A stretch of DNA of 64,000 nt, taken from a virus. Below the pieces are notes generated by a model. It saw only the letters and a list, made by a program, of their open reading frames with translations. It did not search any database and had not been told where the DNA came from. Position 1 is the stretch's first letter. Each line of letters opens with the position of its first letter. Both the position numbers and the translations under genes were made by a program. The DNA is taken from the IMG/VR virus record IMGVR_UViG_3300042502_001233, positions 19,125-83,124 of that record; one strand, written 5' to 3'. Below are positions 1 to 64,000 of this stretch, one piece after another.

Positions 1-674
1 TCAACAGTTTGTTTTTGTTGTTTGATAAGTTTAACCTGACCAGACATCGTATCTAACGCGCTTTGTTCTTCACCCAACAACCTTTGTGCTTTTTCTAATT
101 CAACATCGTCACCCAACCCTTGAACCAAATGGTTTTTAACGTTGTCCATCTTTCTTGGGATGATTGTGTAAAGCTTCAACAACTCGTTGTTAACGTCTTT
201 AAGGTCACCACCAACTTTCAACATAGCAGTTACTCTTGATAACACTTCTTGAGCCGATTCCACTTGTTGTTCAGAAACTGCATCTTGTGTTACTTTGTAG
301 TTTTTCTGGATAGACTTATTCGCGTATGCCATAAGGTCTTGGACCAATTTCTTAACCATTGCGTCTTTGATTGCTTCAACGGTATTGTTTTTTGATGCAC
401 CGTTTGAATCATCAACAACTGGTTCAGCTAACAATTCAGTTACGTCAGTGTAACCTTTGGTTGATGACGTTTTTTCGCGTAAGATTTTATCCCACTCGTT
501 TTTACTTTTAAACACAGTAGCCATGTTTTTACCCACTCTACCATACTCACATTTTATTCTACCATCTGAAAGTTCTTCCATGATGTAGACTTTGTTGCTA
601 TTGTCTGTTTTACCATTGTCTACCGACACGTGAATCAGTTTAGCATATCTTAACCCGTTTTCTTTTGTAACCAT
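1..674 (-). CDS. WGR-domain-like protein (5' part; ORF runs off the left edge)
   Basis: Minus-strand ORF with ATG at 672-674 and no stop before position 1; absent from the ORF track because it is incomplete. The motif EYGRVGKNMATVFKSKNEWDKILREKTSSTKGY resembles a WGR domain. Confidence 0.4.
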   Translation of the reverse strand, partial: MVTKENGLRYAKLIHVSVDNGKTDNSNKVYIMEELSDGRIKCEYGRVGKNMATVFKSKNEWDKILREKTSSTKGYTDVTELLAEPVVDDSNGASKNNTVEAIKDAMVKKLVQDLMAYANKSIQKNYKVTQDAVSEQQVESAQEVLSRVTAMLKVGGDLKDVNNELLKLYTIIPRKMDNVKNHLVQGLGDDVELEKAQRLLGEEQSALDTMSGQVKLIKQQKQTV

Positions 675-728
675 GTTAAATAATTTTTGACAAATATACC
701 ATTATAATTTTAAACCACCAAATATTTT

Positions 729-1004
729 TTAAAAACCTTTAAAATCATCTGGAAGTCTTTGACAAATGTTGTTTTTCCACCATTCGCTAAATATTATCTT
801 GTTAAAATAATATCTCCATAAATGTGTAGCCCATAAAAACACGCATTCAGCTATTAACTCAAGACGAAATAAATCTTCCAAATCATCAAAAAATTCTGGG
901 TCATTATCAACCATAAAACTCATTTGCAGACCATACATGATTCCTCCGATTAAAATATACGTTAATAGTAAAATCATAATAATACTTACCATAGTTATTT
1001 CCAT
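729..1004 (-). CDS. small hydrophobic membrane protein
   Basis: 91-aa ORF with two predicted TM segments. Confidence 0.3.
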   Translation of the reverse strand: MEITMVSIIMILLLTYILIGGIMYGLQMSFMVDNDPEFFDDLEDLFRLELIAECVFLWATHLWRYYFNKIIFSEWWKNNICQRLPDDFKGF

Positions 1005-1201
1005 TTTTTAGTTACATCGTCAAATTTTGACTCATTATTTGTCACATAATCCAAAAACAATTTTTGCATTGCTGGTGGAACTGGATATCCGTTGACATAA
1101 ACAACGTCCATCACTATTTCGACTTCTTGACCAGCTGGAAGTGGCATATCTTTTGCCACTTCAACACCCTCTTTAAGTCTGTAAACTTTATTCTGTATCA
1201 T
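995..1201 (-). CDS. hypothetical protein
   Basis: 68-aa ORF co-oriented with neighbours. Confidence 0.3.
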   Translation of the reverse strand: MIQNKVYRLKEGVEVAKDMPLPAGQEVEIVMDVVYVNGYPVPPAMQKLFLDYVTNNESKFDDVTKKWK

Positions 1202-1320
1202 TTGAATTCATTCGTTTTTTATTATTAATATACGTTATTTTCTAAAAAAAATAAATAGTTTTCGCTAAAAAACTTTAATTATTTTTAACTACTAACTCTT
1301 TCTTTATCAAATATTTAAGG

Positions 1321-2397
1321 TTATGACAACCCAACTTTTTCGTTTAATCTTTGGGAGAAAAACTTTTTAGAAATTTCAGAAACATATTTACCAATATCCT
1401 TTATTTCTAACCCTTCATCGCTAATAGTTTGAAGCTCTTCTTTTACTATGTCATTCATAACTGATTTTATATATTTACCAGTATCTTTAACATCGAAAGT
1501 ACCACCATTTAACGTGTCAAATGTTTCATTAAGCATTTGTTCAAGTCTCCAAGCTGGGGTGATTTTTTCAGCTAAGTCTATGCATTTTTGTACCCTCGCA
1601 TCATCAACTGGTTTGAGTGTTTTAACTTTTGAAACACCAGCGTGTTTCTCACCTTTAGATTTGAAAAAGATTCTAACACCATTTTCATCTAAATTTGAAA
1701 AAACAATCCCTTCACCTACAGTATTTGGAAAACCAAAGTGTTTAGCCACTGGACATTCGTCTTCAACACTTAAAGTCATTTCAATCATTTTGTTTTGACT
1801 AAGTTCAGGTCTATTAAAATCAATTTCAATTTCATATGTTTGAAAATCTAACATATTGTAAATTCTTTTTTCGTTATCCCTGAAACCTGAATAATCGACC
1901 CAATAAGCTGGGTTGTTTTTTAATTCTTCTTCATTTTCTACGATAGGTGAAATCTTTATACCATAGATAAACACCGATTTTTCAATATTGGTAATACCAA
2001 CACCTTTTTGAATATTAGAACCAGCCCACTCTGAATAAACACCAATTGTGTTATTATCCAAATCGATACCGTATTTATCAGCTATTTCGTTGATGATTCT
2101 CAACCAAGATTCTTTTGTTGATTCTGCAAAAAAAGCAAAACCAGCATTGTCGGATTGAGGGGTGATGATATTACCTCTACTCTGACACCACATACCTGAT
2201 TTGTTATTAAACAAAACACCAGCTGAAGTACCGTGTAGTTTAACAGTACCAATAAATTTAATAATTGGTTTTGGTTTAGATGGGTCGTAAATAGGCTCAC
2301 CATTTTCATCTAAACCACAGAAGTTATGTTTTCTGTTTACATCACTAACAACCTCTCTAAATTGAGGGGTTGATGGGTATTTTACCATTTTTTTCAT
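1321..2397 (-). CDS. RNA ligase 2 (Rnl2 family, T4 RnlB-like)
   Basis: Nucleotidyltransferase motif I KLHGTS matches the Rnl2 KIHGTN adenylylation lysine motif; length 358 aa. Confidence 0.85.
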   Translation of the reverse strand: MKKMVKYPSTPQFREVVSDVNRKHNFCGLDENGEPIYDPSKPKPIIKFIGTVKLHGTSAGVLFNNKSGMWCQSRGNIITPQSDNAGFAFFAESTKESWLRIINEIADKYGIDLDNNTIGVYSEWAGSNIQKGVGITNIEKSVFIYGIKISPIVENEEELKNNPAYWVDYSGFRDNEKRIYNMLDFQTYEIEIDFNRPELSQNKMIEMTLSVEDECPVAKHFGFPNTVGEGIVFSNLDENGVRIFFKSKGEKHAGVSKVKTLKPVDDARVQKCIDLAEKITPAWRLEQMLNETFDTLNGGTFDVKDTGKYIKSVMNDIVKEELQTISDEGLEIKDIGKYVSEISKKFFSQRLNEKVGLS

Positions 2398-2477
2398 AGT
2401 ATAATTTTTTTAGTAGAAAAAATGGGTGTTATCACACACCCATTTTTGTTTTTAATTTTATTGTTATTGTTTTGAAG

Positions 2478-2517
2478 TACAAATATACTACTTTATTTTG
2501 TAACCTCCAAATTTTTT
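2478..2517 (-). promoter_or_regulatory. Bacteroidetes-type promoter (TTTG-N20-TAtaTTTG read on minus strand) upstream of rnl2
   Basis: Plus-strand gtacaaatatactac...ccaaattt; reverse complement gives TTTGgagg...TAGTATATTTG. Confidence 0.5.
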
Positions 2518-2529
2518 ATTGTTTTTTGA

Positions 2530-3933
2530 TTAATCTACCAATAAGGTTTTAATCATGTTTTCAATTTCTTTTATAGACTCCAAGGAATCACACGTGTCTT
2601 TGTCGTCTCTAAACCCAGCAAAAGAAGGGTATAACAATGAGTAATTACCATCAACATCGTTTGATAACCCGTTACATTTACATTGGATTACAGTACCCAA
2701 CAAATTCTCTTGGTTTTCTGTGATATAAGCCATCATATCTTCTTTAAGACCTTGTGGTCTTGTTTTAACCAACCCATCAGAAGACTCGCAGTTAAAGCTA
2801 GAGATTACATTCTCATTCTTTGTTCCTTTGGTTCCGTAGTTGAACCCTACAATACGTAAATCAACATCCATTTCCAATTTCATTTTGATTTGCCACGTTG
2901 GTTTTCCGTCTTTCCACTCACCATTCCATGCTTTAAGGATTGTACCTTCTTCACCAGCAGCCAATACTTCTTGGAAGTGGGTCATAGCTTGTGCATAATT
3001 GTGAACAATAAGACTTTCAACGATGTTTACATGTGTTGGACCAACTCTTTCGATAGCTCTTTCCAAATATGCTAAACGTTCAGCGTATTTAAGTTTTGAT
3101 GATTTGTTGAAGTATTCATCTACTGTAAGACGGTCCCATACGGTATAACGAATTTTGTCTAGAGCTTCTTCCATCGAACCATGTTTGTCAGTGAATGCTT
3201 TTAATTTTTTCTCATTTTCTTTGTCACTTCTAGAATCTTTTTTACCCAAGATGTCGATAAGTGACGCGATGATACCGTTAGACTCGTATCTAGGGGTATC
3301 AACCATAGTTAACTCTCCGTTAAGAACACAATCTTCAAATGAAGTTAATTCATCTAAGAATTTAGCGCCAGTTAAGATTGTTGGTTCACCTTGACGTGAT
3401 TCCATTTCAACTTCACCACTACGAATAACAGCGTTGCAGTAACGACCATCCATTTTTATTTGTGATATTCCTTTACCACCTTTTTCGAAAATTTTACGAG
3501 CTTTCTTCTCGTCGAAAGATACAGCACCCATATAAGGTGTGTCTTCAATAAGGTCTTTGAATACTTTATTCATAAAAGTAGTTCCCATACCAATCTTACA
3601 GTCTTTCTCAATGATACGTTCAATGATGTAAGCATCTTCTGGTTGTAAATTAGACAAAACATTTACTAATAAAGTTAACGCTTCATTACCCGAAACTTCT
3701 CTATTTGATATACTTTCTAATATATTTAAACCCCAATTCAAATCTCTTGATGGTTCAAATATTTGTCTTGTGTATTCAGGAATTCTTTTAATATAGAATT
3801 TAACTCGTTTAGAGTTTGCCATGTATAGCACTTTCTTTAGTAACTCGTTATCCGAGTACTTTCTAAGGATATCAACCTTAGCGTTGTTACCGCTCTCAGC
3901 AGCAATCTCATCAAAAATTTGTTTGATTGTCAT
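2530..3933 (-). CDS. ATP-dependent DNA ligase
   Basis: Motif I KMDGRYC (KxDGxR), 467 aa, T4/T7 ligase-like layout. Confidence 0.9.
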   Translation of the reverse strand: MTIKQIFDEIAAESGNNAKVDILRKYSDNELLKKVLYMANSKRVKFYIKRIPEYTRQIFEPSRDLNWGLNILESISNREVSGNEALTLLVNVLSNLQPEDAYIIERIIEKDCKIGMGTTFMNKVFKDLIEDTPYMGAVSFDEKKARKIFEKGGKGISQIKMDGRYCNAVIRSGEVEMESRQGEPTILTGAKFLDELTSFEDCVLNGELTMVDTPRYESNGIIASLIDILGKKDSRSDKENEKKLKAFTDKHGSMEEALDKIRYTVWDRLTVDEYFNKSSKLKYAERLAYLERAIERVGPTHVNIVESLIVHNYAQAMTHFQEVLAAGEEGTILKAWNGEWKDGKPTWQIKMKLEMDVDLRIVGFNYGTKGTKNENVISSFNCESSDGLVKTRPQGLKEDMMAYITENQENLLGTVIQCKCNGLSNDVDGNYSLLYPSFAGFRDDKDTCDSLESIKEIENMIKTLLVD

Positions 3934-3934
3934 A

Positions 3935-4252
3935 TTAATTATTTAATATTATTGAGTCACCTACTTTTTTGTTAAGGTATAACTCATGAGTTATTGTATA
4001 AACGTCTTCACCTTTTTTGGTTTTAATAACCATTTTGTCGTTGGGTAATTTTTTGGTCACTAGACCTTTAGTAGGTGGTGTTGGTTCTGCGATAGCGATA
4101 GCTATAAAGTATATACCAACACCTATCGCTATTAACGCAATTGTAATCATTAAACACCCAATACCAGATTTTTTGTTGTTAGAACTACCAGCAGCTTCAA
4201 TACCAATTTCAGCTACCCCTGCTATTAACTCACCAATTATTTCGCCAGCCAT
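3935..4252 (-). CDS. membrane protein
   Basis: 105 aa with central TM helix IALIAIGVGIYFIAIAIA. Confidence 0.4.
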   Translation of the reverse strand: MAGEIIGELIAGVAEIGIEAAGSSNNKKSGIGCLMITIALIAIGVGIYFIAIAIAEPTPPTKGLVTKKLPNDKMVIKTKKGEDVYTITHELYLNKKVGDSIILNN

Positions 4253-4270
4253 AATGTTTTTGTTTTAGAG

Positions 4271-4312
4271 TACAAATATACTACTTATTTTTAATCCTCC
4301 AAACTTTTTCCC
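4271..4312 (-). promoter_or_regulatory. Bacteroidetes-type promoter (class 1)
   Basis: tacaaatatactac ... cctccaaactttt, a near-duplicate of the rnl2 promoter, about 20 nt upstream of the ATG at 4252. Confidence 0.5.
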
Positions 4313-4536
4313 AATAATTTTTCCAAATGTTCCCACATTGGTTTGGCAGCGATTGGTGTGTTAAGGTACAAAGCACCTTTGAACTCCGCGTATTCCTTGG
4401 CATACATGTCAATTTTACCACCGTGTTCGATGTTCGCAATTCTATCACCCAACTTAAGAATAATTGCATCTGGGTTGCTATGCACTTTGATAGCTACCAA
4501 CTTTGCTTCTTCGTAAGTTTTATCTGTGTAAGTCAT
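4291..4536 (-). CDS. hypothetical protein
   Basis: 81-aa ORF. Confidence 0.4.
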   Translation of the reverse strand: MTYTDKTYEEAKLVAIKVHSNPDAIILKLGDRIANIEHGGKIDMYAKEYAEFKGALYLNTPIAAKPMWEHLEKLLGKSLED

Positions 4537-4913
4537 TATTCTTTCTCCTTTTCTTTTACGTGGTCATCACATAGTGTGTATAACCAACCTTTTATTTTTC
4601 TGTTTGTACCTTTTTCACCACATTTCTCACACGTTTCGTAAGATAGTTTTTCGTATTTTATGATAACATCAGCAGCACCTTCTGGATACGTTTCGATATA
4701 GAATCTTAACCCACCAAATTTTTCTTTAACTTGAACAGGTCTTTTATCCCACCCCAATGCGATTAATTCAGTTATTAGGTCTTTGATAATAGGATACCAA
4801 CCTTCACCAACACCAAAAGCATATGCATCAACGATTGGTCCTTTATCTTCTCGATATGTTCTTTCTAACCCACCTATGGAAACTAGAAATTCATCCATTT
4901 CTTTTTTGGTCAT
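4536..4913 (-). CDS. zinc-ribbon protein
   Basis: CEKCGEKG...LCDDH Cys cluster. Confidence 0.4.
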   Translation of the reverse strand: MTKKEMDEFLVSIGGLERTYREDKGPIVDAYAFGVGEGWYPIIKDLITELIALGWDKRPVQVKEKFGGLRFYIETYPEGAADVIIKYEKLSYETCEKCGEKGTNRKIKGWLYTLCDDHVKEKEKE

Positions 4914-5098
4914 TATCTTCGAATTAAAACGTATTTATAATCTTTTTTTTCTACTGGTTCTGGATAATCAATCTCAACACATGGGTTGTATCTTACTGGT
5001 GAGTTAGGGTTATAAAAACAAACTGGTAAACCAGTATTCCATCTCATTTCTTGACCGTATTTGTTAATTACCCTGCCGTATCTATCTAGTTTGTGCAT
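4913..5098 (-). CDS. small protein, paralog of 5100..5450 (shared C-terminus DYKYVLIRR)
   Basis: C-terminal YKY(V/L)LIRR and RYG motif shared with the adjacent ORF. Confidence 0.35.
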   Translation of the reverse strand: MHKLDRYGRVINKYGQEMRWNTGLPVCFYNPNSPVRYNPCVEIDYPEPVEKKDYKYVLIRR

Positions 5099-5099
5099 A

Positions 5100-5450
5100 T
5101 TATCTTCGTATTAAAAGGTATTTATATTCATTTTTTGTTTCTCTTTTTTGGTTCAATTTACCATTAGTTTCGTGTTCCCAACCGTAGCGTTCAAAATTAT
5201 GTGGTGCATATTGTCCATTGCATTTTCTCCAAATTTCTTCTGTTGTCGATGTTAAACTAAATTTATTTAAAGAATTAATATCGCTAATTGTGGATAAACT
5301 ACCATCATCTCTTTTATTGATATAAACTTTCCAACGACCACCATCACGATAATAATAATACTGTCTACCATCATGCATTAACCTTAATGCAGTGCTATTA
5401 TCCATCAGCACAAACTGTGGGTATAAGGGTGTTATTTTTGCCATTACCAA
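5100..5450 (-). CDS. hypothetical protein, tandem paralog (C-terminus EYKYLLIRR)
   Basis: see 4913..5098. Confidence 0.35.
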   Translation of the reverse strand: MVMAKITPLYPQFVLMDNSTALRLMHDGRQYYYYRDGGRWKVYINKRDDGSLSTISDINSLNKFSLTSTTEEIWRKCNGQYAPHNFERYGWEHETNGKLNQKRETKNEYKYLLIRR

Positions 5451-5692
5451 CTAATTTTTAAATAACCACCATCTCTAAAATCCCCATCAACATACTTGGT
5501 TTTAAAACCACGTTTGTTTAACTCTTTGATTGTTAAATCATCTGGATAACATGAAACATCGCAAGAAAATTGATTTCTTTTTACTGACATTTCTATGGAT
5601 TCCAAACAAAGTTTTATTTGTTTTTCAACTTTTTCACCTAAAATTGTTTCTGCTGTTTTTCTAGCCCAATCGGCTGTAATGTTTTCTTTCAT
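5444..5692 (-). CDS. hypothetical protein
   Basis: 82 aa. Confidence 0.35.
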   Translation of the reverse strand: MKENITADWARKTAETILGEKVEKQIKLCLESIEMSVKRNQFSCDVSCYPDDLTIKELNKRGFKTKYVDGDFRDGGYLKISW

Positions 5693-5730
5693 ATATATTA
5701 TTTTAAAGGTTATGCTCTAACCCATAAGGA

Positions 5731-6681
5731 TTAGAGCATTTTGTATAACAATTTGTCATCGTAGTTAACTATGAAGTCTTCTACTGAATCAACTTTACCA
5801 TCAACCAACCCAAAATACAATCCAGTGAATTGTTTTAAGTCGTGTTTTCCACAAACTTCAAAGACAGCCGCAGCGTATCTTTTCTTTTCTTCTTTGGTTA
5901 TGTTTCTTGGTTTACGAGCGCTTAACTCACCCCACATTTCATTTAACTTTACAGTCAATTTGTCGTAGTTCTCTTTAAGTCTTAACAATTCGTCTTTTCT
6001 TTCTGGGAAAGTTGAGGCGAATTCTTCTATCTCGTTAGATTTAACGATAGTTATGATATTGTGTTCAGCAGTTTTACCTTTAAGGTGATGTGCGTGTACG
6101 TAAGCTGGGTTTTTTATCTTGATACGATTGAAATTAGCGTCTACAACAACGTAACCTTCTTCTGACCATGGCATACCCTCAAATGTACGTAACAACGCAC
6201 CCACATCTTTAGCGTTCAAGTCAAATCTTTTAACCAATGGTAATCTTAAAGATACGGATACCATTTCTAAGTCTTTCCAAGACAATTCCACTAAAGTCAC
6301 TCGGTTTCTAACAGTCAACAAAGTTGCTGATGATTCTCCGTGTGGTGCTACAACGATATTGTATGGAGTAGTTAACTCAAAAACGTATACGTGGTCTTTA
6401 TCCAACATACATGGGTTTAACGCGTATTGTTTTGTTACAGTATCCCAAAATAACGAGTTGAATGTTGTTCCCATTTTGTTGTTTACTTCACCTTCACCTT
6501 CGGCTGTACCAGTTGTACCAGCAAACCATTTATTAGCGTGCCAATCCCAATATACTTGGATTAATGAATTATGTACTAGAATACCATTAGCGAAAAAATT
6601 ATTAGTTATTTTGGTTTGAATGTCGTATCTTTTAGATTCACAAGTAATTGATTTGATACTTTTTATTTTAACTATTTTCAT
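5731..6681 (-). CDS. RNA ligase 1 (Rnl1 family) C-terminal part preceded by a split-intein C-segment (IntC, 38 aa)
   Basis: The N-terminus ...YDIQTKITNNFFANGILVHN|S is intein block F/G ending HN then Ser+1. The extein SLIQVYWD aligns with T4 Rnl1 SLVSTYLD after KEDG. Motif IV EGYVVVD and motif V RIKIKNP are present. Confidence 0.8.
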   Translation of the reverse strand: MKIVKIKSIKSITCESKRYDIQTKITNNFFANGILVHNSLIQVYWDWHANKWFAGTTGTAEGEGEVNNKMGTTFNSLFWDTVTKQYALNPCMLDKDHVYVFELTTPYNIVVAPHGESSATLLTVRNRVTLVELSWKDLEMVSVSLRLPLVKRFDLNAKDVGALLRTFEGMPWSEEGYVVVDANFNRIKIKNPAYVHAHHLKGKTAEHNIITIVKSNEIEEFASTFPERKDELLRLKENYDKLTVKLNEMWGELSARKPRNITKEEKKRYAAAVFEVCGKHDLKQFTGLYFGLVDGKVDSVEDFIVNYDDKLLYKML

Positions 6682-7595
6682 TTTAATAAATTTATTTGTT
6701 CAACAATAAATAACTCCAACTCAATATCATTAAGCGATGATATATCCATTTCCCATAATGTGATAACTTTGTATTGATTTTTATATGCAATATCTATTTT
6801 TTTTTCATCTTTCTTCCATATAGTTTCAGCTAAGACATGTTTTTTTGGGAATGGTAATATATCACCAATCTTATATTTTCTTGGGTTAGCGTGCCAAAAA
6901 TCACCATTTACTTCAATAAGAATATTAGTATTGTTAATATAGTAATCAAATACTTTACCTTTTAACGTAAATTGTGGTTCAAATTTAAGTCCGATATCAA
7001 TCAAAATCTTACCAACTCTTTTTTCCAAAATAGAAGAACCGCCACTACATAGTCTTTTTATTTGATTTAGTTTTTGTTCTTCGGTATATGAATACCAACC
7101 ACTAATTCTTTTTACACCATATTTTTTTAACATTAATTCATTAACATTATCTTTAAATTCATCAAGTTTAAAGATATTATCAACACCATAATTTTTGATA
7201 AAAGTTTTTTGTTTTTTTTCTTTTATTGATTCGTTGTTTGAGACATTATCAACACCAAAACGTTTAAAACAAGTTGTTTTATATTTATTTCTAACTGATT
7301 TTTGATTACTTATTTCTTTTGATGATTTCAACTTAATATTATTTAATTTTAATAGTGAAGTTAAACTTTTATTAGGTATTTTATATTCTTTAACCAAACT
7401 AAAAACAGAACCGTCATTAATATATTTTTTAATAATTTCACCTATTAACACATCAGTTAAACCAAACCTTGTTTTTAAAACAAACAATTCTAGTTCAGTT
7501 TCATTTTTAAATTCACTATTGTGACTATTTTTAACGTGTAATTTAAACATTTTACTATCAAATTCACACTCACATTTTATACATTTAATCTTCAT
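6678..7595 (-). CDS. freestanding homing endonuclease, Vsr-like/EDxHD-type catalytic domain with N-terminal Zn finger and NUMOD-like repeats
   Basis: C-terminal NILIEVNGDFWHANP...K resembles the Vsr FVDGCFWHGH core. It lies between the two halves of the Rnl1 gene. Confidence 0.75.
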   Translation of the reverse strand: MKIKCIKCECEFDSKMFKLHVKNSHNSEFKNETELELFVLKTRFGLTDVLIGEIIKKYINDGSVFSLVKEYKIPNKSLTSLLKLNNIKLKSSKEISNQKSVRNKYKTTCFKRFGVDNVSNNESIKEKKQKTFIKNYGVDNIFKLDEFKDNVNELMLKKYGVKRISGWYSYTEEQKLNQIKRLCSGGSSILEKRVGKILIDIGLKFEPQFTLKGKVFDYYINNTNILIEVNGDFWHANPRKYKIGDILPFPKKHVLAETIWKKDEKKIDIAYKNQYKVITLWEMDISSLNDIELELFIVEQINLLK

Positions 7596-7605
7596 AACTT
7601 TTTTT

Positions 7606-7619
7606 TATTATAAATATCT
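7606..7619 (-). promoter_or_regulatory. class-2 motif (minus strand GATATTTATAATAA) immediately upstream of the endonuclease ATG
   Basis: Plus-strand ttattataaatatc; the same motif is found before most endonuclease genes. Confidence 0.35.
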
Positions 7620-7652
7620 AGAAATATTAGAAAAGTTAGATTAGTATCAAAT

Positions 7653-8255
7653 TTATTTAGTAATTAATAAAAATTCATCTTCTTCTGTTAATTCGCTGAC
7701 CATTCTATAACAATTTAGTTTAGGTAACCAAACTTTATGATTTCCAGTTAATTTAACGGTAGTCCCATCTTCTAATTCAATTTCAAACCAATCGTTAATA
7801 TTCTTCTTAACTGAATAATCAATAATCTCGTCATACATTGGTTCATTACTTTCTAAATCTAATGATAAAACTTTACCAGAATACTTAGTTTCACATATCT
7901 CACGAATCGTCATTTCACCATCTTCAGTTATAAGAACAGTGTCCTCATGACAGCAACCATCAAGTTTCTCTAACACATTGGCTGTGTTCCAATCTATTTT
8001 AGCAGCGTTTCCTTCTTCAGCGTTGAAGAATTTACGGAACGCCAACGACATAACTTTCCACGTACCTTTTTCAAGAATAAGACCACGACAATCTTGCATC
8101 TCTGGCAACCCCATAAGAGTTGGTGACGATAATTGGTCATATTTCAAAAGAATCTTGTTATCGTATTCTCTTGATTTAAGTTTAAAGTCATTTATAGCTT
8201 TATCTAGTCCATATTTTTTTATATATGTAACGATAGCTAATTCATTATTTTTCAT
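7653..8255 (-). CDS. RNA ligase 1 N-terminal part (motif I KLDG) fused to a split-intein N-segment (IntN, about 99 aa)
   Basis: LPEMQDCRGLILE...FRKFFNAEEGN...LEKLDG aligns to T4 Rnl1 LPDALECRGIMFE...MEKFFNLNENP...LTKEDG. It is followed directly by CCHEDTVLITEDGEMTIREI, which is intein block A. Confidence 0.8.
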   Translation of the reverse strand: MKNNELAIVTYIKKYGLDKAINDFKLKSREYDNKILLKYDQLSSPTLMGLPEMQDCRGLILEKGTWKVMSLAFRKFFNAEEGNAAKIDWNTANVLEKLDGCCHEDTVLITEDGEMTIREICETKYSGKVLSLDLESNEPMYDEIIDYSVKKNINDWFEIELEDGTTVKLTGNHKVWLPKLNCYRMVSELTEEDEFLLITK

Positions 8256-8273
8256 TTTTTTTTTATTTTTAAA

Positions 8274-9119
8274 TTAAAAAATATACCTGATAGTTTCTAA
8301 AGGAAAATACTTAGAATATAAATCTTTAAACTCTAATATTAAACCATGTTTGAAACGTCTTTCATATCTGATGTTATCAGCAGCATACTGAGAATCTTTA
8401 GCTTCTTGTAACTCAGGAATACTAAGTAGATTATTTACTTCTAAAGTATTTCTTTTAAGTTGAATATTATTGTAAGTTAAAAAGATACATTCTGATTTAA
8501 ACTCAATACCTTTCAACATTTCAAACAACTCTTTATAATCATCTAACCAATTTGGATAATATACAATAGGACTAAAGTTAATATGAACTTCCATTTTTTC
8601 TTGAAGAATAGGAATCATTGCAATTCTATCAGCGATACTATCCGTTTTAGGTTCTAAAACATCTGATATTTTTTGAGGTATTAAACTAATTCTTATTCTA
8701 TGCTTATTTGCAGCTAAATTATAGTCTTGTATATTAAACTTTGTTGGGTATTTGGTTGCAAAAGTAGTTTTTACTTTGTCATGTGTGTTGAAAAAATCAA
8801 ATACTTGTTGCCACTCATAGTGTTTACCATGTAAAGGCACATCAGTACTACACCCTATATCTATACAATAGTAAGTGTCATCAACTTGATTTGACACTTT
8901 AGGCCATGGCTTGGATTCAACCCATTTATTAACGGAAGCTAAGATTTGCTCTGTGTTTTCGTTGATATAAACCTTGTCAGCATTATATCTACCTACATAA
9001 CAATATGACTTCATACACCCACCAAGACAACCATATATAAAATTAGGTGAAATAGCGTCACTACTTCTATCATTATCTCTGGTTATTAAGGTTTTAGTTT
9101 TTTGTTTCTTAATTTCCAT
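8274..9119 (-). CDS. hypothetical protein with Cys cluster (CLGGCMKSYC)
   Basis: 281 aa; no confident family assignment. Confidence 0.4.
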   Translation of the reverse strand: MEIKKQKTKTLITRDNDRSSDAISPNFIYGCLGGCMKSYCYVGRYNADKVYINENTEQILASVNKWVESKPWPKVSNQVDDTYYCIDIGCSTDVPLHGKHYEWQQVFDFFNTHDKVKTTFATKYPTKFNIQDYNLAANKHRIRISLIPQKISDVLEPKTDSIADRIAMIPILQEKMEVHINFSPIVYYPNWLDDYKELFEMLKGIEFKSECIFLTYNNIQLKRNTLEVNNLLSIPELQEAKDSQYAADNIRYERRFKHGLILEFKDLYSKYFPLETIRYIF

Positions 9120-9138
9120 TTTAAATATTAAAGTTTAA

Positions 9139-9498
9139 TTATTGTTCGTCGTCTTCTTCGTTATCATCGTTATCATCGAAGCCATCTTCTCTCATGTCTT
9201 CAATTGCTCTGATGATATCATCATAAGTTCCGCTGTCTGCTCTCTGTTTCATATCCCTAAGGAAAGATGAATCCGATTCATCCAAATTATCAAATAATTT
9301 TTTAGCAGAGAACATGGAAACTAGTTCGCTAAATTTGTTTACGTCATTTTCATCGAAAGCTAAACCCCCTAAGAAAATTAACATTGTTCCTAATTGTGAT
9401 ATGGTTACATCACCAGTTTCAGAACCTTCGTGCATCAGAGCTTGACCCATTTTCATGAATTTAGTCGTCAGCTCTAATCGTCTTTCTACGTTTGCCAT
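9139..9498 (-). CDS. small protein with poly-acidic C-terminal tail
   Basis: C-terminus DGFDDNDDNEEDDEQ. Confidence 0.4.
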   Translation of the reverse strand: MANVERRLELTTKFMKMGQALMHEGSETGDVTISQLGTMLIFLGGLAFDENDVNKFSELVSMFSAKKLFDNLDESDSSFLRDMKQRADSGTYDDIIRAIEDMREDGFDDNDDNEEDDEQ

Positions 9499-9510
9499 AA
9501 TTTTGTGTTT

Positions 9511-9528
9511 TTTACAAAGATACTATTT
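9511..9528 (-). promoter_or_regulatory. class-1 -7 box (tacaaagatact on plus = TAGTATCTTTG on minus)
   Basis: 15 nt upstream of the ATG at 9498. Confidence 0.45.
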
Positions 9529-9545
9529 TAAACAATACCAAGCAA

Positions 9546-10187
9546 TTATTTTGAATAATAATAACTTGGGATTCTTATTTTAACACCGTGTCTAGCACCC
9601 AAAGCATCAACACCTTCTGTAAATCTAGTATCAAAACCACAAGTTTCTTCAACGACACCCGTAAGATAAAGAGTATACTGAGCTTTACCCAACCAATCTT
9701 TTTCTTTTCTAATATCACTAACACTTACTATTAAACCGTTGAATGTATGGTCTTTCATAAACTCATTCAATTCTTCTTTAAGGGTTTCTTCATCAATATC
9801 CATTTGAAATGGAACACCCATAGATGTTAGTGATTCGCTAACCATTTCGTTGTATCTTCCGAAACTTCCGTTTATTAAAACTTGGAATGGAACCCATTTA
9901 ACCACATGTGGTTCATTATGGTTTATTTTACCAGAATACTTGGCTAAATAAGTATAACCCATGTTACCACTTTTATGTATCGCAAATACCAATTGTAAAT
10001 CAGAAATATCCAAACCAGTTTCTTCTTTACATTCTCTTATGGCTGTTACCATAGGGTTTCCGATGTCTTCTATTTCACCTTTGCCGCCGATTAACCCAAA
10101 ATCATTATGATTATCTTTTCTAGAAACACCAAGTATTAACCCGTCTTCATTTATTAATACAACTTGTGACGTATATTTTATTTCCAT
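9546..10187 (-). CDS. Nudix hydrolase
   Basis: Nudix box GGKGEIEDIGNPMVTAIRECKEETGL. Confidence 0.8.
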   Translation of the reverse strand: MEIKYTSQVVLINEDGLILGVSRKDNHNDFGLIGGKGEIEDIGNPMVTAIRECKEETGLDISDLQLVFAIHKSGNMGYTYLAKYSGKINHNEPHVVKWVPFQVLINGSFGRYNEMVSESLTSMGVPFQMDIDEETLKEELNEFMKDHTFNGLIVSVSDIRKEKDWLGKAQYTLYLTGVVEETCGFDTRFTEGVDALGARHGVKIRIPSYYYSK

Positions 10188-10267
10188 TATTTTATTTTTT
10201 TACAAAAATACGAATTAATTTTAAACAAAACAAGAACTTTAAAAAATATCTTCATATTTATAGATAT

Positions 10268-10420
10268 ATGAAGAATAAATATAAAACGAAAACAAAAGTA
10301 AATTATTCTATTAATTCCGAAATAGTTAATAGTTTTAATGATTTAGCTGATAAAAAATCAGTTAATAAATCAAAATTAATAGGTCAATTAATACAAAAAT
10401 GGATAAATGAAAACTTATAA
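10268..10420 (+). CDS. small ribbon-helix-helix (CopG-like) protein preceding the GIY-YIG gene
   Basis: MKNKYK...VNYSINSEIVNSFNDLADKKSVNKSKLIGQLIQKW; the same NKSKLI..LL motif occurs in four other small ORFs before HNH genes. Confidence 0.4.
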   Translation: MKNKYKTKTKVNYSINSEIVNSFNDLADKKSVNKSKLIGQLIQKWINENL

Positions 10421-11045
10421 AATTTACACTTTAAACCATCCAATTACTAATGAAATACGTTATGTTGGACAAACTGTTTATGAACTTAAAATAAGGTTAA
10501 GAAAACATTTAGTTTCTAAAGATAAATCATATAGGACAAACTGGATACAATCATTGTTAAAACAAGATTTAAAACCGATAATAAATTTAGTTTTAGATAA
10601 TTTATCAAAAGAAGAAAGTAATTACTATGAACAATATTATATACAAAAATATAAAGAAAACGGTGTTAACTTAGTCAATTTAACAAACGGTGGTGAAGGT
10701 AGTAATGGGTTTCGTCATAGTGAAGAGACTAAAAAATTATTATCCAATATTAGAAAAGAACAAAAAGAAAAAAATATACTAAAATTTAACTCTATAAATA
10801 ATAAAATTAGTAAAACTAAAACACCTAAAATTGATATTGAGGTTTATTCCGCTAACGTGATAAATCAAAAAGGTAGAAGAAATATTAAGCAATTTACATT
10901 AGATGGTGAATTTATCCGAGAATTTATCTCATTACGAGAAATAGAACGAGAATTAGGTTATTTTAGAGCAAATATAACACCTTGTTTAAAAGGTGAGTTT
11001 AAACAGGCTTATAATTTTATATGGAAATACTCTGATGAAACTTAA
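10407..11045 (+). CDS. GIY-YIG homing endonuclease
   Basis: N-terminal KIYTLNHPITNEIRYVGQT (GIY...YVG); NUMOD-like basic C-terminal region; opposite strand to its neighbours. Confidence 0.8.
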   Translation: MKTYKIYTLNHPITNEIRYVGQTVYELKIRLRKHLVSKDKSYRTNWIQSLLKQDLKPIINLVLDNLSKEESNYYEQYYIQKYKENGVNLVNLTNGGEGSNGFRHSEETKKLLSNIRKEQKEKNILKFNSINNKISKTKTPKIDIEVYSANVINQKGRRNIKQFTLDGEFIREFISLREIERELGYFRANITPCLKGEFKQAYNFIWKYSDET

Positions 11046-11296
11046 ATGATTCTATGTTTAATCATTGACGTATCTATCCCAGCTTTATTTGCCTTTTCGA
11101 TAAGTTCTTTAAGCACACATTTACCAACCTCAGTTATTTCTTTAGCTTTATCCATATCATATAACGTATAACCACGTTCTAATGCGGAAATTTTAACTTT
11201 TTCACTAATTGTTAGTTTATCATTGTGGTTATCCTTTCTAGACACCCCAAGTATTAAACCTTCTTCGTTAATCAATACTACTTGTGCTGTTATCAT
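11042..11296 (-). CDS. chimeric small ORF whose first about 26 aa duplicate the Nudix N-terminus
   Basis: MITAQVVLINEEGLILGVSRKDNHND vs Nudix QVVLINEDGLILGVSRKDNHND, about 80% nt identity over about 66 nt; the two copies flank the GIY-YIG gene. Confidence 0.4.
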   Translation of the reverse strand: MITAQVVLINEEGLILGVSRKDNHNDKLTISEKVKISALERGYTLYDMDKAKEITEVGKCVLKELIEKANKAGIDTSMIKHRII

Positions 11297-11610
11297 TTTT
11301 TTCTATTTTTTTTAGGGGTTAAAGTTGTTTTCCTTTTTTGCCATATTTTAAACTTTGTAGCTAACACATTTTGAGTATAAGTGTTAAGCGGTTCTTCAAA
11401 AGTTTCACATTTTTCATATGATTCTTTATATAATAAATGCATAAGATGAATAGCAGATGTTACATCAACGTGATTTATATCGTTTACTATTTTATCAAAC
11501 CTATTTAATAACCTAGCTGGTTTTCTGGAATCTAAACCCCTTTCATTTATTATATTAACCATGGTTATGGCTGCTGGTGAATCACCAAATGTTCTTTCAT
11601 CTAATTTCAT
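11293..11610 (-). CDS. hypothetical protein
   Basis: 105 aa. Confidence 0.35.
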   Translation of the reverse strand: MKLDERTFGDSPAAITMVNIINERGLDSRKPARLLNRFDKIVNDINHVDVTSAIHLMHLLYKESYEKCETFEEPLNTYTQNVLATKFKIWQKRKTTLTPKKNRKK

Positions 11611-11611
11611 G

Positions 11612-12133
11612 TTATATAATTTTAAAATTAATAGCTTGATGGATACTGAGCCTATCCTCTTTTATCGCATCTTCAATTGTTTCGTGACCAATGTACCAAA
11701 AAGAATCAAATTTACAAAATTTTTCTTTACCCTTTATGTTTCGTTTATAAACCCCATTTGTTTCTGGGAAAATACTGGACTCAATTTTCATTGTAGGGTG
11801 TTTTTTAAGTGACCATTTAATTGGAGTTTTCCAAGTTATAAACAAAGTTTTCGTAACCCCATTTATTGATTTAATTCTGTGGAAGTCTGTTGGTTTCCTG
11901 AATATTACTGAACCAACACTATGTTTTTTAACCTTTATTTTATCACCATCTAAAAATTCTTCAACATAACCATTTTTAAGGATTACGGATATGAAATAAA
12001 AAGGATGGTTATGTAAAAAAGGCGTTTTGTCTTCACTTAAAATTGTGTGAAAACGAACATGTAGTTTTTTATAAGACATCAAAGTCTTTCTAATCATATA
12101 ATTAGGTAAACTATTATACTCCTTAAGTAACAT
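11612..12133 (-). CDS. possible cupin-fold protein
   Basis: LHNHPF...HSVGS...FHRI His-rich motifs; weak. Confidence 0.25.
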   Translation of the reverse strand: MLLKEYNSLPNYMIRKTLMSYKKLHVRFHTILSEDKTPFLHNHPFYFISVILKNGYVEEFLDGDKIKVKKHSVGSVIFRKPTDFHRIKSINGVTKTLFITWKTPIKWSLKKHPTMKIESSIFPETNGVYKRNIKGKEKFCKFDSFWYIGHETIEDAIKEDRLSIHQAINFKII

Positions 12134-12183
12134 AACTATTTTTTACAAAGATACGATATGTTTTTAATATATGCAAATAAAAA

Positions 12184-12199
12184 GGGGTCTTAGGACCCC
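12184..12199. terminator. bidirectional rho-independent terminator hairpin GGGGTC-TTAG-GACCCC flanked by A and T runs
   Basis: perfect 6-bp GC-rich stem seen in the sequence. Confidence 0.6.
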
Positions 12200-13128
12200 T
12201 TTTTTATTTCAGTTACTATACCTTTAATAGCAAAGTTTTTTATTTTTTGCCATTTGGTGATGTTGTTTGACATCACTGGTTTACCACCATCTGGATTTAT
12301 TGCAATCGTAATGTGTGGTATTGCATTGGCTGATGGATAACCTTCTACTTTGACCGCCATGGCCATATCGCTAAGACCTATGGCTTCAACATACAACGTT
12401 ACCTCTTTACCTAAGTCTTCTTTGTTTGGAACACCTTTACCGAATACAATTGTCATGTGGTGAGCAAATACTTTCCAACCTTCTGGGATATAATCATCAA
12501 GTCTAGATAACAACGCTGCTTTAGAACCATTATCCAATACAACAGCTGAATATAACACATCAGATTCTTTGTACATGTCTTTAGACTCCAAAACACTTTT
12601 CAATGTTAGCAATCCTTGACCTTTGTGAGATTCAATCAATGATTGAATTTTTTCCAATGGTACACCGTGAGTATTTCTCTCAGCAAGTATTTCCGCTGGT
12701 AACCCGTTGGTACCTATATCAACAAATTTTATGTTGTTATCAGACAAACCTAATTCTAACGCTGCTTTCACATACGCTTTGGATTCGTTTTGTTTGATGT
12801 TCGTGTTATCCACAATAACTGGTGATAATCCTTCTTTCAAAGATTTTATCGCATTTTTCAAGTTTGTTGAGTGCGCTCTTGACAATGGTGTGAAATCTTT
12901 CGACTCAAACATTGCTGCAAAGAATTTGTTGTAATCACCTTGTGACTCAATAACATCGTCTGTGGAGTGTATGATACCTTCACCTACTAGTTCTTTAGCT
13001 TTTGTGGATTTACCAGAACCTGGTATACCGCGCATAACTATCAGTTCTTGTGTTGGTCTTGTAACTACAACACCCAACGCATTTTTTTTCATGTCTTCTC
13101 TTAATATTGTTCTTATTTCTTTTTTCAT
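12190..13128 (-). CDS. bifunctional polynucleotide 5'-kinase / 2H-family cyclic phosphodiesterase
   Basis: N-terminal P-loop GIPGSGKST (T4 Pnk kinase-like); C-terminal twin HxT motifs HHMTI and HITI typical of the 2H phosphoesterase superfamily. Confidence 0.7.
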   Translation of the reverse strand: MKKEIRTILREDMKKNALGVVVTRPTQELIVMRGIPGSGKSTKAKELVGEGIIHSTDDVIESQGDYNKFFAAMFESKDFTPLSRAHSTNLKNAIKSLKEGLSPVIVDNTNIKQNESKAYVKAALELGLSDNNIKFVDIGTNGLPAEILAERNTHGVPLEKIQSLIESHKGQGLLTLKSVLESKDMYKESDVLYSAVVLDNGSKAALLSRLDDYIPEGWKVFAHHMTIVFGKGVPNKEDLGKEVTLYVEAIGLSDMAMAVKVEGYPSANAIPHITIAINPDGGKPVMSNNITKWQKIKNFAIKGIVTEIKKGS

Positions 13129-13152
13129 TGTGCAAATGTATATATTAGTTTT

Positions 13153-13932
13153 TTAACTAGCAACTTTTTTATATAATAATTTTTTAACGTTTGGTGTCAA
13201 AGAGAAATTTGGAATTTCTTTTAAACACCATTTAAGATAATGCGGTGCTGTTTTGGCAATCTCTCCAACTGTTTTACCTTTGTTCTTACCAAAATTAATC
13301 ACATCATCTTCATCCAACGCTTTTGATACTTTGGTTGTGGCTGGTTTCTTTTTATCTTCCATTAACATAAGTTTAGAATCTTTTAAATCAACCATGTGAA
13401 GCATAATCTTAGCCTCATCTTTAGCATCAGCGCCAGCTCTATGTTCTTCAACATATACCTCACCGTCCTTCATAAAGAATTGGTTATAAATCTCTTCCAC
13501 CGATGGTCTTTTGGTTTTACCATTCTTATCTTTGTATTGTGAGTATTGTGTGGCTGTTTGCATAAGACACTTAACGTCTTTCATTTCAAACCCAGCAGCT
13601 TTCAAGAATCTAAGGTCAAATGATTTGTTATATGCGGTCATTTTGTATTTGTCAAACAATTCTTGGAGTTCTTCTCTGTAATCATCCAAAGATTTCGCAT
13701 TTTCAACGTCTTCAACCGTAAGTGTTGTGTTTTGGAATATCCAAGAGTTCTTATGTCTTTTTGAGTTAAACTTATCGTGTTTAATTACGTTATCGAAAAC
13801 TATTTCGATTTTTTTGGTTACGGTATCCACTAAGGCAATACCTATTTCTACGATAGCATCAGACTGCGCGTAAAAACCTGTTGTTTCAATATCTACTACT
13901 AATAATTTCATGTATTTTGTTGTTATAAACAA
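13153..13932 (-). CDS. DEDDh 3'-5' exonuclease (DnaQ/RNase T-like)
   Basis: Exo I VVDIETTG, Exo II AYNKSFDLRFL, Exo III H...D (EEHRAGADA). Confidence 0.75.
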   Translation of the reverse strand: MFITTKYMKLLVVDIETTGFYAQSDAIVEIGIALVDTVTKKIEIVFDNVIKHDKFNSKRHKNSWIFQNTTLTVEDVENAKSLDDYREELQELFDKYKMTAYNKSFDLRFLKAAGFEMKDVKCLMQTATQYSQYKDKNGKTKRPSVEEIYNQFFMKDGEVYVEEHRAGADAKDEAKIMLHMVDLKDSKLMLMEDKKKPATTKVSKALDEDDVINFGKNKGKTVGEIAKTAPHYLKWCLKEIPNFSLTPNVKKLLYKKVAS

Positions 13933-13942
13933 ATATACTAAA

Positions 13943-14875
13943 TTAAGTTTGATTTATCAAGTGAATAATTGAAGGGTTGTAAACTATTATGTGTTTTATA
14001 TTTTCATAGTCTTTATTTACTATGATTCCGTCAATACCTAAAGAAACACAATTTCTAACAAATTCAACTGGGTTATATCTGTAAAAATCAATCCATACTT
14101 GAAGAATGCAGTCTTTTTCGTTATCATTGAAGTTCATACAACCTTCAACAAATTCTTGCATACCTCTTATTGGATTTTCGTCCCAATTTTGTGCACTACC
14201 TTCCCAATCTTCAGCCATCATAGCTAATTTTTTGATATAAGGTCTTAATTTATTTTTGTTTATTGGAACTTGGTCAAATAAAACTCTTGGTGTTAGTTTT
14301 ACACTATAGATATTTTCACCATAACGACCAGCTTCTTCTTTTGATGTGGTGAAGTAAATACCTGGACCTTCTAGGTCATTGGCTTCTTTACCACCAACAA
14401 AATCATCCATAAATTTAGTTATTTTGGTTGGGCTACCGTGAAATACGTAGTATTCACCACCATCGATTGATTCTGGTAATAAATTTTCCCTAAGCAAAGT
14501 CTTAATCAAAAACTTATTCTCGTTTAACGAATTTAACATAAAATTACAGTTTGGAAATAAAATAATTTCATTGGTTTCACCATCTTTCATTGTGATAATC
14601 GCATCATAACCCAAACCCATTAATTTTTTTGTTAATTGTTTACCCTTGGCTTTATATTCTTTAGCCAATTCGTATTTGTAAGAAATTTGGGTGTCATCGT
14701 CAACCTCTATTGTAAGTGGATTTTTTATTACAGCCAAACCAGAAACCCATGGTTCTTTAACTGGTCTATCAGTATCTTTTTCAATCACATATGTACCAGA
14801 TGGTTCAACATCTTGACCGAACATAGAACCGTAGTATTGTGCTGGTTCCATGTTTTTCATTATCCTTAATATCAT
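13943..14875 (-). CDS. possible PARP-like (H-Y-E class) ADP-ribosyltransferase domain protein
   Basis: YVFHGSPTKI and GPGIYFTTSKEEAGRYG resemble PARP1 LLWHGSRTTN and GKGIYFADMVSKSANY; the catalytic Glu position is uncertain. Confidence 0.35.
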   Translation of the reverse strand: MILRIMKNMEPAQYYGSMFGQDVEPSGTYVIEKDTDRPVKEPWVSGLAVIKNPLTIEVDDDTQISYKYELAKEYKAKGKQLTKKLMGLGYDAIITMKDGETNEIILFPNCNFMLNSLNENKFLIKTLLRENLLPESIDGGEYYVFHGSPTKITKFMDDFVGGKEANDLEGPGIYFTTSKEEAGRYGENIYSVKLTPRVLFDQVPINKNKLRPYIKKLAMMAEDWEGSAQNWDENPIRGMQEFVEGCMNFNDNEKDCILQVWIDFYRYNPVEFVRNCVSLGIDGIIVNKDYENIKHIIVYNPSIIHLINQT

Positions 14876-14915
14876 ATTTTCTTTTTATATAAATATCATG
14901 ATTCAAGGGAAAATC

Positions 14916-15003
14916 TGGAGGAGAATATGGGATTCGAACCCATGGGCCGAACTAACGGCCACGGTTTAGCAAACCGCTCCAATAACCACTCTGGCAATTC
15001 TCC
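14916..15003 (-). tRNA. tRNA-Ser(GCU), type II, CCA encoded
   Basis: Hand fold: acceptor GGAGAAT/ATTCTCC, anticodon loop TTGCTAA, long variable arm GGCCGTTAGTTCGGCCC, T-loop TTCGAAT. Confidence 0.7.
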
Positions 15004-15040
15004 AAATTTGTACCCCTACAGGGACTCGAACCCCGATTCT
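15004..15040 (-). pseudogene. tRNA 3'-half fragment (variable region + T-arm + acceptor 3' strand) abutting the HNH gene
   Basis: GGCTAGAATCGGGGTTCGAGTCCCTGTAGGGGTACA with no matching 5' half upstream; the HNH ORF 15045..15647 occupies that position. Confidence 0.4.
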
Positions 15041-15044
15041 AGCC

Positions 15045-15647
15045 TTAATTTTTGTAATTTTTTAAATATCGGTCTTTTCTAGCTGAGTTTTTATTTTTAG
15101 ATTTATATGTATCTAATTGTGAATCACAATTATGACATATTAACCTTAAATTATTTCTCATATTATTAGACGCATTTCCGTTAATATGGTCTAAAATAAA
15201 ATTCATAGGTTTACCATTCCAAACATTTTTAATATTACATATATCACATTCACAATTTTGTTCTATTAATATATGTTTTTTCAATGGTGCTAAATCTTTA
15301 TTAGCGTTACAAAAATCTTCTTGATTACTCAAATAATTTTTATAGTATTCTTCAGTTTTATGTTTTACCCAACATTCTTTATTACAATATAATTGTTTAT
15401 CATAAGAAGTGTTAACTTCTTTACCACAACACAAACAATTTATTTTCTTACCCTTACCAGTGTTAACTGGTTTGAAATTTTCACCAAATTTTGCTCTGAT
15501 TGGTAATTCAATTCCTAATCGTTTACATACTTTTTTTATATATGTATCAGAAACACCGTATTTTTCACCAATTTTTCTATAAGAAATTTTTTGAACAAAA
15601 ATTAAATCTTCTAGGTCTACTTTTTTATATTTTTCATTATAATCCAT
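15045..15647 (-). CDS. HNH homing endonuclease with N-terminal HTH
   Basis: LDHINGN...NLRLICHNCDSQ HNH motif; inside the tRNA cluster. Confidence 0.75.
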   Translation of the reverse strand: MDYNEKYKKVDLEDLIFVQKISYRKIGEKYGVSDTYIKKVCKRLGIELPIRAKFGENFKPVNTGKGKKINCLCCGKEVNTSYDKQLYCNKECWVKHKTEEYYKNYLSNQEDFCNANKDLAPLKKHILIEQNCECDICNIKNVWNGKPMNFILDHINGNASNNMRNNLRLICHNCDSQLDTYKSKNKNSARKDRYLKNYKN

Positions 15648-15725
15648 AATATTTTTTTATTATAAATATAATGAATTCGAACCAAAAGTCAACTATTTTT
15701 AAATTTAATTTTATGTTCAGATTTG

Positions 15726-15798
15726 TGACCTTATCGGGATTCGAACCCAAACGACAAATTTAGAAGATTTGTATGCTAATCCGTTACATCATAAGGCC
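15726..15798 (-). tRNA. tRNA-Arg(UCU)
   Basis: Anticodon stem CAAAT/ATTTG, loop CTTCTAA; T-loop TTCGAAT. Confidence 0.6.
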
Positions 15799-15816
15799 AG
15801 TTATTATTTAATGTTG

Positions 15817-15890
15817 TGGCTCCGACAGGGCTCGAACCTGTGACCCACAGATTAGAAATCTGTTGCTCTGTCCATCTGAGCTACGGAGCC
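15817..15890 (-). tRNA. tRNA-Arg(UCU), second copy with different sequence
   Basis: GGCTCCGTAGCTCAGATGG...; anticodon stem ACAGA/TCTGT, loop TTTCTAA. Confidence 0.6.
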
Positions 15891-15897
15891 AATTTTT

Positions 15898-15974
15898 TGG
15901 TGACCACGGTAGGATTCGAACCTACAACCTCCGCAGTCGTAATGCGGTGCGCTATCCAGTTGCGCCACGTGGCC
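15898..15974 (-). tRNA. tRNA-Arg(ACG), CCA encoded
   Basis: Anticodon stem CCGCA/TGCGG, loop TTACGAC. Confidence 0.7.
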
Positions 15975-15980
15975 AGTATT

Positions 15981-16053
15981 TGGTACCGAGTATGGGAGTC
16001 GAACCCATGTATTCATCTTTATGAGGGATGAACGTTTTCCTATAACCCTCGGC
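15981..16053 (-). tRNA. tRNA with anticodon CAU (Met or Ile-lysidine), atypical D-arm
   Basis: Loop CTCATAA, T-arm ATGGG/TTCGACT/CCCAT, CCA encoded. Confidence 0.5.
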
Positions 16054-16059
16054 ATTTTG

Positions 16060-16133
16060 CGGCCTCGACAGGATTCGAACCTGTAACCCTTGAGTTAACA
16101 ACTCACCGCTCTAACCATTATAGCTACGAGGCC
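16060..16133 (-). tRNA. tRNA-Asn(GUU)
   Basis: Loop TTGTTAA; G27.A43 mismatch. Confidence 0.55.
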
Positions 16134-16140
16134 TTTTTTT

Positions 16141-16216
16141 TGGCGGCCTAGGTAGGATTCGAACCTACACGCCTCACCTTAACAGGGTGCCGCTCTACCG
16201 TTGGAGCTACTAGGCC
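16141..16216 (-). tRNA. tRNA-Asn(GUU), second copy, CCA encoded
   Basis: Loop CTGTTAA identical to the canonical Asn loop. Confidence 0.65.
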
Positions 16217-16322
16217 AATTTTATATTTTTATCAATACACCGAGTACCACAATTACGGTGCGCCTCTGGCCTACTCGCCAGCAATGCTGTTTTTACCCGT
16301 GGTTACACCATTTGATAGGGTG

Positions 16323-16396
16323 TGGTCCCCTCGGGACTCGAACCCGAAACCGTCGCGTTATGAGCGCGCTGCGCTAACCAATTGCGCCAGAGGACC
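16323..16396 (-). tRNA. tRNA-Met/Ile2 (CAU)
   Basis: GGTCCTCTGGCGCAATTGGTTAGCGC...; loop CTCATAA. Confidence 0.6.
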
Positions 16397-16666
16397 TTAT
16401 TTACGTTTTTCAACAAGATAGTTAATGTAATCTTCGTAGCCATCATCATCATCATCATCATCATCATAATCATCATCTTCTGGTTCAAAGTCTTCATCTA
16501 ACATTTTATCCAGAACTTCAAAAGCTATTTTCATTACTTCGTTTTCTTTACCCTTTAATTGTGGGTTAGGAAGCAAAATGAACAATCCAACTATGGCTTC
16601 TACCAATCCTTTTTCATTTTCACTATATTGTCTTTTCATAGTTGTGACGGTGGGGCTCGAACCCAC
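16397..16666 (-). CDS. small acidic protein inside the tRNA cluster (likely start MKRQY at about 16639)
   Basis: C-terminal DDDYDDDDDDDDGYEDY. Confidence 0.35.
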   Translation of the reverse strand: MGSSPTVTTMKRQYSENEKGLVEAIVGLFILLPNPQLKGKENEVMKIAFEVLDKMLDEDFEPEDDDYDDDDDDDDGYEDYINYLVEKRK

Positions 16667-16725
16667 ATTGTGTTATAAACACCCAGCGTATCAGGCTGGT
16701 GACTAAACCATTCATCCACATCACA
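16642..16725 (-). tRNA. tRNA-like gene with anticodon GAU but a 16-nt hairpin variable arm (non-canonical)
   Basis: Same anticodon loop CTGATAC as the canonical Ile tRNA next to it, plus an extra hairpin GTGTT-TAT-AACAC. Confidence 0.4.
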
Positions 16726-16732
16726 GTTTTCG

Positions 16733-16806
16733 TGGGTAACACGGGAGTCGAACCCATAACCTCTCGCGTATCAGGCGAGTGCTCTAACCAGTTGAGCTAG
16801 CTACCC
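16733..16806 (-). tRNA. tRNA-Ile(GAU)
   Basis: GGGTAGCTAGCTCAACTGGTTAGAGC...; stem CTCGC/GCGAG, loop CTGATAC. Confidence 0.7.
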
Positions 16807-16814
16807 ATTATTTG

Positions 16815-16887
16815 CACGGACCAAGAGAATCGAACTCTTTCCATTCGAGGTTTTGGAGACCTGATGCATGCCATTATGCTGGCCCGT
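16815..16887 (-). tRNA. tRNA-Trp(CCA)
   Basis: Loop CTCCAAA; T-arm AAGAG/TTCGATT/CTCTT. Confidence 0.6.
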
Positions 16888-16894
16888 ATTTAAT

Positions 16895-16989
16895 TTATCA
16901 CCAAAGGATTCGAACCTTTACACCCTTCTCGGGTTACCGTTTTCACTACAGCAGTCAGTACCCAGTTTACTCTTTTGACTCACGTGATA
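16895..16989 (-). ncRNA. tRNA-like element (about 95 nt) with T-arm and acceptor-like ends; anticodon arm unresolved
   Basis: T-loop AAAGG/TTCGAAT/CCTTT and a 6-bp acceptor TATCAC/GTGATA; possibly a type II tRNA. Confidence 0.3.
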
Positions 16990-16997
16990 AATTTAGG

Positions 16998-17083
16998 GTG
17001 AAAAGACGGGACTCGAACCCGCAAGGACATTTCTGTCATCTGGCTCACAACCAGACTCGCTACCGTTACGTACTACAATCACC
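16998..17083 (-). pseudogene. tRNA-His-like (GUG) with extra variable hairpin and mismatched acceptor; probable pseudo-tRNA
   Basis: Loop TTGTGAG, hairpin GACA-GAAA-TGTC, three acceptor mismatches. Confidence 0.35.
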
Positions 17084-17092
17084 ATGTATTTC

Positions 17093-17725
17093 TTATACTC
17101 GACCTAATCTCCAATTATCTGGAATTAAATCATCTTTTTTAATCTTTTTATTTTCACTACCATTTGTTACCCATCGACTACCAAATTGTGAATTTGTTTC
17201 ACCAACACCAGTACCTTTTTTTACTTTAGACATTAATTGTTTAGATTCATGACTATGGGTTTCACCTTCCCAATTTTTAATCCAATTTTTATCTCTAGTA
17301 CCAGTTAAATATTCTAGTGTTCTAGCTGTTGATATTTTATTACTTTTCTTTTCTACCCATTCTGGGTCTTGTCTTAAAAGCTTTTGTTTTTCGTTTGATT
17401 TAATCGCATTCAATTTTTGTTGTTCCGAGCTAAACCCACCAGTACCACCTTCTCTAAGATTCATACACATAGGGTTTTCCACCAACTCTTTAGTAACAAT
17501 TTCAATCTCTCTAAGAACCATTTCTTCTCTTGTAGGTAAAAATTCAAGTATTTCTTTTGTATGGTTTTCCACACCATGTTTTCTAATTGAATACCTAAGT
17601 CTTTTACCACTCCCCATATAACCATCTTCCAGGTTATATGCACTATGCATTCCTACATAATATCTTCCCGTTACATTACATGTTGTTTTATATATGTAAT
17701 GTATGTTTCTTTGTTTTCTTGCCAT
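17093..17725 (-). CDS. GIY-YIG homing endonuclease
   Basis: IHYIYKTTCNVTGRYYVGMHS...GYMGSG; paralog of 38029..38688. Confidence 0.8.
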   Translation of the reverse strand: MARKQRNIHYIYKTTCNVTGRYYVGMHSAYNLEDGYMGSGKRLRYSIRKHGVENHTKEILEFLPTREEMVLREIEIVTKELVENPMCMNLREGGTGGFSSEQQKLNAIKSNEKQKLLRQDPEWVEKKSNKISTARTLEYLTGTRDKNWIKNWEGETHSHESKQLMSKVKKGTGVGETNSQFGSRWVTNGSENKKIKKDDLIPDNWRLGRV

Positions 17726-17784
17726 TTCTCTTTCTTTCTAAATAAATATCTTAAGAAAGAGAAAAGTACAAAAAAGTTTAAGAG

Positions 17785-17859
17785 GGTGGTATATCGGGTT
17801 CGAACCGATGACCCTCGACACCACAAGCCGATGCTCTAACCAACTGAGCTAATACCACC
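17785..17859 (-). tRNA. tRNA-His(GUG) with G-1:C73
   Basis: 8-bp acceptor GGTGGTAT/ATACCACC, loop TTGTGGT. Confidence 0.75.
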
Positions 17860-17952
17860 ATGTTTAATTTACATTCACCGCATTTTTGCGGCGATTATCA
17901 CCGTTAACTTTAAAAATTATAAACTATGCGGTGATAATATTGTCTATTCGCC

Positions 17953-18387
17953 TTATTTTTGCGGTGAATATTTTTCTATATAATTTATTAAATTATTCAA
18001 ATAATTAATATCTTCTTTTACATTACCCAACAATTTATTACATTTGTCACATAAAATATCTCTAACAACACCAGTTAAATGACAATGGTCCACATGTGTG
18101 TTTTTATCATTTTTTAGAACATCACTACAGATAGAACATTTATTATCTTGTTTATCTAATTTTAAAAAATATTCTTCTTTTGTAAGACCATAATTTCTTA
18201 AAATTGAATTATATTTTATTTTTTCTTTCTGAATAGGGTTTTGATATCTAATCTTAGTCCTATTATTTTCACACTCTTTACAATAATGATTTAAACCATC
18301 TTTATTATAATTCTTAATACCAAATAAATCAATACTTTTTACTTCTTGACATTTGGAACATCTTTTTACGTTCGTATTTATTTCCAT
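17953..18387 (-). CDS. endonuclease VII-type HNH nuclease (probable homing endonuclease)
   Basis: HVDHCHLTGVVRDILCDKCN matches the Endo VII family motif. Confidence 0.7.
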   Translation of the reverse strand: MEINTNVKRCSKCQEVKSIDLFGIKNYNKDGLNHYCKECENNRTKIRYQNPIQKEKIKYNSILRNYGLTKEEYFLKLDKQDNKCSICSDVLKNDKNTHVDHCHLTGVVRDILCDKCNKLLGNVKEDINYLNNLINYIEKYSPQK

Positions 18388-18456
18388 ACTAATAAATATC
18401 TAACATTTTGTAAAAGTGCGGATAATTTTTAATATTCACCGCATTTGTAAACTTTG

Positions 18457-18544
18457 CGGAGATAGTAGGATTCGAACCCACAAGCCGTTTCCGACCACAG
18501 TTTTCAAGACCGCCAAGCTTAGTCCACACTGCTCTTATTCTTCC
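18457..18544 (-). tRNA. type II tRNA, probably Ser(UGA); acceptor stem has 2 mismatches
   Basis: Loop CTTGAAA, variable arm GTCGGAAACGGC, T-loop TTCGAAT. Confidence 0.4.
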
Positions 18545-18765
18545 AATTCATCGTCCTTTTTAATCTCTACAAAGATTACGGTGAACCCACCTTCTTTATG
18601 AAATCTTAGCTCTCCGTGATATCCACTGGCATCAGCTATCTTTCTGTACTTATCGACTATCAGGTCGAAATCTTTTGTAAGGTTTACAGTTTTCTCTGTT
18701 CCTAATTTTCTCACCAACTCACCCATAGTCTTAAAATAAAAAAACCCGATTAAGTTTTCACTCAT
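18535..18765 (-). CDS. hypothetical protein
   Basis: 76 aa; a hairpin plus T-run overlaps its start codon. Confidence 0.35.
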   Translation of the reverse strand: MSENLIGFFYFKTMGELVRKLGTEKTVNLTKDFDLIVDKYRKIADASGYHGELRFHKEGGFTVIFVEIKKDDELEE

Positions 18766-19114
18766 CGGGTTGTATATTGTTATCTTTTGAATTCTTACTA
18801 GAACTCTATGATGTCACAATTAGACATACCCGACACTTGGTGACTATTGCGTCTCCAATTCGAAATCGAAATCATATGTATGTTAATTGTTCTCATTTTG
18901 TTTTATTTTTAATGTTGTTTTTAAATTCTTTGCAAATATACGAACTTATTTAATACAAGTCAAGTTTTTTGCAACTTTTTTTTTCTATTTTTTTCTTTTT
19001 ACTGTTGTTCTTGATACTTGGACTGTTTTTCTACTGTTTGTAGTACCTTTTCTTGTTTCAATAACTCTAGAATGTGCTTTCCTTTTATGTGATGGCATAT
19101 CTTTTATTATTAAA

Positions 19115-19166
19115 TATGTGCAAAGATACAAAAAGTTAAAATACTGTGCAAGTTTTTTTTAAAAAA
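19115..19166 (-). promoter_or_regulatory. class-1 promoter (TTGCAC-N17-TTGTATCTTTG on minus strand)
   Basis: Plus-strand tgtgcaaagatacaaaaagttaaaatactgtgcaagtttttttt. Confidence 0.4.
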
Positions 19167-19617
19167 TTTCAGCTGTTATATAAACTTCTGATGTTGTAGC
19201 TACCAATTCTCTGCGTTTTAACCAATCGTCAAGATTTTTTAAACCTTTGAATTGTTGACCCCAAATATAGTCAACACCTAGTGTTTTTGGATAATCTTTT
19301 AATTTGTTTCCGTAACCCATACCTCTTATACTAGAGTCTGTCGCCAACAGCACACCTTCAACACCTACTAGGTCATCATATTTTGATGCTGTTACAAAAT
19401 CTGTTATTTGATGGTTACCTAATAAATAAACACCTAATATTTTTCCATCTTCATTAAGCAGCAAAGCTGATATATCCCAATTAGTTACTGACTTCAAATA
19501 TTCTTCGAAGCTGTATTTGCTCATAAGATGGTTAAAGTATGAGTATGGAAACTCCAATACGTTATCTCTTAATTCTTGTGGTATTCCTTTTTTAATCTGC
19601 ATCTGTAATAATTTCAA
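19159..19617 (-). CDS. possible GNAT acetyltransferase
   Basis: IRGMGYGNKL resembles GNAT motif A. Confidence 0.4.
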   Translation of the reverse strand: MKLLQMQIKKGIPQELRDNVLEFPYSYFNHLMSKYSFEEYLKSVTNWDISALLLNEDGKILGVYLLGNHQITDFVTASKYDDLVGVEGVLLATDSSIRGMGYGNKLKDYPKTLGVDYIWGQQFKGLKNLDDWLKRRELVATTSEVYITAEIF

Positions 19618-20068
19618 AAAATTGATAGTCTCTGACCATCCAAATATCGTTAAGTTGTTTTGGTGTATATTTGATTATTCCTTGCCATGGGTCTAATATG
19701 TCGAAGTGTTGTTCACTGTATCCGTTTACTATTATCCAATGTGGGACACCGTGTGTTATTGTTCTAACAATTGGTATGTTATCTGAGTCGATAACTTGTT
19801 TAAGTAAATCAAAAGGTCTTGGAGAGTGAATGTATTCAATGTATTTTAAGTTACACGCTTCGAATCCTTTAATCATTTTATCTGGTGGTGTTCCTACCAC
19901 CCAATCGGTGCCGCATGCTTCAGCAATTTTCTCTACTGTGTCTGAAATTTCAACATCAAACGGTAAATCGTTTGGTTTGTTCATAACATATCTTAAAGCC
20001 ATGTATATACAAGTTGGACCGCATGTATTTCCAGTAGGTTGTTGTTTATAACTAATAGTTATCATCAT
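19592..20068 (-). CDS. C39-like papain-fold cysteine peptidase
   Basis: QQPTGNTCGPTC catalytic Cys motif and downstream His (VPHWIIVNGY). Confidence 0.55.
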   Translation of the reverse strand: MMITISYKQQPTGNTCGPTCIYMALRYVMNKPNDLPFDVEISDTVEKIAEACGTDWVVGTPPDKMIKGFEACNLKYIEYIHSPRPFDLLKQVIDSDNIPIVRTITHGVPHWIIVNGYSEQHFDILDPWQGIIKYTPKQLNDIWMVRDYQFFEIITDAD

Positions 20069-20438
20069 CGTCTTCGTCCCCGTAGTTGTCGTATAAGTTG
20101 TCTATATCTTCATCATCATCATCAAAATCTATTTCGTCTTCGTCCCCGATAACTTCTTCTAAGAAAGATTCTGTGATAAAAATACCAAATTCGTTGTTAA
20201 ATAATCTTTTAAATGTTTTTGCTTCTTCGTTTGTGATTTCTTTGAATTCGATTCTACCTAATAAATCTTCACCGCTTGAGTATTCTAATTCATCAGCACC
20301 CATCTTGTAAACAAATGGCCAATTGATGCTGGCGGCTAATTCTTCGAAGTTTTCAACTTCTTTGTCGCTCATTACTGTAAAACCGTTGATTTCAATTTCG
20401 TCCAACGTATCTGTGAACGTTACTAAAAATTTTGCCAT
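20052..20438 (-). CDS. acidic protein
   Basis: C-terminal DFDDDDEDIDNLYDNYGDEDDDDNY. Confidence 0.4.
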   Translation of the reverse strand: MAKFLVTFTDTLDEIEINGFTVMSDKEVENFEELAASINWPFVYKMGADELEYSSGEDLLGRIEFKEITNEEAKTFKRLFNNEFGIFITESFLEEVIGDEDEIDFDDDDEDIDNLYDNYGDEDDDDNY

Positions 20439-20483
20439 AATATAAAGTATTTTTACATAAATATATTATGGCAAAGTAATAAA

Positions 20484-21677
20484 TCAAGATAATCCTAATA
20501 ATTTTTTAAATTTATCAGTTTCCATTTTTTGAATGGCTTTTCCAAGTTCAGGTCCAGGACCTATATTGAATTTTTCCATCGCTTCTGGACCAGTAACTGT
20601 TAGTCTGAACTCTTCAAAAGCATCTAGCAATTGTGATGATATACCTTCGTTGCTACCAAAATTTCTAATTTGGTCGTTGGATACTCCAGAAGTTTGTTGT
20701 ACTTTCTTTAATAAGTAAGCAGTGTCAACATCTAACTTCAATAATGAAATTAAAAACACAATGGCTTTAATCTCATCCGATGAGTATTTTAAATCATTTA
20801 GTTTTTTTCTCAATACATCAACGTTGTTACCTTTTAACAACCTAGCTAACAATACTATGTAATCATCAGCTTTGTAATCAGAGTTTCTTCTAAATACTCT
20901 TGTGTCTACATCCAAATTAGGAAATATCCAATCAAACAATTTGTATTTGTCTAACATCAACAAGTAAGCGTCGGTTGATTTAGCTGATATAAGCCCTTTG
21001 ATAAATTCATCTCTAATACGTTCACCAGAAATACCTTCAAGACTAGCATCTTGTTGTAACGCAGCATCTACGTCAGGGTCCAACCCACTACCAAATCTAC
21101 CAGCCAGTCTTATACCTCTAAGTTTACGTAATTTATCTTCACTAAACCTGTCTTCTGATTTACCAACAGTGCGTATAACAGAATTTTTTAAATCAACGAT
21201 ACCACCTACTAAATCTACTACTTCTTGGGTGTCCATATCATAAAACAAAGCATTTACACTAAAATCTCTTCTTAAAACATCAGATTTTATATCTGAAAAT
21301 TCAACGTAATCTGGTCGTCTACCATCACTACTACCGATATCTTTACGCATAGTAGCTATCTCATATTCACCATCTGTAGTTATAACATTAACCACACCAA
21401 ACGCTTTACCTGTTTCCAATATATTTGTAACAAATTCTTGATTTTTTAATAAATTTATTACGTTATCTGGTGTGGCATTTGTTACTAAATCAAAATCTTT
21501 TGGTGTTACATTAAGTAACATATCACGAACTGACCCACCAATAGGGTATAATTCAAAACCATTTTTTTTAAAAATTGAATGAATTTTATTAACATTTGTC
21601 GGAAATTTAAAATAAATTTTTAATCTCTTCTCTGATGTTAAATTTTTTTTTAAAATTTCCTTTATAATTGTTTTCAT
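20484..21677 (-). CDS. tRNA nucleotidyltransferase (CCA-adding enzyme)
   Basis: Head-domain motif LYPIGGSVRDMLL...DFDL (GGxVRD / DxD). Confidence 0.8.
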   Translation of the reverse strand: MKTIIKEILKKNLTSEKRLKIYFKFPTNVNKIHSIFKKNGFELYPIGGSVRDMLLNVTPKDFDLVTNATPDNVINLLKNQEFVTNILETGKAFGVVNVITTDGEYEIATMRKDIGSSDGRRPDYVEFSDIKSDVLRRDFSVNALFYDMDTQEVVDLVGGIVDLKNSVIRTVGKSEDRFSEDKLRKLRGIRLAGRFGSGLDPDVDAALQQDASLEGISGERIRDEFIKGLISAKSTDAYLLMLDKYKLFDWIFPNLDVDTRVFRRNSDYKADDYIVLLARLLKGNNVDVLRKKLNDLKYSSDEIKAIVFLISLLKLDVDTAYLLKKVQQTSGVSNDQIRNFGSNEGISSQLLDAFEEFRLTVTGPEAMEKFNIGPGPELGKAIQKMETDKFKKLLGLS

Positions 21678-22549
21678 ATTTTATTATCATTTAAAATGTT
21701 TAATAACATTTTTTTAACAACATCAAATTTATTTTTAATATCAAATTCCCAAAATCTAATTATTTTAATATTATTGTCTTTTAACATTATTTCTTTTCTT
21801 TTATCTCTATCTATATTTTTAAGTTGAATGGAATCTAGGGTTTTATCTTTATAGACCAATGGGTTTGCATGCCAATAATCACCATCACATTCCACCACTA
21901 AGTTATACTTAGGTAAATAAAAATCAACTAAAAAATTATTTATTCTATGATTTTTAATAAAATCTATTGATTCATCAATTAATAAATCTTTAATTTTTAA
22001 TTCAATAATAGTTGGTTTTCTATTTTGAATCATCGCTTTATTTAAACGATTAATTATTATTTGTTTTTCTTCATCTGTTTTTTTAGACCAATTTAACTTA
22101 GCCTTTTCCGATAATTTCTCAGAATATTTTAAAATTCTTTCATCATTAAATTTAGTTTTCCCATTATTCCAAGCTGTTGAACCATACATAGGGTTATTTT
22201 CGCCACTTAAGCTTGGTAAGGTACCAGATTTAAACATATCAATTCTAGTTTTAGCTAACTTCTCAGATTTTATTCTAACTATTTGTGAATTTTCTTTAGT
22301 TTTACCTTTTAACGGTGAAACTTTACCAAACATTGCATTGTTTTCACCACTATTTAATCTAGATTTTATTTGATATGTTTGTTCTTTAGAGTGTTTCAAT
22401 TTTAATTTACCTATTTTAACACTAATCGCTTCTAATGTTCTATTATATTTCGAATTAAACAATGGATATATCTCACTTACAGAAAAACCGTTATTTTCAT
22501 ATAATTCTCTTAAATACCTAACTTCTTCTTCAGACCAATATTTTCTCAT
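21674..22549 (-). CDS. freestanding homing endonuclease: NUMOD3 repeats + Vsr-like/EDxHD catalytic domain
   Basis: GENNAMFGK and GENNPMYGS NUMOD3 motifs; C-terminal VVECDGDYWHANP. Confidence 0.75.
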   Translation of the reverse strand: MRKYWSEEEVRYLRELYENNGFSVSEIYPLFNSKYNRTLEAISVKIGKLKLKHSKEQTYQIKSRLNSGENNAMFGKVSPLKGKTKENSQIVRIKSEKLAKTRIDMFKSGTLPSLSGENNPMYGSTAWNNGKTKFNDERILKYSEKLSEKAKLNWSKKTDEEKQIIINRLNKAMIQNRKPTIIELKIKDLLIDESIDFIKNHRINNFLVDFYLPKYNLVVECDGDYWHANPLVYKDKTLDSIQLKNIDRDKRKEIMLKDNNIKIIRFWEFDIKNKFDVVKKMLLNILNDNKI

Positions 22550-22601
22550 AAATTTAATTTTATAATAAATATCTCTTAATATCCTAAAAGTGTCTTGTTA
22601 T

Positions 22602-22620
22602 TTTGCAAAGATACTACTAT
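22602..22620 (-). promoter_or_regulatory. class-1 -7 box upstream of the endonuclease gene
   Basis: tgcaaagatactact. Confidence 0.4.
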
Positions 22621-22623
22621 TTT

Positions 22624-23850
22624 TTAATTAAACAAATTAGTTCTTAATATTTTTTTTATTTCGTTTAAATCCAAGGCTAATTGATTAGGGTCAACAAATT
22701 TTTGTTTCTTCTTTTTCTCTTTTGGTGGTTGAATACCAAAATTCATCACTTTCATTGCTGTTGGTAAATCTAAGTAAGTTTCAATCATTCTATTAATATA
22801 ACTACCATAAATTTCATCTTCATCATCACCAGAATCGCCCATATCTCTGTTGGCCATATTGTATAATCTTTCAGAATCGCCTCTATAATCTGAATAATCA
22901 TATAATAATGGTTTTGTAAGTACGTGCATGAAATCTTCAGAATCTGAAGCTTGCGAAAAATCTATAATTATGTAACAATACCCGTTAGTAGAATTGTTGT
23001 ACCAATCATTCCAATTTGTATCACCACCTTTTCTATTATAAGTAAAACACCACAATGAATTACAACCAATTAGTTTAATACCTTCTGGACCAGAAACTTC
23101 AATAATCATTATGTTACCTTTATTATATTTAACCTTTAACTCATCATAATTTTCTTTATCGTATTTAAGTATTTGCCCTACTTGTTTTCTGGTCATATCG
23201 ACACCACCCAAAAGACTTTCTTTGTCGTAAAGAAAATCCATAACGTTATCCAAGGTTGTATTTTTTGTAAAAATTTTAGCTAGAATACTACGTTTAGCTT
23301 CTTCGTTTCTATTGTTTAACATGGACATATAAGCGTCAGCATTTTCTAATGAATCTCTATAATGATTCATTTCACTACTATCTCTTTCTCTTCTAATATC
23401 ATCCTTCATATTTCGTTTTGCTATTGAAGGCCATTCGTTAAATATGTTAAGTATTTTTTCACGCTGAGTCAAAGCTCTGATTAAGTCATTTACGTTTTCA
23501 ACACCGTTGATATTAAAACCTTTGATTGGGAATACGTTTTTGTTGTATTCTTTTAATTGATTGTATAATGGTCTTAGTTTTTTCAAATCATCCATACCCA
23601 TAACGTCATTCTCAGGTTTTTCAGTTTCTTGATGTTCTGGGTCTATTTGTTTTAACACCCAATTACCTGTTCTATGACCATCCATTAACATAATGTAGTA
23701 TATGTCAGTCATAATTTTGGTATATGGGTCACCATTGGTGACATGTGTGATTATTTCTCTAACTCTAGGTGATAATTTTCCAGAATTGAAATAAACTTTG
23801 TCAGCCAATTGTAGGTTTTCTCTAAGTAATTGTTTTATAAAATCCTTCAT
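22624..23850 (-). CDS. hypothetical protein
   Basis: 408 aa. Confidence 0.5.
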   Translation of the reverse strand: MKDFIKQLLRENLQLADKVYFNSGKLSPRVREIITHVTNGDPYTKIMTDIYYIMLMDGHRTGNWVLKQIDPEHQETEKPENDVMGMDDLKKLRPLYNQLKEYNKNVFPIKGFNINGVENVNDLIRALTQREKILNIFNEWPSIAKRNMKDDIRRERDSSEMNHYRDSLENADAYMSMLNNRNEEAKRSILAKIFTKNTTLDNVMDFLYDKESLLGGVDMTRKQVGQILKYDKENYDELKVKYNKGNIMIIEVSGPEGIKLIGCNSLWCFTYNRKGGDTNWNDWYNNSTNGYCYIIIDFSQASDSEDFMHVLTKPLLYDYSDYRGDSERLYNMANRDMGDSGDDEDEIYGSYINRMIETYLDLPTAMKVMNFGIQPPKEKKKKQKFVDPNQLALDLNEIKKILRTNLFN

Positions 23851-23878
23851 ACCTATAAATATCCTATAAAATAAAAAA

Positions 23879-23894
23879 GGGCCTCAGTGGGCCC
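23879..23894 (-). terminator. rho-independent terminator GGGCC-TCAGT-GGGCCC followed by a T-run on the minus strand
   Basis: Located after the stop codon of 23902..24315. Confidence 0.55.
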
Positions 23895-23901
23895 TAATTT
23901 A

Positions 23902-24315
23902 TTATACTACATGTAGCTTTTCAATCAAATCTTTTTTGTATTGTTCCATAACTTTGTAATTTACGTCTGGAGCATCCATTGAAGCTATGATTTCTTTCAA
24001 ACCATCAATTATAGGTTGTGTTTTTCTTTTAAGTCTAACACTCATGTAACCTTGGTCCAAAAACATAAGATGTTTAAGACCATTCTTAGCGTTAGGGCTT
24101 GACCAACCGTCAATGTTGAATTGGATGTTGATTCTGTTGGGTGTTAAATCTTCATTTAACAATATTCCCATCCAATATGTTTTACCATCTTTGGTTTTAG
24201 CGTCAAAAAGTCTAAAAGCTACTTTTTTATCGTTGATTGTTTTTACAAATACATGTTCTGATGTTTTGTTTAAATATGTGTTCAATTCTTGTTGAACTTG
24301 TTCTAATGTTTTCAT
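23902..24315 (-). CDS. hypothetical protein
   Basis: 137 aa. Confidence 0.45.
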   Translation of the reverse strand: MKTLEQVQQELNTYLNKTSEHVFVKTINDKKVAFRLFDAKTKDGKTYWMGILLNEDLTPNRINIQFNIDGWSSPNAKNGLKHLMFLDQGYMSVRLKRKTQPIIDGLKEIIASMDAPDVNYKVMEQYKKDLIEKLHVV

Positions 24316-24338
24316 TTTTTTTTCTTTTTAAGTTTATT

Positions 24339-24421
24339 ATTTTTATGTTTTGTCCAAGAACATAGACACGATGTCTATGTTGATGTCTATGTTGGACATG
24401 TTGTCCAAGATAGTGTCCAAG
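24339..24421. repeat. operator-like cluster: three TGTCCAAG direct repeats and two 7-8 bp palindromes
   Basis: ttgtccaaga...catagacacgatgtctatg...ttggacatgttgtccaaga...gtgtccaag, upstream of the gene starting at 24315. Confidence 0.4.
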
Positions 24422-24484
24422 TTATAATAAACTTAAGGCGGTGCTCTGATAATCTATTTCATAGTTTCTATTATTTAAAGTTTG

Positions 24485-24559
24485 AGGTCGGAGAGAGATT
24501 TGAACTCCCACCGTAAAGGTTCTTGCGGAACCAGTGCCTTACCATTCGACCATCCGACC
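24485..24559 (-). tRNA. tRNA-Cys(GCA), discriminator U73
   Basis: Acceptor GGTCGGA/TCCGACC, loop CCGCAAG, T-loop TTCAAAT. Confidence 0.6.
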
Positions 24560-24815
24560 CTGTTATTACGGATAAATCCTTGCGGTTATACCTTCATCCG
24601 TAGTTGTTATTTGTATCTTGCCTTTGAATTTCAACGACCCTTTGGTACTTGGGTTATCTGGCGTTTCTTTGGTTGAAAATCCTATACCAGAATCCATAAC
24701 CAAGTGGTCCACATAATAGGTTTGACCTTTGGCTTTTATTACCCACATCGGAATGCTAGGTTCTTGCAAATGCATTTTGTTGAAATGAAATATAATCTCG
24801 GTTCTTTTATCTATG

Positions 24816-25166
24816 TTAAGCATATTGAACCTCCTTTCCCATTAACGGACATGAGCTCGTTAATTTTTTGGCAGCATCGGTTGGCTCAAAAGCAACAGCC
24901 GTTATTTCGTTACCCAAGTCAGGTTCACGGAAAATTGTGTGTTTGATACCCATAAAGATAGCTTTGGTAATCAATTTGATTAGCGCTTCTTCATCAGCGA
25001 CAGTTAATAATGCTAAATAGTTTGATTTTGTTTGCCATTCGGTAGCTTCAACAGGGTGTTGATATTGGAAATCTACCAAGGCATGAGCTGATTGAACAGC
25101 TTGTTGTGAAGGTGTTAAGTCACGTCTTGTGACAACTCTTAATTTTTGATTGTTAATCTAAGTCAT
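24816..25166 (-). CDS. PTH2-family peptidyl-tRNA hydrolase with an in-frame TAG at codon 3
   Basis: Translation M-T-(TAG)-INNQKLRVVTRRDLTPSQQAVQSAHALVDF...LLTVADEEALIKL...ITAVAFEP matches PTH2 (VVRTDL...AAQ.SHA / VVLKA.DEE.L..L / TVLAIGP). The ORF track shows only the part after the TAG. Confidence 0.6.
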
Positions 25167-25226
25167 AATTTCTAATTTTTTGTTTATTATAAATATACCA
25201 CACTTTTAAAAAATGTAAAGTGTTTG

Positions 25227-25299
25227 TAGTTCTAATCGGACTCGAACCGATATCTCTCCGTTTTAGAGGCGGGTGTATTCACGTTAATACTATAGAACC
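25227..25299 (-). tRNA. candidate amber-suppressor tRNA, anticodon CUA
   Basis: The 73-nt hand fold fits canonical numbering. Acceptor is GGTTCTA/TAGAACT, D-stem GTAT/ATAC, anticodon loop CTCTAAA (34-36 = CUA), and T-arm ATCGG/TTCGAGT/CCGAT. The anticodon stem has C.A mismatches at both ends. Confidence 0.45.
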
Positions 25300-25349
25300 T
25301 TATTGTGGTACAAAGATACCACAAGTTTTTTAATTGTACAACTTTTTTT

Positions 25350-25562
25350 CTAACTTTTTTTCAAAAATTTTCCAAGTCTTAAAACTTTCTCTTTAAATTC
25401 CTCAAAAGTTCCGTTGTTTTCAATGATGATATCAGCACATGTTTTGTCAATATCAAACGATGATGGGTCTTCCAACGGAAGTCTTTCAGACGCATCAACC
25501 CAAATGATTATATCAAATAAACCTTGTCTCATACACTCGTTGATTTCAGCTCTATCTCGCAT
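25350..25562 (-). CDS. hypothetical protein
   Basis: 70 aa. Confidence 0.35.
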   Translation of the reverse strand: MRDRAEINECMRQGLFDIIIWVDASERLPLEDPSSFDIDKTCADIIIENNGTFEEFKEKVLRLGKFLKKS

Positions 25563-26178
25563 CTAAAGATAATTCAATAATTAAATCGTTAACAACTTTT
25601 TTTAACGCTTTAATGTCTTTTTTATCATTATAAATAACTTTACTAAAGTTAGTATAATCATCTAGATTAGTTTCTGAGATATGGTTTAAATCACGTAAGC
25701 TGTTCTCTCTAACACCCATTGGGTCGCCTTCCAGTCGAATTAAATAACCACCTTCTTTAAGGATATAGTCAGCTTCATTAACAAATCTAACATCTGGTAT
25801 CACAATAATTTTACCATTATTTAACTTAGTATCTAATTCTTCATTAAAGAATGATTTAACCCAAATATCAGTATCATAATTATCTCTAAATAAATCAGTA
25901 CCAACTAATTGTAATGTTTCACCAATAGTTTTATCAAATTGTTTAATAACTATATTTTTTTGGTCTTGAGTATAATTACGAATCTCATTGCAGAATGGTT
26001 TATTAGCTTCATGAGTTGTCGTCATACGTATACCACTAATTATTTCCGTAATTAACCTTAATTTATCAGCCAATGCATGTCTTTCTACTTTACCATGTAA
26101 TTGCTCAGCTAATAATTCAGCAAAGGTATCTTTACCACTACCTATTTTTCCACTAATACCTATAATTTTTTTTTTCAT
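25552..26178 (-). CDS. deoxynucleoside monophosphate kinase (T4 gp1-like)
   Basis: P-loop GISGKIGSGKDT (T4 gp1 GVKRSGKDT) and IVIPDVR...G.LIRLEG block. Confidence 0.65.
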   Translation of the reverse strand: MKKKIIGISGKIGSGKDTFAELLAEQLHGKVERHALADKLRLITEIISGIRMTTTHEANKPFCNEIRNYTQDQKNIVIKQFDKTIGETLQLVGTDLFRDNYDTDIWVKSFFNEELDTKLNNGKIIVIPDVRFVNEADYILKEGGYLIRLEGDPMGVRENSLRDLNHISETNLDDYTNFSKVIYNDKKDIKALKKVVNDLIIELSLDAR

Positions 26179-26181
26179 ATT

Positions 26182-29100
26182 TTACATTTTAAATGCTGTA
26201 ACATAAATAAATTTATCACTTTCTCTTAAAACCAAGTTATCAAAACCTATTTCTAAAAGTATTCTTTTAAATTCATCTTCATTATCTTTCCATTGATTGG
26301 CTGTTTCTGCAATCATGATTGGTTGCATAGTTCTCAATACTCTGTAAGCTTCTTTTAAATAATCTTCATAATTGCTACCCATAAGTGATAAACTAAAAAC
26401 AACAACATCTATAGATTCATCGTCTAAAGGTAATTTTGAAATATCACAAGCTATTACTGAATCATCAATGGCTACGTGGTCAAATGATAACACTTTGTTG
26501 GGTATTTCAGTTTTTAAAAGGTTTTCACCACATCCAAAATCACCAACAATATAATCTTTACGTTTAATTTGTTTAGCGATTTCTTTATATGGTATTTCTG
26601 ACCAAGTTTTTCTAGCTTCACGATACAAAGTATGATACTGATACCACTCAGTTGGGTCCTCGGTTAATCGTTTGTTAGTTGTAATAGAATTTGATACACC
26701 CCAGCGTTTATTCATTTGACTGAACTCACCATATTTAGGTAGGTTATGATTAACATAATTTGGATTCAAAGGTATTTTAAATTCTTCTCTATCAAACGTG
26801 ATAATCTCACCGTTGTTTAAACGATTAACCCATTCGGCCAACTCTTGTTGTGCTTCAAACACTAATCGTTCTCTTGAAGGTAGGAGATTTCTAGGAACAC
26901 GCCCATCAATTGCTAAATCACCCAAAGTTGCTTTAAATCTAATTATATTATGTCTACGTCTGTCCCAACTCCAAATATGTTCGCCAGCTGGTATAATAAC
27001 TTGTGGAATATAAATGTTAACTTTATCAAATTTAGAACCTTGTCTATTAACACGACCAACTAATTGGTCATATTCAGAACTGGTCCATGGAAGTACTATT
27101 GGTATCAATGTGTCACACACATATTGAATACCGTCTACACCAGTACCAACTGGTGCCGAACCAATTAAAACATCTAATTTACCCTTTTTAAAAGCTTCTA
27201 AACCACTTTTATCGTCACCAGTATAAAATCCTATACTAAAACCTAAATCTTTTACGAATTTACCTATAATATCGGTTAATTCAGTAACATAATATGTGTA
27301 TATTAAAGTCCCCCTTTTTATTTTATCTTTAACAGAATCAAGTTTAGTATTAATTAAAACTTTTTCGAACTCGCTAACAGCACCTTTAGGTATTGCTATG
27401 ATTTCATTAAACAAATGACTACCATCAGATTCTATGATTTCTTCGTTAACTGAAATACCATAATTAGGTTTATAACGAAGACCATATCTTGTTAATGCTT
27501 TATACATTTCAATACCATTTACAATGTTTTCTTTGGTTTCTAATTCGTTATGAGATTCACCTGTTAACAATTCAATTAATTTTTTAGGTTCTGTTAAATT
27601 GTTAATAATTGGTGTTGCCGACATAGCCATAACTAATAAATTTTCATTATCTTCTTTAGAGTTTATTATTAGTTTTTTAACAACATTCCTTCTAATAGAT
27701 TCTTCGTTATCACGCTGCTTAACATTTTGAACTTCATCTAAAATTATGTAATCAATCTGATTATATTTTAACAATTCAGAAACAATATATTCACCATCTT
27801 CTAACTGAAACGTTTCATAATTTAATACTAAATAATTATAAACATTTTCTTTTAATTTTATGTTATGTTTATGAACTAAATTATAATTAGAATTAACACC
27901 TTCTAATTCTTTCTTAACGTAAATCTGATTGTTAGTGAAATATTCATTTATGGACTCAACCCAGCCCTCAACAGTTGCATTATTACAAATTATTATAGTG
28001 TTTTTAGCACCAGCTAACCTACCAGCAAATATTGCAGATAAAGTTTTACCAGCACCAGTTCCAGACCAGTTACCGTATTTTTTCTCTTTAATTAAACGAT
28101 AACTAATTAGTTTTTGCATTAAGTTTGGCTGATGTTGAAAAATGTAATCACTTGGGGCGACTATTTTACAAACTTCTTCGTATTCACTAAAAAACCAGTC
28201 TTTAATTATTGTAAACCTTTCACCACCAGTTTCACCTCTTAAAGTATCAACATCTATTTGATTGTTAAGAACTTTATTCCACAATTTTTTTAATTGATTC
28301 TTTAACAAGAAATCAATATTTTCATCATCCAAAGAAGCGGTAACCATTGTATTATCATACATATGTAATTCTTTAATTGGGTCTAAAGGTGCTAATGACT
28401 CTGGTTCTTCTTCAGTAATTTCATCAACATTACCCTCAACTAAATCAACTTCTAAATTAGTTGGTTCGTTTAGAATAGAATCATTGTTGGTGTCATCGTC
28501 AGACTCATCGTTTTCTAACGTATCTAATATATCGTGAATTAATCTTTCTCTTTCCTCCGAACCAGCTTCAGAAGAAGTTAAAGAATCTAATGACCCTATT
28601 TGTTGTATTTTTTTAGCGAGATTGTTTGAATTTATTATGGTTATTAGTTCAACTGAGTCCATATAAATTAAATCTTTTTCTAAAGATTTAATAAAGTCTA
28701 ACATATAACGTTTATTCCAATAGTGACCATCACCTAAAGAACCTAACCAATCACCCATAGAAACCCACCCAGAATATTTGTATGTTTTTTCTGGCATTGC
28801 TGGGATGTTGTCTGGTTTTTTTATGTTTTTCCATTCACTATAAGATTTAAGACCTAAAGTTCTAGCATATTCTCTAGCTTCTTCAAATGGTAAAAACTCC
28901 CTAAAATTTGATAACTTACCATGACCTAACCAATCACTCCAAGATACCCAACCAGATTCTTTATAAACTTGAGATGGTGATGCTGGAATTTCATCTGGTT
29001 TAGCTGAAGATTTAGAAAACAACCTCCATTCTTTTTCACCAGTTAATTTTAAACTTCTAGCATATTCTCTAGCTTCTTCAAATGGTAGATAATCTCTTTT

Positions 29101-30078
29101 GTTACATGATATGTAATTAGTTCCTAACCAATCACCCAGCGACACCCAACCAGAATCTTTATAAACCCTATCTGGGGCACTAGGTATATTATTTGGTCTT
29201 AATTCAGATTTAATAAATTCAACCCATTCCTTTTGTCGGGTTATATTTAATTTTCTAACATATTCTCTAGCCTCTTCAAACTGTAAAAATTTTTTATCAA
29301 AATTTGATAACTTACCGTGACCTAACCAATCAACCCAAGATACCCAACCAGAATCTTTATATGTTTTATTTGGTGATTTAGGAATTTTAACATCATAATC
29401 GGTAGATTTTAAATATGTTCTAAACTCATTAGTGTTATTTAATTTTAAATTATGTATTATTTTCCTAGCTTCTTTAAAATCATAAAACTCATCAAAATCT
29501 TTTTTATAACCTAAAAAATCACCCCAAGATTTCCACCCATAATTTTTATACATTACGTGAGGTGAATAAGGTAAACCATTCACATTTGTTTTGTTTAAAT
29601 ATTCATGATATTTAGTTTGTGATGTTAAACCTAAAATTTTAACTACGTTTTTGGCCTCTTCAAAGGATAAATAATTTCTATTTTTTAAAGCAACGTAATT
29701 AGTTCCTAACCAATCACCCAGCGACACCCAACCAGAATCTTTATATATTTTATCTGGCGATGTAGGTATGTTGTGAGGCCTTAATTCAGACTTATAAAAA
29801 TTTTTCCAATCTTGTTGTGTTTTTAATCCTAAACTCTTAACAAAATTTTTAGCAATTTCAAAAGGTAGGTAACCGTCTTTTAGATTCACCGATGAACATT
29901 TAGTTTTATTTAACAAAGCATATGGTGTTATTAAATGTTCTGTATTAAACTTTTTATCAATAACCACCACTTTTTGGTTAGTATTGACATATTCGACTTT
30001 GGAATAATCATAATTATCGTTCCAATTACCACTATCTCTTAATTTTTGTAAAAACTCTTTTGTTTTATCAGTCATCAT
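26182..30078 (-). CDS. 1298-aa multidomain protein: about 8 tandem repeats of roughly 58 aa (ending YKDSGWVSxGDWLG) + SNF2/SF2 helicase + C-terminal SAM methyltransferase
   Basis: Walker A GTGAGKT, DEVQ box, SAT, helicase motif VI QLVGRVNRQGS; MTase motif I VGDFGCGEN. Confidence 0.8.
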   Translation of the reverse strand: MMTDKTKEFLQKLRDSGNWNDNYDYSKVEYVNTNQKVVVIDKKFNTEHLITPYALLNKTKCSSVNLKDGYLPFEIAKNFVKSLGLKTQQDWKNFYKSELRPHNIPTSPDKIYKDSGWVSLGDWLGTNYVALKNRNYLSFEEAKNVVKILGLTSQTKYHEYLNKTNVNGLPYSPHVMYKNYGWKSWGDFLGYKKDFDEFYDFKEARKIIHNLKLNNTNEFRTYLKSTDYDVKIPKSPNKTYKDSGWVSWVDWLGHGKLSNFDKKFLQFEEAREYVRKLNITRQKEWVEFIKSELRPNNIPSAPDRVYKDSGWVSLGDWLGTNYISCNKRDYLPFEEAREYARSLKLTGEKEWRLFSKSSAKPDEIPASPSQVYKESGWVSWSDWLGHGKLSNFREFLPFEEAREYARTLGLKSYSEWKNIKKPDNIPAMPEKTYKYSGWVSMGDWLGSLGDGHYWNKRYMLDFIKSLEKDLIYMDSVELITIINSNNLAKKIQQIGSLDSLTSSEAGSEERERLIHDILDTLENDESDDDTNNDSILNEPTNLEVDLVEGNVDEITEEEPESLAPLDPIKELHMYDNTMVTASLDDENIDFLLKNQLKKLWNKVLNNQIDVDTLRGETGGERFTIIKDWFFSEYEEVCKIVAPSDYIFQHQPNLMQKLISYRLIKEKKYGNWSGTGAGKTLSAIFAGRLAGAKNTIIICNNATVEGWVESINEYFTNNQIYVKKELEGVNSNYNLVHKHNIKLKENVYNYLVLNYETFQLEDGEYIVSELLKYNQIDYIILDEVQNVKQRDNEESIRRNVVKKLIINSKEDNENLLVMAMSATPIINNLTEPKKLIELLTGESHNELETKENIVNGIEMYKALTRYGLRYKPNYGISVNEEIIESDGSHLFNEIIAIPKGAVSEFEKVLINTKLDSVKDKIKRGTLIYTYYVTELTDIIGKFVKDLGFSIGFYTGDDKSGLEAFKKGKLDVLIGSAPVGTGVDGIQYVCDTLIPIVLPWTSSEYDQLVGRVNRQGSKFDKVNIYIPQVIIPAGEHIWSWDRRRHNIIRFKATLGDLAIDGRVPRNLLPSRERLVFEAQQELAEWVNRLNNGEIITFDREEFKIPLNPNYVNHNLPKYGEFSQMNKRWGVSNSITTNKRLTEDPTEWYQYHTLYREARKTWSEIPYKEIAKQIKRKDYIVGDFGCGENLLKTEIPNKVLSFDHVAIDDSVIACDISKLPLDDESIDVVVFSLSLMGSNYEDYLKEAYRVLRTMQPIMIAETANQWKDNEDEFKRILLEIGFDNLVLRESDKFIYVTAFKM

Positions 30079-30088
30079 TTATAAAATT

Positions 30089-30107
30089 TCTACAAAGATA
30101 CGAATTA
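30089..30107 (-). promoter_or_regulatory. class-1 -7 box upstream of the 1298-aa gene
   Basis: tacaaagatacgaat. Confidence 0.4.
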
Positions 30108-30155
30108 AAATTTACTTATTAAAGAAAAAGTCATATATTTATAATAAAAATTATT

Positions 30156-30296
30156 ATGAAGAAAGAAAATAAAATTATTGGAATTGCTGTTGATAAAGAA
30201 TTACTTAAAAAAGTTGACGCTGGAAACTATAACCGTTCTAAACTTATCGATGATTTGTTGACCAAACACTACGAAGAAAAAAAAGTTAAAAAATAA
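30156..30296 (+). CDS. small RHH-like protein (cassette ORF A)
   Basis: IIGIAVDKELLKKVDAGNYNRSKLIDDLLTKHY; a paralog is at 35083. Confidence 0.4.
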   Translation: MKKENKIIGIAVDKELLKKVDAGNYNRSKLIDDLLTKHYEEKKVKK

Positions 30297-30368
30297 TTCA
30301 TAAATTTATGACTTTTTTAAATTTCCACGATATTTATAAGTATATAACATTTATTAATACTCATTATC

Positions 30369-30530
30369 ATGGGAAGAAAAGCAAAAATACAAGAAGAAAA
30401 GAAAGATAAAATTAGTATCTCTATCTCAAAAGAAAACTACGAAGCAATGGCTTCAGAAGGTATCAATAAGTCACAACTAATCAATTGGTTGTTAGAACAA
30501 CACTTTAATTTATTAAATTATGGAAAGTAA
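30369..30530 (+). CDS. small RHH-like protein (cassette ORF B)
   Basis: ISISISKENYEAMASEGINKSQLINWLLEQHF, a CopG-like pattern; a paralog is at 35297. Confidence 0.4.
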   Translation: MGRKAKIQEEKKDKISISISKENYEAMASEGINKSQLINWLLEQHFNLLNYGK

Positions 30531-31185
30531 AATTTGTAATACGTGTAATACTGAATTACCATTAGATAATTTTTCTAAAGACAATGCAACTAAAGATAAA
30601 TTAAAAAATACATGTAAAAAATGTTCCTCAATTAAAAACGCTGAATGGAGAAAAAATAATAAAGAAAAAAGAAAACAATACCATAAAGAATATCATAATA
30701 AAAATAAAGAAAAATTAAAAGAGTATAATAAAAAGATTAACAATGAATTTAAAAAAACACATGGTATATCTAGACATACTTTATGGGATAGAGAGAATAA
30801 AGATAGACGTAAAGAATTATTGAAAATTAGACTAAAAAATCCAGTAGAGGCTTTAAAGTATAAATTAAGGAGTTCTTTAAATGCAATTTTTAGATATAAC
30901 GGTTATACTAAAAAACATAAATCACACGATATTATAGGTTGTTCATATGAAGAATTTAAACAACACCTTGAATCTCAATTTGAACCTTGGATGAATTGGG
31001 ATAATCGTGGGTTATATAATGGTGAGTTTAACTATGGTTGGGATATTGACCATATGGTACCATTATCAACGGCAACAACTGAAGAAGAGTTAATTAATTT
31101 ATGTCACTACACAAACACACAACCATTATGTAGTAAAGTTAATAGGGATATAAAGAAAAATAAAGTTGATTTTTATCCAACATAA
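30520..31185 (+). CDS. HNH homing endonuclease with N-terminal Zn finger and basic KEY-repeat region
   Basis: GWDIDHMVPL...NTQPLCSKVNRDIKKNK. Confidence 0.8.
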   Translation: MESKICNTCNTELPLDNFSKDNATKDKLKNTCKKCSSIKNAEWRKNNKEKRKQYHKEYHNKNKEKLKEYNKKINNEFKKTHGISRHTLWDRENKDRRKELLKIRLKNPVEALKYKLRSSLNAIFRYNGYTKKHKSHDIIGCSYEEFKQHLESQFEPWMNWDNRGLYNGEFNYGWDIDHMVPLSTATTEEELINLCHYTNTQPLCSKVNRDIKKNKVDFYPT

Positions 31186-31466
31186 CAGTCAGAATGTTCC
31201 AAGATACCTTTGGCTAGTTTGGCTCTGTCATCTTTGTTGTAATCACAAATAAGTTCTTTCCATTCAGCTCTGTGGTTAACTCTATCCTCAAAACATTCTT
31301 CTGGTGTTGTATAACCATATTTGTCTTTAAGTGTGTTGTATAGAAATATATCAGCAGCGGCTTGTGATGATGATTTGAATGTTAACCCATAATTATCTCG
31401 CCATATTTCAGCTAACGTATCTTTCGCGTGGCGAGCGTGTCCGATTACCAGAATTTTTTTAAGCAT
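31173..31466 (-). CDS. hypothetical protein with degenerate P-loop-like motif (VIGHARHAKDT)
   Basis: 97 aa; possibly a truncated dNMP-kinase-like paralog. Confidence 0.3.
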   Translation of the reverse strand: MLKKILVIGHARHAKDTLAEIWRDNYGLTFKSSSQAAADIFLYNTLKDKYGYTTPEECFEDRVNHRAEWKELICDYNKDDRAKLAKGILEHSDCYVG

Positions 31467-31520
31467 AATTTTATTTTTTATTAGAAGAAACCCTACCTTT
31501 TACAGTAGAGTTCCTTGGTT

Positions 31521-32459
31521 TTATTTAAGTTGGTTTAGCACTGCTGTGCTACCCACAACTTGTGGAACCCTTGGTGTGTTAGGGTCAACATCAATCCATT
31601 TTAAATATTCAATATACAACGGAGTGATTTCTCTTTTTCTAATTTGCATCGCTTCAGCTTGCGCTTTAGCTTCGATAATTGTTTGTTGTGCGTTACCGTT
31701 AGCAATTGCCACTTTCTTTCTAGCTTCGGCCTCAGCTGTAAGCGCTTTTTGGTCTTCCGCTTGTGCTTGTTGAATGGCTTTGGTTTTTGCAATAATGGTT
31801 TCTTGTAACGATTGTGGTGGAACGATGTTAGTCCTTAACTGTGACACAGTAAACCACTTGGATAAACGTTTGTTACATTCTGTTTTGATAGCAGCTTCAA
31901 ATAATTCACGTTCGTTGAAGATTTTGTCAACTTCCCATTTGTTAGCTACGTCATTTATAGCACCTACTATGGCTGTTTGTAACCAACCTTGTTCTACCGA
32001 TTTAATATCCAATCTTAAGTTTTGGAACATATCACCAACAGCACCAGCTTTTAATGAATAGTTAAAACTAGGGTGAATCGTAGCTGGGAAACCACCTTTG
32101 GTTATGACTTGTTGTTTTTCGTAACCAATTGTTTGTTGGAAGGTTGGGAATTCATAAAGCTGTTCAGCCCATGTGTTGAATACAACCCAACCAGTTTTGT
32201 ATTCATACTTTGACACACCACGTGCATCTCCAGTTAAGTTTACTTTGATACCTACGTTACCAGCGTCAACTCTACTTAATTTGTAAGGTTGTATAAACCC
32301 TACTACAAGGCCAATTACAAAAATGCTTATTGGTTTGATTAACCAACCGCTGTTGAACTCTGGTCCCCATTGTGTTTGTTTTGTGCTATTTTCCCTCGTG
32401 GAAAGAGCAATTACTATCGCTACTATTAGCGATAAGACAATAATAATTGTTGAAATCAT
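31521..32459 (-). CDS. SPFH/band-7 (prohibitin/HflK-like) membrane protein
   Basis: N-terminal TM followed by SPFH core and an Ala/Gln/Glu-rich coiled coil (AQAEDQKALTAEAEARKKVAIANG). Confidence 0.65.
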   Translation of the reverse strand: MISTIIIVLSLIVAIVIALSTRENSTKQTQWGPEFNSGWLIKPISIFVIGLVVGFIQPYKLSRVDAGNVGIKVNLTGDARGVSKYEYKTGWVVFNTWAEQLYEFPTFQQTIGYEKQQVITKGGFPATIHPSFNYSLKAGAVGDMFQNLRLDIKSVEQGWLQTAIVGAINDVANKWEVDKIFNERELFEAAIKTECNKRLSKWFTVSQLRTNIVPPQSLQETIIAKTKAIQQAQAEDQKALTAEAEARKKVAIANGNAQQTIIEAKAQAEAMQIRKREITPLYIEYLKWIDVDPNTPRVPQVVGSTAVLNQLK

Positions 32460-32464
32460 AAAAT

Positions 32465-32659
32465 TTATTTGTTTAAGTTATTAATTACGTATTTGTGTGT
32501 TTTGCTAATCATGTAAACCGTTGCTATTAGCGCTCCAATTGTGGTTATAAATTGGGTAGTTTCATTCATTGGTCTGGAGATTATGTATTCGGCAAGAATA
32601 TTCATACCTATTACCCATAATACCCAACCTAGAATCAATGTTAAAGGTGTTGTTTTCAT
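32465..32659 (-). CDS. small membrane protein
   Basis: 64 aa, two TM segments. Confidence 0.35.
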   Translation of the reverse strand: MKTTPLTLILGWVLWVIGMNILAEYIISRPMNETTQFITTIGALIATVYMISKTHKYVINNLNK

Positions 32660-32716
32660 ATTTTTAAGTTTTTTTTACAAATATACTAAATCTTTTTCAT
32701 ATATGCAAATAAAAAA

Positions 32717-32730
32717 GGGGCAAATGCCCC
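32717..32730 (-). terminator. terminator hairpin GGGGC-AAAT-GCCCC
   Basis: A-run before and T-rich after. Confidence 0.5.
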
Positions 32731-32735
32731 TCTTA

Positions 32736-33062
32736 TTATGATAGAAGTTCGATTCTTCCTCTGGATATATCTTTAAGACTTGCAGTCTTGTTGGTTATGT
32801 GGTCAACTACCACCCCATCCTTGACTCTGTACGTTCTTCGTTTGTCGCTTCTGTCACCTTTACCGATTTGTTCACGTCTCTCGTCAACGCTTTCTTGTAT
32901 GTGACCAGTTCTGTAATATTCGTTCACACGCTTTTTAAGCTCTTTTAAGGCATCTTCTTTGTTCTGGTGTTGATTCCTTCCATCTCGAACTACTTTGAGC
33001 CCTGTGGCCGCGTGTGTGACTACTACACATGAATCTGTGGTATTTTTGTGCTGACCACCAAA
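32736..33062 (-). pseudogene. release-factor fragment (GGQ domain + C-terminal domain) lacking a start; paralog of 36084..36767
   Basis: The in-frame translation FGGQHKNTTDSCVVVTHAATGLKV...NQHQNKEDAL...RTYRVKDGVVVDHITNKTASL begins immediately after the TAA of the upstream ORF. Confidence 0.5.
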
Positions 33063-33386
33063 TTAAACGGCACGATATTCATTAAGCATTTTTTTAATAT
33101 ATTCCCAACAAATATTTGCGTTTTTAAATTCAACATCACCAAATTGACATAATCTCGTGTATTCTTCATCAATTTCATTGGAAAATTTAGTGCTATATTT
33201 TTTCACATCATCTTTTGATAATTCGTAAAAACTAGGTAAACCATTTTTAACTAAAATATTAGAAAACGCTTCAATTCTAGTATCTTTATCACCACTATAA
33301 AAATGGTCAATCATCTGACAACGACTAGAAATAAGTTCTTCAACTACTTCTAAAGCTTTTATTTTATTTTTAATATCTTTTTTCAC
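33063..33386 (-). CDS. hypothetical protein downstream of the GHKL ATPase
   Basis: 107 aa, 3-nt gap to the ATPase gene. Confidence 0.4.
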   Translation of the reverse strand: MKKDIKNKIKALEVVEELISSRCQMIDHFYSGDKDTRIEAFSNILVKNGLPSFYELSKDDVKKYSTKFSNEIDEEYTRLCQFGDVEFKNANICWEYIKKMLNEYRAV

Positions 33387-33388
33387 GA

Positions 33389-34927
33389 TTAATAAATTAT
33401 AAATTTTCGTAACCTTTCACTAACTTTAATGAAATATTCGGTTAACATTATTTCTTTTTCAGTATCATTATAATACTCAATATCAGCTAAAGCCAACCCT
33501 AATGAAGCTAATAACTTAAAAGCTACATCTTTAGTTTCAAAGTTAGTTTTACTCATAAATTTAGACCAAAAAGGATGTTCTTGATTTATTTCTAAAATAT
33601 ATAGACCTTGTTCTTTAACCGTTTTAAACATCAAACCATTTTCACCTAATTTAATAAATCTATAATCAAAAAATTTATCATCTCTGACTCTAGTTTGATT
33701 TGGTTTACTTCCTGGTTTAACCGTTTCTTTCTTTTCAACTGGTGTCTCACGTTTTGTGTTCATACCCCTTTCTTTTTTAATATCAATAAAACGGTTATTA
33801 TTGATACTTTTAGTTGACTCATCTAACTCTTTTTTAACATCCTCAGTCAACTCTATATTCAATGTTTGGTCTTCTCTACTTCTGATTGTTTTAATATAAG
33901 GTTGGATAGCATTTCTACAAATATCTTTAAACCCTTGGTCAATATCATTTTTATCCTTTTCATGTATCATTTTATTGAAAGTTGACCCGAATAAGTCATC
34001 ACCACTACCATTAACAAATAATTCAATTCTAACACCATTAGAATACCCATCACCTATTTTACCCACAATACCTAAATCCAAACCAGCCCCAACTAAACGT
34101 TTATTTCTATAAATATAAAGGCCAGCATTACTACTATTTCTACCAATTTTTGTTGATAATGAAGTACTAACACCTTCTAAATTATAAACACTAAATTTAA
34201 TTTCATTCTCACCATAAACTATTTTTTCATTTGATGTGAGACATTTGGAGTAAAATTCTTTACGAAACATTGGGTCGAAAGATTCAACTAACTCATCGTT
34301 AACAAATAATTTAACATTTAATTCATCAATAAAATATTTGAAATATAAACTAAGTTTACTTTTTAAAATATCTTTAAAAATAGAAGGGTTTGAATTTGAT
34401 ACTTTATCAAGTTTATATAATTTAATAATAGTACCTGTATCAGAACCAACGTCTTCTTTAAACGATTCTAATTCTTCTGGAGTACCAGTTCTAATAGGAA
34501 TAATAAAAGTATTTTGGTCTAACAAAACCTCTAAATCATAAGTGGCAATATATAATGAACCATTTTCACTTTTTGTTATCACATCAAAAGCTTTACCGAT
34601 AGATAAGGCAGCAGCTTTAAGACCAGTACCATATGAACCTAAATCGAACTCTCTGTTTTTACCAGTTAAAGCACCAAGTTTAAATGCTTCTTTTAACGTT
34701 TCTAAATCCATACCACAACCATCATCACAAATTTTAATGTGGTCATACTCATCTTTGATTTTCTTAATTGTAATTTTAACGTTTTTTGAGTTAACGTTTG
34801 TGTCTAGTGAATTATCAATAATATCAGCAATTGCCGCATAATTATTGTAACCAGAATTTCTTAAAGTCGCTAAGAAATTGACATTTGGAGTTACATCCAA
34901 ACCATTTGTTTCGTTTAATTTTTCCAT
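33389..34927 (-). CDS. GHKL-superfamily (MORC/HATPase_c_3-like) ATPase
   Basis: Bergerat motifs ADIIDNSLDT, ICDDGCGMD, LGSYGTGLKAA. Confidence 0.65.
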   Translation of the reverse strand: MEKLNETNGLDVTPNVNFLATLRNSGYNNYAAIADIIDNSLDTNVNSKNVKITIKKIKDEYDHIKICDDGCGMDLETLKEAFKLGALTGKNREFDLGSYGTGLKAAALSIGKAFDVITKSENGSLYIATYDLEVLLDQNTFIIPIRTGTPEELESFKEDVGSDTGTIIKLYKLDKVSNSNPSIFKDILKSKLSLYFKYFIDELNVKLFVNDELVESFDPMFRKEFYSKCLTSNEKIVYGENEIKFSVYNLEGVSTSLSTKIGRNSSNAGLYIYRNKRLVGAGLDLGIVGKIGDGYSNGVRIELFVNGSGDDLFGSTFNKMIHEKDKNDIDQGFKDICRNAIQPYIKTIRSREDQTLNIELTEDVKKELDESTKSINNNRFIDIKKERGMNTKRETPVEKKETVKPGSKPNQTRVRDDKFFDYRFIKLGENGLMFKTVKEQGLYILEINQEHPFWSKFMSKTNFETKDVAFKLLASLGLALADIEYYNDTEKEIMLTEYFIKVSERLRKFIIY

Positions 34928-34991
34928 AAATAAAAATTATTTTATATTTAATCGTATTATTTTACGCATTCTAAATTTTTCAATTTAAAAT

Positions 34992-35036
34992 ACATGCAAA
35001 GATACTAACAATATCATCGCTTGTCAAGTTTTTTTC
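34992..35036 (-). promoter_or_regulatory. class-1 promoter (TTGACA-N17-TAGTATCTTTG on minus strand)
   Basis: Plus-strand atgcaaagatactaacaatatcatcgcttgtcaagttttttt. Confidence 0.5.
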
Positions 35037-35082
35037 TATTTATTTTTAATTAATTTTCAATATATTTATTAAAAACAAAACT

Positions 35083-35223
35083 ATGGACCAGAAAAAAATA
35101 AGCGTAGCATTATCACCAGAAGTTCTAAAACAATTAGAAGATAGTAACTATAATAAATCAAAATTAATCGATTCTTTATTAACTGAACACTTTAAAAAAG
35201 AAAATGAAAAAAAGTTAAAATAA
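35083..35223 (+). CDS. small RHH-like protein (cassette ORF A, paralog)
   Basis: ISVALSPEVLKQLEDSNYNKSKLIDSLLTEHF. Confidence 0.4.
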   Translation: MDQKKISVALSPEVLKQLEDSNYNKSKLIDSLLTEHFKKENEKKLK

Positions 35224-35296
35224 AAATCGCACTGGTACGACTTTTTTCTAATTTCTAGATATTTATAGATATAACAATTATCTAACACAAAATATC

Positions 35297-35464
35297 ATGG
35301 GAAGAAAAGCAAAACTACAAGAAGAGAAAAAAGGTAAACTATCAATCACCATCTCATCCGATAACTATGAAATACTAGTTAATGAAAACATCAATAAATC
35401 TAAATTAATCGATTGGTTATTAGAACAACATTTTAACTCTTTAAACAATGGGAAGGGTGCTTAA
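35297..35464 (+). CDS. small RHH-like protein (cassette ORF B, paralog)
   Basis: LSITISSDNYEILVNENINKSKLIDWLLEQHF. Confidence 0.4.
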   Translation: MGRKAKLQEEKKGKLSITISSDNYEILVNENINKSKLIDWLLEQHFNSLNNGKGA

Positions 35465-36071
35465 TGATGAACAGAAAAAAGCTAGAGCTGAATACCAAAA
35501 AGCTTGGCGAGAAGCTAATAAAGAACGTTTAGCTGAATGGCATAGAGAATATAGAAAGAATAACCCAGAAAAGAACAAAACCAACACTAAAGCGTATAGA
35601 GAGCGTCACCCAGAAAAAGCAAAAGAATCAACTAAAAAATATAAAGCGAATAATCAAGACAAAATTAAAGCTGCATCAATAGTGTATAGAGGTAGAAAAC
35701 TTGAATTACATAATATCAAAAAAGCTAATGACCCAGTGTATAATTTAAAATGTACTGTTAGAAGCGGTATATTAAAATCTTTCTCCAGAATCAACGCTAA
35801 GAAAAACAATAAAACAGTTGAAATTCTAGGATGTTCTTATGAGTTTTTAAAAGAACATATTGAATCAAAATTTGAACCATGGATGACTTGGGGCAACAAA
35901 GGTCTTTATAATGGTGAATTAAACTACGGTTGGGATGTAGACCACATCATACCACTGGATACAGCGGTGACCGAAGAAGATGTGATTAGACTTAACCATT
36001 ATACCAACCTACAACCACTTTGTAGTAAAATCAATCGAGATATTAAAAAAAATAACCCTAGTTACTACTAG
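35448..36071 (+). CDS. HNH homing endonuclease (paralog of 30520..31185)
   Basis: GWDVDHIIPL...NLQPLCSKINRDIKKN. Confidence 0.8.
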   Translation: MGRVLNDEQKKARAEYQKAWREANKERLAEWHREYRKNNPEKNKTNTKAYRERHPEKAKESTKKYKANNQDKIKAASIVYRGRKLELHNIKKANDPVYNLKCTVRSGILKSFSRINAKKNNKTVEILGCSYEFLKEHIESKFEPWMTWGNKGLYNGELNYGWDVDHIIPLDTAVTEEDVIRLNHYTNLQPLCSKINRDIKKNNPSYY

Positions 36072-36083
36072 GGTTATTTATTA

Positions 36084-36767
36084 TTATGAAAGAAGCTCTA
36101 TTTTACCTCTTAATATGTCTTTTAGACTAGCAGTCTTATTAGTGATATGGTCTACAACCATATCATCCTTTACACGATAAGTCCTTCTTTTATCGGCACG
36201 ACCACCTTCACCAATTTGTTCATTACGGTTTTCAATGGTTAATGAATCATGACCTGTTTTATAAAAGTTATTAACCCTTTGAGTTAATTCAGCAATCGCT
36301 GCTTCTTTATTTTGGTGTTGACTTCGACTATCACGTCTAACTTTAATCCCAGTTGCTATATGAGTTACAACAACACATGATTCAGTTTTATTCCTTTTTT
36401 GCCCACCGTTCCCAGTTCCTCTGGTTGTTTCCAAACGATATTCACTAGGATGTAATTCTACTTCCTTATAATCGTTTTCTTCCATAAGTGCTACGGTGAT
36501 TGAACTTGTATGAACCCTACCTTTTCTTTCGGTTGGTGGTACTCTTTGCCACCTATGTGAACCTACATGGTTTAAGAACACATTTTTAACATTATATCCA
36601 GATATTCAGATAGTTATCATACCATCTTTCTCATCAATAACTTTAGCTTCAAATGAATAATTTTTGCAAGCTTTTAAAAAAATATCTCGCATATCTTTAA
36701 TTAATAATTTTGAATCATCACCGCCTTCTGACGCTCTTAATTCTAATAAAATTTTATTTGTTTTCAT
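36084..36767 (-). CDS. truncated class-I release factor (RF1-like PxT motif PPT, GGQ, no domain 1) with one in-frame TGA
   Basis: MKTNKILLELRASEGGDDSKLLIKDMRDIF...DGMITI-TGA-ISGYNVKNVFLNHVGSHRWQRVPPTERKGRVHTSS...RGTGNGGQKRNKTES...SQHQNKEAA...RTYRVKDDMVVDHITNKTASL. It is collinear with RF1 domains 2-4. Confidence 0.6.
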
Positions 36768-37545
36768 TGTATTTTGGTCTATTTAAATTGCCTTCATATA
36801 TAACACCGTTTATTTCCCTTGTTGTTCCCCACATTGGTCTAAGATTCGATAAAGCGTTTACCACACTGGCTGGAGTTTCTGGTGGAAAACTAATAATTTG
36901 TTTTATATGGTCTATGTGCCATTCTCCATAATTATCCCATGTCATTCCGTCAGTAAATAAGTTTGTGATATGTTCTTTAAATTCTAAAGCTGAATAGCCT
37001 AACATATCTATGGTCTTACCAGTTTTTTTGTTATGTAAATCACGTAGCGAATTTTTTAATATTCGCCTCCAAGCTATTACGTGTGGGTTTTTTTGATTAT
37101 ATAATTTAGCGTTTTCTTTTATTTTTTCTTTATTATTTTTTCTATATTCTTTACCGTAAGCTGATTTTTTTTCACGATTATCTATTAAATATTGTTTGTC
37201 ATACGCTTTTTTCTTTTCTTTATTTAACGCAACGTATTCTTTATTTTTTTGTTTAACATATTCAATATTTTCTTTACGATATTCTTTTTGATAATTATTT
37301 CGTTTATCTTTATTTTCCAAACGGTGGTTAATAAAATACTCATTTAACTTTTCTTTATTCTTTTCCCTATACTTTGCATCGAGTAACTTCTTTTTTTGTA
37401 AAGAAACATCACTATGGATTTTCACATCAGGATATAACTCCCTTAACTGTTTAACCGTTAAATTGTGTGATTTTAAATGTTTGGTCGATAATGAAGATAA
37501 ATCTTTTCCACATACTGGACAAGTTACAAATGAAGATGGTTCCAT
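36754..37545 (-). CDS. HNH homing endonuclease with N-terminal Zn finger and basic repeat region
   Basis: CPVCGK...H..H; GEWHIDHIK...NLRPMW; overlaps the release-factor start by 14 nt. Confidence 0.75.
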   Translation of the reverse strand: MEPSSFVTCPVCGKDLSSLSTKHLKSHNLTVKQLRELYPDVKIHSDVSLQKKKLLDAKYREKNKEKLNEYFINHRLENKDKRNNYQKEYRKENIEYVKQKNKEYVALNKEKKKAYDKQYLIDNREKKSAYGKEYRKNNKEKIKENAKLYNQKNPHVIAWRRILKNSLRDLHNKKTGKTIDMLGYSALEFKEHITNLFTDGMTWDNYGEWHIDHIKQIISFPPETPASVVNALSNLRPMWGTTREINGVIYEGNLNRPKYNENK

Positions 37546-37934
37546 AATATTCTTTTATAATAAATATCACAAATAATTAAAAAAACCACAAATGGCAAAG
37601 AATTCCATTCGTTCTTAAAGATTTCTTTTGCGTTTTTACCCGTTAGTCAGATGCTAACAAATCCTAACCTATCTTCGGTTATTATTCAGTCGATGTTATT
37701 GTTCTTCGCTGTTTTAATGTAAATGTCGCGCATTTCACAAACCAACAGCTTCGCATCGGTTCCACCTTCTGCGTCTCGGATTTCTAAATTAATTTTTCCC
37801 ATTGGTTTTGTTTTTTGTTGTTTGTTATTAGTTTTAATAAAAAACCCCATATTGCTATGGGGTTTAGTATTTTACAGAATAGTTTTTGTTTTTTTTTCCT
37901 TAAAAATTTCAATTGCTGAATCTATTCTTCTAGT

Positions 37935-38020
37935 TGCGGAAGTAGGACTCGAACCTACAACACAGTGTTACTGCTCCTCTAGGTTATGAGCCTAGCATGT
38001 TTCCATTTCCACCATTCCGC
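37935..38020 (-). tRNA. tRNA-like gene, anticodon CAU, with a 20-nt hairpin variable arm (non-canonical)
   Basis: Anticodon stem CTAGG/CCTAG, loop CTCATAA, extra hairpin CAGT-AAC-ACTG. Confidence 0.4.
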
Positions 38021-38028
38021 GATGTATT

Positions 38029-38688
38029 TTATTTTCTACCCTTAACCCAACCTTCGTTCAGATAAGTTTCAAGGTTTTCTTTTTTTATCTTTTTGTTAGC
38101 ACCGTCTCTGGTTATCCAACACGTACCGTATTGACTATTTGTTTCACCAATACCAGTACCTTTTCTTTTTTCAGAGATTAAACGTTTAGATTCTTCAGCA
38201 TGATTTTTACCAGTCCAATCTAGATTTTTTAATTTATTCTGTCTGTATTCTTCATTTTCCCAAGCTATTTTATTAACATGAGAATTGAATCTACTTAACC
38301 AGTTTTCATCACCACCGAACTTTTCTTTTAAAACTTCGTCAGTTTTTTTTCTACCAGCTTTAACACATTTAAACATATGTTCTTCATTGATAAAACCACC
38401 ACCTTCACCACCAAGAGCCAAATTCATACATTTGGAATCTGAAATTAATTCTTTATTAACAATTTCTTTTTCTCTTTTAGCTAATTCTTCTCTATTTTCT
38501 AAAAATTCTAGAATCTCTTTTGTGTGATTTTCTTTACCGTATTTTCTAATAGAACGTCTTAATGTTTTACCACTACCTATATAACCATCTTCTAAGTTAT
38601 ACGTGCTATGCATTCCGATGTACCATCGTCCTGTTATATTACACGTTGTTTTATAAATGTAGTGTATGTTTTTTTCTTTTCTTGCCAT
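38029..38688 (-). CDS. GIY-YIG homing endonuclease (paralog of 17093..17725)
   Basis: IHYIYKTTCNITGRWYIGMHS...GYIGSG. Confidence 0.8.
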   Translation of the reverse strand: MARKEKNIHYIYKTTCNITGRWYIGMHSTYNLEDGYIGSGKTLRRSIRKYGKENHTKEILEFLENREELAKREKEIVNKELISDSKCMNLALGGEGGGFINEEHMFKCVKAGRKKTDEVLKEKFGGDENWLSRFNSHVNKIAWENEEYRQNKLKNLDWTGKNHAEESKRLISEKRKGTGIGETNSQYGTCWITRDGANKKIKKENLETYLNEGWVKGRK

Positions 38689-38746
38689 TTCAATTTCTTT
38701 AATAATAAATATCTCAGAAAACTGAAAAGTACAAAAAAGTCTCCAG

Positions 38747-38819
38747 TTGCGGGGGCACGACTCGAACGTGCGACCTCAAGGTTATGAGCCTTGCGAGCTA
38801 CCTACTGCTCTACCCCGCG
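38747..38819 (-). tRNA. initiator tRNA-fMet(CAU)
   Basis: CGCGGGGTAGAGCAGTAGGTAGCTCG...CTCATAA...; the C1.A72 mismatch is the bacterial initiator hallmark. Confidence 0.75.
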
Positions 38820-38823
38820 ATGT

Positions 38824-39234
38824 TAGTGCGGTAGGCTGGAGTGACCCAGCTATCTTAGTGAATGCTGTGAAGCAATCGTTCAGATAAAAACTTAATTTCT
38901 ACCGCGTGTGGCCAGAATCTCTGTTTTGCTTGTTTTTTCTCAAATGTAAAATTGCTTTTTTATTTGCTGAAAAGATTCTTTAACCATATAATGTATCTCA
39001 AGATGATAGTTCGCCTTGTTTTACGTTACTAACGTGCTCACGGCAGTGGATTTAAAGTGCCCTCACAACACTTCCAGTTTTATTCACTTTCGTGTGACTT
39101 TAAGAACTCATGATATTTCAATGTGGTTATTAAAATCTATGGGAGACCAGTTACTCCCTCTCTTAAATTTGTAGTTTTCTGTTTGCAGAAATCATCTTTC
39201 TAGATATAATGTCTATGAACGTATTGTAATAAAT
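38824..39234 (-). other. about 410-nt noncoding, hairpin-rich leader between a class-1 promoter and tRNA-fMet
   Basis: No ORF above 30 codons; contains nested stems GCGGTAG...CTACCGC and GCTGG-agtgac-CCAGC. Confidence 0.3.
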
Positions 39235-39280
39235 ATATGCAAAGATACTAATATTTCACTCTCATGTCAAGTTTTTTTTT
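39235..39280 (-). promoter_or_regulatory. class-1 promoter (TTGACA-N17-TAGTATCTTTG)
   Basis: Plus-strand atatgcaaagatactaatatttcactctcatgtcaagttttttttt. Confidence 0.5.
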
Positions 39281-39312
39281 AACTTTTTTAAATTTTTTTT
39301 ATAAACCCTTGA

Positions 39313-39522
39313 TTATGAGGGTAATTTGTCACCAAATTGTTCTACAATTAGATACGTACCTTGTTTATTATCTGTAGAATGTACCACGTTAAGAACTCTA
39401 TAATAAACATTTATATGCCAAACGTATTCATCGCGTCTTGGTATTGATGATAATTTTATGTTGGATTTTATAATATTCCATTTACTATCTAACAGACTTA
39501 CTGTATATTTTTTACTAAACAT
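39313..39522 (-). CDS. hypothetical protein
   Basis: 69 aa. Confidence 0.3.
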   Translation of the reverse strand: MFSKKYTVSLLDSKWNIIKSNIKLSSIPRRDEYVWHINVYYRVLNVVHSTDNKQGTYLIVEQFGDKLPS

Positions 39523-39724
39523 ATTAATAATTTATTTTTATTGATATTTATATTTGTTATAACACTTTAAATAATTCTACAAAATCATGAAAAACAAAGG
39601 ATGCGGTTGCAAACCACCTAAAAGATAATCAAATTATCTTAAAAAATTAAACCCCACGTAAAGCGATTTACAGTGGGGTTTTTATTTCTCACTCATTGGT
39701 TTATTTTGAGCAGAATCATTACTG

Positions 39725-40103
39725 ATGGTGGAGTTATGGGGAATCGAACCCCAGTGTTGCATATTCTTCAAAAGCTTTCTACATGTTTATCTAGTTTCTA
39801 ATTCTAGCAAAGTTGTGCTGCGTTATTTATCCCGATGGAAGTGCAGCGACCATCGTTCCTTTTTTTACAACTAGGAAGTTGGTTCTTGGTGATTTATCAC
39901 CATCAAGTGGAATTACCACTATTAGCTATAATTAGGCTACAGCTACCTCTCCTGCGAAACTGAATGCAGCTTCGTTAAGGAAATTTTCAGAAACGATGAA
40001 ATCGTTGTCAATTCAATTTTTTAATAGACAGATTAAAGTGCTTCCAATCTAGCACTACATGCTTACGATTTACGACTATATCCAGTCAATACCGTTTAAC
40101 CCC
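39725..40103 (-). ncRNA. ssrA: tmRNA-like RNA (ssrA candidate), about 379 nt
   Basis: The 5' end GGGGTTAAACGGTATTGACTGG pairs with the 3' end (GGGGTTA / TAACTCC, one G.U). The 3' end has T-arm TGGGG-TTCGATT-CCCCA, acceptor strand and an encoded CCA. There is an internal candidate tag ORF ...GCAGGAGAGGTAGCTGTAGCCTAA (AGEVAVA*). A class-1 promoter lies about 50 nt upstream. Confidence 0.5.
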
Positions 40104-40147
40104 AATAATTTAAAGAACTTATGTATATAAATATACGTATTTTTTAT

Positions 40148-40200
40148 TTTTTACAAATATACTACATATTTTATCAAAATGCAAGTTTATTTTAAAATAT
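40148..40200 (-). promoter_or_regulatory. class-1 promoter upstream of the tmRNA-like gene
   Basis: ttacaaatatactacatattttatcaaaatgcaagtttatttt. Confidence 0.45.
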
Positions 40201-40201
40201 T

Positions 40202-40513
40202 TTATTTTTCTTTTTCTTGAAACGAAGATGGTAATATGTACTTGTTAAGTTTTAAATACTTGGTAAGTATAAAGAATATCGTACCACCAGGCAACAATGC
40301 AATACCAACCAACCCCGTAGTCTTCAACACATCTTTCAGTTGCTCACCAACCTTGTTCTTTTCCTCTTGAGTCAATTTTTTACCTTCTTTGACCGAGTCA
40401 ACAATCAACATGAAAGCCTCTTTGGTTTCGAGGCTTTCTTGTTCAGTGTTTTTTATAAAGTCTTTGGCGTTAACCTTAAGTTCTTTATAATATTTTTGAA
40501 TGGTTGAAAACAT
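40202..40513 (-). CDS. small membrane-anchored protein
   Basis: C-terminal TM helix GLVGIALLPGGTIFFIL. Confidence 0.4.
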   Translation of the reverse strand: MFSTIQKYYKELKVNAKDFIKNTEQESLETKEAFMLIVDSVKEGKKLTQEEKNKVGEQLKDVLKTTGLVGIALLPGGTIFFILTKYLKLNKYILPSSFQEKEK

Positions 40514-41232
40514 TATTTCTTTCTGTTTATGATTATATCATCAACAATACCGTAAGCTTTAGCTTCTTCTGCATTTAACCATAAATCTCTGTCAGCATCT
40601 ATTTTAACTTGTGCTGGGTCTTTGTCAGTATATTGACCTAACAAACCAAACAAAAGTTCGTTGTATTTCCTAGCTTCTGCCAATGAGATTTCAATGTCTT
40701 GAATAGTACCTTGTGCACCACTTGATACTTGGTGTAACATTACTCGACTGAAATTCAATGTAAATCTCTTGCCTTTGGTTCCAGCACCCAAAAGGATACT
40801 ACCCATACTAGCAGCCATACCAGTGTTGATTGTGATGATATCGGACTTAACGTAGTTCATAATGTCTACGATTGACAAACCTGATTTAACGGAACCACCT
40901 GGACTGTCTACGTGCAAGGTGATGTCTTTCAATTCTAAATTGTCCAAGAACAATAACTGTGCTTGTACTACAGTGCTCATTCTATCGTTAACTGGACCAG
41001 CCAACCAAATGATTCTATCCATCATCATTCTGGAAAAGATATCCATTTGAGTTACCCTCAATTCTCTTTCTTCAAGGATATATGGTGTCAAAGATGCTGA
41101 CGGACCAGTTGTAATCAAAGGAGCTTGCGCACCATAGATTTTTTCTTGAAGTTGTTCCCAATTGTGGAAATCTATCCCAGATATCCCCATATGCTTAATA
41201 GCATAGTCTTTAAATTCTTGCGTGTAATTCAT
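40513..41232 (-). CDS. clpP: ATP-dependent Clp protease proteolytic subunit
   Basis: Ser-His-Asp region GMAASMGS...MLHQ; ClpP-length 239 aa. Confidence 0.9.
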   Translation of the reverse strand: MNYTQEFKDYAIKHMGISGIDFHNWEQLQEKIYGAQAPLITTGPSASLTPYILEERELRVTQMDIFSRMMMDRIIWLAGPVNDRMSTVVQAQLLFLDNLELKDITLHVDSPGGSVKSGLSIVDIMNYVKSDIITINTGMAASMGSILLGAGTKGKRFTLNFSRVMLHQVSSGAQGTIQDIEISLAEARKYNELLFGLLGQYTDKDPAQVKIDADRDLWLNAEEAKAYGIVDDIIINRKK

Positions 41233-41249
41233 ATTTTTGTTTTGTTATT

Positions 41250-41672
41250 TTATTCTGTTTCTTCTATAAACAAATGCAACGGTGTGTAATCTCCAACAAA
41301 TGCTCCAGCCACATTATAACCGAAATACTCCAAAGCCATCATATAAGCAGCGTCATCTCGTGTCATACCATCTTCAACATCGTCGTCAGATACTTCCATG
41401 TCGTTCATTAATATTTTAATCGCTTTTTCAACATCGTAAGCTACTAGACCTTCAAAACTTGGTCTATCCCAATTATCTATTGAGTCAAATTCATCATATT
41501 CTTCAAAACCCTCATAAAAGTTTGGGTCTAATTTAATATTTACAATACCGTTAGAATTATAGATAACTAGGGGACCAAAATCTTCTTTTTTGGCCAAACC
41601 TATGATTGCCTCATCTAAACCATCCCACACAATAGCGTTTGGACTTAATAAAGCTATTTCATCCCTAGTCAT
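41250..41672 (-). CDS. acidic hypothetical protein
   Basis: 140 aa. Confidence 0.4.
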   Translation of the reverse strand: MTRDEIALLSPNAIVWDGLDEAIIGLAKKEDFGPLVIYNSNGIVNIKLDPNFYEGFEEYDEFDSIDNWDRPSFEGLVAYDVEKAIKILMNDMEVSDDDVEDGMTRDDAAYMMALEYFGYNVAGAFVGDYTPLHLFIEETE

Positions 41673-42106
41673 TATTTTATTATAGCTTCTGTTTCATCTT
41701 CTTGTTGCTTCTCAGCTTGTTGAAGAGTTATGATTGACTCTCTCATCACATTCCATTTATCGAAACCGTATTTAGCCAAGACACCACTGTATGTGATTAC
41801 ATCTGGGTTAGTCATTTCTAATTTGTCTTTTTCGGTGTTGTAATGGATACCAGCCAAGGATTCTTCCATTACGATTTGAATTTGGTCTGGTTGTAATTGG
41901 TCCAAAATAGTTTGGTTGATGATAATGTTTACATCATCACCCGTTTTGAACTTTTCAAGTTCTGTACATTTTTTAACAACAAAGATTTTCTTTTGTTTGT
42001 TGTCAGATAAGATTGTGATGTTTAAGTAGTTTGATAACCCAGCTCTATCGATTAATTGGTTATACAAATCTAGTGTGTCGTCATACGGAGCTTCGTATTT
42101 TGCCAT
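41672..42106 (-). CDS. hypothetical protein
   Basis: 144 aa. Confidence 0.4.
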   Translation of the reverse strand: MAKYEAPYDDTLDLYNQLIDRAGLSNYLNITILSDNKQKKIFVVKKCTELEKFKTGDDVNIIINQTILDQLQPDQIQIVMEESLAGIHYNTEKDKLEMTNPDVITYSGVLAKYGFDKWNVMRESIITLQQAEKQQEDETEAIIK

Positions 42107-42138
42107 TCGTTTAATGTTTTTATTTTTGTTATGTTATT

Positions 42139-42180
42139 TTTACAAATATACTAATATTATCCTTTATTTGCAAGTTTTTC
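42139..42180 (-). promoter_or_regulatory. class-1 promoter
   Basis: tacaaatatactaatattatcctttatttgcaagttttt. Confidence 0.45.
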
Positions 42181-43176
42181 TTTAAGATTTATCACAGCTT
42201 CTTTAGCTTCATCATCCAAAACTTTAGGTATTTCAATACCTAACGTAACTATAAGGTCACCTCTACCATCTTTACCGTATACACTAACACCTTTAAACGG
42301 AACTCTAAGGTTAGTACCAACGTCGCTATACTCTGGAACACTCATTCTTATTTTGTTACCTTCAATTGTGTCTATTTCTACTTTGTCACCCAAAACCAAT
42401 TGTGGATAAGATAGTTTAAGATTCATCTTTAAATCAGGACCTATTCTAGTAAAGACTTTATGTGGTAACTCAATAATTTTTATGTGTAAATCACCATTGT
42501 TTCCTGATTTAACACCTTGACCTTTACCCTCCATTACAAATGTCATCCCATTTTGAATACCAGCTGGAACTGTAACTTGTACAGTTTCTTTTATGTTTGT
42601 TAACCCACTACCACTACATGTGTTACAAGGAGTTCTATGTTTGGTCCCAGTAGCGTCACATGAAGGGCAAGGTTGTGTTGTTTGAAAAACACCCATTGGA
42701 GTTCTGGTAAGACTTGTTACCATACCGCTACCATTACAAGATGGACAATCATATGGGTCAGTACCACCGTGACCTTCGCAGTCTGTACAACTAACATTTC
42801 TGTTGTAGTTATAGGTTTTATTCACCCCAGAGAATATTTCTTCAAGGGTTAATTTAACAGTTAAGCTAAGAGTTTCACCAACCCTAACTTGTTTATGACC
42901 TTGGTTGAAATGACGACCAAAGATATCATGAAAACCTCTAAACATATCATCTGGGTTGCCTCTGTTATCTGAATTGTGTCCAAATCTGTCATATTTTGCT
43001 TTTTTATCATCATCGGACAAAACTTCATAAGCTTCAGACACTTCTTTGAACTTATCTTCATCACCACCCTTATCTGGGTGTAACTCTTTGGCTAGCTTTC
43101 TATAAGCTTTCTTGATTTCATCTTGTGAAGCGCCTTTGGCTAACCCTAAAACCTCATAATAATCTCTTTTACTCAT
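42157..43176 (-). CDS. dnaJ: DnaJ (Hsp40) co-chaperone
   Basis: J-domain with HPD ([10 protein letters not shown]), four CxxCxGxG zinc-finger repeats. Confidence 0.9.
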
Positions 43177-43234
43177 GTGTAATCTTTATTTTTATGCAAA
43201 TATACTTAAATTTATAATATAAAACAAATAATTT

Positions 43235-43888
43235 ATGAAATACCGCGTAATTTTAACATCCAATGGTGAATACAAGAAAACTCTACATATAAGTAAGACC
43301 AGAGAAACAGCCTTTAAGAACTTTCACAAGATAAAAGATGAAAACAAAGTGTATTTTCCTAAAAAATTCATAAATAGCCATGGTATTAGACCAGTTAAAT
43401 ATGAAATATGTATCACTAAACCAACTGAAGAAGGTGATGTGTTTAGAACGCGTAGAGATGACTATGGAAAATTGTATACTGAACCACCATTGGGTGATTG
43501 GACTATTCTACATTCTGATAATTTTGAAATAGAAGAAACATTTTACATATATGGTTACGAAGAAAAAGAAAGACCTACTATTACTGAAATAGTTAAACGT
43601 CTTATGGTTAACGCTCACTCGAAAAAGATTGTGAAACAAGTTATCGTGGTTTATAATAAGTTAATCATATACAATGAAGAACAATTTGATTTGGTTTTGT
43701 GTAAAAACCTAGAAGAAGCTCAAAGATTGCACCATACACTAGCCAAAATAGTAAAAAAGCAAAAGATTAAAAGTTTATTGTTTATGGGCACCGCTTCAAA
43801 AGCGAATATAGGGCGTTTATACGATTTAATTCACGATGAAACAGGTTGGTCGTACAGAAAGATAAGAAGAACCAGTACAAAACCTTAA
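43235..43888 (+). CDS. hypothetical protein (plus strand)
   Basis: 217 aa, located in an inter-operon gap. Confidence 0.45.
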   Translation: MKYRVILTSNGEYKKTLHISKTRETAFKNFHKIKDENKVYFPKKFINSHGIRPVKYEICITKPTEEGDVFRTRRDDYGKLYTEPPLGDWTILHSDNFEIEETFYIYGYEEKERPTITEIVKRLMVNAHSKKIVKQVIVVYNKLIIYNEEQFDLVLCKNLEEAQRLHHTLAKIVKKQKIKSLLFMGTASKANIGRLYDLIHDETGWSYRKIRRTSTKP

Positions 43889-44514
43889 AAAAGTAAAATA
43901 CAACTAGTTGGTCTAATGGTTAGTTTTATATCCATCAATTCATCTGATGAGTAATCTAACTCACCAAAATCTATTCGACTAACAAAACCTCTGATAACCC
44001 ATTCTTCAACCAAGTCACCAACTGGACCCAATAATTGTATTCTATATTCAAATTCTCTATTGGTGTAAGAACTACCAACTCTCAAAAATAGTTCGTGCAT
44101 TCTTTCAGCCATTGATGGTCCGATTGGGTCTCTAAAAATTATTTCGATATCTTCCCATTCCACTCTACCATTATTAAACGTAACACTAGGCCTAACAGTT
44201 GTTTTTACAACTTGATGAGGAATTTCAAATTCGTCTGGGAATAACAACATAAATCTATTAGGTCTTTTAGGTTCATAAAAACTAGCTAGGTTAGGTTTGC
44301 TCCAAAATTTATCTAGGTTTTCTAAATCATCAATTTTGTTTGAAATCCATTGTTTAACTACTTGTTCAGAAATAGATAATTCTACAGAAAAAATAAGTGT
44401 AATCTCTTCTGCAATATGTCTACCATAATCTTTACCACCAAAATGAGTGTGAACTATGTTTGAATCACCCAACACATAGTTCATATCCATATAATCAAAC
44501 AATCTTTTTTCCAT
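43885..44514 (-). CDS. hypothetical protein
   Basis: 209 aa. Confidence 0.45.
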   Translation of the reverse strand: MEKRLFDYMDMNYVLGDSNIVHTHFGGKDYGRHIAEEITLIFSVELSISEQVVKQWISNKIDDLENLDKFWSKPNLASFYEPKRPNRFMLLFPDEFEIPHQVVKTTVRPSVTFNNGRVEWEDIEIIFRDPIGPSMAERMHELFLRVGSSYTNREFEYRIQLLGPVGDLVEEWVIRGFVSRIDFGELDYSSDELMDIKLTIRPTSCILLF

Positions 44515-44768
44515 TATTTAAACAAACCTTCAAGTTTTCCAACTAGTACCGAAATCCTAGCATCATTTTTTCTTATTTGTTCTTCTAAGTGTGGTGGTAT
44601 GTTACCAGCAAATTCAGATTTTATTTTAGAGTTTTGTCTTTGAAGCGCATCGCTTTCTCTAAGACATTCTTCATATATCGCAGCTTTTTGGTCGTTATTC
44701 ATTTTTATCACATTTACAGTTACCACCGCATTCGCATGGTTTATTTTCAGTTTCTTCGTCTTCAACAT
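44514..44768 (-). CDS. hypothetical protein
   Basis: 84 aa. Confidence 0.35.
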   Translation of the reverse strand: MLKTKKLKINHANAVVTVNVIKMNNDQKAAIYEECLRESDALQRQNSKIKSEFAGNIPPHLEEQIRKNDARISVLVGKLEGLFK

Positions 44769-45033
44769 CGATATCAGTATCTATTGAAAATTGTTCTTTT
44801 ATATCTTCAACCATTTGGTTAATTTTTGCCATATCAGCCTCAGCTATGATTGATGGGTTGATACATTCTACTCTTTCTTCACCTTTGGTAGGAATAAAGA
44901 ATGCCATAGCGTTAGAATTTTTTTCAGCTAACATATGATTTACAGATTCAGCAAAAGGTTGAATAATTTCTTTGATTTTCATCATTTCAGCATCCAAGTA
45001 AAATACAAGGATAAGTGGATATTGGTTTTCCAT
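44695..45033 (-). CDS. hypothetical protein with C-terminal Cys motif (CECGGNCKC)
   Basis: 112 aa. Confidence 0.35.
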   Translation of the reverse strand: MENQYPLILVFYLDAEMMKIKEIIQPFAESVNHMLAEKNSNAMAFFIPTKGEERVECINPSIIAEADMAKINQMVEDIKEQFSIDTDIDVEDEETENKPCECGGNCKCDKNE

Positions 45034-45036
45034 AGT

Positions 45037-45297
45037 TTATTGTTTATAATTTGTTATTTCTTCAACATAATTTGATATATCGTCACTGTTTGGGATAGTT
45101 TTGAAATGTGTTACTAAATATTCTGTAACTACCAAGGATTTCTCGGTTTGACCTAAAACTTCTCTACATGCGATGTTTTTACCATCAATGTTTATATATA
45201 TTAAGTATTCGCTAATATAGTTTTTTCCTTTTTTTCTACTGTAAAATCTATCAATTTCTTTTACTATTATTTTTGTCATAAAATTTATTTTAAACAA
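45037..45297 (-). CDS. hypothetical protein
   Basis: 86 aa. Confidence 0.35.
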   Translation of the reverse strand: MFKINFMTKIIVKEIDRFYSRKKGKNYISEYLIYINIDGKNIACREVLGQTEKSLVVTEYLVTHFKTIPNSDDISNYVEEITNYKQ

Positions 45298-45574
45298 GTA
45301 TAACGAAAAACAATAAATATGTAAATGATATAAATAAAAAAAGCCCCATTGCTGGAGCTTTCTTTTTATTCGATTTGTCTACAAGATGCGGGGGCATTTA
45401 CTTCTAAACCCAGTTACGAAGTTTCTCTCGATTCAAAAAATTTTAGAGGTTACAAGAGAGGACCTACGTTAAATAGTGTATCTGAATATTTGTAGTTTTT
45501 TTGTTTGCTGCATACAACTTTTAAGCGACAAATCTAGTTAAGACACGGAGCAGTTTCCCACCCCGCACTTAGTT
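45298..45574 (-). other. 277-nt noncoding region with long-range stem (UGCGGGG ... CCCCGCA about 140 nt apart); candidate structured RNA
   Basis: atgcgggggcat at about 45415 pairs with ccccgcac at about 45562; no ORF. Confidence 0.3.
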
Positions 45575-47011
45575 TTAAACAGTTACGCAAGCGTAACGTT
45601 CTGAGCCGATAACAGACATCATCATTGAGTATGGTGTCATCTCTTTACCCGCTAGCAAGCTAGTCAATAAAGATGGTGAGAAACCACTCACTAAAGCAGT
45701 ACCGTTTTTATCAAACTGAACTGGTTTGTTGTTATCACCTCTTGACTGAATGTTCCAGTATACAACTTTAGGCATAGCATAACCAGCTTGAGAGTATTTG
45801 GCTTCAATCATTTGTTGTGCAGTTGGGTTCCAACTTCCACCACCAGCGTAGTTGAATTCCATATCCGAAAGGATAAGAATCATTGTTGGCATTTCTTCTT
45901 GAGAAACTTTAGAAGCTCTCGCTTTGTCAAGTATCAAGTTGAACACCGCTTCGATGTTGGTAGACATTGCCCACTCAGCACGTCTCAATTGGTTGTATCT
46001 CTCACTAAGAGAACCTTTCAAGATTTGAAGCGAAGGACGACTTGAGAAAGTCACAAACGCATCTTGGAAAGGACCAACGTTTCTTTCTGAAATGTATAAC
46101 CCCAAAGAGATTGCTACATCCATACAAGTTACACTAGCGCTACCACCAGCTGAACAAGACATTGAACCTGACACGTCAACAACTGGCAAGAATTTCTCGT
46201 TGTTGTTTTCCATGTAGTTAGGTAGTGCACCCCATTGTGCGTTAGCACCTTTAGTGTTACCTTGGTTCAAGCTTTTGATAATGTCGTATGGGTATACGGC
46301 ACCAGCGTTTATTTTTGTTTCACCTTTTTCAACAGAGTTAAGGTATTCTTGGAAACGAACCAAGTCATTTTTAGAGAACGCTTTCATGTAGTCACTCATT
46401 GCTTTTGAAGGCAATTTAGAATACTCAATTTTAGAGAATTCTTTAGCACACATCAATTGCTCAACGGTGTTAGAGTTTTCTACTAACATTTTACGGTAGT
46501 CTTTTGGTGACATACCCATGTGTTTTCTCAAAGCTGTCGCCCATCTTTTTTTCTCACGATTACCTACGTTTGGACGTGGCATCCATTTAGCGCAAAGACC
46601 ATTTTTATTAGCCAACGCACTAGCGATTAACTCCAAAGCATCTTTTTCCAAAGGTGTACCTACCAATACAAGTAAGTCATCCCATCTACCGAACTCGGCA
46701 ATCAAGTGTAAATTTTTACGCAAAGCGTCTGTACGGTTAGCCGCAAGATACTCTATGATATCTCTGAAGATTTTTCTTTCTCCAGCTCCACCACGAACGT
46801 CACGTGCCCAGAACAACAAACGCATTGCTGTTAATGAGTTCTCACCAAATGCTTTCGTGAATACATTGATAAGACGTTGTTTATCTTGCCCTCTCATAGC
46901 ACCAATCTGGAAGAATAAATCCACACATAGGTTTAATGATGAAGAGTTAGTAGACATACCGTTTTCAGTCAATGAATCTTTAGTTTGCATAGCATTTAAT
47001 AATGTACTCAT
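45575..47011 (-). CDS. vWA-domain protein with TROVE/Ro60-like or DUF2828-like N-terminal region
   Basis: MIDAS-like VVDVSGSMSC; N-terminal LLFWARDVRGGAGERKIFRD; the likely start is MSTLLNAMQ at 47011, not 47050. Confidence 0.45.
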   Translation of the reverse strand: MSTLLNAMQTKDSLTENGMSTNSSSLNLCVDLFFQIGAMRGQDKQRLINVFTKAFGENSLTAMRLLFWARDVRGGAGERKIFRDIIEYLAANRTDALRKNLHLIAEFGRWDDLLVLVGTPLEKDALELIASALANKNGLCAKWMPRPNVGNREKKRWATALRKHMGMSPKDYRKMLVENSNTVEQLMCAKEFSKIEYSKLPSKAMSDYMKAFSKNDLVRFQEYLNSVEKGETKINAGAVYPYDIIKSLNQGNTKGANAQWGALPNYMENNNEKFLPVVDVSGSMSCSAGGSASVTCMDVAISLGLYISERNVGPFQDAFVTFSSRPSLQILKGSLSERYNQLRRAEWAMSTNIEAVFNLILDKARASKVSQEEMPTMILILSDMEFNYAGGGSWNPTAQQMIEAKYSQAGYAMPKVVYWNIQSRGDNNKPVQFDKNGTALVSGFSPSLLTSLLAGKEMTPYSMMMSVIGSERYACVTV

Positions 47012-47042
47012 AATAATAAAATTTTTGATTGTTAATTTTTGA

Positions 47043-47090
47043 TAATGCAAAGATACTACTTTTTATATATGCTTGTCAAGTTTTTTTTCG
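47043..47090 (-). promoter_or_regulatory. class-1 promoter (TTGACA-N17-TAGTATCTTTG)
   Basis: atgcaaagatactactttttatatatgcttgtcaagtttttttt. Confidence 0.5.
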
Positions 47091-47096
47091 TTTTTT

Positions 47097-47696
47097 TTAT
47101 AAAAAATTTCTAACGTACTGATTTCTATGGTACTTACATATCCCATATTCTTTAATTGCGACTATATGTTGAGGGCTAAGATACCCTTTATTACCATCCC
47201 AAAGGTATATTGGATACAATTTATGTAACTTGGTCATGTATTCATCTCGTCTAACTTTAGCTACGATAGCAGCCGCAGCTATACAAGTATACGTATCATC
47301 ACCTTTAGGTACAAGTGTTACTGGAATGTCTTTTGTCCATTTATCCCATACAGTACCATCAACAAGGATTTGTTCTGGTTCAATTGTTAAACCATCAAGA
47401 CATCTGTGCATTGTTTTAAACGTTGCTGGGTTAATACCCAAATCGTTTATGTCTTGAATAGTACTGGCCAAACAAACAACATCCAGCGCGTTATCTAAAA
47501 TAAGTTTATACGCATCGTTACGTTGTTTTTCGGTAAGTTGTTTGGAATCTCTTATAAGTTCAGACTTGAATCCTTTTGGCATGATTACCGCTGCCGTCAC
47601 AACTGGACCAGCACCACAACCTCTACCTACTTCATCTAACCCAGCAACATAATCATAGTCACCGAAATCCTCAAGAATTTTTTTTATCTTAGCCAT
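47097..47696 (-). CDS. rnhB: ribonuclease HII
   Basis: GLDEVGRGCGAGPVVTAAVI and DSKQLTEKQR motifs. Confidence 0.85.
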   Translation of the reverse strand: MAKIKKILEDFGDYDYVAGLDEVGRGCGAGPVVTAAVIMPKGFKSELIRDSKQLTEKQRNDAYKLILDNALDVVCLASTIQDINDLGINPATFKTMHRCLDGLTIEPEQILVDGTVWDKWTKDIPVTLVPKGDDTYTCIAAAAIVAKVRRDEYMTKLHKLYPIYLWDGNKGYLSPQHIVAIKEYGICKYHRNQYVRNFL

Positions 47697-47734
47697 TTTA
47701 TTATATTAATACGGCAAAGATACTAAATTAAACC

Positions 47735-47965
47735 TTATACTCCAACTATTTTATAAAGTTTTACAACAATACCAGCAATCTCAATCTCAAACTCATCATC
47801 ATAAGTTATAAAGTTCGCTGTTGGATTGTTTTTATAAAACAAAACTTCATTGATTTTTCTATACTCATGTTCTGGTAGTGTATATGACAACATCAACCCT
47901 TTCTTTTGTATTCTTTCGTCAGCAATTATTACCGACACTGTTTCTATTAATTGTTCGTAATTCAT
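47735..47965 (-). CDS. hypothetical protein
   Basis: 76 aa. Confidence 0.3.
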   Translation of the reverse strand: MNYEQLIETVSVIIADERIQKKGLMLSYTLPEHEYRKINEVLFYKNNPTANFITYDDEFEIEIAGIVVKLYKIVGV

Positions 47966-47966
47966 A

Positions 47967-48179
47967 TTAAAATTTTGTAAATATTTTTTTTATTGATGTC
48001 ATTATTTTTTGACCAAGGGTTGGTTTTTTAATGATAGGTTTTGGTTTCTTTTTTATTTCTTCACCTAAACCAGATTTAACTTCTTCCACAAATTGGGCTT
48101 TTTTTAAAGCTGTCTTGTATTTTTCAGCAAGTATTTCTTTTTCTGCTTGCGCAATTTCTCTATTGTTAGTTACACTCAT
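47967..48179 (-). CDS. small basic protein
   Basis: 70 aa, Lys-rich. Confidence 0.3.
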   Translation of the reverse strand: MSVTNNREIAQAEKEILAEKYKTALKKAQFVEEVKSGLGEEIKKKPKPIIKKPTLGQKIMTSIKKIFTKF

Positions 48180-48289
48180 ATTTTTTTTGTTTTAAATATA
48201 GTTATTGTTTTTATTTTTGTAAATAACAAAAATATTTGTATATAAATATTGACTATTTTGTACATAAACCGTATATTTGAATAAAAATT

Positions 48290-48625
48290 ATGGTTACAAT
48301 ACTTTTTATTCTGATTTGTTACGGTGCATGTAACAATATTATTTACGGTTCACTTTTTGAAGGATTTAGAAATTTTTTAGCTAAATTCGGACAAGGTGGT
48401 TATAGTTTATATAAGTTATTCACATGTTTTATGTGTTTAGGTACTTGGATGGGTTTTGCTGTTTCAGCGTTAATGGCTCATTTCTCTTACGCGCATTTAA
48501 CCCCAATGGGTTCTATTGGTGTGGATAGTTTATACTTAATGATTTTTTTAAATGGATTGGTTTCAGCTGGCGGTGTCTGGCTGATGCATACTCTACAGGA
48601 AGCTCTGGAAGGGGTTTCAGCTTAA
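48290..48625 (+). CDS. membrane protein (plus strand)
   Basis: 111 aa, 3 TM segments, followed by a terminator. Confidence 0.4.
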   Translation: MVTILFILICYGACNNIIYGSLFEGFRNFLAKFGQGGYSLYKLFTCFMCLGTWMGFAVSALMAHFSYAHLTPMGSIGVDSLYLMIFLNGLVSAGGVWLMHTLQEALEGVSA

Positions 48626-48645
48626 TGTTTTTGTTTAACAAAAAA

Positions 48646-48663
48646 AGCCTCAGAAATGAGGCT
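48646..48663. terminator. bidirectional terminator AGCCTCA-GAAA-TGAGGCT
   Basis: Between convergent genes 48290..48625 (+) and 48668..49348 (-). Confidence 0.6.
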
Positions 48664-48667
48664 TTTT

Positions 48668-49348
48668 TTATTTAGGGGGTAATTCAATTTTACTCCTGTT
48701 TGATTTTGGTTTCTTGTTGTCAAGATATTTTCTATTGCGCTCGGCCCTAGCCTCTTCTTCCAACATTTCTAATTCTTCTTCAGAATATTCTATTGGGTTA
48801 CCATTTTCATCTACATAAGCTATGTGGTTAATGCTATTTATTTCATCTTGTGTGTCATAATCGCTGTAACCATTAAAACTATCTGGGTCTGTTACAATTA
48901 TCACTTCTTTTTCTGATTGTGGTTGAATAATTTCTTCCACTATCTCATCGTCAATGTTTAAATCGAAATCATTTAATTTTGGTACCAATTCTTCGTCAGA
49001 AAATGAAAACTTCAATCGAGTTAATTTCTCCAAAGAGTTTTGTTTAAAGATGTTTTTTAGTTCTTCAACTTTTAATTTCAAAAGCTCATGTTTTTTTTCT
49101 CGCTCTTGATTCATTTTGATTGTTTTACCAACAAACCCTAGTAATTCGTCAACACCAATATTAGGTGCATCACTGTAAACCATAAAATAATTCAAAGATT
49201 CATCACCTTTAATTGTTTTTATTGTTTGGTCTGTTTGCACCGTCCAACCTTCTTTAAAAACTGCATCTATAACTGGTACTCCTTCTACATATCTAATACC
49301 TACTATATATGGTTGAAGCGCGTCTAATGTTTTTTGTATGTTTGACAT
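48668..49348 (-). CDS. hypothetical protein
   Basis: 226 aa. Confidence 0.4.
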   Translation of the reverse strand: MSNIQKTLDALQPYIVGIRYVEGVPVIDAVFKEGWTVQTDQTIKTIKGDESLNYFMVYSDAPNIGVDELLGFVGKTIKMNQEREKKHELLKLKVEELKNIFKQNSLEKLTRLKFSFSDEELVPKLNDFDLNIDDEIVEEIIQPQSEKEVIIVTDPDSFNGYSDYDTQDEINSINHIAYVDENGNPIEYSEEELEMLEEEARAERNRKYLDNKKPKSNRSKIELPPK

Positions 49349-49357
49349 ATTTTATTT

Positions 49358-49573
49358 TTAAATTGTAATACCTGTAAAAATTGCAGATAGTGCGTATGCA
49401 AGGGATAAACCTAACAAGAACAATGATTTGTTTGAAATAATGTACTTGCTTGTTTGACCTTCTTCATTGGTTTTGAACATTGCTTGGATAAAATAATATC
49501 CATGTCTAAACACATTGAATATTGATAACAAGAATAACACTACCAATAATTTGTTAAGTATCGTCTCTAACAT
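49358..49573 (-). CDS. small membrane protein
   Basis: 71 aa, 2 TM. Confidence 0.35.
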   Translation of the reverse strand: MLETILNKLLVVLFLLSIFNVFRHGYYFIQAMFKTNEEGQTSKYIISNKSLFLLGLSLAYALSAIFTGITI

Positions 49574-49763
49574 AATGTTTGTTATTTTGCTTCTTTGTTC
49601 TTAGCAGAAACGTCTTGTCTCAAAGTTTGAGCCAAAGCTTTAATGTCTTGTAAACCTTTTCTAAGTCTTACACCAGCAGCTTTGTTGCTTTTTTCATAAA
49701 ATTTAGTCGCATCTTCTTCTAATGCAATTACTAATCCTTTTAATTCGTTAAATTCATTCATTG

Positions 49764-50000
49764 TTAATCGTTTTTTTGTTCAATGTTATTATTGTTATTA
49801 TTGTTTAGCATAGTTTGGAGTTTAGCCACACTGGCTTCGTTATTAGCTATGCTAGCTAATATCATTTTAATCGAGCTAGATTTTTGGTCTATAGTTTCAC
49901 TCGAATTAATTGTTTGTTCTAGTCTATCTTCCAATTTCATTTTATCGGTAGTTAGTTCTAAAAGTACTACGTTAAATAATCTTTCTGTATTCATAAGCAT
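49764..50000 (-). CDS. hypothetical protein
   Basis: 78 aa. Confidence 0.3.
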   Translation of the reverse strand: MLMNTERLFNVVLLELTTDKMKLEDRLEQTINSSETIDQKSSSIKMILASIANNEASVAKLQTMLNNNNNNNIEQKND

Positions 50001-50038
50001 AAAACTACTATAAAAAAATTAAAAATAAATAGTAAAAC

Positions 50039-50518
50039 CTAATTTTTTTGTGTTTTTAGCGACATTTCCATTAATCGATAGATTTCTAGGAAGGTATCAA
50101 TGTCTGCATTGGTCTTTAATTTGTTATAATCGAAGATGTCTAACCATAATTTTAATATAGTGTTATCCGTGTAATCTGATTTGTTTTTTTCTTTGTTAAA
50201 ATAAAACACTTCGAACATAAATTCTGAAAAATACTCCATAATTCTTTCATTTTCAAAATAAATACCTTCTTCTTTGAAAATATCTATTGTTCGATTCCAG
50301 CACCAATTAAAATGGTTAGATTGTTCTTGTGGTGGTGTAACATCGTCACCCATATATGTATCAAAAACAGTAATCAATAGCGATTGTACGAAATCACTAT
50401 AAAGTTGACATTTCTCATACTTTATATTATTTTTATTATAGACCATAGATATCGCTTCCCAACTCATTGGGTTATTAATGTACGCTAAAAAACTTAACTT
50501 ATTGTACTTATCATTCAT
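50039..50518 (-). CDS. hypothetical protein
   Basis: 159 aa. Confidence 0.4.
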   Translation of the reverse strand: MNDKYNKLSFLAYINNPMSWEAISMVYNKNNIKYEKCQLYSDFVQSLLITVFDTYMGDDVTPPQEQSNHFNWCWNRTIDIFKEEGIYFENERIMEYFSEFMFEVFYFNKEKNKSDYTDNTILKLWLDIFDYNKLKTNADIDTFLEIYRLMEMSLKTQKN

Positions 50519-50575
50519 CTTATTATTTTATTATTAATATAAGGCAATAAGGTGAAAAATAAAGTTTATTTAGAA

Positions 50576-51190
50576 TTATGCGGTTAACCAAGTATAATAT
50601 CTTTTGGTCAATGATAATCTATCAGCTAACCCCTTGGTACCACCATTTATTCTTCTGGTCAAACTTCTTATTATTTTATCATTAACACCTAAATCACATA
50701 TAGACCATAATTTATTAGTATTAAAAAAGAACATAGCCGATTCAAAAGAAAAATTAGTTGCAACTAAATCTGGGTTAGCCATTATTTCTGGTCTTTTTAT
50801 TGAATCTGAAAATAATTTATAATTATTTTTACCAGTTAATTGAATAGCACCTCTACCTCTATATGTCCAACCTTCTTTTGACGCTTCATTACCGTTACCC
50901 ATTCTGTTTCCATAAACTCTTGAAGCTATTTTTACTGGTTGTCTTGCGTACTCATTAACATTGTCTTTGGTAAAATATTTTGGAAAAGTTTTTAACAATC
51001 CAGTGGCGGAATAGTTTAAATTTTCTGTGAATGATTGAAAACCACCAGTCTCGTGAGATAGCTGACCGAAAAAGTGTGCCGCTCTTTCTGGTGTTAATTT
51101 AAAATACGTCATAGCTGCTTTTAATGTTTTTGGACCAAATGACCCATCAGCTGTAACACCTAATTTTTCTTGTAATTTGATTAAACTCAT
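50576..51190 (-). CDS. endolysin: peptidoglycan-binding domain + GH19 (chitinase-like) catalytic domain
   Basis: LQEKLGVTADGSFGPKTLKAA (PG_binding_1-like); FFGQLSHETGGF matches the GH19 catalytic SHETTGG region. Confidence 0.6.
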   Translation of the reverse strand: MSLIKLQEKLGVTADGSFGPKTLKAAMTYFKLTPERAAHFFGQLSHETGGFQSFTENLNYSATGLLKTFPKYFTKDNVNEYARQPVKIASRVYGNRMGNGNEASKEGWTYRGRGAIQLTGKNNYKLFSDSIKRPEIMANPDLVATNFSFESAMFFFNTNKLWSICDLGVNDKIIRSLTRRINGGTKGLADRLSLTKRYYTWLTA

Positions 51191-51242
51191 TGTTTTTGTT
51201 TTTAAAAAATATTATACCCATAAATATCTTAAAAACAAAAAA

Positions 51243-51261
51243 AGCTACCCATTGAGTAGCT
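51243..51261. terminator. terminator AGCTAC-CCATTGA-GTAGCT with flanking A and T runs
   Basis: After the stop of 51287..52945. Confidence 0.55.
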
Positions 51262-51286
51262 TTTTTTTATTTATTTTTATCTTATA

Positions 51287-52945
51287 TTATTTGAATAATT
51301 CATCAACATTCATTGGTGCAAAATCAATACCGTTTAATTTAACACCTTCATTCATGCTAACATGTTTTTTAGCGTCAGCAGCTTGTGGTACACTTACTTT
51401 ATCCCATTCACCAGTTTTTGGAGCTGGAGCATAAGTAGTATTTGATGGATTACCATGAGCAGCAGCTTGTTTTACATCCATTTGGTCCCATTCTCCTTCA
51501 CCTTCTGATTGGTCACCTAACCCCATACCGATTTTAGAGTCACCAGTAGTTCCAACGTGAACATTTTTCTTAGCTTCTGGAGCTTGTTTTTTAACTTTTT
51601 CTAACGAATCAGCTGAACCTGTTTTAGCAGCTGGCGCTTTGGTACCTTTATCTGTCGATACAGAACCTTCTACGTGTTTTTTAGCGTCAGCAGCTTGAGA
51701 TACCTTCTCGTCAGTTTTTTTCTCAGAAGCTTTTTTACCTTCGATGTCTTCAGCTTCCATTAATATTTTAGTTTTGTCCCAGATTTTTCCGAAAGTAGCA
51801 TTTTCTTCAATTCTTGATTTACCCTTAACAAGACCCAAAGTGTCTTGAGATTTGTAACCCATAAGGTGTTTCATCTTTTGCATGTCTTCGTTAATCATTG
51901 TTTTATCTGAAGCTGTTAGAACTACCGCTCTACCTTCAGATAATGTTCCTTCCCAACGCATTGTGTATGACTCATTTCCATCAGTCATTTCAAATACTTT
52001 GTTATCAACTCTATATGATTCAGGAATCATTTTTAAAGCGTTACCAACGCCATTGAATTCTTGTTTGAATTTAAGTCTTTTCATCGATTCTTTTTGTGTT
52101 TGTTTTGTATTATTATCGTTATGGTTAACTACTTGGTCATTTTTATCTAATGTTTGAATATTTACACCACCTTTTGTTTTTGTTGGTACTTTATAATCTT
52201 TACCGTTTGGTAAAAATTGAACACCTGTAGCAATAGTTTTTCCACCTCTTTTAACATCAAATTTGTTTTTTGTGTCAACTTTATTTTCAGTAGAAATTTC
52301 TCTGTTAGTTTTTTCGTAAGCATCACCTGATGCATCAGCTTGTTCCATATCATCTGGGTCGTCCTTTTTGTCTTTATTTTCATTAAGTGCTGAAAAACTT
52401 GACATAGGTGCGTAATCATCTGGCACTACTTCAAAATCATCACCAAAGCTAATAACACCTTTAACAGCGTCTTGTCTTTTCTTGTGAGAAGCTTTGATTG
52501 CTTTAACCAAGTTTTTACCAAAATCTGGACCAGTAAACCCTTGTTGTTTTGGAACAACGTTAGCCCATTCTGGGTTGTTACCCATAGTAGAATCTCCTTC
52601 AATAGCTTTTTTAGCTCTATCTTTGAACATTTTGTTTGGGTCTCTGTCATACTCAATCATTTCTTGACCATTCATATCTTCCATTTGTTGATGATATGTT
52701 TGTTCGTTGTCGTCGTTGTAGTTGAATTTGTTTTGTGGCATCTCTTTGGTTCCCTCAGCTTGTTTCTTAACAGACTTGTCATAATCTTTAAGATTATCTT
52801 GCATGTCTTTGATACCAGCTTTGTTTTCTTTTCCAGATTTTGTACGTATAGCGTTTGTGACTGTGATGCCTGGGGTATCGGTAGTCGGTTTAGCTTCGTT
52901 CAAGAATCTTTCAACCAAAAAATCTTTTATTATTTTTTTATCCAT
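51287..52945 (-). CDS. Lys/Glu/Asp-rich low-complexity protein (possible virion-internal or DNA-associated protein)
   Basis: 552 aa, highly charged and disordered. Confidence 0.45.
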   Translation of the reverse strand: MDKKIIKDFLVERFLNEAKPTTDTPGITVTNAIRTKSGKENKAGIKDMQDNLKDYDKSVKKQAEGTKEMPQNKFNYNDDNEQTYHQQMEDMNGQEMIEYDRDPNKMFKDRAKKAIEGDSTMGNNPEWANVVPKQQGFTGPDFGKNLVKAIKASHKKRQDAVKGVISFGDDFEVVPDDYAPMSSFSALNENKDKKDDPDDMEQADASGDAYEKTNREISTENKVDTKNKFDVKRGGKTIATGVQFLPNGKDYKVPTKTKGGVNIQTLDKNDQVVNHNDNNTKQTQKESMKRLKFKQEFNGVGNALKMIPESYRVDNKVFEMTDGNESYTMRWEGTLSEGRAVVLTASDKTMINEDMQKMKHLMGYKSQDTLGLVKGKSRIEENATFGKIWDKTKILMEAEDIEGKKASEKKTDEKVSQAADAKKHVEGSVSTDKGTKAPAAKTGSADSLEKVKKQAPEAKKNVHVGTTGDSKIGMGLGDQSEGEGEWDQMDVKQAAAHGNPSNTTYAPAPKTGEWDKVSVPQAADAKKHVSMNEGVKLNGIDFAPMNVDELFK

Positions 52946-53016
52946 TTTTAAAGTTTTATTATAAATATCTATATTTTATGTAAAATCTATGTAAATACCT
53001 ATTATCTATCATTTTT

Positions 53017-55482
53017 TTATCTGTTATCAACACGTGTGTCAATTTTATCAATAATAAATTGAGATACTTTAGATATAATTTCTAAATTGTTTTGAATTCT
53101 GTCTTTATTAGCCTTCCATAACGCTAAATAAGTAGCATGGTGAGCTACTGGGATTCCATAGTGTTTCAACACAACATAGGAAACACTTTCAGCTTGTAGT
53201 TCTTGTAACTCATTTTTAGTTCTACCTTCACCATTATCTATATAATATATTGACGATTTTTTCCAGTGCATCAACTCATGCGCTATTTCGTGAATCGTTG
53301 TTGATAACCTAGCAGCACCTGTAACGTCTGAAGAAATATTTATATGGTCACCAGCACTGTATCCTTTTTCACCACCTTTGGCATCACTTTGTGTTACTCT
53401 AATACCCAAATCAGCAGCTACTTCAGTTACTGCGTTATATAACATATCAGCAGTTTCTGATGGTGTGTTATCACCCCACCATTGTGGTGTGTCAGGAACA
53501 TCACCTCTTTCATCAATTGGTTCGGTATCACTAATATCAAAAACGTTTACCGCTTTAAATCTAGTTATTTGTGGTCTATTTGTCATACCCATTTGACCCA
53601 TCAATTCAGTTGTTTCATCATCGTATTGAGTCATTTCTGGTTTACCAGCTGGTGCTAATATTTTAATTGCTTTTGAACCTTTTTTAACTCTTCTAAATTT
53701 TGATTCCCACAATTTAAATGAACCAACTTTTGTTGCGTCAGGTTTTTGGATGAATATTAACATTCTATTATAAAAACTGTATCCGTGAAATTTAGAGAAG
53801 AATGTTAAATATCTTCTAATTTCAGCCGATAACGCAACTTCATCAGTTGCGTTGGCTAAATCCATAATGTATTGGTCGAGCCTAGCTTTTAAAAAATCTT
53901 TATTGTCTGCTGATGAATTTTCAACAGCATCTTCCAAGTCTTCTAATTGGTCTATAATATATTCTGCTTTGTTAACTAATGTAAGCGTTTTTTTAGCTAT
54001 CTCTAATTTGTCAGCATCTATAACCCAATTAGTGCCATTCCAATTAAAACCATTTTGTTTTAAAACAGCTTTATTATGAAATGTTTCTTGACTAGCCGCT
54101 CTACCTTCTAAATCTGACAAGACAATAAGTTTATTTTGAGTTTTATCGTGTTGTAGTTTTAAAGCTTCGCGAACTATACCTTCGTTTAATGAAGGTGCGT
54201 TTATATTACCACTAGTTTTTCTTTGTTTTACAACATTATTTACCGCACCAGTACTACATCCACCATTTTGAGCTTTTTTGTTGTTATTTAGTTTTGTACA
54301 ATCGTCGATATCAACAAACGAACCACCAGCCCATTGTGTTTTTTCTTCCGCTTTGGTTTTCTTTCGGTTTTTAGGAAAATTTCCATCTCTAGATATCCCA
54401 ACAAACCCAGGGTTATCATACCCAATGTTGCCAGCATCAGCTGTATCCATTTCATAAACAACTTTAACATTTAATTTATCATCGTCAATTGGCATACCTT
54501 TACTAATAGGTCCAACACTCATTGGTGCTACAAAAGAACCACCAACACTACCAGCTGTAGTTGATTCACTTACCGTGTTTAACACGCTAACCAATTTTTT
54601 ATCTTTGTCATATAAACCTAACAATTCATTTTTTAAAGAACCATCAATTTTTACAATATCGTATTCACCACTCATAAAAGCATCAGCACCTTCACCAACA
54701 TTTGATGAAGCCATTACATCGTTGAAATATCTTTGTATTGCAGAATTATCCACTTCCCAATCATCATAATATTCCATATCACCATCAGCATCGATAAACC
54801 CTTGTTTTTCTGCGTAATCTTCAAAATCATTTTTATTTATATTTGCATGGTTAAATGCAAACATATCATCACTAGTTTTACTTTTTAAAATTGAAAACTC
54901 TGTATTATTGTAAACTAATTCATAATTCTTATTATCTGGTTTATTACCTATTGACGATATTGGGTCTGGTCTATTTAATGGGTTGTTAGGGTCAAAATCT
55001 GAGCCTAACGGAGAGTTATCTTCTTGCATGTTGTGGTTTAACATTTCTGATAATGTTTCGTATATCGATTTTTTTATTTCATCTGGCGTACCTAATGACT
55101 TAGGAATTCTATAGGTATTTTCTTTTGTGACAAATAGTCCTTTGCTTTCCAATGCTTCACATAAATCTTCATAAGCCAAATTGTTTTCTCCCCAATATTT
55201 TGAAAACTCTTCATTAACACCATAAACATATTTAATAAAATCTTCTACTTCGTTTATATTTAATTTTGGTATTGAGGTGTTTTTATTATCAATATTAAAA
55301 TTATTTTTTTTAACAATCTCTTCTTCTGGTATATATTCAAAGTTTGAAATGTCTTTACCAGCAAAAGCTTTTTTAAAAGTTTTGTTAACTGGGTTTTTTG
55401 TATCAAAAGAAACACCTTCATTAATTAAACCAGCAGCTTTTAATTTTTGATATTGTTCTTTGGTTATTTTAATTTTTTTCAT
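53017..55482 (-). CDS. 821-aa protein with C-terminal ArdC-like module (ssDNA-binding ArdC-N + HExxH metalloprotease)
   Basis: FHGYSFYNRMLIFIQKPDATKVGSFKLWESKFRRVKKGSKAIKILAP (ArdC-N/DUF1738 pattern) and HEIAHELMH. Confidence 0.65.
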   Translation of the reverse strand: MKKIKITKEQYQKLKAAGLINEGVSFDTKNPVNKTFKKAFAGKDISNFEYIPEEEIVKKNNFNIDNKNTSIPKLNINEVEDFIKYVYGVNEEFSKYWGENNLAYEDLCEALESKGLFVTKENTYRIPKSLGTPDEIKKSIYETLSEMLNHNMQEDNSPLGSDFDPNNPLNRPDPISSIGNKPDNKNYELVYNNTEFSILKSKTSDDMFAFNHANINKNDFEDYAEKQGFIDADGDMEYYDDWEVDNSAIQRYFNDVMASSNVGEGADAFMSGEYDIVKIDGSLKNELLGLYDKDKKLVSVLNTVSESTTAGSVGGSFVAPMSVGPISKGMPIDDDKLNVKVVYEMDTADAGNIGYDNPGFVGISRDGNFPKNRKKTKAEEKTQWAGGSFVDIDDCTKLNNNKKAQNGGCSTGAVNNVVKQRKTSGNINAPSLNEGIVREALKLQHDKTQNKLIVLSDLEGRAASQETFHNKAVLKQNGFNWNGTNWVIDADKLEIAKKTLTLVNKAEYIIDQLEDLEDAVENSSADNKDFLKARLDQYIMDLANATDEVALSAEIRRYLTFFSKFHGYSFYNRMLIFIQKPDATKVGSFKLWESKFRRVKKGSKAIKILAPAGKPEMTQYDDETTELMGQMGMTNRPQITRFKAVNVFDISDTEPIDERGDVPDTPQWWGDNTPSETADMLYNAVTEVAADLGIRVTQSDAKGGEKGYSAGDHINISSDVTGAARLSTTIHEIAHELMHWKKSSIYYIDNGEGRTKNELQELQAESVSYVVLKHYGIPVAHHATYLALWKANKDRIQNNLEIISKVSQFIIDKIDTRVDNR

Positions 55483-55484
55483 GA

Positions 55485-55772
55485 TTAATTTGCTTTGTTA
55501 CTTAAACTATCTCTCCACAAACCTCTTTTAACCCATAAGGCTTTATAAAGTTGTGTGAGAACATTTTTTGTTATATCAACTATTTTATCTTCTAATTCTT
55601 TTTCATTTTTAAGTCTATCTTTAACAATTTTTTCAATTTTCTTTTTGAATTCATTGCTATCCATATAAACTTTAATCTCTTTAGAGACATCAGATTTTGA
55701 TAGTGTTTCGTTTATTTTTTTACTATTTTTAGTCATAGTGTAGTTTTTATTATAAATATTAAGAATAAACAA
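55485..55772 (-). CDS. hypothetical protein
   Basis: 95 aa. Confidence 0.35.
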   Translation of the reverse strand: MFILNIYNKNYTMTKNSKKINETLSKSDVSKEIKVYMDSNEFKKKIEKIVKDRLKNEKELEDKIVDITKNVLTQLYKALWVKRGLWRDSLSNKAN

Positions 55773-55776
55773 AAAA

Positions 55777-55792
55777 AGCCCTATATAGGGCT
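55777..55792. terminator. terminator AGCCCT-ATAT-AGGGCT
   Basis: A-run before and T-rich after. Confidence 0.55.
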
Positions 55793-55813
55793 CTTTTATT
55801 AAAGATATATTGT

Positions 55814-56536
55814 TTAAAAATCAAACATCAAACCAACACCTAATTGGCTGTTCGTGTTCACAGAACCCAACACGTTTAATTTTTTGTATCTAAAACCACC
55901 TAGGATTTCATAATTTTGTGTTGCTCTATCTGAAGTGGTATTATACTTGGCACCACCAAAATATTTCCAATTTTTTATTTTTTGTTCAGCAACTGGTAAT
56001 GTATGTACGTCAAGACTGTTAACTTCTACAAATTCGCTATCTGTTTTAAGCGTAGCTTTCCATATACCCTCTTTGGTCTCAGAAATAACCAAATCAAGAC
56101 TTTGAGGTTGAAATTGGAACTTACCCTTACCTTGTTTGGTAGCTAGGCTTATACCGCCTGTATACTTCAAAGTTTGTTTTTCTTTGCTTGGGTAATAATC
56201 TTCAATATGAACGGAATCATTTTCAACAATTACGTTATCCATTGGTTTTTCAACATCTTTTTGTCTGTATTCAATTCTGGTGATTATCTTAGGGTTTTTA
56301 ATATCCATTTCCAAATCTTTAATAATCTTAGCCATATCTCTTTTGGTAACTGTGTCGGCTACTAACTTTTCATATTGGTTATCACTTATTTTTTTAAGTT
56401 TGTCCATTTTAATTTCGTTTTTATGTAGTTCAGCTCTTAACCCTTCAGTTTCTCTATCTGAACTACACTTGGTTATATAAAAAGCCATAAAAGCAAATAA
56501 CCCAGCAATAACTATTGTTTTAAAATCTAATTTCAT
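55814..56536 (-). CDS. lipoprotein / outer-membrane-like protein
   Basis: Signal peptide with lipobox ITKC; C-terminal ...GVGLMFDF ending in Phe, like OM beta-barrel proteins. Confidence 0.4.
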   Translation of the reverse strand: MKLDFKTIVIAGLFAFMAFYITKCSSDRETEGLRAELHKNEIKMDKLKKISDNQYEKLVADTVTKRDMAKIIKDLEMDIKNPKIITRIEYRQKDVEKPMDNVIVENDSVHIEDYYPSKEKQTLKYTGGISLATKQGKGKFQFQPQSLDLVISETKEGIWKATLKTDSEFVEVNSLDVHTLPVAEQKIKNWKYFGGAKYNTTSDRATQNYEILGGFRYKKLNVLGSVNTNSQLGVGLMFDF

Positions 56537-56537
56537 A

Positions 56538-57071
56538 TTATTGATTGTTTTGTTTACCCATGTAATCTTCTTGTAATTTTATCGCCCATTCATCTTCCCA
56601 ATTTTGATAAAACCCTGGCAATTTTTTAAGCAACTCTGATAAATCTGGGTTTGACACGTTTTTAACAACTGGTTCTTTAAAACCATCTAACAACGATAAT
56701 TCAAAATAAACACCAGAACGGTTTCCTTCGTTCATCCAACTACGTTCTAAATTAGGGTCGTTACCACCAGCACCACTACCAATAGCTCCTTCCAAATACA
56801 CAACACCCATATGTACGTTAGCATTTTTTTCATCAGTATATATCTTGAAGAACTTTATAGTAACTCTAGGGTTTATCGCTTGTAATTTTTTCAATTCTTC
56901 ACTGTAAACAGCATCACCTTTGTTAACATCCATAACTTCTTTTTCAACCATAGAATCTGATTGTTGTTCAGGTTGTTCTTCAGCTTCAGTTAATAATCTT
57001 GACTTGTAACCACCTCTCATGATATCCATCATTTTTTTGGTCATATCGTGTTCGTCAATTCTTTCTTTCAT
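56538..57071 (-). CDS. hypothetical protein
   Basis: 177 aa. Confidence 0.4.
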   Translation of the reverse strand: MKERIDEHDMTKKMMDIMRGGYKSRLLTEAEEQPEQQSDSMVEKEVMDVNKGDAVYSEELKKLQAINPRVTIKFFKIYTDEKNANVHMGVVYLEGAIGSGAGGNDPNLERSWMNEGNRSGVYFELSLLDGFKEPVVKNVSNPDLSELLKKLPGFYQNWEDEWAIKLQEDYMGKQNNQ

Positions 57072-57077
57072 ATTATT

Positions 57078-57689
57078 TTATTTTAATTCTAATTTATTTT
57101 TAAATTTTAGATAATCCCAACTTGGTGATAAATCAGTATAGTGTTTTTCAAGATTGCTTTTATATATAACACCTTTGTAATCAAAGAAATTATCAATTTT
57201 TGTATTGTGTGGTAACACAGCTTTTGGTATGTTGAATTGTTCGCAAAGCATTTTAACTAGCTCTAATGTTGATTCAAATTGTTCATCAGTGTATTTATCC
57301 CAATACTTATAGTTTCTCCATCGCCTTTCAGAAATATCAATTGGTTTATTATAAATATTACCAACCCATGTAATGTATTCATTTTTTTCAATATCTTTAA
57401 CCAACCAACCATTATTTTCTAACAATATAATGATTGACTTGTTATTCAACTCATCACTATCTAAAAATTCTGAAGAATATTTAGGGTCAAAATGTTTATA
57501 AACAAAACCAGCCGCATCTATTGTAAATGCAGCTGTTTTTTTATATTTTCCGTTATATCTTTTTTTCCACCCTAGGAAATGTTTCATATCTGAATTAAAA
57601 GTATGTCCTATAACTATTTGTGTTTTTTCACTTTCAATCGGTGTAAAATTCTTTTCTGTTAAAGAATATGTTGTATCATCTAAAACCAT
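57078..57689 (-). CDS. hypothetical protein
   Basis: 203 aa. Confidence 0.4.
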   Translation of the reverse strand: MVLDDTTYSLTEKNFTPIESEKTQIVIGHTFNSDMKHFLGWKKRYNGKYKKTAAFTIDAAGFVYKHFDPKYSSEFLDSDELNNKSIIILLENNGWLVKDIEKNEYITWVGNIYNKPIDISERRWRNYKYWDKYTDEQFESTLELVKMLCEQFNIPKAVLPHNTKIDNFFDYKGVIYKSNLEKHYTDLSPSWDYLKFKNKLELK

Positions 57690-58921
57690 TAACTACGTCT
57701 AAAGTAATTGTTATTTTTATTTATAGGTTTTTCATTGGTGCCACTAACTTTTTGAATAGTGTTACCTTTTGGATAAGGTACGTTTACTGAAAACCCTCTA
57801 TTTCTATCTTTAACTTCTTTGATGTCATCAAGTTTTATCTTACCATAAGTTTGTTGTTCCGCTGAAGGTAAAACAACTTCTTCAATTTCTGGTTCTGGTT
57901 CTGGAATATCTTCTAGGATTGATTCTTCATTATCCACTATAGGTTCTATAGGTAAATCATCAAACTCTCTAGTAAAAACTCCAGGTGACTTAAATTTAGT
58001 GATATCAACATCAGGTTTAGTTTGTGCTCCAACGTTTTTTACTTCTTTAATTTTTCGCTTGTAATTTTTTATTTTGGTTAATATGGATTCTTTTTTTCTT
58101 TTTGCAACTTCTGGTTCTGGTATGTATTGACCACTTTCAATTTGAAATACTCTGTTTGTAATCAAAATCAACGCTACAGCTAACGGGTCAAACACAAATA
58201 TCAATAATAATATCAAATAGTTAACAACTTTTGCCATTGATACCCCAGTTAATTCTGCAATATATTTCAACGGACCAACCTCTGCTGCTACTTCACTACC
58301 AGATTTTAATTCTAGCGCTTTTGTGTTGTATACACTGATGGAATCCGATAAACTAGCATTTTTAATATTTAACACATCTATATCTGTTGATAATTTTTGA
58401 ATTTCAGTGTTGGCAGTTGAAATATCACCTCTAACACTGTTTCTAGCTCTATTTGAATTAGAACCGTCTAGTCTAGCTTCTTGTGTTGTTCTTAACCCAC
58501 TTAATTGGTCAATACGTTTGTTTTTACTATCTATGATTTTTTGATTGTCTGCAACGCTTTTTTCAAATATTTGTTTTTTACCATCTAACACACTTAATTC
58601 ACCTTCATGAATTTCTAGTTTGTTAGCGGTCTTTTGATAAGCATTTGAAAGGAAACCGTAAATACCAGCTGAGGTTATAAGCATTAGTACAACAACACTA
58701 AACGTTAAGTAAGTTCTAAGCCCTTTAGCTAGTTTACCCCAATAAGTATGAAGAGCTGTTGTTGTAACAATTTTACCAACTTCTAATACTGAAGCCATAA
58801 TAATGACCGCAGTACTAGCGCCAGCGAATAATTGACTTAAACCCCAAACTGAGAAATAGGCTGCGCAACCAGCTACTGATAACGCAAGCAATAACATAAT
58901 ATATTTAATCTTAAACTTCAT
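57689..58921 (-). CDS. membrane protein with N-terminal TM bundle and long coiled coil
   Basis: 410 aa; 4 predicted TM helices then a heptad-rich region. Confidence 0.45.
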   Translation of the reverse strand: MKFKIKYIMLLLALSVAGCAAYFSVWGLSQLFAGASTAVIIMASVLEVGKIVTTTALHTYWGKLAKGLRTYLTFSVVVLMLITSAGIYGFLSNAYQKTANKLEIHEGELSVLDGKKQIFEKSVADNQKIIDSKNKRIDQLSGLRTTQEARLDGSNSNRARNSVRGDISTANTEIQKLSTDIDVLNIKNASLSDSISVYNTKALELKSGSEVAAEVGPLKYIAELTGVSMAKVVNYLILLLIFVFDPLAVALILITNRVFQIESGQYIPEPEVAKRKKESILTKIKNYKRKIKEVKNVGAQTKPDVDITKFKSPGVFTREFDDLPIEPIVDNEESILEDIPEPEPEIEEVVLPSAEQQTYGKIKLDDIKEVKDRNRGFSVNVPYPKGNTIQKVSGTNEKPINKNNNYFRRS

Positions 58922-58952
58922 AGTAATAAATATTACGATTATATAATTGTTA

Positions 58953-59786
58953 TTATTGGTTTATTAATTCTTGCAATGTTTGTGTATGGTGTCTTAACTT
59001 TCTGATTGCTTTTTCTTTGATTTGTCTGATTCTTTCTTTTGTCAAATCATATTTATCACCAATGGCTTCAAGTGTCATTGCTTCGTGTGTTATGTTCATT
59101 CCGAAATATGATTCAACAATCATTTTCTCTCTTTCATCCAACACACTTAATATTTTATTTAATTCGTCTTTAACTTTATCGTTAACCTCAATCTCATCAA
59201 TGTTTAAAGTTAACGGTTCACTTACTAACAAATCAACAATTTCACCACCTTCTTCACCAATCAATTTGTTCAATGAAGAAGTTTTTGAATAATTTAATAT
59301 TGATAAATCATTTTCTTCATTAAACATATCAACATAAATAGGGTCTGTTTCGTTTTCTTGTTCTGTATTTGACATTTCTTTATTCAATTTTGAAATTTTG
59401 TTAATAACGTTAGCTGGTAATCTTACTACTCTAGCGTTATCGTTAAGACTTTGAATAATTGATTGTTTTACCCACCATACAGCGTAAGAGATAAATCTAA
59501 ACCCTCTTTTATGGTCAAATCTGTGAGCAGCTTTGATTAGGCCGTAATTACCTTCATTTATCAAATCTGATAATGGAAGACCTTGCCCTTGATATTCTTT
59601 TGCGATTGAAATCACAAATTTAAGGTTGGCTTCCACCAACTCGGTAGTCGCTTTTGTATCACCTTTTTTTATTCTTTTTGCTAATTCTATCTCTTGACTA
59701 GGAGTCAAGATAATAGATTTTTTTACTTCTTTAAAATACTTTGAAACTGTGTCATCTGTACTATAATTTACATACTTTTTGTTCAT
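58953..59786 (-). CDS. sigma-70 family RNA polymerase sigma factor (group 3-like)
   Basis: Region 2 FDHKRGFRFISYAVWWVKQSI; region 4 HTH LEAIGDKYDLTKERIRQIKEKAIRKLR. Confidence 0.85.
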   Translation of the reverse strand: MNKKYVNYSTDDTVSKYFKEVKKSIILTPSQEIELAKRIKKGDTKATTELVEANLKFVISIAKEYQGQGLPLSDLINEGNYGLIKAAHRFDHKRGFRFISYAVWWVKQSIIQSLNDNARVVRLPANVINKISKLNKEMSNTEQENETDPIYVDMFNEENDLSILNYSKTSSLNKLIGEEGGEIVDLLVSEPLTLNIDEIEVNDKVKDELNKILSVLDEREKMIVESYFGMNITHEAMTLEAIGDKYDLTKERIRQIKEKAIRKLRHHTQTLQELINQ

Positions 59787-59874
59787 TAAAATTGTTCATA
59801 CTTTTTCTTTTTTTGTTATGTTTAACTTATTAAATATACGACATATTGTTAATAAAGTCAAGGGTTTACGGTAA

Positions 59875-60423
59875 TTATTTTACCAAAAACCCCAATATTT
59901 TTTTGTCATAATCTGTTAAGTTTTGAACACCTTTATCAATAATGTTGTCATACAATTTTTTCTTTTCTGTTTTGCACATATTGTTGATGTCTTCTTGACT
60001 TAACTCGATAGTAACTGCTGTTGTTTCAGTACACGCACTAATTTTGTTTGTGTCTCTTTCACTATTGTTAATGGTTTTGATAGTGTTTAAAAAGTCTATC
60101 GTGTTTTCTCCAAGTATTCTATCGTTGTTTTCTTTTAAAAAACCGAATAACCCTTCGTGGATATCTTTTTTGTTGATAAAAAACCCAGAATTCTCTTGGT
60201 CCAAATCAAAAACTAAAAAACTTCTATTATTTGATTTAAACCATTCGGATAGTTCCTTGGGTTCCATAAACGAAGTAAATGTAGCAATAACTATACCTTT
60301 TGCATCCAAAACGTTTGATTTTGACTCACTAACTTTATCTATTTCGGGGACAACACCTATTGTGTCTCCCATGATTACTACGCAATAATTTCTGAATTTC
60401 ATATCATTTATTTTATAATACAA
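59875..60423 (-). CDS. hypothetical protein
   Basis: 182 aa. Confidence 0.4.
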   Translation of the reverse strand: MYYKINDMKFRNYCVVIMGDTIGVVPEIDKVSESKSNVLDAKGIVIATFTSFMEPKELSEWFKSNNRSFLVFDLDQENSGFFINKKDIHEGLFGFLKENNDRILGENTIDFLNTIKTINNSERDTNKISACTETTAVTIELSQEDINNMCKTEKKKLYDNIIDKGVQNLTDYDKKILGFLVK

Positions 60424-60451
60424 ATATATTACTTTTTTGGGTAATATGCAA

Positions 60452-62758
60452 TTAATTAAACGTTATTTTAGAAATATTATTTTCTTTAACTACAGTAACC
60501 ACGTTTGTTGACCAATCTTTAACGATATCGTTGTGTGTGATAAAGAAGACGATATCATACATGTCTTTTACTTTATCAAACAACAATTTTAGTTTTTCAA
60601 GATTCTCTGGAGCCACTTTACCCAACACTTCATCAAACGTGATGAAATTAGGCATAGGTAGTGTAGATAGTTTCCCTAACACAGCTCTTAAAGCTAGACT
60701 GGCAGCAGTTTTTTCTAACCCAGACCCAGATTTTAACAATTTAGAAACACCATCTTTAACTAATAAAAACTGAACATCGTTCTTATCATTAATAAATATC
60801 TCGATTTCAAAATCTACAACATCTTCTAATAATCTTTGAACTTCTGAATTGATAATTGGGAGAACTGAGCGCAATACCAATTTACTAATACCTTTCTTAC
60901 CAACCAATTCAATGTATATCTTGAATATTTTATCAACTTCCTCTTCTTTTTTTATAGTTTCAATAAGTTTTGTTTTTATACCAATATGTTCCGCGTTGAT
61001 TCTTAATTCACTTTGAACTCGTTCGAGACTTCTGATTGTTTCGTCTTTTTTATATTCTTTAACTGAAATATCTGTAATAATTTTACTAACAGCTATTTCT
61101 ACACTACGATTTAACTCTATCGCTTCTAAGTTTAATTTGTATTTTTTCAAATCATTCTTTTTAGCAACAATTTGGTTTCTTAATCCACCCATTTCAACTT
61201 CTAATCTGTCTATATCCAATTCCTTTTTACCAATTGAGTCAGCAATTTTTTTGGTTTCATTTAAACCTTCAAGTTCTTCAACACTTTTTAAAAGTTTATC
61301 AGTAAGTTCTTTTACTTCTTTGTTTATTTTTTCAATCTCAACCTCATGTTTAGCTATATGTGCTGAATTATCAACATCATCTAATTTTCTGTTACATGAT
61401 TGACAAATACCACCAGCAATTAAATCGGATACAACTTTTTTAAGTCTTTTTGATTCGGCTTCTTTAACTGCTTTATCCATATTTAATTTACTACCTAATT
61501 TTGTCAACTCATGATGTCTATCTTCATCAAATTCAATTTTACCTATCTCTTCGATTTCACTTTTTATAGTTGTTACTTTACCACTTAACTCAACACCTTT
61601 ATCAATGAGTGTTTTAATGTCATCTTCAAGTCTTTGGGGGTTTAATTCTGAAATTGTTACGTCAATTTTCTCTTTGCTGTTTAAAAGAGCATCTTTTTCA
61701 GTTTTTAACTCTTCCAAAGATTGTTTAGTAGTTTCTAAAGTTTCGTTTAAATCACTTTCTAGTTCATTATAGTTCACAATTTTTTCATTGTGGTCATCAA
61801 TCTCTTGACCCAAAGTTATAACGTCGTATTCGTTAGATTTCTTCTTTTTAGAAAATTCATTGTACATCGTTCTAGCGATTGCTTCTTTCATTTCAAGAAC
61901 TTCTAAACCAATAAGTCTAGTAAGTATCTTACCAGATTCAGTTGTTGTCAATCCAATCAATTCATCCAAGTTTTTTTCAGTAGCCAAAACCAACATTTCA
62001 AAATCTTTTTCGGTTCCGATGCTTTCTTTTAACTTTTTAGTTGTTTGTTTGGCATCTTCTTCATTTAATTCCTCTTCTTCACCATCTGGTTGAATTTTAT
62101 AGTAGTTTACTTTGTTTACAACAGTCCAACCACCACCTTTTTTAGAAGTACGTCTCATTTTTCTTTCAATGATAGTCTCTTCACCTTCAATTTCAATCAT
62201 TCCACGAACAACCAACTCATTCTTTTCAGAGTATGTGTTGAATATTTGCTCGTTGGTATCTGTTTTGGTTGTACTACCATGAAGCAAAAACTTAATAGCG
62301 TCGATTGTAAGCGTTGTATTATGTGATACGATTCCATTGGTATAATATTGATGGACTTCGGCTACTTGAATATCGTATAATGTATCTTTTTCTTTTAATA
62401 ATTCAATAGTAGCAACAGCACTATCACCATCGTTTGTTTGAATCATCTCACCAACTTTTATCTCTTTAAGGACAACAAACTCATCATCCGTTTTCTTTAA
62501 ACGATGATAATCAGCACCTTCAACAAACATTCCGTTTTGAAGTTCACATCTATAAACATCAGCATTTTCTTCTGTAATTCCACACCACTCAATGTCTTTA
62601 TAACCATATGGTGTATCAACTTTAAATCCTAGGTCTCCGTATTTTTGGTAAATATTATTTAATTCACCAATTGTAATTTCTTTATTCTCCATCTTTTTTA
62701 TATAAATTAATTTCTTCAATTTCAAATTCAATACCACGAAGTTTATCTTTAGATTCAA
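60452..62758 (-). CDS. SbcC/Rad50-like recombination ATPase (T4 gp46-like) preceded in-frame by an intein C-segment (blocks B, F, G; about 125-147 aa)
   Basis: N-terminal VYRCELQNGMFVEGADYHRL (block B-like) ... DTLYDIQVAEVHQYYTNGIVSHN|TTLTIDAIKFLLHG, where the extein starts at the [ST]T of the P-loop. The C-terminus has the signature motif, Walker B FITFDEV and H-loop FFITHN. Confidence 0.7.
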   Translation of the reverse strand: MNLKINFVVLNLKLKKLIYIKKMENKEITIGELNNIYQKYGDLGFKVDTPYGYKDIEWCGITEENADVYRCELQNGMFVEGADYHRLKKTDDEFVVLKEIKVGEMIQTNDGDSAVATIELLKEKDTLYDIQVAEVHQYYTNGIVSHNTTLTIDAIKFLLHGSTTKTDTNEQIFNTYSEKNELVVRGMIEIEGEETIIERKMRRTSKKGGGWTVVNKVNYYKIQPDGEEEELNEEDAKQTTKKLKESIGTEKDFEMLVLATEKNLDELIGLTTTESGKILTRLIGLEVLEMKEAIARTMYNEFSKKKKSNEYDVITLGQEIDDHNEKIVNYNELESDLNETLETTKQSLEELKTEKDALLNSKEKIDVTISELNPQRLEDDIKTLIDKGVELSGKVTTIKSEIEEIGKIEFDEDRHHELTKLGSKLNMDKAVKEAESKRLKKVVSDLIAGGICQSCNRKLDDVDNSAHIAKHEVEIEKINKEVKELTDKLLKSVEELEGLNETKKIADSIGKKELDIDRLEVEMGGLRNQIVAKKNDLKKYKLNLEAIELNRSVEIAVSKIITDISVKEYKKDETIRSLERVQSELRINAEHIGIKTKLIETIKKEEEVDKIFKIYIELVGKKGISKLVLRSVLPIINSEVQRLLEDVVDFEIEIFINDKNDVQFLLVKDGVSKLLKSGSGLEKTAASLALRAVLGKLSTLPMPNFITFDEVLGKVAPENLEKLKLLFDKVKDMYDIVFFITHNDIVKDWSTNVVTVVKENNISKITFN

Positions 62759-62883
62759 TACGGTTATTAATTAAATCAAACACAGTTTCAATTTGTAAAA
62801 AAGGGCTATCGCCACTAATTATTACTAGGTATTGTATTCTTCTATATGATTTTTGTGTATATTTATAAACACCTTTTTTAATT

Positions 62884-63900
62884 TTATTTATTTCCATTTT
62901 TTAAAAATTTTTTACATTTATTTATTATCTCTTGTTTGTTTTTTTTATATTCGGAATCCCAAACAACTAAAACTTCAAAACCTTTATTATTAGCTATTAA
63001 CATTTTTTGTTTATCTTTATCCCAAATATCTTTAGCTGTTAAGTCTTTTCTAAAAGGGTTTGGATAATCATCTTTATCATATTTATTTGGATTACCATGA
63101 TAATCATCACCATTATACTCAATTATTTTTTTATTTTTTAAGTCAGTAAAATCATATCTATAAAAACCATTATCATCAGTTAAAACAAATTCACCACCTT
63201 TTTTTGCAAAAAGAAAATAATTAATATCATTAATGTCAACTTTTTCTATTAACGTATAAAACAACTCTTGACTTACTTCGGAATAACCAGATTTTAATTT
63301 ACCATTTTTATAAAGTGTTTTTTGCCATTTTATTTGTCTTTCATTAAACTTAACTAACCCTTCTTCTGAACCATATTTTTTAATACAGGTTTTTAAACTA
63401 AACGTTTGTTGTCTTTTAGAAACCATTTGTTTACTTTCTTTATCATCAAAACCTTTATTTAACCAATATTGGATATTAGCACTTCCAAGTTTACCAGCGG
63501 CACTTCTTTTACCTTCTCGTTCTCCCCATTTTTTAGTACCTTCTTTTTCACCAAACCTAGCTATACAACCTCTTAAAGAAACCATTTTTTGACCTTCAAT
63601 TTGTAGTATCGCTTCTTCTTCGGTATAACCATTTTTAACCCAATATTCAATATTTACTGGTCTTAAAGTTCTAATGTGGTCTTCAATTTTGTTTTCATTT
63701 AAACCTCTATCTATCCAATATTGTTTTGAATAAGGTGAACCTTTTGGTATTACAATCCCTAAATTTTTTAACCTACTAGTTATAACACTAGGGTCAACAT
63801 TAAATCTTAGTGCTATCTTATTAGTAGATTCAAAATTCTCATTATACAATTTTAACATTATTTTGATTTCATCATCACTAAATTCTTTTCTTTTTCCCAT
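62884..63900 (-). CDS. freestanding homing endonuclease, Vsr-like/EDxHD-type, N-terminal HTH
   Basis: C-terminal IIEYNGDDYHGNP...K...D; sits immediately upstream of the intein-bearing SbcC-like gene. Confidence 0.7.
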   Translation of the reverse strand: MGKRKEFSDDEIKIMLKLYNENFESTNKIALRFNVDPSVITSRLKNLGIVIPKGSPYSKQYWIDRGLNENKIEDHIRTLRPVNIEYWVKNGYTEEEAILQIEGQKMVSLRGCIARFGEKEGTKKWGEREGKRSAAGKLGSANIQYWLNKGFDDKESKQMVSKRQQTFSLKTCIKKYGSEEGLVKFNERQIKWQKTLYKNGKLKSGYSEVSQELFYTLIEKVDINDINYFLFAKKGGEFVLTDDNGFYRYDFTDLKNKKIIEYNGDDYHGNPNKYDKDDYPNPFRKDLTAKDIWDKDKQKMLIANNKGFEVLVVWDSEYKKNKQEIINKCKKFLKNGNK

Positions 63901-64000
63901 TTTAACTTTTATATCTATAATTATTATTTACTATAAATATAACCGTTTAACCAAAAAGGTAAAGACAAAGAAATAATTATTTTAGTTCATCTGGTAAAAA

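Follow-up and report, generated by a model that had tools for sequence, protein, structure and literature searches.

A long variable (V) arm is otherwise borne solely by tRNAs for serine, leucine and tyrosine, and the ribosome accommodates it in these tRNAs. In Bacteroides phage crAss001, a gene annotated as tRNA-Met (crAss001_t23) is 80% identical to one of the tRNAs described below. SegB-type enzymes cleave inside tRNA genes and thereby amplify them (PMC13096335). The window studied here, a stretch of 64,000 nucleotides from IMG/VR virus record IMGVR_UViG_3300042502_001233, contains a phage tRNA array invaded by homing-endonuclease cassettes. Three of its tRNAs carry a hairpin arm on a class-I anticodon; we denote them, and their counterparts in related arrays, by an asterisk (Ile*, His*, Met*). 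Apart from the crAss-type phages, the relatives (L001, L002, etc.) are metagenomic contigs.

ARAGORN called 16 tRNA genes in the window, every one on the minus strand (Table 1). Twelve map to positions 14916-17858 (Ser GCU, two Arg UCU, Arg ACG, two Asn GUU, Met CAU, two Ile GAU, Trp CCA and two His GUG), the other four being Cys, a CUA suppressor and two Met CAU. An earlier note, made by eye from the sequence, had listed most of these isotypes within 14900-18560; Cys and two CAU genes fall outside that interval. Its observation that tRNAs are interleaved with endonuclease genes holds for the HNH, the endonuclease VII-type and both Seg-like genes. Most tRNA genes in the window lack an encoded CCA, and this applies to each of the three odd genes. 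The mismatch 27:43, noted before as common to several tRNAs, occurs in six of the 16, none of them an odd tRNA. For comparison with Rfam, Infernal alignments to the tRNA model RF00005 (gathering score 29 bits) were used; the Trp(CCA) gene gave no match to this model.

Table 1. Features of the tRNA array and associated genes in the window.
Feature	Position	Strand	Evidence and remarks
Polynucleotide kinase + CPDase-type tRNA-repair enzyme	12190-13128	(-)	Pfam AAA_33, tRNA_lig_CPD; phrog_505
tRNA-Ser(GCU), canonical	14916-15003	(-)	ARAGORN
3' half (T arm + acceptor 3' strand) of tRNA-Arg(UCU) gene	15004-15041	(-)	directly after HNH stop codon
HNH endonuclease gene, insertion separating Arg(UCU) from Ser(GCU)	15045-15647	(-)	Pfam HNH_3; phrog_10822, E 1e-17
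tRNA-Arg(UCU), canonical, two genes	15725-15798 and 15816-15890	(-)	ARAGORN
tRNA-Arg(ACG), canonical	15898-15974	(-)	ARAGORN
Non-canonical tRNA(CAU)	15978-16055	(-)	five homologs, 99% paired, 10 pairs changed on both sides
tRNA-Asn(GUU), canonical, two genes	16059-16133 and 16141-16216	(-)	ARAGORN
tRNA(CAU), elongator or Ile2 type	16322-16396	(-)	ARAGORN; C4:G69, C5:G68
Ile*, tRNA-Ile(GAU), 85 nt	16641-16725	(-)	ARAGORN; Rfam 50.2 bits, 13-nt V-region insertion
tRNA-Ile(GAU), canonical, 75 nt	16732-16806	(-)	ARAGORN; Rfam 67 bits
tRNA-Trp(CCA), 74 nt, divergent core	16814-16887	(-)	ARAGORN alone
X element, tRNA-shaped 108-nt RNA between His* and Trp	16888-16995	(-)	fold z-score -3.3
His*, tRNA-His(GUG), 89 nt	16996-17084	(-)	ARAGORN; Rfam 24.5 bits, under gathering score
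Seg-like GIY-YIG homing endonuclease, between canonical His and His*	17093-17725	(-)	phrog_314 homing endonuclease, E 7e-36
Conserved cassette spacer (ACTTTTTTGTACTTTTC...GATATTTATT), putative cargo tRNA to endonuclease start codon	17726-17783	(-)	motif shared with 38689-38745
tRNA-His(GUG), canonical, 75 nt, putative GIY-YIG cassette cargo	17784-17858	(-)	Rfam 63 bits
Endonuclease VII-type gene, between Ser(UGA)-like remnant and canonical His	17953-18387	(-)	PF02945, E 6e-22; phrog_2633
Decayed tRNA-Ser(UGA) copy	18457-18543	(-)	Rfam 20 bits
CCA-adding tRNA nucleotidyltransferase	20484-21677	(-)	Pfam PolyA_pol, E 7e-35; NCBIfam CCA tRNA nucleotidyltransferase
tRNA-Cys	24484-24559	(-)	ARAGORN
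CUA suppressor tRNA	25226-25299	(-)	ARAGORN
Met*, initiator-type tRNA(CAU), 89 nt	37933-38021	(-)	ARAGORN; Rfam 53.2 bits
Second Seg-like GIY-YIG homing endonuclease	38029-38688	(-)	54% identical to 17093-17725
Canonical initiator tRNA (C1xA72, A11:U24), putative cargo of the second cassette	38746-38819	(-)	ARAGORN + Rfam

Ile*, His* and Met* are genuine tRNA genes whose architecture is specific to phages, and compensatory evolution maintains their extra hairpin. Their ends lie within 1-3 nt of the hand folds that had first suggested an extra arm on three class-I genes (16642-16725, beside the canonical Ile, and 37935-38020 among them). ARAGORN cloverleaves and Infernal agree in placing the additional 13-20 nt as a hairpin in the variable region, and neither assigns a plain class-I structure. 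The common plan is a cloverleaf with a 7-bp acceptor and a 5-bp T stem plus a hairpin of 9-14 nt at the 5' side of the variable loop. The arm resembles that of Ser, Leu and Tyr tRNAs, but 3-4 unpaired nucleotides follow on the 3' side of the V stem, in contrast to one in the true Ser tRNAs of these loci.

Because several family searches were seeded with tRNA parts, the conservation of the seed itself carries no information in these; the Ile* family was found by a D-arm pattern that leaves V arm and anticodon arm unconstrained. Ile* itself has a 7/5 cloverleaf with a D stem of 3 bp, A73, and the variable region GUGUU-UAU-AACAC followed by AAU. Its family comprises 10 distinct long and three short homologs, the short ones differing by an 11-nt indel precisely at the hairpin. 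The hairpins of the long forms are mutually unrelated in sequence, GCAA and UUCG tetraloops among them. In the family, 99.3% of cells are paired, and both sides have changed in 16 of 24 pairs (three of four in the V stem). For both the Ile* and the Met* family, none of 500 shuffles matched the observed covariation score or share of paired cells.

Met* shows C1xA72, A73, a D stem of 3 bp and the V region AGGA + GCAGU-AAC-ACUGU + GUU. The clear C1.A72 initiator reported earlier among the CAU tRNAs is the gene at 38746, and Met* shares this feature. Unlike bacterial initiators, Met* has no A11:U24 pair; of the three anticodon-stem G:C pairs, two are present, as in its canonical neighbour. In IMG/VR the family is represented by 45 + 56 loci, and in crAss001 the homolog (crAss001_t23) is the phage's only initiator-type tRNA; some crAss variants have U1:A72, i.e., a pair instead of the mismatch. 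Both sides have changed in 10 pairs, and the V stem can be followed from GCAGU/ACUGU via GCGGU/ACCGU to ACGGU/ACCGU. Short-V homologs with an identical D arm exist as well. The exact V-arm pattern gave a single match among genomes of 185,579 bacterial and archaeal species, located on a 2.6-kb MAG contig.

His* (V hairpin GACA-GAAA-UGUC) has a weak D stem and an acceptor with the mismatches U5.U68 and U6.U67 and one extra U on the 3' strand. It thus bears out the earlier description of a His GUG-like gene with extra hairpin and mismatched acceptor beside a canonical tRNA-His with G-1. Both His genes of the window carry G-1 and C73. Homologs occur in L001, L005, L006, L158, L159, L163 and L169, and their V stem covaries. 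The window copy, those of L001 and L006 and five further homologs all encode G-1; the L005 homolog does not. In L159, whose 24 tRNAs cover all 20 amino acids, His is present solely as His*. The window's own copy may be impaired, since its acceptor is bulged and its Rfam score is below threshold.

The acceptor ends fit the respective anticodons: GAU with A73 in Ile*, GUG with G-1:C73 in His*, and CAU with C1xA72 and A73 in Met*. Along this line, long-V tRNAs of relatives have U73 for Cys and C1:G72 for Pro (five of six), and long-V discriminators follow those of short-V tRNAs with equal anticodon at the same loci (Cys U 7/7, His C in 6/8 distinct sequences, Asn G 7/7, Ile A 10/11, Pro A 6/6). 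A73 is compatible with LeuRS as well, which may charge Ile*, Met* and Val*. When the comparison is limited to the tRNA body (V region taken out, anticodon masked), Ile* and Met* are nearest to Ile and initiator Met, respectively. The His* body (window copy, anticodon masked) is not clearly His-like, and Asn* bodies of relatives look Ser-like.

These results bear on the proposal that the odd genes are pseudo-tRNAs or decoys created by endonuclease-associated duplication. For Ile* and Met* it does not hold: they are conserved in numerous phages, all stems (the extra hairpin included) showing compensatory changes, and retain identity elements for the amino acid of their own anticodon. Furthermore, such tRNAs are the sole tRNA for their amino acid in some arrays (L159, L005, L001; the initiator type in crAss001), and they occur in arrays without homologs of the window endonucleases (L158, L163, L168, L001). 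The arm has been retained in related phages, crAss001 among them, and therefore appears to represent a tRNA architecture not described before, not the debris of a gene; a published description of such long-arm class-I tRNAs was not found in the literature. Of the alternative suggestion, an unrecognised tRNA-like class, the class-II-type arm on class-I identities stands as an unrecognised feature, recurring in phage arrays across at least 10 isotypes, while the molecules are otherwise ordinary tRNAs.

The direction of duplication appears to be reversed. Judging from synteny, the odd tRNAs would be conserved residents of the array, and the neighbouring canonical His and fMet copies would be cargo of Seg-like GIY-YIG cassettes. 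The endonuclease at 17093-17725 shares 32-42% identity with Seg proteins of T-even phages, and nearly all of its 79 IMG/VR homologs lie in tRNA-tRNA spacers. At dozens of loci the gene starts 42-63 nt after the upstream tRNA and ends 10-15 nt before the next. The mobile unit would consist of a tRNA, a conserved spacer of ~55 nt and the endonuclease, landing 10-14 nt upstream of a resident tRNA. The unit of 75-nt His and endonuclease precedes His*, a 73-nt His, Asn* or Ser in L006, L008, L007 and L010. L001 represents the empty site with His* alone, and L158 has Ile*, His* and Met* without a homolog of the window's endonucleases. The canonical Ile sits 6 nt upstream of Ile*; at its position relatives hold unrelated canonical Ile sequences, and Ile* itself is retained. 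As an overall explanation, we consider it probable that the long-arm tRNAs are real, conserved residents of a cassette-invaded array.

The odd genes most likely function as cognately charged, translation-competent phage tRNAs, as far as their sequences indicate. They would be co-transcribed with the array, trimmed, provided with CCA by the phage's own nucleotidyltransferase, charged by the host IleRS, HisRS and MetRS, and used on the ribosome. The hairpin may render them poor substrates for tRNA-directed nucleases or defences that read the core or variable region. That it is kept for evasion of tRNA-targeting nucleases is our leading guess, prompted by the two RNA ligases, PNK/CPDase and CCA-adding enzyme encoded in the window besides a tmRNA; it is the weakest step of the explanation, and we regard it as rather doubtful. 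Neutral tolerance of the hairpin is a serious rival, as the coexistence of short and long homologs in both families is equally expected from neutral gain and loss.

True debris is present too. The suspected 3' tRNA half beside the HNH gene (15004-15040) is indeed one; it derives from tRNA-Arg(UCU), and intact Arg(UCU) genes of L004 and L002 match it at their 3' ends with 92-94% identity. The supposed Ser(UGA)-like type II tRNA turned out to be a decayed copy: it has no ARAGORN call, a fold z-score of -0.1 and an acceptor (GGAAGAA/UAUCUCC) with two mismatches. At the 5' end the copy runs into the stop codon of ORF 18535-18765. Intact homologs are found in L002, L006 and L008, and the endonuclease VII-type gene occurs in L002, too. 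Based on synteny, both remnants may be collateral damage of the HNH and endonuclease VII-type insertions.

Of the four CAU tRNAs counted before, the fourth (15978-16055) is a conserved, covarying tRNA that both ARAGORN and Rfam miss; its core is unusual, as just one nucleotide separates the acceptor from the D stem of 3 bp, and the anticodon stem has 6 bp. The X element, whose 'anticodon' loop is not conserved, covaries among the window, L006 and L008 in its acceptor-like stem, small hairpin and T arm.

The window contains 16 tRNA genes by ARAGORN, each of them on the minus strand. Three, with the anticodons GAU, GUG and CAU, are over-long for the class I anticodon they carry. We refer to these as long-arm Ile, His and Met, the last being of initiator type, and to all long-armed tRNAs with a class I anticodon, here and in related phages, as odd tRNAs; homologs without the extra hairpin are called short-arm. 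In the ARAGORN cloverleaves, the surplus nucleotides form a hairpin of 4-5 bp in the variable (V) region, which measures 16, 15 and 20 nt in the three genes instead of the class I norm of 4-5 nt. The Rfam tRNA covariance model RF00005 (curated gathering threshold 29 bits), which is independent of ARAGORN, aligns long-arm Ile end to end with 50.2 bits and scores long-arm Met with 53.2 bits; long-arm His reaches 24.5 bits over model positions 6-65, below the gathering score. For Ile and His, the model alignment places an insertion of 13-14 nt between the anticodon and T arms. Neither method yields a normal class I fold, and the extra arms which the earlier note had drawn by eye on these genes are thereby confirmed. 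ARAGORN and Infernal also agree on the cloverleaf hallmarks: a 7-bp acceptor stem, a 5-bp T stem, a 7-nt anticodon loop with U33, and a T loop of the GTTCGA type, the T arms of all three genes being ordinary GGUUCGAGYCC. The long V hairpin is of class II type according to both programs and to covariation in the V stem. Most tRNA genes of the window do not encode CCA.

Features of the window discussed in this study, with their positions
Feature	Position	Strand	Remarks
tRNA-Ile(GAU), long-arm	16641-16725	minus	85 nt, over-long, class I anticodon (ARAGORN)
tRNA-His(GUG), long-arm	16996-17084	minus	89 nt, over-long, class I anticodon (ARAGORN)
tRNA-Met(CAU), long-arm	37933-38021	minus	89 nt, over-long, class I anticodon (ARAGORN)
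HNH endonuclease	15045-15647
GIY-YIG endonuclease	17093-17725
GIY-YIG endonuclease	38029-38688
EndoVII-type endonuclease	17953-18387
tRNA-Arg(UCU), 3' half	15004-15041		directly behind the HNH stop codon
tRNA-Ser(UGA), decayed copy	18457-18543		homologs intact
tRNA(CAU)	15978-16055	minus	missed by ARAGORN and Rfam
tRNA-Asn, canonical	16141-16216		76 nt
X element	16888-16995	minus	tRNA-shaped RNA, 108 nt
Acidic ORF	16397-16639	minus	directly after long-arm Ile
Rnl2-type RNA ligase, PNK/CPDase, RNase T-like exonuclease, ART-PolyVal ADP-ribosyltransferase	1321-2397, 12190-13128, 13153-13932, 13943-14875
CCA-adding enzyme	20484-21677
T4 Rnl1-type RNA ligase gene	5731-8255	minus	N-part and intein N 7653-8255; intein C 5731-6681
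Homing-endonuclease ORF	6678-7595		between the intein halves
Second intein signal	60452-62758
Amber-suppressor-type tRNA	25226-25299	minus	anticodon CUA; ARAGORN label 'Pyl'
Partial release factor 1 ORF	36084-36581	minus	165 aa
tmRNA	39726-40103	minus	Rfam RF00023, 63 bits
ClpP and DnaJ homologs	40513-41232, 42157-43176		adjoining the tmRNA
DUF2828 + DUF7788 protein	45575-47050	minus	491 aa

Relatives were sought at several levels. Among cultured phages, a megablast of the array gave only two short tRNA matches at the DNA level; by blastn, long-arm Ile and His had no match, and Met alone matched the group of the cultured Bacteroides phage crAss001. There, the gene is 80% identical to crAss001_t23, annotated as tRNA-Met, and is also present in 27 related Bacteroides phages. 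Nearly all other relatives are IMG/VR loci on metagenomic contigs (designated by L numbers, e.g., L001). An exact 20-mer of the Ile anticodon arm led to four loci, each with a tRNA-Ile(GAU) of 85-87 nt, and the two GIY-YIG proteins led to 79 loci with 663 tRNA calls. V length is bimodal among these calls, and besides Ser, Leu and Tyr the long class comprises Met, Ile, His, Asn, Pro, Cys, Val, Trp, Thr and Asp anticodons, the ARAGORN calls of the rarer isotypes including doubtful folds. For the assessment of conservation, a segment used as seed was not counted toward its own conservation, and the families were searched again with patterns that leave the V arm free.

The Ile family, collected with a D-arm 20-mer, covers 17 loci and 10 distinct long forms. 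Its hairpins are always paired and yet unrelated in sequence (GUGUU-UAU-AACAC, GUGC-UUUU-GCAC, AUUC-UUAG-GAAU, GUC-GCAA-GAC, GUUC-UUCG-GAAC), and three homologs of 74 nt show an 11-nt deletion precisely at the hairpin. In the alignment, 99.3% of the cells are paired and 16 of the 24 pairs are changed on both sides, including three of the four in the extra stem; no shuffled or slid control comes near these values. A metagenome scan with the Ile 20-mer added three true matches, all identical to known variants, and five chance matches. For Met, pattern scans found 45 and 56 IMG/VR loci, with covariation at 10 pairs of the cloverleaf and also in the extra stem (GCAGU/ACUGU, GCGGU/ACCGU, ACGGU/ACCGU); relatives with the same D arm and a variable loop of 3-4 nt exist as well. 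In the Ile and Met families, every stem covaries, and the short-arm homologs have a V loop of class I length. A scan for the Met pattern across the genomes of 185,579 bacterial and archaeal species gave a single match, located on a 2.6-kb MAG contig, and we consequently regard this family as viral, with no host origin. The His homologs keep the hairpin with two compensatory pairs. Conservation of the extra hairpins in related phages, which the earlier note had treated as decisive, thus holds for all three families. The arm is a feature that recurs independently and is maintained by compensatory evolution.

The same data bear on the question whether the arm matters to the phage. Under neutral tolerance, phage copies would be under relaxed constraint, as the host supplies the essential set, and a small palindromic V insertion would be harmless, as ribosome and EF-Tu accept class II tRNAs; the hairpin would have no function of its own and would merely have to stay paired for folding. 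Such a history is consistent with the alternation of short and long homologs in the Ile and Met families, with the free form of the Ile hairpins (3-5 bp, any loop), with long V regions without a clear hairpin (L140), and with the eccentricity of the clade's resident tRNAs in other respects (Trp, a CAU tRNA with a one-nucleotide 8-9 linker, acceptor mismatches in long-arm His), as well as with reverse cases such as tRNA-Leu with a short V region. It accounts less well for the recurrence of such an insertion in 10 or more isotypes and for its maintenance between crAss001 and this clade, which are far apart and between which the V arm of Met is more conserved in sequence than the stems. Furthermore, long-arm Ile changes less than the adjacent canonical Ile, which is replaced outright in relatives, the stable tetraloops GCAA and UUCG suggest selection for a firm hairpin, and virtually no genome among the bacteria and archaea scanned has the Met form, the only pattern used for that scan. 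Neutral tolerance is a possible explanation, nearly as likely as the protection from nucleases discussed below.

The reverse oddity, a V region of only 4-5 nt, was seen on 22 unique tRNA-Leu (mostly UAA/UAG), 5 Ser and 1 Tyr, i.e., class-I-shaped tRNAs for class II amino acids (e.g., in L010, L016, L054, L061, L065, and L159). In L159, a 74-nt Tyr is found alongside an 89-nt His.

What the odd tRNAs are was approached through their identity marks. Acceptor and T stems are split 7/5; covariation backs every one of the 7 + 5 pairs in the Ile family, and 6 + 5 of them in the Met family. G-1 on both His genes of the window and C1xA72 on both initiator-type genes are evident in the sequence. On long-arm His, G-1 lies opposite C73 in the window, L001, L006, L158/L163 and both L169 copies; the L159 form has G-1 but A73, and the L005 form is without G-1. 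Long-arm Met combines C1xA72 with A73 (some crAss variants have U1:A72), and long-arm Ile has A73. The anticodon stem of long-arm Met contains two G:C pairs (30:40, 31:39), the initiator norm being three (29-31:39-41), together with U11:A24 instead of A11:U24. The canonical initiator beside it also has two G:C pairs, but A11:U24 is present, and the long-V forms of L067/L068 have all three pairs. In a comparison of 976 unique tRNAs from the window and 156 loci, long-arm tRNAs agree in discriminator with the short-arm tRNAs that share their anticodon and come from the same phages: U in 7/7 Cys, G in 7/7 Asn, C in 6/8 His, A in 10/11 Ile, 6/6 Pro and 5/5 Val, Pro also having C1:G72 in 5/6. In Giegé-type identity sets, Ser identity requires G73 and Leu/Tyr identity A73, and neither is compatible with U73 or C73. 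A class II anticodon with matching discriminator is not what these genes carry: their anticodons are GAU, GUG and CAU, long-arm His has C73 and G-1, and the relatives' long-arm Cys has U73 (for a current review of tRNA identity sets, see PMC9976931).

The remaining evidence concerns shape and context. In these loci, mostly 1 unpaired nucleotide follows the extra stem on the 3' side in true Ser tRNAs, 2 in Leu and 3-4 in the odd tRNAs. A crude comparison of bodies, with the anticodon masked and V removed, places Ile nearest Ile (33 vs 21) and Met nearest initiator Met (31 vs 23); the window's long-arm His is ambiguous, and 6/8 long-arm His forms are nearest His. Overall, 46/76 odd tRNAs were assigned to the isotype of their own anticodon, vs 126/150 canonical controls. 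Odd tRNAs also fill slots: the 24-gene array of L159 covers all 20 amino acids, with His only in the long-arm form, and the Met homolog is the sole initiator-type tRNA in the crAss001 array. Because of the 7/5 split, the identity marks, the geometry of the V arm, the body similarity and this slot filling, we conclude that the odd tRNAs represent isoacceptors of their anticodon's amino acid with an added arm, rather than Ser or Leu bodies with a mutated anticodon. For some long-arm Asn and Trp of relatives, which have Ser-like D arms and G73, this reading is less clear. Accordingly, a Ser-like origin with charging by SerRS was rejected for the three genes of the window on discriminator, 7/5 split, V-arm geometry and body similarity, and this rejection does not extend to those Asn and Trp forms.

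A related alternative is mischarging, in which the long arm recruits LeuRS, SerRS or TyrRS, such that Ile, His and Met codons are partly misread or the tRNA is charged and unused. A long arm on a non-Ser/Leu/Tyr anticodon is indeed the situation of nev-tRNAs and allo-tRNAs (PMC3333845, PMC5389517), A73 on the Ile, Met and Val forms is compatible with LeuRS, and the Ser-like Asn and Trp forms point in the same direction. However, U73 on all long-arm Cys, C73 with G-1 on His, C1:G72 on Pro and C1xA72 on Met point to the synthetase of the respective anticodon and not to class II enzymes, the split is neither 8/4 nor 9/3, the V arm is unlike that of Ser tRNAs from the same loci, the Ile and Met bodies are nearest their own isotypes, and short-arm homologs with the same body exist. 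We consider mischarging very unlikely.

Comparison with known systems leads to a similar picture. Like bacterial class II tRNAs (Ser, Leu, Tyr, Sec), the odd tRNAs have a hairpin in the variable region; a D stem of 3 bp in Ile and Met is a further similarity, and with their unpaired nucleotides 3' of the V stem they come close to the Tyr type. In contrast to them, anticodons and acceptor marks belong to class I amino acids (Ile, His, initiator Met; in relatives Cys, Pro, Asn, Val, Thr, Lys, Trp, and Asp), and the hairpins are short (3-5 bp). Nematode nev-tRNAs share a V arm with a non-Ser/Leu/Tyr anticodon, e.g., Ile(UAU) or Gly(CCC) (Hamashima et al. 2012, PMC3333845; PMC4300185), but have Leu/Ser-type bodies and are leucylated in vitro (PMC3333845; PMC4300185). 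The odd tRNAs differ from them in host domain and in that bodies and discriminators match the anticodon; for Ile and Met, the masked comparison speaks against a Leu/Ser body with a foreign anticodon. Allo-tRNAs and (8/4) tRNA-Ser/His have irregular, long V arms and diverse anticodons, and some lie in phage tRNA clusters (Mukai et al. 2017, PMC5389517). Their split is 8/4 or 9/3, their identity Ser (G73/U73), and the phage (8/4) tRNA-His is without G-1 (PMC5389517), unlike the 7/5 split and the G-1:C73 found here; on the split, membership among the allo-tRNAs was rejected. These two groups are the closest known cases, and both differ decisively, their identity being of Ser/Leu type and the anticodon foreign. 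The direct homolog crAss001_t23 (MH675552.1 5721-5807) shares with long-arm Met, besides 80% identity, the V arm AGAAGCAGUAAUACUGUGUU, C1xA72 and A73, but closes the crAss001 array, where it follows tRNA-Gly rather than a GIY-YIG gene. We found no account that discusses its extra arm.

The earlier note had further described tRNA genes interleaved with endonuclease genes and had offered duplication associated with these enzymes as one possible origin of the odd copies. The interleaving is real (HNH, EndoVII-type, and two GIY-YIG genes), and Arg(UCU), Asn, Ile and His are each duplicated according to ARAGORN. The GIY-YIG proteins are Seg-like (phrog_314, E 7e-36; 32-42% identity to T-even Seg proteins), and their tblastn matches are annotated Seg-like, SegE or SegD, in line with free-standing Seg-type homing endonucleases. 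In the 79 loci, the genes are intergenic, between tRNAs that are often of the same isotype; the endonuclease starts 42-63 nt after one tRNA, and the next tRNA follows 10-15 nt past the stop codon. Both window cassettes, i.e., cargo tRNA, spacer and endonuclease upstream of a resident tRNA, share the conserved spacer ACTTTTTTGTACTTTTC...GATATTTATT. Canonical His with its endonuclease precedes long-arm His in the window and L006, a 73-nt His in L008, a long-arm Asn in L007 and a Ser in L010. L001, in the order Ser, long-arm His, Trp, has neither endonuclease nor canonical His and represents an empty-site allele. As the unit precedes different tRNAs and an empty site exists, synteny suggests a resident long-arm tRNA, beside which the cassette and its canonical cargo are newcomers. 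The direction is thus opposite to the one proposed before: canonical His probably came as cargo beside a resident long-arm His. Recent work on T6 SegB (PMC13096335) agrees with this reading. Site-specific cleavage and homing by the Seg-like enzymes are putative and would fit a mobile unit at different positions and the empty L001 allele. Free-standing GIY-YIG enzymes among phage tRNA genes are known from SegB of T4/T6 (PMC2330249; PMC13096335), from which the window enzymes differ, apart from their limited identity to T-even Seg proteins, in being coupled to an upstream cargo tRNA and a conserved spacer. An enzyme of this kind explains the duplicated isoacceptors and truncated copies.

True debris is also present. 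The 3'-half fragment adjoining the HNH gene, noticed before, is the 3' half of a tRNA-Arg(UCU), and a Ser(UGA) copy has decayed. Lost pairing or truncation without compensation, as expected of pseudogenes, applies to these two and not to long-arm Ile and Met. The first reading of the earlier note, decaying duplicates from endonuclease-driven duplication, draws on this debris and on long-arm His, whose acceptor is bulged and mismatched (two U.U mismatches, 5:68 and 6:67, and an extra bulged U), whose score is low and which became redundant after the arrival of canonical His. Yet the two mismatches are common to the homologs in L001, L006, L159, and L169 and, being shared by such distant homologs, are old and tolerated; the window copy may be decaying now that canonical His sits upstream. 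For Ile and Met, a pseudogene reading did not stand up to 99-100% pairing and abundant compensatory change, to the role of odd tRNAs as sole isoacceptors in some arrays, and to their presence without endonucleases. As a general explanation it is decidedly improbable. Six of the 16 window tRNAs share a 27:43 mismatch, as had been observed, and none of the six is an odd tRNA.

Long arms and endonucleases occur apart from each other: L158, L163, and L168 have long-arm tRNAs in arrays without a homolog of any of the window's four endonucleases, and L170 has a short-arm Ile beside a GIY-YIG gene. An obligatory link was rejected on these loci, and because of them we conclude that these enzymes did not produce the arm and, as far as the present evidence goes, that it does not protect against them. 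Immunity at the DNA level would mean that the insertion alters spacing or sequence of a homing-endonuclease target in the tRNA gene and that the RNA hairpin merely keeps the gene usable. In its favour, the cuts of T6 SegB fall within tRNA genes, at a T-loop motif, and the enzyme drives tRNA gene amplification (PMC13096335), Seg-like genes immediately precede long-arm His, Met and a Val, and other tRNAs at that position have deviant T loops. However, this association is inflated, as the loci were fetched with the window's own endonucleases, the crAss001 Met homolog is not adjacent to a GIY-YIG gene, and the T arms of long-arm Ile, His and Met are ordinary. Together with the arrays in which arm and enzyme are separate, this makes immunity at the DNA level hardly probable.

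Deviant T loops just downstream of Seg-like genes, e.g., UUUCAAAAU instead of GUUCGAAUC, were recorded in L008 (4654-4726), L059 (1473-1545), L038, and L052. They could reflect escape from a T-loop-directed endonuclease.

At the level of sequence comparison, the odd genes are established as structured, conserved tRNAs with matching identity marks. We infer that they would be co-transcribed with the array, matured with the phage's own CCA-adding enzyme at hand, cognately charged and used in translation. A different fate, as decoys or sponges, would have tRNA-shaped RNAs absorb a host tRNA nuclease or a tRNA-binding protein of phage or host and never translate. The anticodon loops do copy those of canonical neighbours, the genome invests against tRNA damage, and the Met V arm is unusually conserved, as a protein-binding site would be; but full aminoacylation identity sets would be needless for a decoy, odd tRNAs are the sole isoacceptor in some otherwise complete arrays, and their anticodon loops do not drift as does that of the probably non-decoding, tRNA-like X element of the window. 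Decoys are thus unlikely.

The idea we favour is that, because of the arm, tRNA-targeting defences would find a poor substrate in the phage copy. Two RNA ligases (one apparently intein-split), PNK/CPDase, a CCA-adding enzyme and a tmRNA are encoded in the window. T4 uses such a kit against anticodon nucleases, and T5 tRNAs counter PARIS or Retron-Eco7. Phage tRNAs are known to escape anticodon nucleases through changes of the anticodon loop (van den Berg et al. 2023, PMC10264068). The presence of the repair kit and such escape are the reasons for our preference, and protection from these defences is accordingly offered as a tentative reading of the arm. The odd tRNAs resemble escaping phage tRNAs in being isoacceptors structurally unlike host tRNAs and in the proposed reason for a divergent copy; they differ in that the known cases are point changes in the anticodon loop or stem, a protective added arm being conjecture here. 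To our knowledge, an added arm has not been reported on nuclease-escaping phage tRNAs. More broadly, and somewhat more doubtfully, phages with large arrays, crAss-type phages included, may maintain a parallel set of class-II-shaped, cognately charged tRNAs for class I amino acids including the initiator, with an arm that is adaptive through nuclease resistance or through selective handling by phage repair and maturation enzymes.

The array is flanked by genes for tRNA repair and maturation, which together amount to a kit: an Rnl2-type RNA ligase, a PNK/CPDase, an RNase T-like exonuclease, an ART-PolyVal ADP-ribosyltransferase and the CCA-adding enzyme. The ART-PolyVal neighbour, used as search anchor, returned one locus only.

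According to textbooks and reviews, only the tRNAs for Ser, Leu, bacterial Tyr and Sec have the long variable arm (e.g., PMC7609411). Here, it sits on tRNAs that otherwise keep the identity sets of Ile, His, initiator Met and about ten others. In the open-access full-text literature we found no description of long-arm class I tRNAs in phages, and a 2020 review of non-canonical tRNAs contains nothing like the present case; one family member is already in GenBank as a plain 'tRNA-Met'. If the odd tRNAs are charged and used, cognate synthetases, formylase, initiation factors and the P site tolerate an extra arm, the phages have some reason for keeping it, and nature has already tried an insertion site that tRNA engineers use for tags. 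If the arm is adaptive, phages would possess a means of counter-defence that is both new and general, and insertions into the tRNA core that preserve identity would have a precedent in nature. With crAss001 on Bacteroides intestinalis, a cultivable model makes the question directly testable. For the annotation of phage tRNA sets it follows that a canonical-looking copy can be a selfish newcomer and an odd-looking copy the resident.

Several further elements of the array deserve mention. In the tRNA(CAU) missed by both programs, a single nucleotide separates the acceptor from a D stem of 3 bp, and the anticodon stem measures 6 bp; all four stems covary among five homologs (99% paired, 10 pairs changed on both sides). 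The X element combines a long acceptor-like stem, a small hairpin and a canonical T arm. Its stems and T arm covary among the window, L006, and L008, and the loop in anticodon position varies (AGUGAAA, AGAGAAA, CAGGUAAA); as this loop is not conserved, the element probably does not decode. A Y-RNA-like nature of the tRNA-like elements was rejected, all Rfam YrlA matches being sub-threshold and overlapping ordinary tRNAs. At the Asn position, the canonical gene of the window is syntenic with an 87-nt long-arm Asn of L002 (1915-2001), and the shared part is an identical 17-nt T arm only, which suggests a cassette-like replacement with a breakpoint in the T arm. The ORF behind long-arm Ile encodes a small, very acidic protein (…EPEDDDYDDDDDDDDGYEDY…) that is 93% conserved in L002 and had no family match. 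Its real start is probably the ATG at 16639, as the GTG listed at 16666 falls within the tRNA.

Elsewhere in the window, the DUF2828 + DUF7788 protein had no solved-structure relative in a PDB sequence search. The amber-suppressor-type tRNA shares the genome with an ORF whose match to release factor 1 is confined to the C-terminal half (positions 183-340 of 361 in the prfA model) and which is either a truncated or a split RF1 gene. TAG recoding, at which such a suppressor hints, was rejected for the window: the stops of long ORFs are TAA in 39 cases, TGA in 3 and TAG in 2, and TAG readthrough merges no ORFs. The T4 Rnl1-type ligase gene appears to be interrupted by an intein, with a homing-endonuclease ORF between the intein halves, and a second intein signal was recorded. 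The phage tmRNA and the adjoining ClpP and DnaJ homologs form a module for ribosome rescue and proteolysis in the phage genome.

Follow-up and report, generated by a model that had tools for sequence, protein, structure and literature searches.

In a stretch of 64 kb of viral DNA (hereafter the window), the gene for a PTH2-like peptidyl-tRNA hydrolase carries an in-frame amber codon directly behind its start, and a gene for a tRNA with the anticodon CUA lies just upstream of it. The start codon, a few sense codons and the stop together make up what we call a gate. Comparison with related phages suggests that such gates are present on a few specific genes and that the expression of these genes probably depends on the phage's own suppressor tRNA. 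The DNA is derived from a phage of ~360 kb that probably has a host among the Flavobacteriia.

The PTH2-like gene and its amber codon

As read from the sequence, the gate is located on the minus strand and consists of ATG (25166-25164), ACT and TAG (25160-25158), followed by ATT (25157-25155); it thus occupies 25158..25166, with the amber as codon 3, and its layout is kept in relatives. The sequence-only reading of this DNA had claimed that the frame runs on into a full-length PTH2 protein, and this was borne out. After the TAG the frame is uninterrupted up to a TAA at 24818-24816, and the complete gene (24816..25166, minus strand) reads M-T-stop plus 113 aa. The 113-aa product matched the Pfam family PF01981 (PTH2) over residues 5-95 with 24.9 bits, a marginal pass of the cut-off of 23 (E = 2.5e-5). 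A profile made of 17 orthologues recovered the Pth2 structures 2zv3, 1rzw, 24bt and 1wn2 and human Bit1 (1q7s) from the PDB, with E-values from 3e-7 to 2e-4. The models for the archaeal Pth2 equivalog were missed (NCBIfam NF003314, 23.7 bits versus 126; TIGR00283, 22.6 versus 82) and, judged by its sequence, the window protein represents a divergent subfamily and not the archaeal equivalog. Residues K5, R11, D13, H25, E78, D80 and T86 are invariant in the orthologue alignment; E78 aligns at the Asp of the archaeal 'RD' motif, and the next loop is shorter by 4 residues.

A mechanical list of ORFs opens this frame only at TTG 25079, which would give a protein of 87 aa. It had been proposed earlier that the N-terminal block of the enzyme lies between the TAG and this TTG, and the structural comparison agrees. 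The alignment to the Pth2 structures is full-length (profile positions 5-105 of 110) and opens at residue 2 of the chains, so that the first strand, KLRVV, must be located upstream of TTG 25079. In fact, the stretch from TAG to TTG aligns with strand 1 and helix 1 of the solved structures. This stretch is under purifying selection at the protein level, with a pN/pS of 0.28 over its 26 codons, compared with 0.22 for the remaining codons of the gene; the two alternative frames gave 1.4-1.8. As a rule, a gene with a stop at codon 3 would be taken for a pseudogene, and the annotators of the phages pT24, Phosso and Atu_ph07 indeed placed the start of PTH2 downstream of the gate. Nevertheless, both a pseudogene and an assembly error can be considered refuted, as the TAG recurs in more than 70 independent sequences, selection persists past it and the gene is intact everywhere.

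To evaluate the conservation of the gate, we collected 64 PTH2-family loci with upstream DNA from IMG/VR (33-87% identity), using peptide patterns that left out the gate itself. In all 64 the gene was opened by ATG, one to six sense codons and then TAG, and around 19 different strings of codons were found to precede the stop. The same layout was observed in five further huge-phage genomes, covered by six records (LR756500, LR756501/LR756503, LR745206, LR756502 and LR756504), and in the cultured Tenacibaculum phage pT24; overall, the gate is carried by more than 70 phage sequences. Within the window ATGNNNTAGATT occurs 3 times versus 1.27 expected, which is within chance, and it is the conservation in every relative examined that takes the gate beyond it. 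The stop was TAG in each of the 64 loci, while TAA closes ~85% of the long ORFs of the window and TAG only 5-7%. The first base behind the TAG was a purine in 64 of 64, and a purine at that position constitutes the classical context favouring amber suppression.

The sequence-only reading had left two routes to an active enzyme, amber read-through and a start at the ATT behind the stop. On the latter account ATG ACT TAG would be a two-codon upstream ORF, with termination at the TAG, re-initiation at the adjacent ATT and production of PTH2 without suppression. ATT is an accepted, though rare, bacterial start codon (e.g. in infC), and the window, Atu_ph07 (TGA ATT AAT) and most of the close relatives have ATT or ATA directly behind the stop. 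Across the loci, however, the codon behind the TAG varies (ATT, ATA, GTA, GTT, ACG, AGC, ACT, ACA or AAC), many loci having one of the latter seven, which are not start codons, and a start at ATT is therefore not a general answer. Moreover, the stretch from the TAG to the first strand contained no ATG, GTG or TTG in any of the 64 loci, and the same was found for the LR records and pT24. A generic upstream ORF would mostly close with TAA, whereas the gate has TAG in 64 of 64 loci and TGA only together with a UCA suppressor; in addition, ATG-x-TAG also opens a leader of nine codons (see below), where restarting would be pointless. Re-initiation is thus quite improbable, and read-through is favoured by the invariant TAG, the covarying tRNA and the match between stop and anticodon.

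Another way to account for a two-codon ORF in front of a hydrolase gene is offered by the bar minigenes of phage lambda, in which two codons and a stop lead to drop-off of peptidyl-tRNA, with effects that depend on Pth. Likewise, ATG ACT TAG could drop dipeptidyl-tRNA and so sense or titrate the hydrolase, the PTH2 frame being translated in some other way. We consider this very improbable, since an alternative start codon for PTH2 is lacking, the stop is preceded by anything from 1 to 6 codons, and the strict link between the type of stop and the anticodon of the suppressor would be left unexplained. Read-through of the amber codon by the phage tRNA accommodates that link.

The suppressor tRNA and its match to the gate

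The tRNA gene is located at 25227..25299 on the minus strand, thus on the same strand as PTH2 and 60 nt upstream of its start. The existence of the tRNA and its CUA anticodon had been claimed before and were confirmed by ARAGORN, which called a tRNA with anticodon CTA at 25226-25299, and by Rfam, in which RF00005 matched 25227-25299 with 50.6 bits versus a gathering threshold of 29. In canonical numbering the anticodon loop, CUCUAAA, reads C32-U33-C34-U35-A36-A37-A38. The loop was invariant among 16 aligned orthologous tRNAs, and this alignment showed compensatory changes in 17 of the 19 stem pairs, with 95% of the cells paired and a score that was reached in 0 of 500 shuffles. The two mismatches in the anticodon stem that had been noted earlier were recovered as C27.A43 and C31.A39. 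Considering that they leave only three Watson-Crick pairs and that the minimum-energy fold of the window tRNA pairs the anticodon instead (z = -0.8), this variant may decode poorly. The window-type sequence is common to the related loci L006/L007, L009 and L014, with a compensatory change in the T-stem in L014.

A tRNA(CUA) was found within 10 kb of the gate in 54 of the 64 IMG/VR loci, in 53 of them on the same strand, and no suppressor of another type was found there. It was not found in the 6-kb loci of LR745206, LR756502 and LR756504, nor in the 50 kb around the LR745206 gene. An assignment of the amino acid by similarity gave an ambiguous outcome, with closest matches that differ among the phages and are Lys-, Trp- or Arg-like.

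The cultured phages provide a more specific link between gate and suppressor. In Phosso the gate is ATG AAG TAT TAG and a tRNA(cta) has been annotated. In its sister phage Atu_ph07 the gate reads ATG ATT GGC GAA CAC TTT TGA and the single suppressor is a tRNA(UCA). A TGA gate was found only here, that is, in the relative whose suppressor has the anticodon UCA. A gate can also be present on another gene, as Rhizobium phage RHph_I1_18 contains a homolog of ORF85 (see below) with a TAG at codon 6, adjoining a tRNA(CUA). The unannotated gap of 1.3 kb behind the tRNA(CUA) of Phosso was checked for a gated gene as well, and contained no ORF. The findings that the sequence-only reading had named as speaking against it did not turn up: the anticodon was called as CUA, dozens of independent assemblies carry the TAG, and a second in-frame TAG is present at 24456-24454. 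The proposal that gate and tRNA form a translational 'switch' is consistent with these sequence comparisons.

Several other elements surround the gate, all on the minus strand. A putative promoter element, TATCTTTG (25311..25318), precedes the tRNA(CUA) gene by 12 nt and matches TAnnTTTG, the -7 promoter consensus of the Bacteroidota. A second putative promoter element, TATATTTAT (25189..25197), precedes the PTH2 start codon by ~25 nt and is kept at that position in related loci. The window contains 12 copies of this motif versus 4.3 expected, a number reached in 0 of 100 shuffles, and further copies lie ahead of several genes, including that for the tmRNA. Downstream of PTH2 lies ORF85 (24566..24823), which encodes a conserved all-beta protein of 85 aa; its ATG overlaps the stop of PTH2 (ATGCTTAA) and is preceded by GGAAAGGAGG. 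It is followed by a tRNA-Cys(GCA) at 24484..24559, identified by ARAGORN and Rfam, which is a conserved member of the cluster.

The role of TAG outside the gates

Bacteroidota phages that have been recoded with the help of a tRNA(CUA) are well documented, and in LR756501 the PTH2 gene contains an additional in-frame TAG in its interior. The TAG in PTH2 could thus be one of many sense TAGs in a genome that uses genetic code 15, like the Lak and crAss-like phages. For the regions covered here, the data make this unlikely. A free synonym would alternate with sense codons, whereas the TAG is invariant at 33-87% identity while its neighbours change. The background of genome-wide recoding that the earlier reading had brought up was not borne out within the window either. 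Reading TAG as sense raised the ORF coverage from 0.79 to 0.82, which is no larger than the gain with TGA as sense (likewise 0.82). Three to four long ORFs of the window are closed by TAG, among them 25552-26178 and a kinase remnant that lies shortly ahead of the tRNA(CUA), and TAG terminates several conserved genes in the related loci. In-frame TAGs beyond those in PTH2 and the leader ORF described below were absent from the 64 kb of the window (of a genome of ~362 kb), and further TAG-interrupted genes were found neither in ~150 kb of first-round related loci nor in 50-kb samples of LR745206 and LR756500. Similarly, Atu_ph07 has a TGA gate, yet TGA closes 267 of its genes. In view of the fact that TAG still terminates conserved genes in the very loci that contain the gate, suppression would have to be partial or its cost tolerated.

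A number of other indicators and candidates were evaluated and discarded. The share of long ORFs that end in TAG (7% here versus 11% in the suppressor-less phage phi4:1) was uninformative, and back-up stops were found behind two of three TAG-ended genes but also behind 33% of the TAA-ended ones. The potential gates at 5719, 45381, 20104, 52428, 43510 and 17655, as well as ATGTTGTAGATT at 60811, lay in intergenic hairpins, were out of frame or had a normal start nearby. As a general motif TAGATTAA was not enriched (3 versus 7.35 expected). A 'Gp23' match 4 kb outside the window, taken as a candidate capsid gene, actually belonged to a family of small proteins of 131-166 aa. With respect to late genes, a query with the terminase of phi4:1, a Cellulophaga phage and the nearest cultured relative, yielded only 140-kb phages, and the other edge of the window contained further early genes only.

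A second amber codon in a short leader ORF

The second in-frame TAG (24456-24454) is located ~700 nt downstream of the PTH2 gate, in a mini-ORF on the minus strand (24462-24433) that reads M-K-amber-I-I-R-A-P-P-stop (ATG AAA TAG ATT ATC AGA GCA CCG CCT TAA). The mini-ORF was found in 14 first-round related loci and, in a wider set, in 44 of 66 loci, where it followed the pattern M-x-amber-I-x-[R/K]-x-P-[P/T/N]-stop. Mini-ORFs that end in Pro-Pro-stop were recovered 29 times with TAG at the position concerned and not once with any of four control codons; on the opposite strand the count was 0-1. Like the ORF85 homolog of RHph_I1_18, these mini-ORFs constitute independent gated genes adjoining a tRNA(CUA). 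A search of IMG/VR with a strict DNA pattern returned three contigs only, all of which were previously known.

Folding and alignment connected the mini-ORF to a putative stem. Its 5' strand, TTAAGTTTATTAT (24424..24436, minus strand), opens one base before the stop of the mini-ORF, and its 3' strand, ATAATAAACTTAA (24328..24340, minus strand), ends 12 nt before the next ATG. The minimum-energy fold of the region, with a stem of 13 bp, had a value of -32.6 kcal/mol (z = -5.3). The stem keeps a constant register in 11-12 of 14 loci, where computed stems of 10-15 bp start one base ahead of the stop and end 5-13 nt short of the next ATG. A hand-anchored alignment had 94% of the cells paired and compensatory changes in 6 of 13 pairs, but these statistics are optimistic, because complementarity guided the choice of the 3' strands and because the stem is rich in AU pairs. 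The predicted stem masks the A-rich leader of a gene for a protein of 137 aa (23902..24315, minus strand), which for that reason is the presumed target of the mini-ORF. The gene was taken from the ORF list and has orthologues in related loci; these open with MKTQEQ... and, in most loci, follow the mini-ORF. The 137-aa protein had no match in Pfam, PHROG or NCBIfam, and its single-sequence AF2 model (pLDDT 47) was unusable.

Taken together, the two amber codons suggest the following sequence of events. At the first gate, translation would be initiated at ATG 25166, after which Thr is added and UAG enters the A site. Termination by release factor 1 would yield a dipeptide and no enzyme; decoding by the charged tRNA(CUA) would instead yield the full protein of 116 codons, including the first strand and helix that are needed by the fold. 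At the second gate, the Pro-Pro-stop end of the nine-codon leader would be reached only by ribosomes that have moved past the amber codon. Pro-Pro-stop is a context in which termination is slow, and the ribosome would probably pause there. The paused ribosome would then melt the 13-bp stem at the stop codon, exposing the A-rich leader that precedes the 137-aa frame. Since both gates would report the state of suppression, the expression of PTH2, of its partner ORF85 and of the 137-aa protein would be tied to the activity of the suppressor. The sequences directly show how the locus is built and conserved, the selection behind the TAG, the covariation of tRNA and stem, and the agreement of gate codon and anticodon across phages. 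From these we infer that the amber codons are read through with insertion of some amino acid, that ribosomes pause at Pro-Pro-stop, that this uncovers the leader, and why the genes would be coupled to suppression. As to the last point, one may speculate that suppression raises read-through, non-stop stalling and drop-off of peptidyl-tRNA, and that the rescue capacity in this way follows the suppressor.

More tentatively, and with some doubt, the same could hold in a broader sense. The suppressor tRNAs of many large phages, including those with a standard code, might feed into a dedicated regulatory circuit instead of implementing a new code, with gates on PTH2, sometimes on ORF85, and on an arrest-type leader, such that the expression of a small translation-rescue regulon scales with the activity of the suppressor. 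Jumbo phages commonly encode suppressor tRNAs, but few of the targets are known. The class of targets offered here consists of stops in the first few codons of a gene for a ribosome-rescue enzyme and in a small leader peptide. If true, these would be the first defined targets of such 'orphan' suppressors, and the leader would represent a new class that senses the decoding of stop codons. It would also imply that annotation pipelines systematically truncate gated genes, as in the PTH2 genes of pT24, Phosso and Atu_ph07, which start too late, or miss them, as exemplified by the ORF85 homolog that is missing from the annotation of RHph_I1_18. Phage recoding could then have begun as a small regulatory circuit, or coexist with one, and the gates would provide a natural and compact 'suppression sensor' usable in genetic-code-expansion work. 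Cultured phage-host pairs with a gate are pT24/Tenacibaculum, Phosso/Sinorhizobium meliloti and Atu_ph07/Agrobacterium tumefaciens.

Comparison with known systems

A close analogy to the PTH2 gate is found in prfB, the gene for release factor 2, which is autoregulated via an early in-frame UGA and a +1 frameshift and so senses its own product. In both cases an early in-frame stop in a gene related to termination or rescue senses events in the A site, but the PTH2 gate would be read by, and sense, a dedicated tRNA. The mini-ORF is reminiscent of leader peptides like SecM, ErmCL, TnaC and the RAPP-type ApdA and ApdP, in which ribosome arrest unmasks a downstream start. Like these it has a putative stall sequence (R-A-P-P, R-G-P-T or K-P-P before the stop), from which a stem extends over the next leader. 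Unlike these it comprises only 7-15 codons, with an amber codon at position 3-4, and the input would therefore be suppressor activity instead of a drug, an amino acid or secretion. With lambda bar the PTH2 gate shares the two-codon ORF with a stop and the functional link to Pth. However, bar is a free-standing toxic minigene, whereas the gate runs in frame into the hydrolase and has a type of stop that tracks the suppressor tRNA.

PTH2 proteins of the same family have been described for other phages, including jumbo phages (Iyer et al., PMC7824862; XacN1 ORF295; mycobacteriophage cluster C1), and like here their genes neighbour tRNAs, tmRNA, a CCA-adding enzyme and RNA ligases. The gate is not mentioned in the papers examined, and it is absent from XacN1, which has both PTH2 and a tRNA(CUA), and from the Lak-B7 homolog; in contrast to the gene studied here, both begin at a plain ATG. 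The authors of the XacN1 study examined only read-through at gene ends and found none.

Finally, the arrangement shares with the code 15 recoding and 'code-change modules' (bioRxiv 10.1101/2021.08.26.457843; Peters et al., PMC9523058) a phage tRNA(CUA), in-frame TAGs that need this tRNA, and the idea that genes with such stops are silent until the suppressor becomes active. PTH2 is not mentioned by Borges et al. (bioRxiv 10.1101/2021.08.26.457843), who ascribed in-frame stops in the N-terminal extensions of integrases to a wrong start prediction. The two differ in scale and context, as the gates described here involve one invariant stop at codons 3-8 of a single gene family plus one leader peptide, are surrounded by regions in which the standard code is used and TAG terminates, and also occur in Atu_ph07, a phage that is not recoded.

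The early TAG of PTH2 and the adjoining tRNA

On the minus strand, the peptidyl-tRNA hydrolase-like gene of the window (PTH2, 25166-24816) opens with ATG(25166) ACT TAG(25160-25158) ATT AAC AAT CAA AAA TTA AGA GTT GTC..., after which the frame remains open until a TAA at 24818-24816. The 113 residues beyond the TAG narrowly passed the Pfam PTH2 cut-off (24.9 bits versus 23). Over its whole length the family profile aligns with archaeal and human Pth2 proteins of solved structure, and it puts the first strand (KLRVV) at residue 2 of the solved chains. The first start given for this frame in the mechanical ORF list is TTG 25079, and a protein begun there would be without the first strand and the next helix. 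A tRNA(CUA) was called by ARAGORN at 25226-25299 (Rfam score 50.6 bits), and its anticodon stem contains two C.A mismatches. The sequence-only reading had described a codon-3 TAG within an otherwise full hydrolase, an N-terminal block between that TAG and the listed TTG, and an adjoining tRNA-like gene with anticodon CUA and a weak anticodon stem; given the frame, the PTH2 match, the ARAGORN and Rfam calls and the two mismatches, this observation was confirmed in every detail.

Judged by comparison of 16 orthologous tRNAs, the tRNA(CUA) is genuine: the CUCUAAA anticodon loop is invariant, 17 of the 19 stem pairs show compensatory changes and 95% of the cells are paired. The odd variant found in the window is common to at least four genomes, one of them with a compensatory change in the T-stem. 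Sequence similarity gives an ambiguous amino-acid identity for the tRNA, with Lys-, Trp- or Arg-like closest matches in different phages. TAG terminates a kinase-like gene, or what remains of it, immediately before the tRNA(CUA) promoter in the window and in related loci L006, L008, L009, L013 and L014. The complete gene (189 aa) is found in L006, L008, L013 and L014; in the window a 70-aa ORF (25350-25562, minus strand) represents its C-terminal remnant and a dNMP-kinase gene (25552-26178) takes the place of its N-terminal half.

Conservation of the gate and its match with the suppressor

The early in-frame stop (the gate) was found in all three huge-phage orthologues of the public phage collection, as ATG AAG TAG ATT, ATG TCG TAG ATT and ATG AAC AAT TAG ATT. 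Among 18 close IMG/VR relatives, the 17 having upstream DNA all contained the TAG, as well as a tRNA(CUA) 60-270 nt upstream. A wider profile search, using peptide patterns that excluded the gate, yielded 67 loci (33-87% identity), and every one of the 64 with upstream sequence showed an ATG, one to six sense codons and a TAG, the pre-stop codon strings taking around 19 different forms. A tRNA(CUA) lies within 10 kb of the gate in 54 of these 64 (several of the other 10 are truncated by contig ends), and a suppressor of another type was found in none of the 64. The pN/pS over the 26 codons from TAG to TTG was 0.28, compared to 0.22 for the rest of PTH2 and 1.4-1.8 in the two other frames, which indicates that this stretch is translated. 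A pseudogene or an assembly error fits these data less well and was ruled out by the recurrence of the TAG across relatives and the low pN/pS behind it. None of the 64 loci has an ATG, GTG or TTG between the TAG and the first strand. Re-initiation at the ATT is also a less fitting explanation, as the post-stop codon varies among ATT, ATA, GTA, GTT, ACG, AGC, ACT, ACA and AAC; a purine follows the stop in every case. A bar-like minigene at the start of PTH2 is another reading with a poorer fit.

Cultured jumbo phages were reached via ORF85, the conserved 85-aa protein gene directly after PTH2 (24566-24823, minus strand). For the PTH2 of Agrobacterium phage Atu_ph07 (gp256), the annotation begins at an internal Met and so omits the first strand; in frame upstream we found ATG ATT GGC GAA CAC TTT TGA ATT AAT..., and the published genome holds a single suppressor, tRNA(UCA). 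Its sister phage Phosso has ATG AAG TAT TAG GTT..., on which basis a tRNA(CUA) was predicted before the annotation was checked; the annotation indeed lists one at 446,731-446,806. The two pairs, TGA with tRNA(UCA) and TAG with tRNA(CUA), argue that the gate codon follows the suppressor anticodon. Cultured Tenacibaculum phage pT24 carries ATG AAA TAG ATA, with a tRNA-Sup(CUA) 2.6 kb upstream, and its PTH2 is, like that of Atu_ph07, annotated from too late a start. The PTH2 genes of XacN1 and Lak-B7 are ungated, and thus the gate is restricted to particular lineages. A second gene in LR745206 (L004, 3998-4588) opens with ATG AAT ACT TAG ATT followed by 192 codons, and gated starts in the largest phages may therefore extend beyond PTH2.

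Two further observations concern these phages. Around 600 nt upstream of the ungated PTH2 of Prevotella phage Lak-B7 (L039), a tRNA with anticodon UUA (2341-2413) would read TAA; TAG recoding has been reported for Lak phages. In Sinorhizobium phage Phosso (L043), 1.3 kb of unannotated sequence directly after the tRNA(CUA) (26807-28102) is closed in all six reading frames.

The sequence-only reading had mentioned, as background, that stop-codon recoding is known in Bacteroidetes phages; genome-wide recoding was not seen in the regions covered here. No other TAG-interrupted gene was present in the window, in the first-round related loci (around 150 kb in all) or in the two huge-phage samples of 50 kb each; reading TAG as sense increased ORF coverage no more than reading TGA as sense, and conserved genes are still terminated by TAG. 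Likewise, 267 genes of Atu_ph07 end in TGA and the TGA gate is present nonetheless. Taking the TAG for a sense codon of an ordinarily recoded genome thus fits the data less well. The genome does not appear recoded in what could be seen; since its late genes lie outside the sequence covered, recoding of these is possible.

An amber-gated mini-ORF and its stem

A second gate occurs 22 nt after tRNA-Cys, in a mini-ORF (24462-24433, minus strand) that reads ATG AAA TAG ATT ATC AGA GCA CCG CCT TAA, or M-K-amber-I-I-R-A-P-P-stop. Among the first related loci, 14 had an equivalent with the pattern M-x-amber-I-x-[R/K]-x-P-[P/T/N]-stop; in the wider set it was 44 of 66. For the Pro-Pro-stop ending, a TAG gate gave 29 mini-ORFs, each of the four control codons none, and the opposite strand 0-1. 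Mini-ORFs of this kind are also present in LR756501, LR745206 and LR756502, and in Rhizobium phage RHph_I1_18, where the mini-ORF adjoins the tRNA(CUA). The ORF85 homologue of RHph_I1_18, which is unannotated, has a TAG as its sixth codon and stops 12 nt short of this tRNA.

A 13-bp stem (24436-24424 with 24340-24328, minus strand) starts at the mini-ORF stop codon; its 3' strand ends 12 nt short of the ATG of the next gene (137 aa; 23902-24315, minus strand). Folding of the region as a whole gave z = -5.3. The stem is found in the same register, with compensatory changes, in 11-12 of the 14 loci, although the covariation statistics are optimistic as the alignment was anchored by complementarity. 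In LR745206, a hairpin of -30.5 kcal/mol lies immediately upstream of PTH2, and its 5' arm consists of the CCT CCT TAA of a comparable mini-ORF. Pro-Pro-stop is a slow-terminating context, and a ribosome at this end of the leader would melt the stem and thereby expose the initiation region of the 137-aa gene.

Within the long-range stem, the minus-strand segment 24361-24420 contains two perfect palindromes, TTGGACA-N3-TGTCCAA (24408-24392) and CATAGACA-N3-TGTCTATG (24379-24361), along with additional half-sites; of the eight TTGGACA copies in the window, four are located here. Related loci have palindromes of other sequence at the equivalent position. These may be RNA hairpins or protein operators.

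Genomic setting and relation to known systems

The window (31% G+C, nearly all genes on the minus strand) is an RNA-repair, translation and nucleotide-metabolism region rather than a structural one, with 16 tRNA genes, a tmRNA gene and large proteins that include an RNA ligase, a DNA ligase, a CCA-adding enzyme, a Ro-like RNA-binding protein, SbcC and a helicase-methyltransferase. The latter (1298 aa; 26182-30078, minus strand) combines an SNF2-type helicase with a methyltransferase at the C-terminus, preceded by around six N-terminal repeats (...YKDSGWVSLGDWLG..., Pfam INT_rpt). By DNA ligase, the closest cultured relatives are Cellulophaga phages (53% identity); these and the promoters, which resemble the Bacteroidota type, suggest that the host probably belongs to the Flavobacteriia. 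A contig of 362,018 bp encodes a protein identical to a neighbouring one, which puts the probable size of the phage genome at about 360 kb. A candidate phage promoter element likened to the Bacteroidota -7 box, TATATTTAT, occurs 12 times versus 4.3 expected (12 reached in 0 of 100 shuffles), mostly just upstream of minus-strand genes (minus strand; e.g. 10275, 15662, 20457, 25189, 40127, 63933). It precedes both PTH2 and, at 40127-40135, the tmRNA gene (39726-40103, minus strand; RF00023, 63.1 bits), which is absent from the ARAGORN list for the window. Loci L020, L022 and L033 also have tmRNA genes near the PTH2 cluster.

Long minus-strand tRNA genes of 85-89 nt for Ile (16641-16725), His (16996-17084) and Met (37933-38021) each have a counterpart of normal length with the same amino-acid identity; an additional arm or an intron may explain the length, which is unusual for these isotypes. 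Y RNAs frequently accompany Ro genes. An ORF-free stretch of around 540 nt with locally higher G+C (45033-45575, minus strand) lies directly downstream of the Ro-like gene (45575-47050, phrog_850); no Rfam match in it reached the gathering score. Beyond the low end of the window, L023 (15065-15460 and 16364-17752) encodes a member of a family of small proteins (131-166 aa, 43 homologues) that contain just part of the T4 Gp23 capsid domain, and an RlaP-like nucleotidyltransferase gene seemingly split by around 550 bp.

The best-supported reading of the comparative data is that PTH2 and the leader peptide would be passed at their early stops only by the phage's own suppressor tRNA, so that both gates would act as reporters of suppressor activity. 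The gated module sits among tmRNA, tRNA-repair and CCA-adding genes. Speculatively, PTH2 could be tied to suppression because the latter should raise read-through, non-stop stalling and drop-off. In the literature on phage recoding, suppressor tRNAs and jumbo-phage PTH2 we found no description of a start-proximal stop codon in PTH2, of covariation between stop type and suppressor anticodon, or of an amber-gated arrest-type leader. In-frame stops in N-terminal extensions of integrases have been ascribed to wrong start prediction (Borges et al., bioRxiv 10.1101/2021.08.26.457843). Phage suppressor tRNAs, TAG recoding and PTH2 genes of jumbo phages are already known. Three cultured phage-host systems would allow the gate hypothesis to be tested directly.

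Follow-up and report, generated by a model that had tools for sequence, protein, structure and literature searches.

Here, we describe a jumbo-phage protein that combines a repeat array, an SNF2 motor and an Rrp8-type methyltransferase in a single polypeptide. Its gene lies on the minus strand of a 64,000-nucleotide stretch of viral DNA, analysed as a whole and called the window below (positions 19,125 to 83,124 of IMG/VR record IMGVR_UViG_3300042502_001233). The features are given from the N-terminus of the product to its C-terminus, followed by the adjacent gene:

26182..30078, minus strand: whole open reading frame (ORF), 1298 aa plus stop codon; a single ORF with an ATG start
29884..30078, minus strand: N-terminal unit, aa 1-65, a helix and beta hairpin with 'YDYSKVEY' (structure model and motif match by eye)
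28741..29883, minus strand: six tandem INT_rpt (PF14882) units of 61-66 aa each, aa 66-446 (Pfam, HMM of the protein's own repeats, structure model)
28591..28740, minus strand: helical 'adapter' domain, aa 447-496 (homologue consensus)
28399..28590, minus strand: acidic linker, aa 497-560, net charge -22 (composition, structure model)
28144..28398, minus strand: helical N-terminal extension of the motor, aa 561-645, with a conserved PNLMQ element
26959..28143, minus strand: SNF2-family two-lobe ATPase, aa 646-1040
26731..26958, minus strand: conserved helical bridge from motor lobe 2 to the methyltransferase, aa 1041-1116
26185..26730, minus strand: Rrp8/nucleomethylin-type class-I SAM methyltransferase, aa 1117-1298
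25552..26178, minus strand: dNMP kinase gene, a separate neighbour (PF21448, E=9.5e-16)

The ORF is a real gene and not a chance ORF, because an identical protein is present in public databases (P0001, from a public contig of 362 kb) and homologues at E<=0.001 number more than 2,400. The initial annotation, made from the sequence alone, had divided the product into repeats, an acidic linker, an SF2/SNF2 core and a class-I SAM methyltransferase, and this division is upheld; each of the motifs it quoted occurs once in the ORF (GTGAGKT at aa 673, DEVQ at aa 781, SAT at aa 820, QLVGRVNRQGS at aa 1005 and VGDFGCGEN at aa 1178). The linker is indeed acidic, with 24 D+E against 2 K+R at aa 497-560, and is partly disordered in the structure model (pLDDT <50 at aa 528-560). 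A promoter and terminator scan of the gene's surroundings was uninformative, returning 32 promoter-like sites where 40 are expected by chance.

The repeats, to which no family name had been given, belong to INT_rpt (PF14882) in Pfam (42.3 bits against a cutoff of 26.5, in four stretches), a family formerly called PHINT_rpt. About eight repeats of ~58 aa had been proposed; six are counted here, 61-66 aa long, ending at aa 125, 190, 253, 319, 385 and 446 and sharing 32-62% pairwise identity. Their closing motif, originally described as invariant, is strongly conserved yet varies (YKNYGWKSWGDFLG, YKDSGWVSWVDWLG, YKESGWVSWSDWLG, YKYSGWVSMGDWLG), and the suggested resemblance to HA repeats was not borne out, as the Pfam HA family is absent even at E<=1. 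An HMM of the protein's own repeats detects the same six units here and, in 116 of 120 homologues, between 2 and 29. In the model, every unit consists of four helices, two of them longer and two short. As a whole, the array is mildly basic (net +12, pI 9.2), and the repeats probably bind DNA. The 65-aa unit ahead of them is separate, is modelled with pLDDT of 94-98 and has no match of its own in Pfam; by eye, its 'YDYSKVEY' motif agrees with the DUF723 units in homologues L011 and L017, and it looks like a cysteine-less DUF723-type zinc-ribbon unit.

Judged by domain matches, the N-terminal modules are interchangeable across the family, being INT_rpt units, DUF723 or DUF4379 zinc ribbons, or a sigma-70 region-4 helix-turn-helix (HTH), the last of which is a classical dsDNA binder. 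Planctomycetota homologues carry the Sigma70_r4 HTH (E=5e-13 and 6e-9), some other homologues carry six DUF4379 treble-clef units (E=8e-125), and one phage encodes the repeats as separate ORFs immediately 5' of the core. The adapter domain is kept in every family member, whatever the array type, and is located after INT_rpt, DUF723, DUF4379 and sigma-r4 N-termini alike.

The motor is an SWI2/SNF2-clade ATPase. Pfam matches are to SNF2-rel_dom (39.9 bits, cutoff 24.9) and Helicase_C (26.9 bits, cutoff 23.5), and structure comparison places the motor nearest to SNF2 remodellers, which score ~10 Z units above RNA helicases; among BFVD viral structures, matches were to the helicase part only, with TMq<=0.44. 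Helicase motifs I, II, III and VI are intact, with Walker A residues G675/G677/K678/T679 and further motif residues D781-E782, S820-A821-T822 and Q1005/R1009/R1012.

The C-terminal domain scores 129.8 bits with PF05148 (Methyltransf_8), for which the cutoff is 27 (E=1.7e-37), and aligns over profile positions 13-195 of 219; in structure comparison its fold is that of human RRP8 (2ZFU), which is clearly nearer than other class-I methylases. By sequence, its nearest characterised relative is the eukaryotic rRNA enzyme Rrp8: the phage domain is ~35% identical to human RRP8, and the residues that are invariant in the family are mostly identical in the alignment with the human protein. Motif I reads D1180-x-G1182-C1183-G1184, and further motif residues are D1200, C1211-D1212 and D1224. 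Mutation of G209 in yeast Rrp8 abolishes or strongly reduces SAM binding (PMC3553958), and the equivalent SAM-binding glycine of motif I is intact in the phage domain. Every characterised PF05148 member (yeast Rrp8, human NML) acts on adenine N1 of large-subunit rRNA, in helix 25.1, and bacterial rRNA is normally without m1A (PMC3553958). Stand-alone Rrp8-like candidates of 215-460 aa, prokaryotic or eukaryotic, were mostly fragments of the fusion family among the readable cluster members sampled, and a methylase-only match at locus L110 looked spurious.

At least 356 bacterial species (of ~185,000), spread over many phyla, carry the family core, as do 23 viral contigs, mostly large, and a few plasmids (3 of 72,556). 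In Flavobacteriaceae, homologues at 60% identity are carried on the chromosome as ordinary genes, and the inspected bacterial contexts in general were ordinary chromosomal ones, often next to toxin-antitoxin arrays; with this sporadic spread, the gene looks like an accessory gene and not one for ribosome biogenesis. The four motor motifs and methylase motif I are invariant in 54 homologues of 37-72% identity, and with both active sites so preserved, the two activities have therefore been selected together. Across homologues, Walker A and methylase motif I are separated by an almost constant distance, and methylase-free versions (e.g. P0094) are rare among the more than 2,400 proteins. No account of this fusion was found in the literature on Rrp8 with phage or helicase, on PF05148 or on helicase-methyltransferase proteins.

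In the window, the fusion gene is surrounded by nucleotide-metabolism and tRNA genes. The dNMP kinase gene begins 3 nt past the fusion-gene stop codon, and because only 3 nt separate them, co-transcription is probable. The same 64 kb holds 16 tRNAs, a CCA-adding enzyme, an RNA ligase, a Ro-like protein and a separate anti-restriction-like gene (phrog_7245), while none of its ten largest ORFs matched a structural family; a related phage locus, L006, carries RNase R-like and SmpB genes. All-against-all clustering of neighbours found no conserved partner gene in 72 of 80 bacterial loci or in 24 viral loci, so the gene nearly always stands alone and the polypeptide looks self-sufficient. The sole conserved neighbour is an MmeI-type Type IIL DNA methylase/restriction gene at eight Myxococcota loci, with the family gene directly downstream (6 nt away at L082), a synteny that could be mere inheritance within one clade. 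Most apparent neighbour clusters turned out to consist of antisense shadow ORFs that lie within the family gene.

Our best explanation, which we favour only tentatively, is that the protein is a DNA-tracking, ATP-driven base methyltransferase, probably with adenine-N1 chemistry. The N-terminal array (a degenerate zinc-ribbon-like unit and six INT_rpt units) would tether the enzyme to duplex DNA and would be joined to the motor by the adapter domain and the acidic linker, the latter perhaps acting as an autoinhibitory DNA mimic. The SNF2 motor would translocate along the duplex without unwinding it, distorting it or clearing bound proteins, and the Rrp8-type domain behind motor lobe 2 would flip a base out and methylate it, by homology most likely at adenine N1. 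In the phage, such an enzyme may serve phage-host conflict, marking or protecting phage DNA or disabling host DNA, and solo copies in bacteria may do the converse. This model draws on the interchangeable N-termini, including the dsDNA-binding HTH, on the basic INT_rpt array, on the invariance of both active sites, on the lack of a conserved partner gene, on the linkage to the MmeI-type gene in Myxococcota and on the adjacent dNMP kinase gene. Enzymes that couple an SNF2 motor with a methylase on DNA are already known, namely DarB-type dyads and the restriction-modification (R-M) enzymes of types I and III (PMC5512222). Counting against the DNA model, all characterised PF05148 members act on rRNA, genes for RNA functions and translation abound in the window, and L006 carries RNase R-like and SmpB genes. 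Such a mark would also be an awkward form of protection for the phage's own genome, since N1-methyladenine in DNA is a lesion that blocks replication.

The main rival, a lesser but serious possibility, is an RNA-directed enzyme, acting on rRNA, tRNA or nascent RNA, whose Rrp8-type domain puts m1A on host or phage RNA (the 23S helix 25 equivalent, tRNA or nascent transcripts). Its motor would remodel structured RNA or RNP and expose the Watson-Crick face for the methylase or, alternatively, would ride DNA or RNA polymerase like RapA and present nascent RNA to it; the phage could thereby retune the translation apparatus or shield it from RNA-targeting defences. The methylase is a bona fide member of the Rrp8 family, whose sole known activity is rRNA m1A formation, and a motor that remodels the substrate is a sensible partner for a methylase whose target, N1, sits on the base-pairing face; the tRNAs, CCA-adding enzyme, RNA ligase and Ro-like protein of the window, and the gene content of L006, fit as well. 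However, we know of no SNF2-family ATPase that acts on RNA, and the motor's structural preference for SNF2 remodellers over RNA helicases weighs in the same direction. Methylases of rRNA and tRNA are normally small stand-alone enzymes; one of 1,300 aa whose HTH and zinc-ribbon arrays are interchangeable would be unexpected. The sporadic distribution, often by toxin-antitoxin arrays, and the operon linkage of one clade to a DNA R-M enzyme likewise fit poorly with an RNA target.

Two further readings are less likely. The initial annotation had raised the possibility of a DarB-like anti-restriction or injected protein, which would be packaged in the virion, enter with the DNA and methylate incoming phage DNA in cis against type I restriction; the logic of an SNF2-type motor and a methylase in one large phage protein is the same, and the phrog_7245 gene indicates that this phage invests in counter-restriction. 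We nevertheless consider this role improbable. The annotation had itself counted an RNA or small-molecule methylase, together with absence from the virion, as an argument against it, and the domain falls in the Rrp8 rRNA m1A family; no N6-adenine or DarB-type methyltransferase match was found in the protein, whose sole methylase is Rrp8-type and C-terminal, the reverse of the DarB order. Similarity to the PHROG 'DarB-like' profile (phrog_10089, E=0.003) spans 89 aa of generic helicase C-lobe only (aa 962-1050), and tblastn against 50,697 phage records, expected to include P1-type phages, matched only the repeats and one generic helicase and gave no P1-type match. Chromosomal homologues in Flavobacteriaceae and other bacteria, and a setting of nucleotide-metabolism and tRNA genes with no structural match among the ten largest ORFs, also stand against this role. 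Very unlikely, in our view, is a recombination or repair SNF2 translocase whose methylase-like domain senses SAM, has a regulatory role or methylates proteins. Human NML is reported to bind chromatin marks through its Rrp8-type region, which would suit this reading. SNF2 helicases are common in jumbo phages, and a part in recombination or transcription has been suggested for them (PMC7824862). Yet the SAM-binding and catalytic-pocket residues are all invariant and common to RRP8, and the fusion is kept in nearly all of its many members.

On a broader and more doubtful view, the family as a whole may write N1-methyl-deoxyadenosine or another ring-nitrogen mark into duplex DNA under SNF2 drive, and may also be the prokaryotic stock of eukaryotic Rrp8/nucleomethylin. 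To our knowledge, no such mark is an enzymatic DNA product in phages or bacteria; if real, it could be a weapon that stalls an opponent's replication or transcription without a nuclease, or an unusual protective mark, and prokaryotic descent could explain the reported chromatin association of a eukaryotic rRNA methylase. Phage-host conflicts repeatedly make use of motor-coupled methylases, and all those described, as far as we know, use DNA N6-adenine or cytosine methylases; here, thousands of members couple an SNF2 motor to the methylase type behind eukaryotic ribosomal m1A. Should the target be DNA, the family would represent an unrecognised DNA modification chemistry and possibly a nuclease-free means of disabling DNA. 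Should it be RNA, this would be the first known SNF2-type motor on RNA or at the transcription-ribosome interface, and a phage route to host-ribosome editing. In either case, the orphan repeat families INT_rpt, DUF723 and DUF4379 gain a common functional context, and the family is a prokaryotic relative useful for tracing the origin of Rrp8/nucleomethylin. The substrate question is directly testable in cultured carriers, which include Polaribacter filamentus ATCC 700397, Pseudanabaena biceps, Phormidium tenue FACHB-1050, Crinalium epipsammum PCC 9333 (plasmid copy), Sorangium sp. So ce1000 and Novipirellula sp. SH528.

Among known systems, DarB-type dyads likewise link an SNF2-clade ATPase covalently with a SAM methyltransferase, within one large phage protein, and translocation-dependent methylation is plausible for both. 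In the dyads, a DNA adenine methylase lies N-terminal to the SWI2/SNF2 ATPase and LPD36 is present; they are found in phages and conjugative elements, to which they are limited, and DarB is a component of the virion head (PMC5512222). In contrast, the phage protein carries an Rrp8-type methylase C-terminal to its motor, a repeat array and many chromosomal bacterial homologues, and has no meaningful sequence similarity to DarB. Membership among DarB or polyvalent proteins thus failed on methylase class, domain order and host range; what stands of the earlier proposal is the union of SNF2 motor and methylase in one large protein, a loose functional analogy only.

Type ISP and Type I/III R-M enzymes and the DISARM pair DrmD and DrmMI similarly combine a motor, a methylase and a DNA-recognition module, and the Myxococcota gene is operonic with an MmeI-type enzyme. 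Unlike these, the phage protein has no detected nuclease domain, its methylase is not of the N6A or N4C/5mC DNA type, and the family gene is solo in most genomes. Searches for known anti-phage defence systems (PADLOC v2) matched only the helicase C-lobe of DrmD and DpdF over ~60-105 aa (best, DrmD with E=3e-6 over 66 aa), and NCBIfam profiles scored far under their cutoffs. The Pfam families INT_rpt, DUF723 and DUF4379 supply the units that compose the N-terminal arrays of the family. Eukaryotic Rrp8/nucleomethylin, which forms m1A in 25S/28S rRNA, is a nucleolar, stand-alone protein of ~400-460 aa without a motor domain, whereas in phages and bacteria the same type of methylase follows a repeat array and an SNF2 ATPase in one fused protein.

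The minus strand of the window encodes, as one ORF (26182..30078), a 1298-aa protein in which each of the five sequence motifs quoted in the initial annotation occurs once, at aa 673, 781, 820, 1005 and 1178. The tandem repeats proposed there are present and their closing motif is conserved, but they number six rather than about eight, span 61-66 aa instead of roughly 58, and close with a motif that is variable, not invariant. Anchored on this motif, the units end at aa 125, 190, 253, 319, 385 and 446, and share 32-62% pairwise identity. Ahead of them lies a separate 65-aa unit (helix plus beta hairpin, bearing 'YDYSKVEY') that resembles the DUF723-type units of homologues but lacks cysteines. 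Net charge is +12 over the mildly basic repeat array (pI 9.2) and -22 over the linker (aa 497-560). Pfam matches were INT_rpt (PF14882, above cutoff), SNF2-rel_dom, ResIII, DEAD, Helicase_C and, at aa 1117-1296, Methyltransf_8 (PF05148; E=1.7e-37). The sole solved structure reached by sequence is human RRP8/nucleomethylin (2ZFU), with E=5e-27 and ~35% identity across 161 aligned residues for the single sequence, and E=9.7e-53 for the family profile. The PF05148 members that have been characterised install m1A in rRNA: in yeast, Rrp8 forms m1A645 of 25S rRNA, and mutation of its motif I glycine impairs SAM binding; m1A is normally absent from bacterial rRNA (PMC3553958).

A search of 5.8 billion proteins gave >2,400 matches among the candidates scored, and nearly all of the 120 matches listed share the SNF2 and PF05148 core. 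Among 54 members of this SNF2-Rrp8 fusion family (37-72% identity), the motor shows no variation (54/54) in Walker A, the motif II DE pair, SAT, or the glutamine and arginines of motif VI, and the methylase shows none in D-x-GCG, the aspartate of its motif II, CD, or the glycine of LSLMG; most of these methylase residues are the same in human RRP8 when the two are aligned. Walker A and methylase motif I are separated by a nearly constant distance. This conserved architecture is self-sufficient, and both catalytic centres are jointly under selection. With the methylase domain as lone query, an exhaustive scan yielded ~2,500 clusters at 50% identity, the best 150 of them being either fusion proteins or shorter entries; the shorter entries sampled are mostly pieces of fusion proteins. 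We found no description of the fusion, nor of prokaryotic or phage PF05148 proteins, in the literature, and Rrp8 is unmentioned in two comparative papers, one on polyvalent proteins (PMC5512222) and one on jumbo phages (PMC7824862). Database names are generic ('zinc-ribbon domain-containing protein' in RefSeq), and no viral protein spanning motor and methylase together was found in BFVD.

The N-terminus is exchangeable. An HMM of the six repeats detects 2-12 units in most close homologues. Seven DUF723 zinc ribbons replace the array in distant homologues from Leptospiraceae and Bacteroidota, and three to six DUF4379 treble-clef units do so in a cyanobacterium (E=8e-125), Parachlamydiaceae and Sorangium. 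Distant Planctomycetota homologues have in its place a long N-terminal region with Sigma70_r4 HTH matches (E=5e-13, 6e-9) and one DUF4379 unit. Every version continues with the same adapter helices, then acidic linker, motor and methylase; the targeting front end has evolved by module replacement. Since one alternative is a classical duplex-DNA-binding HTH, the simplest interpretation is that the cassette would bind DNA. One phage encodes the repeats separately, in ORFs directly upstream of an 878-aa core that lacks them. A 629-kb phage contig (L005) carries two paralogues 7 kb apart (2864-6595 and 10001-13564), one with DUF723 and the other with four units matching the repeat HMM. Repeat-only proteins also occur: metagenomic P0024 (2111 aa) consists of 29 INT_rpt-like units and nothing else, and the 309-aa ORF338 of Xanthomonas jumbo phage XacN1 (L008, 2782-3711), whose gene lies near DNA polymerase and RNase H genes, matches the repeat region by tblastn, without a Pfam match. 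Such proteins suggest that the array can function on its own, with no enzyme fused to it.

Scanning one genome per species confirmed 356 bacterial loci, in Flavobacteriaceae, Leptospiraceae, Anaerolineae, Pseudanabaena and other cyanobacteria, Planctomycetota, Verrucomicrobiota, Chlamydiota, Myxococcota, Ktedonobacteria and others; IMG/VR holds only 23 (contigs mostly 90-500 kb), and only 3/72,556 plasmids carry the fusion. In bacteria it is a solo gene, adjoining ftsH and toxin-antitoxin genes in Pseudanabaena-type genomes and surrounded by housekeeping genes on one flavobacterial chromosome. Neighbour clustering of 80 bacterial and 24 viral loci gave no conserved partner except in Myxococcota, where eight loci (L067, L073, L076, L079, L080, L082, L084 and L086) have an MmeI-type Type IIL DNA methylase/restriction gene as their immediate upstream neighbour, 6 nt away in Sorangium; some copies of it have a SAP domain. 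Together the two genes may form an undescribed R-M-like system.

G+C content in the window is 27-39% (mostly ~30%), and nearly all of its coding lies on the minus strand. No annotated phage close to it at the DNA level was found. An identical protein occurs on a 362-kb public contig, the window DNA ligase shares 53% identity with the enzyme of Cellulophaga phages, and the closest cellular homologues of the large protein are from Flavobacteriaceae (60% identity); the source is therefore most likely a jumbo phage infecting a marine flavobacterium. The window carries 16 tRNA genes, and its PHROG matches are to an anti-restriction family, SbcC, RNA ligase, ATP-dependent DNA ligase, CCA-adding enzyme and Ro-like RNA-binding protein.

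Selected features of the window (coordinates, strand, description)
1321-2397, minus, RNA ligase
20484-21677, minus, CCA-adding tRNA nucleotidyltransferase
21674-22549, minus, 291-aa ORF with DUF559/Vsr-like endonuclease domain, adjoining the CCA-adding enzyme gene
25226-25299, minus, tRNA with anticodon CTA (amber suppressor), labelled 'Pyl' by ARAGORN
30520-31185, plus, HNH-like endonuclease gene just upstream of the large ORF, on the opposite strand
45575-47050, minus, Ro-like RNA-binding protein (phrog_850, E=7e-156)
53017-55482, minus, 821-aa protein with C-terminal 260 aa matching phrog_7245 'anti-restriction protein' (E=7e-19)

The RNA ligase, CCA-adding and Ro-like genes share their neighbourhood with tRNA arrays, which together look like an RNA-repair and translation-maintenance toolkit. 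The CTA-anticodon tRNA, one of the 16, lies ~900 bp downstream of the large ORF. The standard code still fits: of 55 minus-strand ORFs with 100 aa or more, 48 end in TAA and only 3 in TAG. A role for this tRNA may therefore be in suppressing rare TAG stops or in translating recoded genes in other parts of the genome. The DUF559/Vsr-like and CCA-adding genes both recur in viral loci L090 and L107, marking those contigs as relatives of the window phage. The HNH-like gene is 51% identical (E=2e-48) to one in viral locus L108 (9609-10043, minus) that abuts a 159-aa ORF comprising the Rrp8-type methylase part only, possibly a disrupted copy of the fusion gene; this suggests a homing endonuclease associated with the locus. 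A dNMP kinase gene starts 3 nt past the large ORF.

Duplex DNA is indicated by two of the three modules (the SNF2 motor, and the arrays of HTH or zinc-ribbon type); the Myxococcota operon and the dNMP kinase gene next to the ORF point the same way. On these grounds we tentatively favor an ATP-driven base methyltransferase that tracks DNA. The methylase module points, by family precedent, to RNA and specifically to N1-adenine chemistry; together with the tRNA and RNA-repair genes around the ORF in the phage, this argues for the main rival, an RNA target (rRNA, tRNA or nascent RNA), which we regard as somewhat unlikely. Substantial gains would follow if the product were m1A in DNA, or if this family were the source of eukaryotic Rrp8.

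The role first proposed for this ORF, taken literally as a DarB-like anti-restriction protein that is injected, is improbable, as the class of methylase, the order of domains, the sequence similarity and the host range all run contrary to it; the 821-aa protein is a candidate counter-defence gene separate from the large ORF. The fusion belongs among motor-coupled methylases, a kind already known. If it is a DNA-tracking methyltransferase, it would be analogous in function to DarB-type and R-M motor-methylase dyads (PMC5512222), from which it differs in its methylase.
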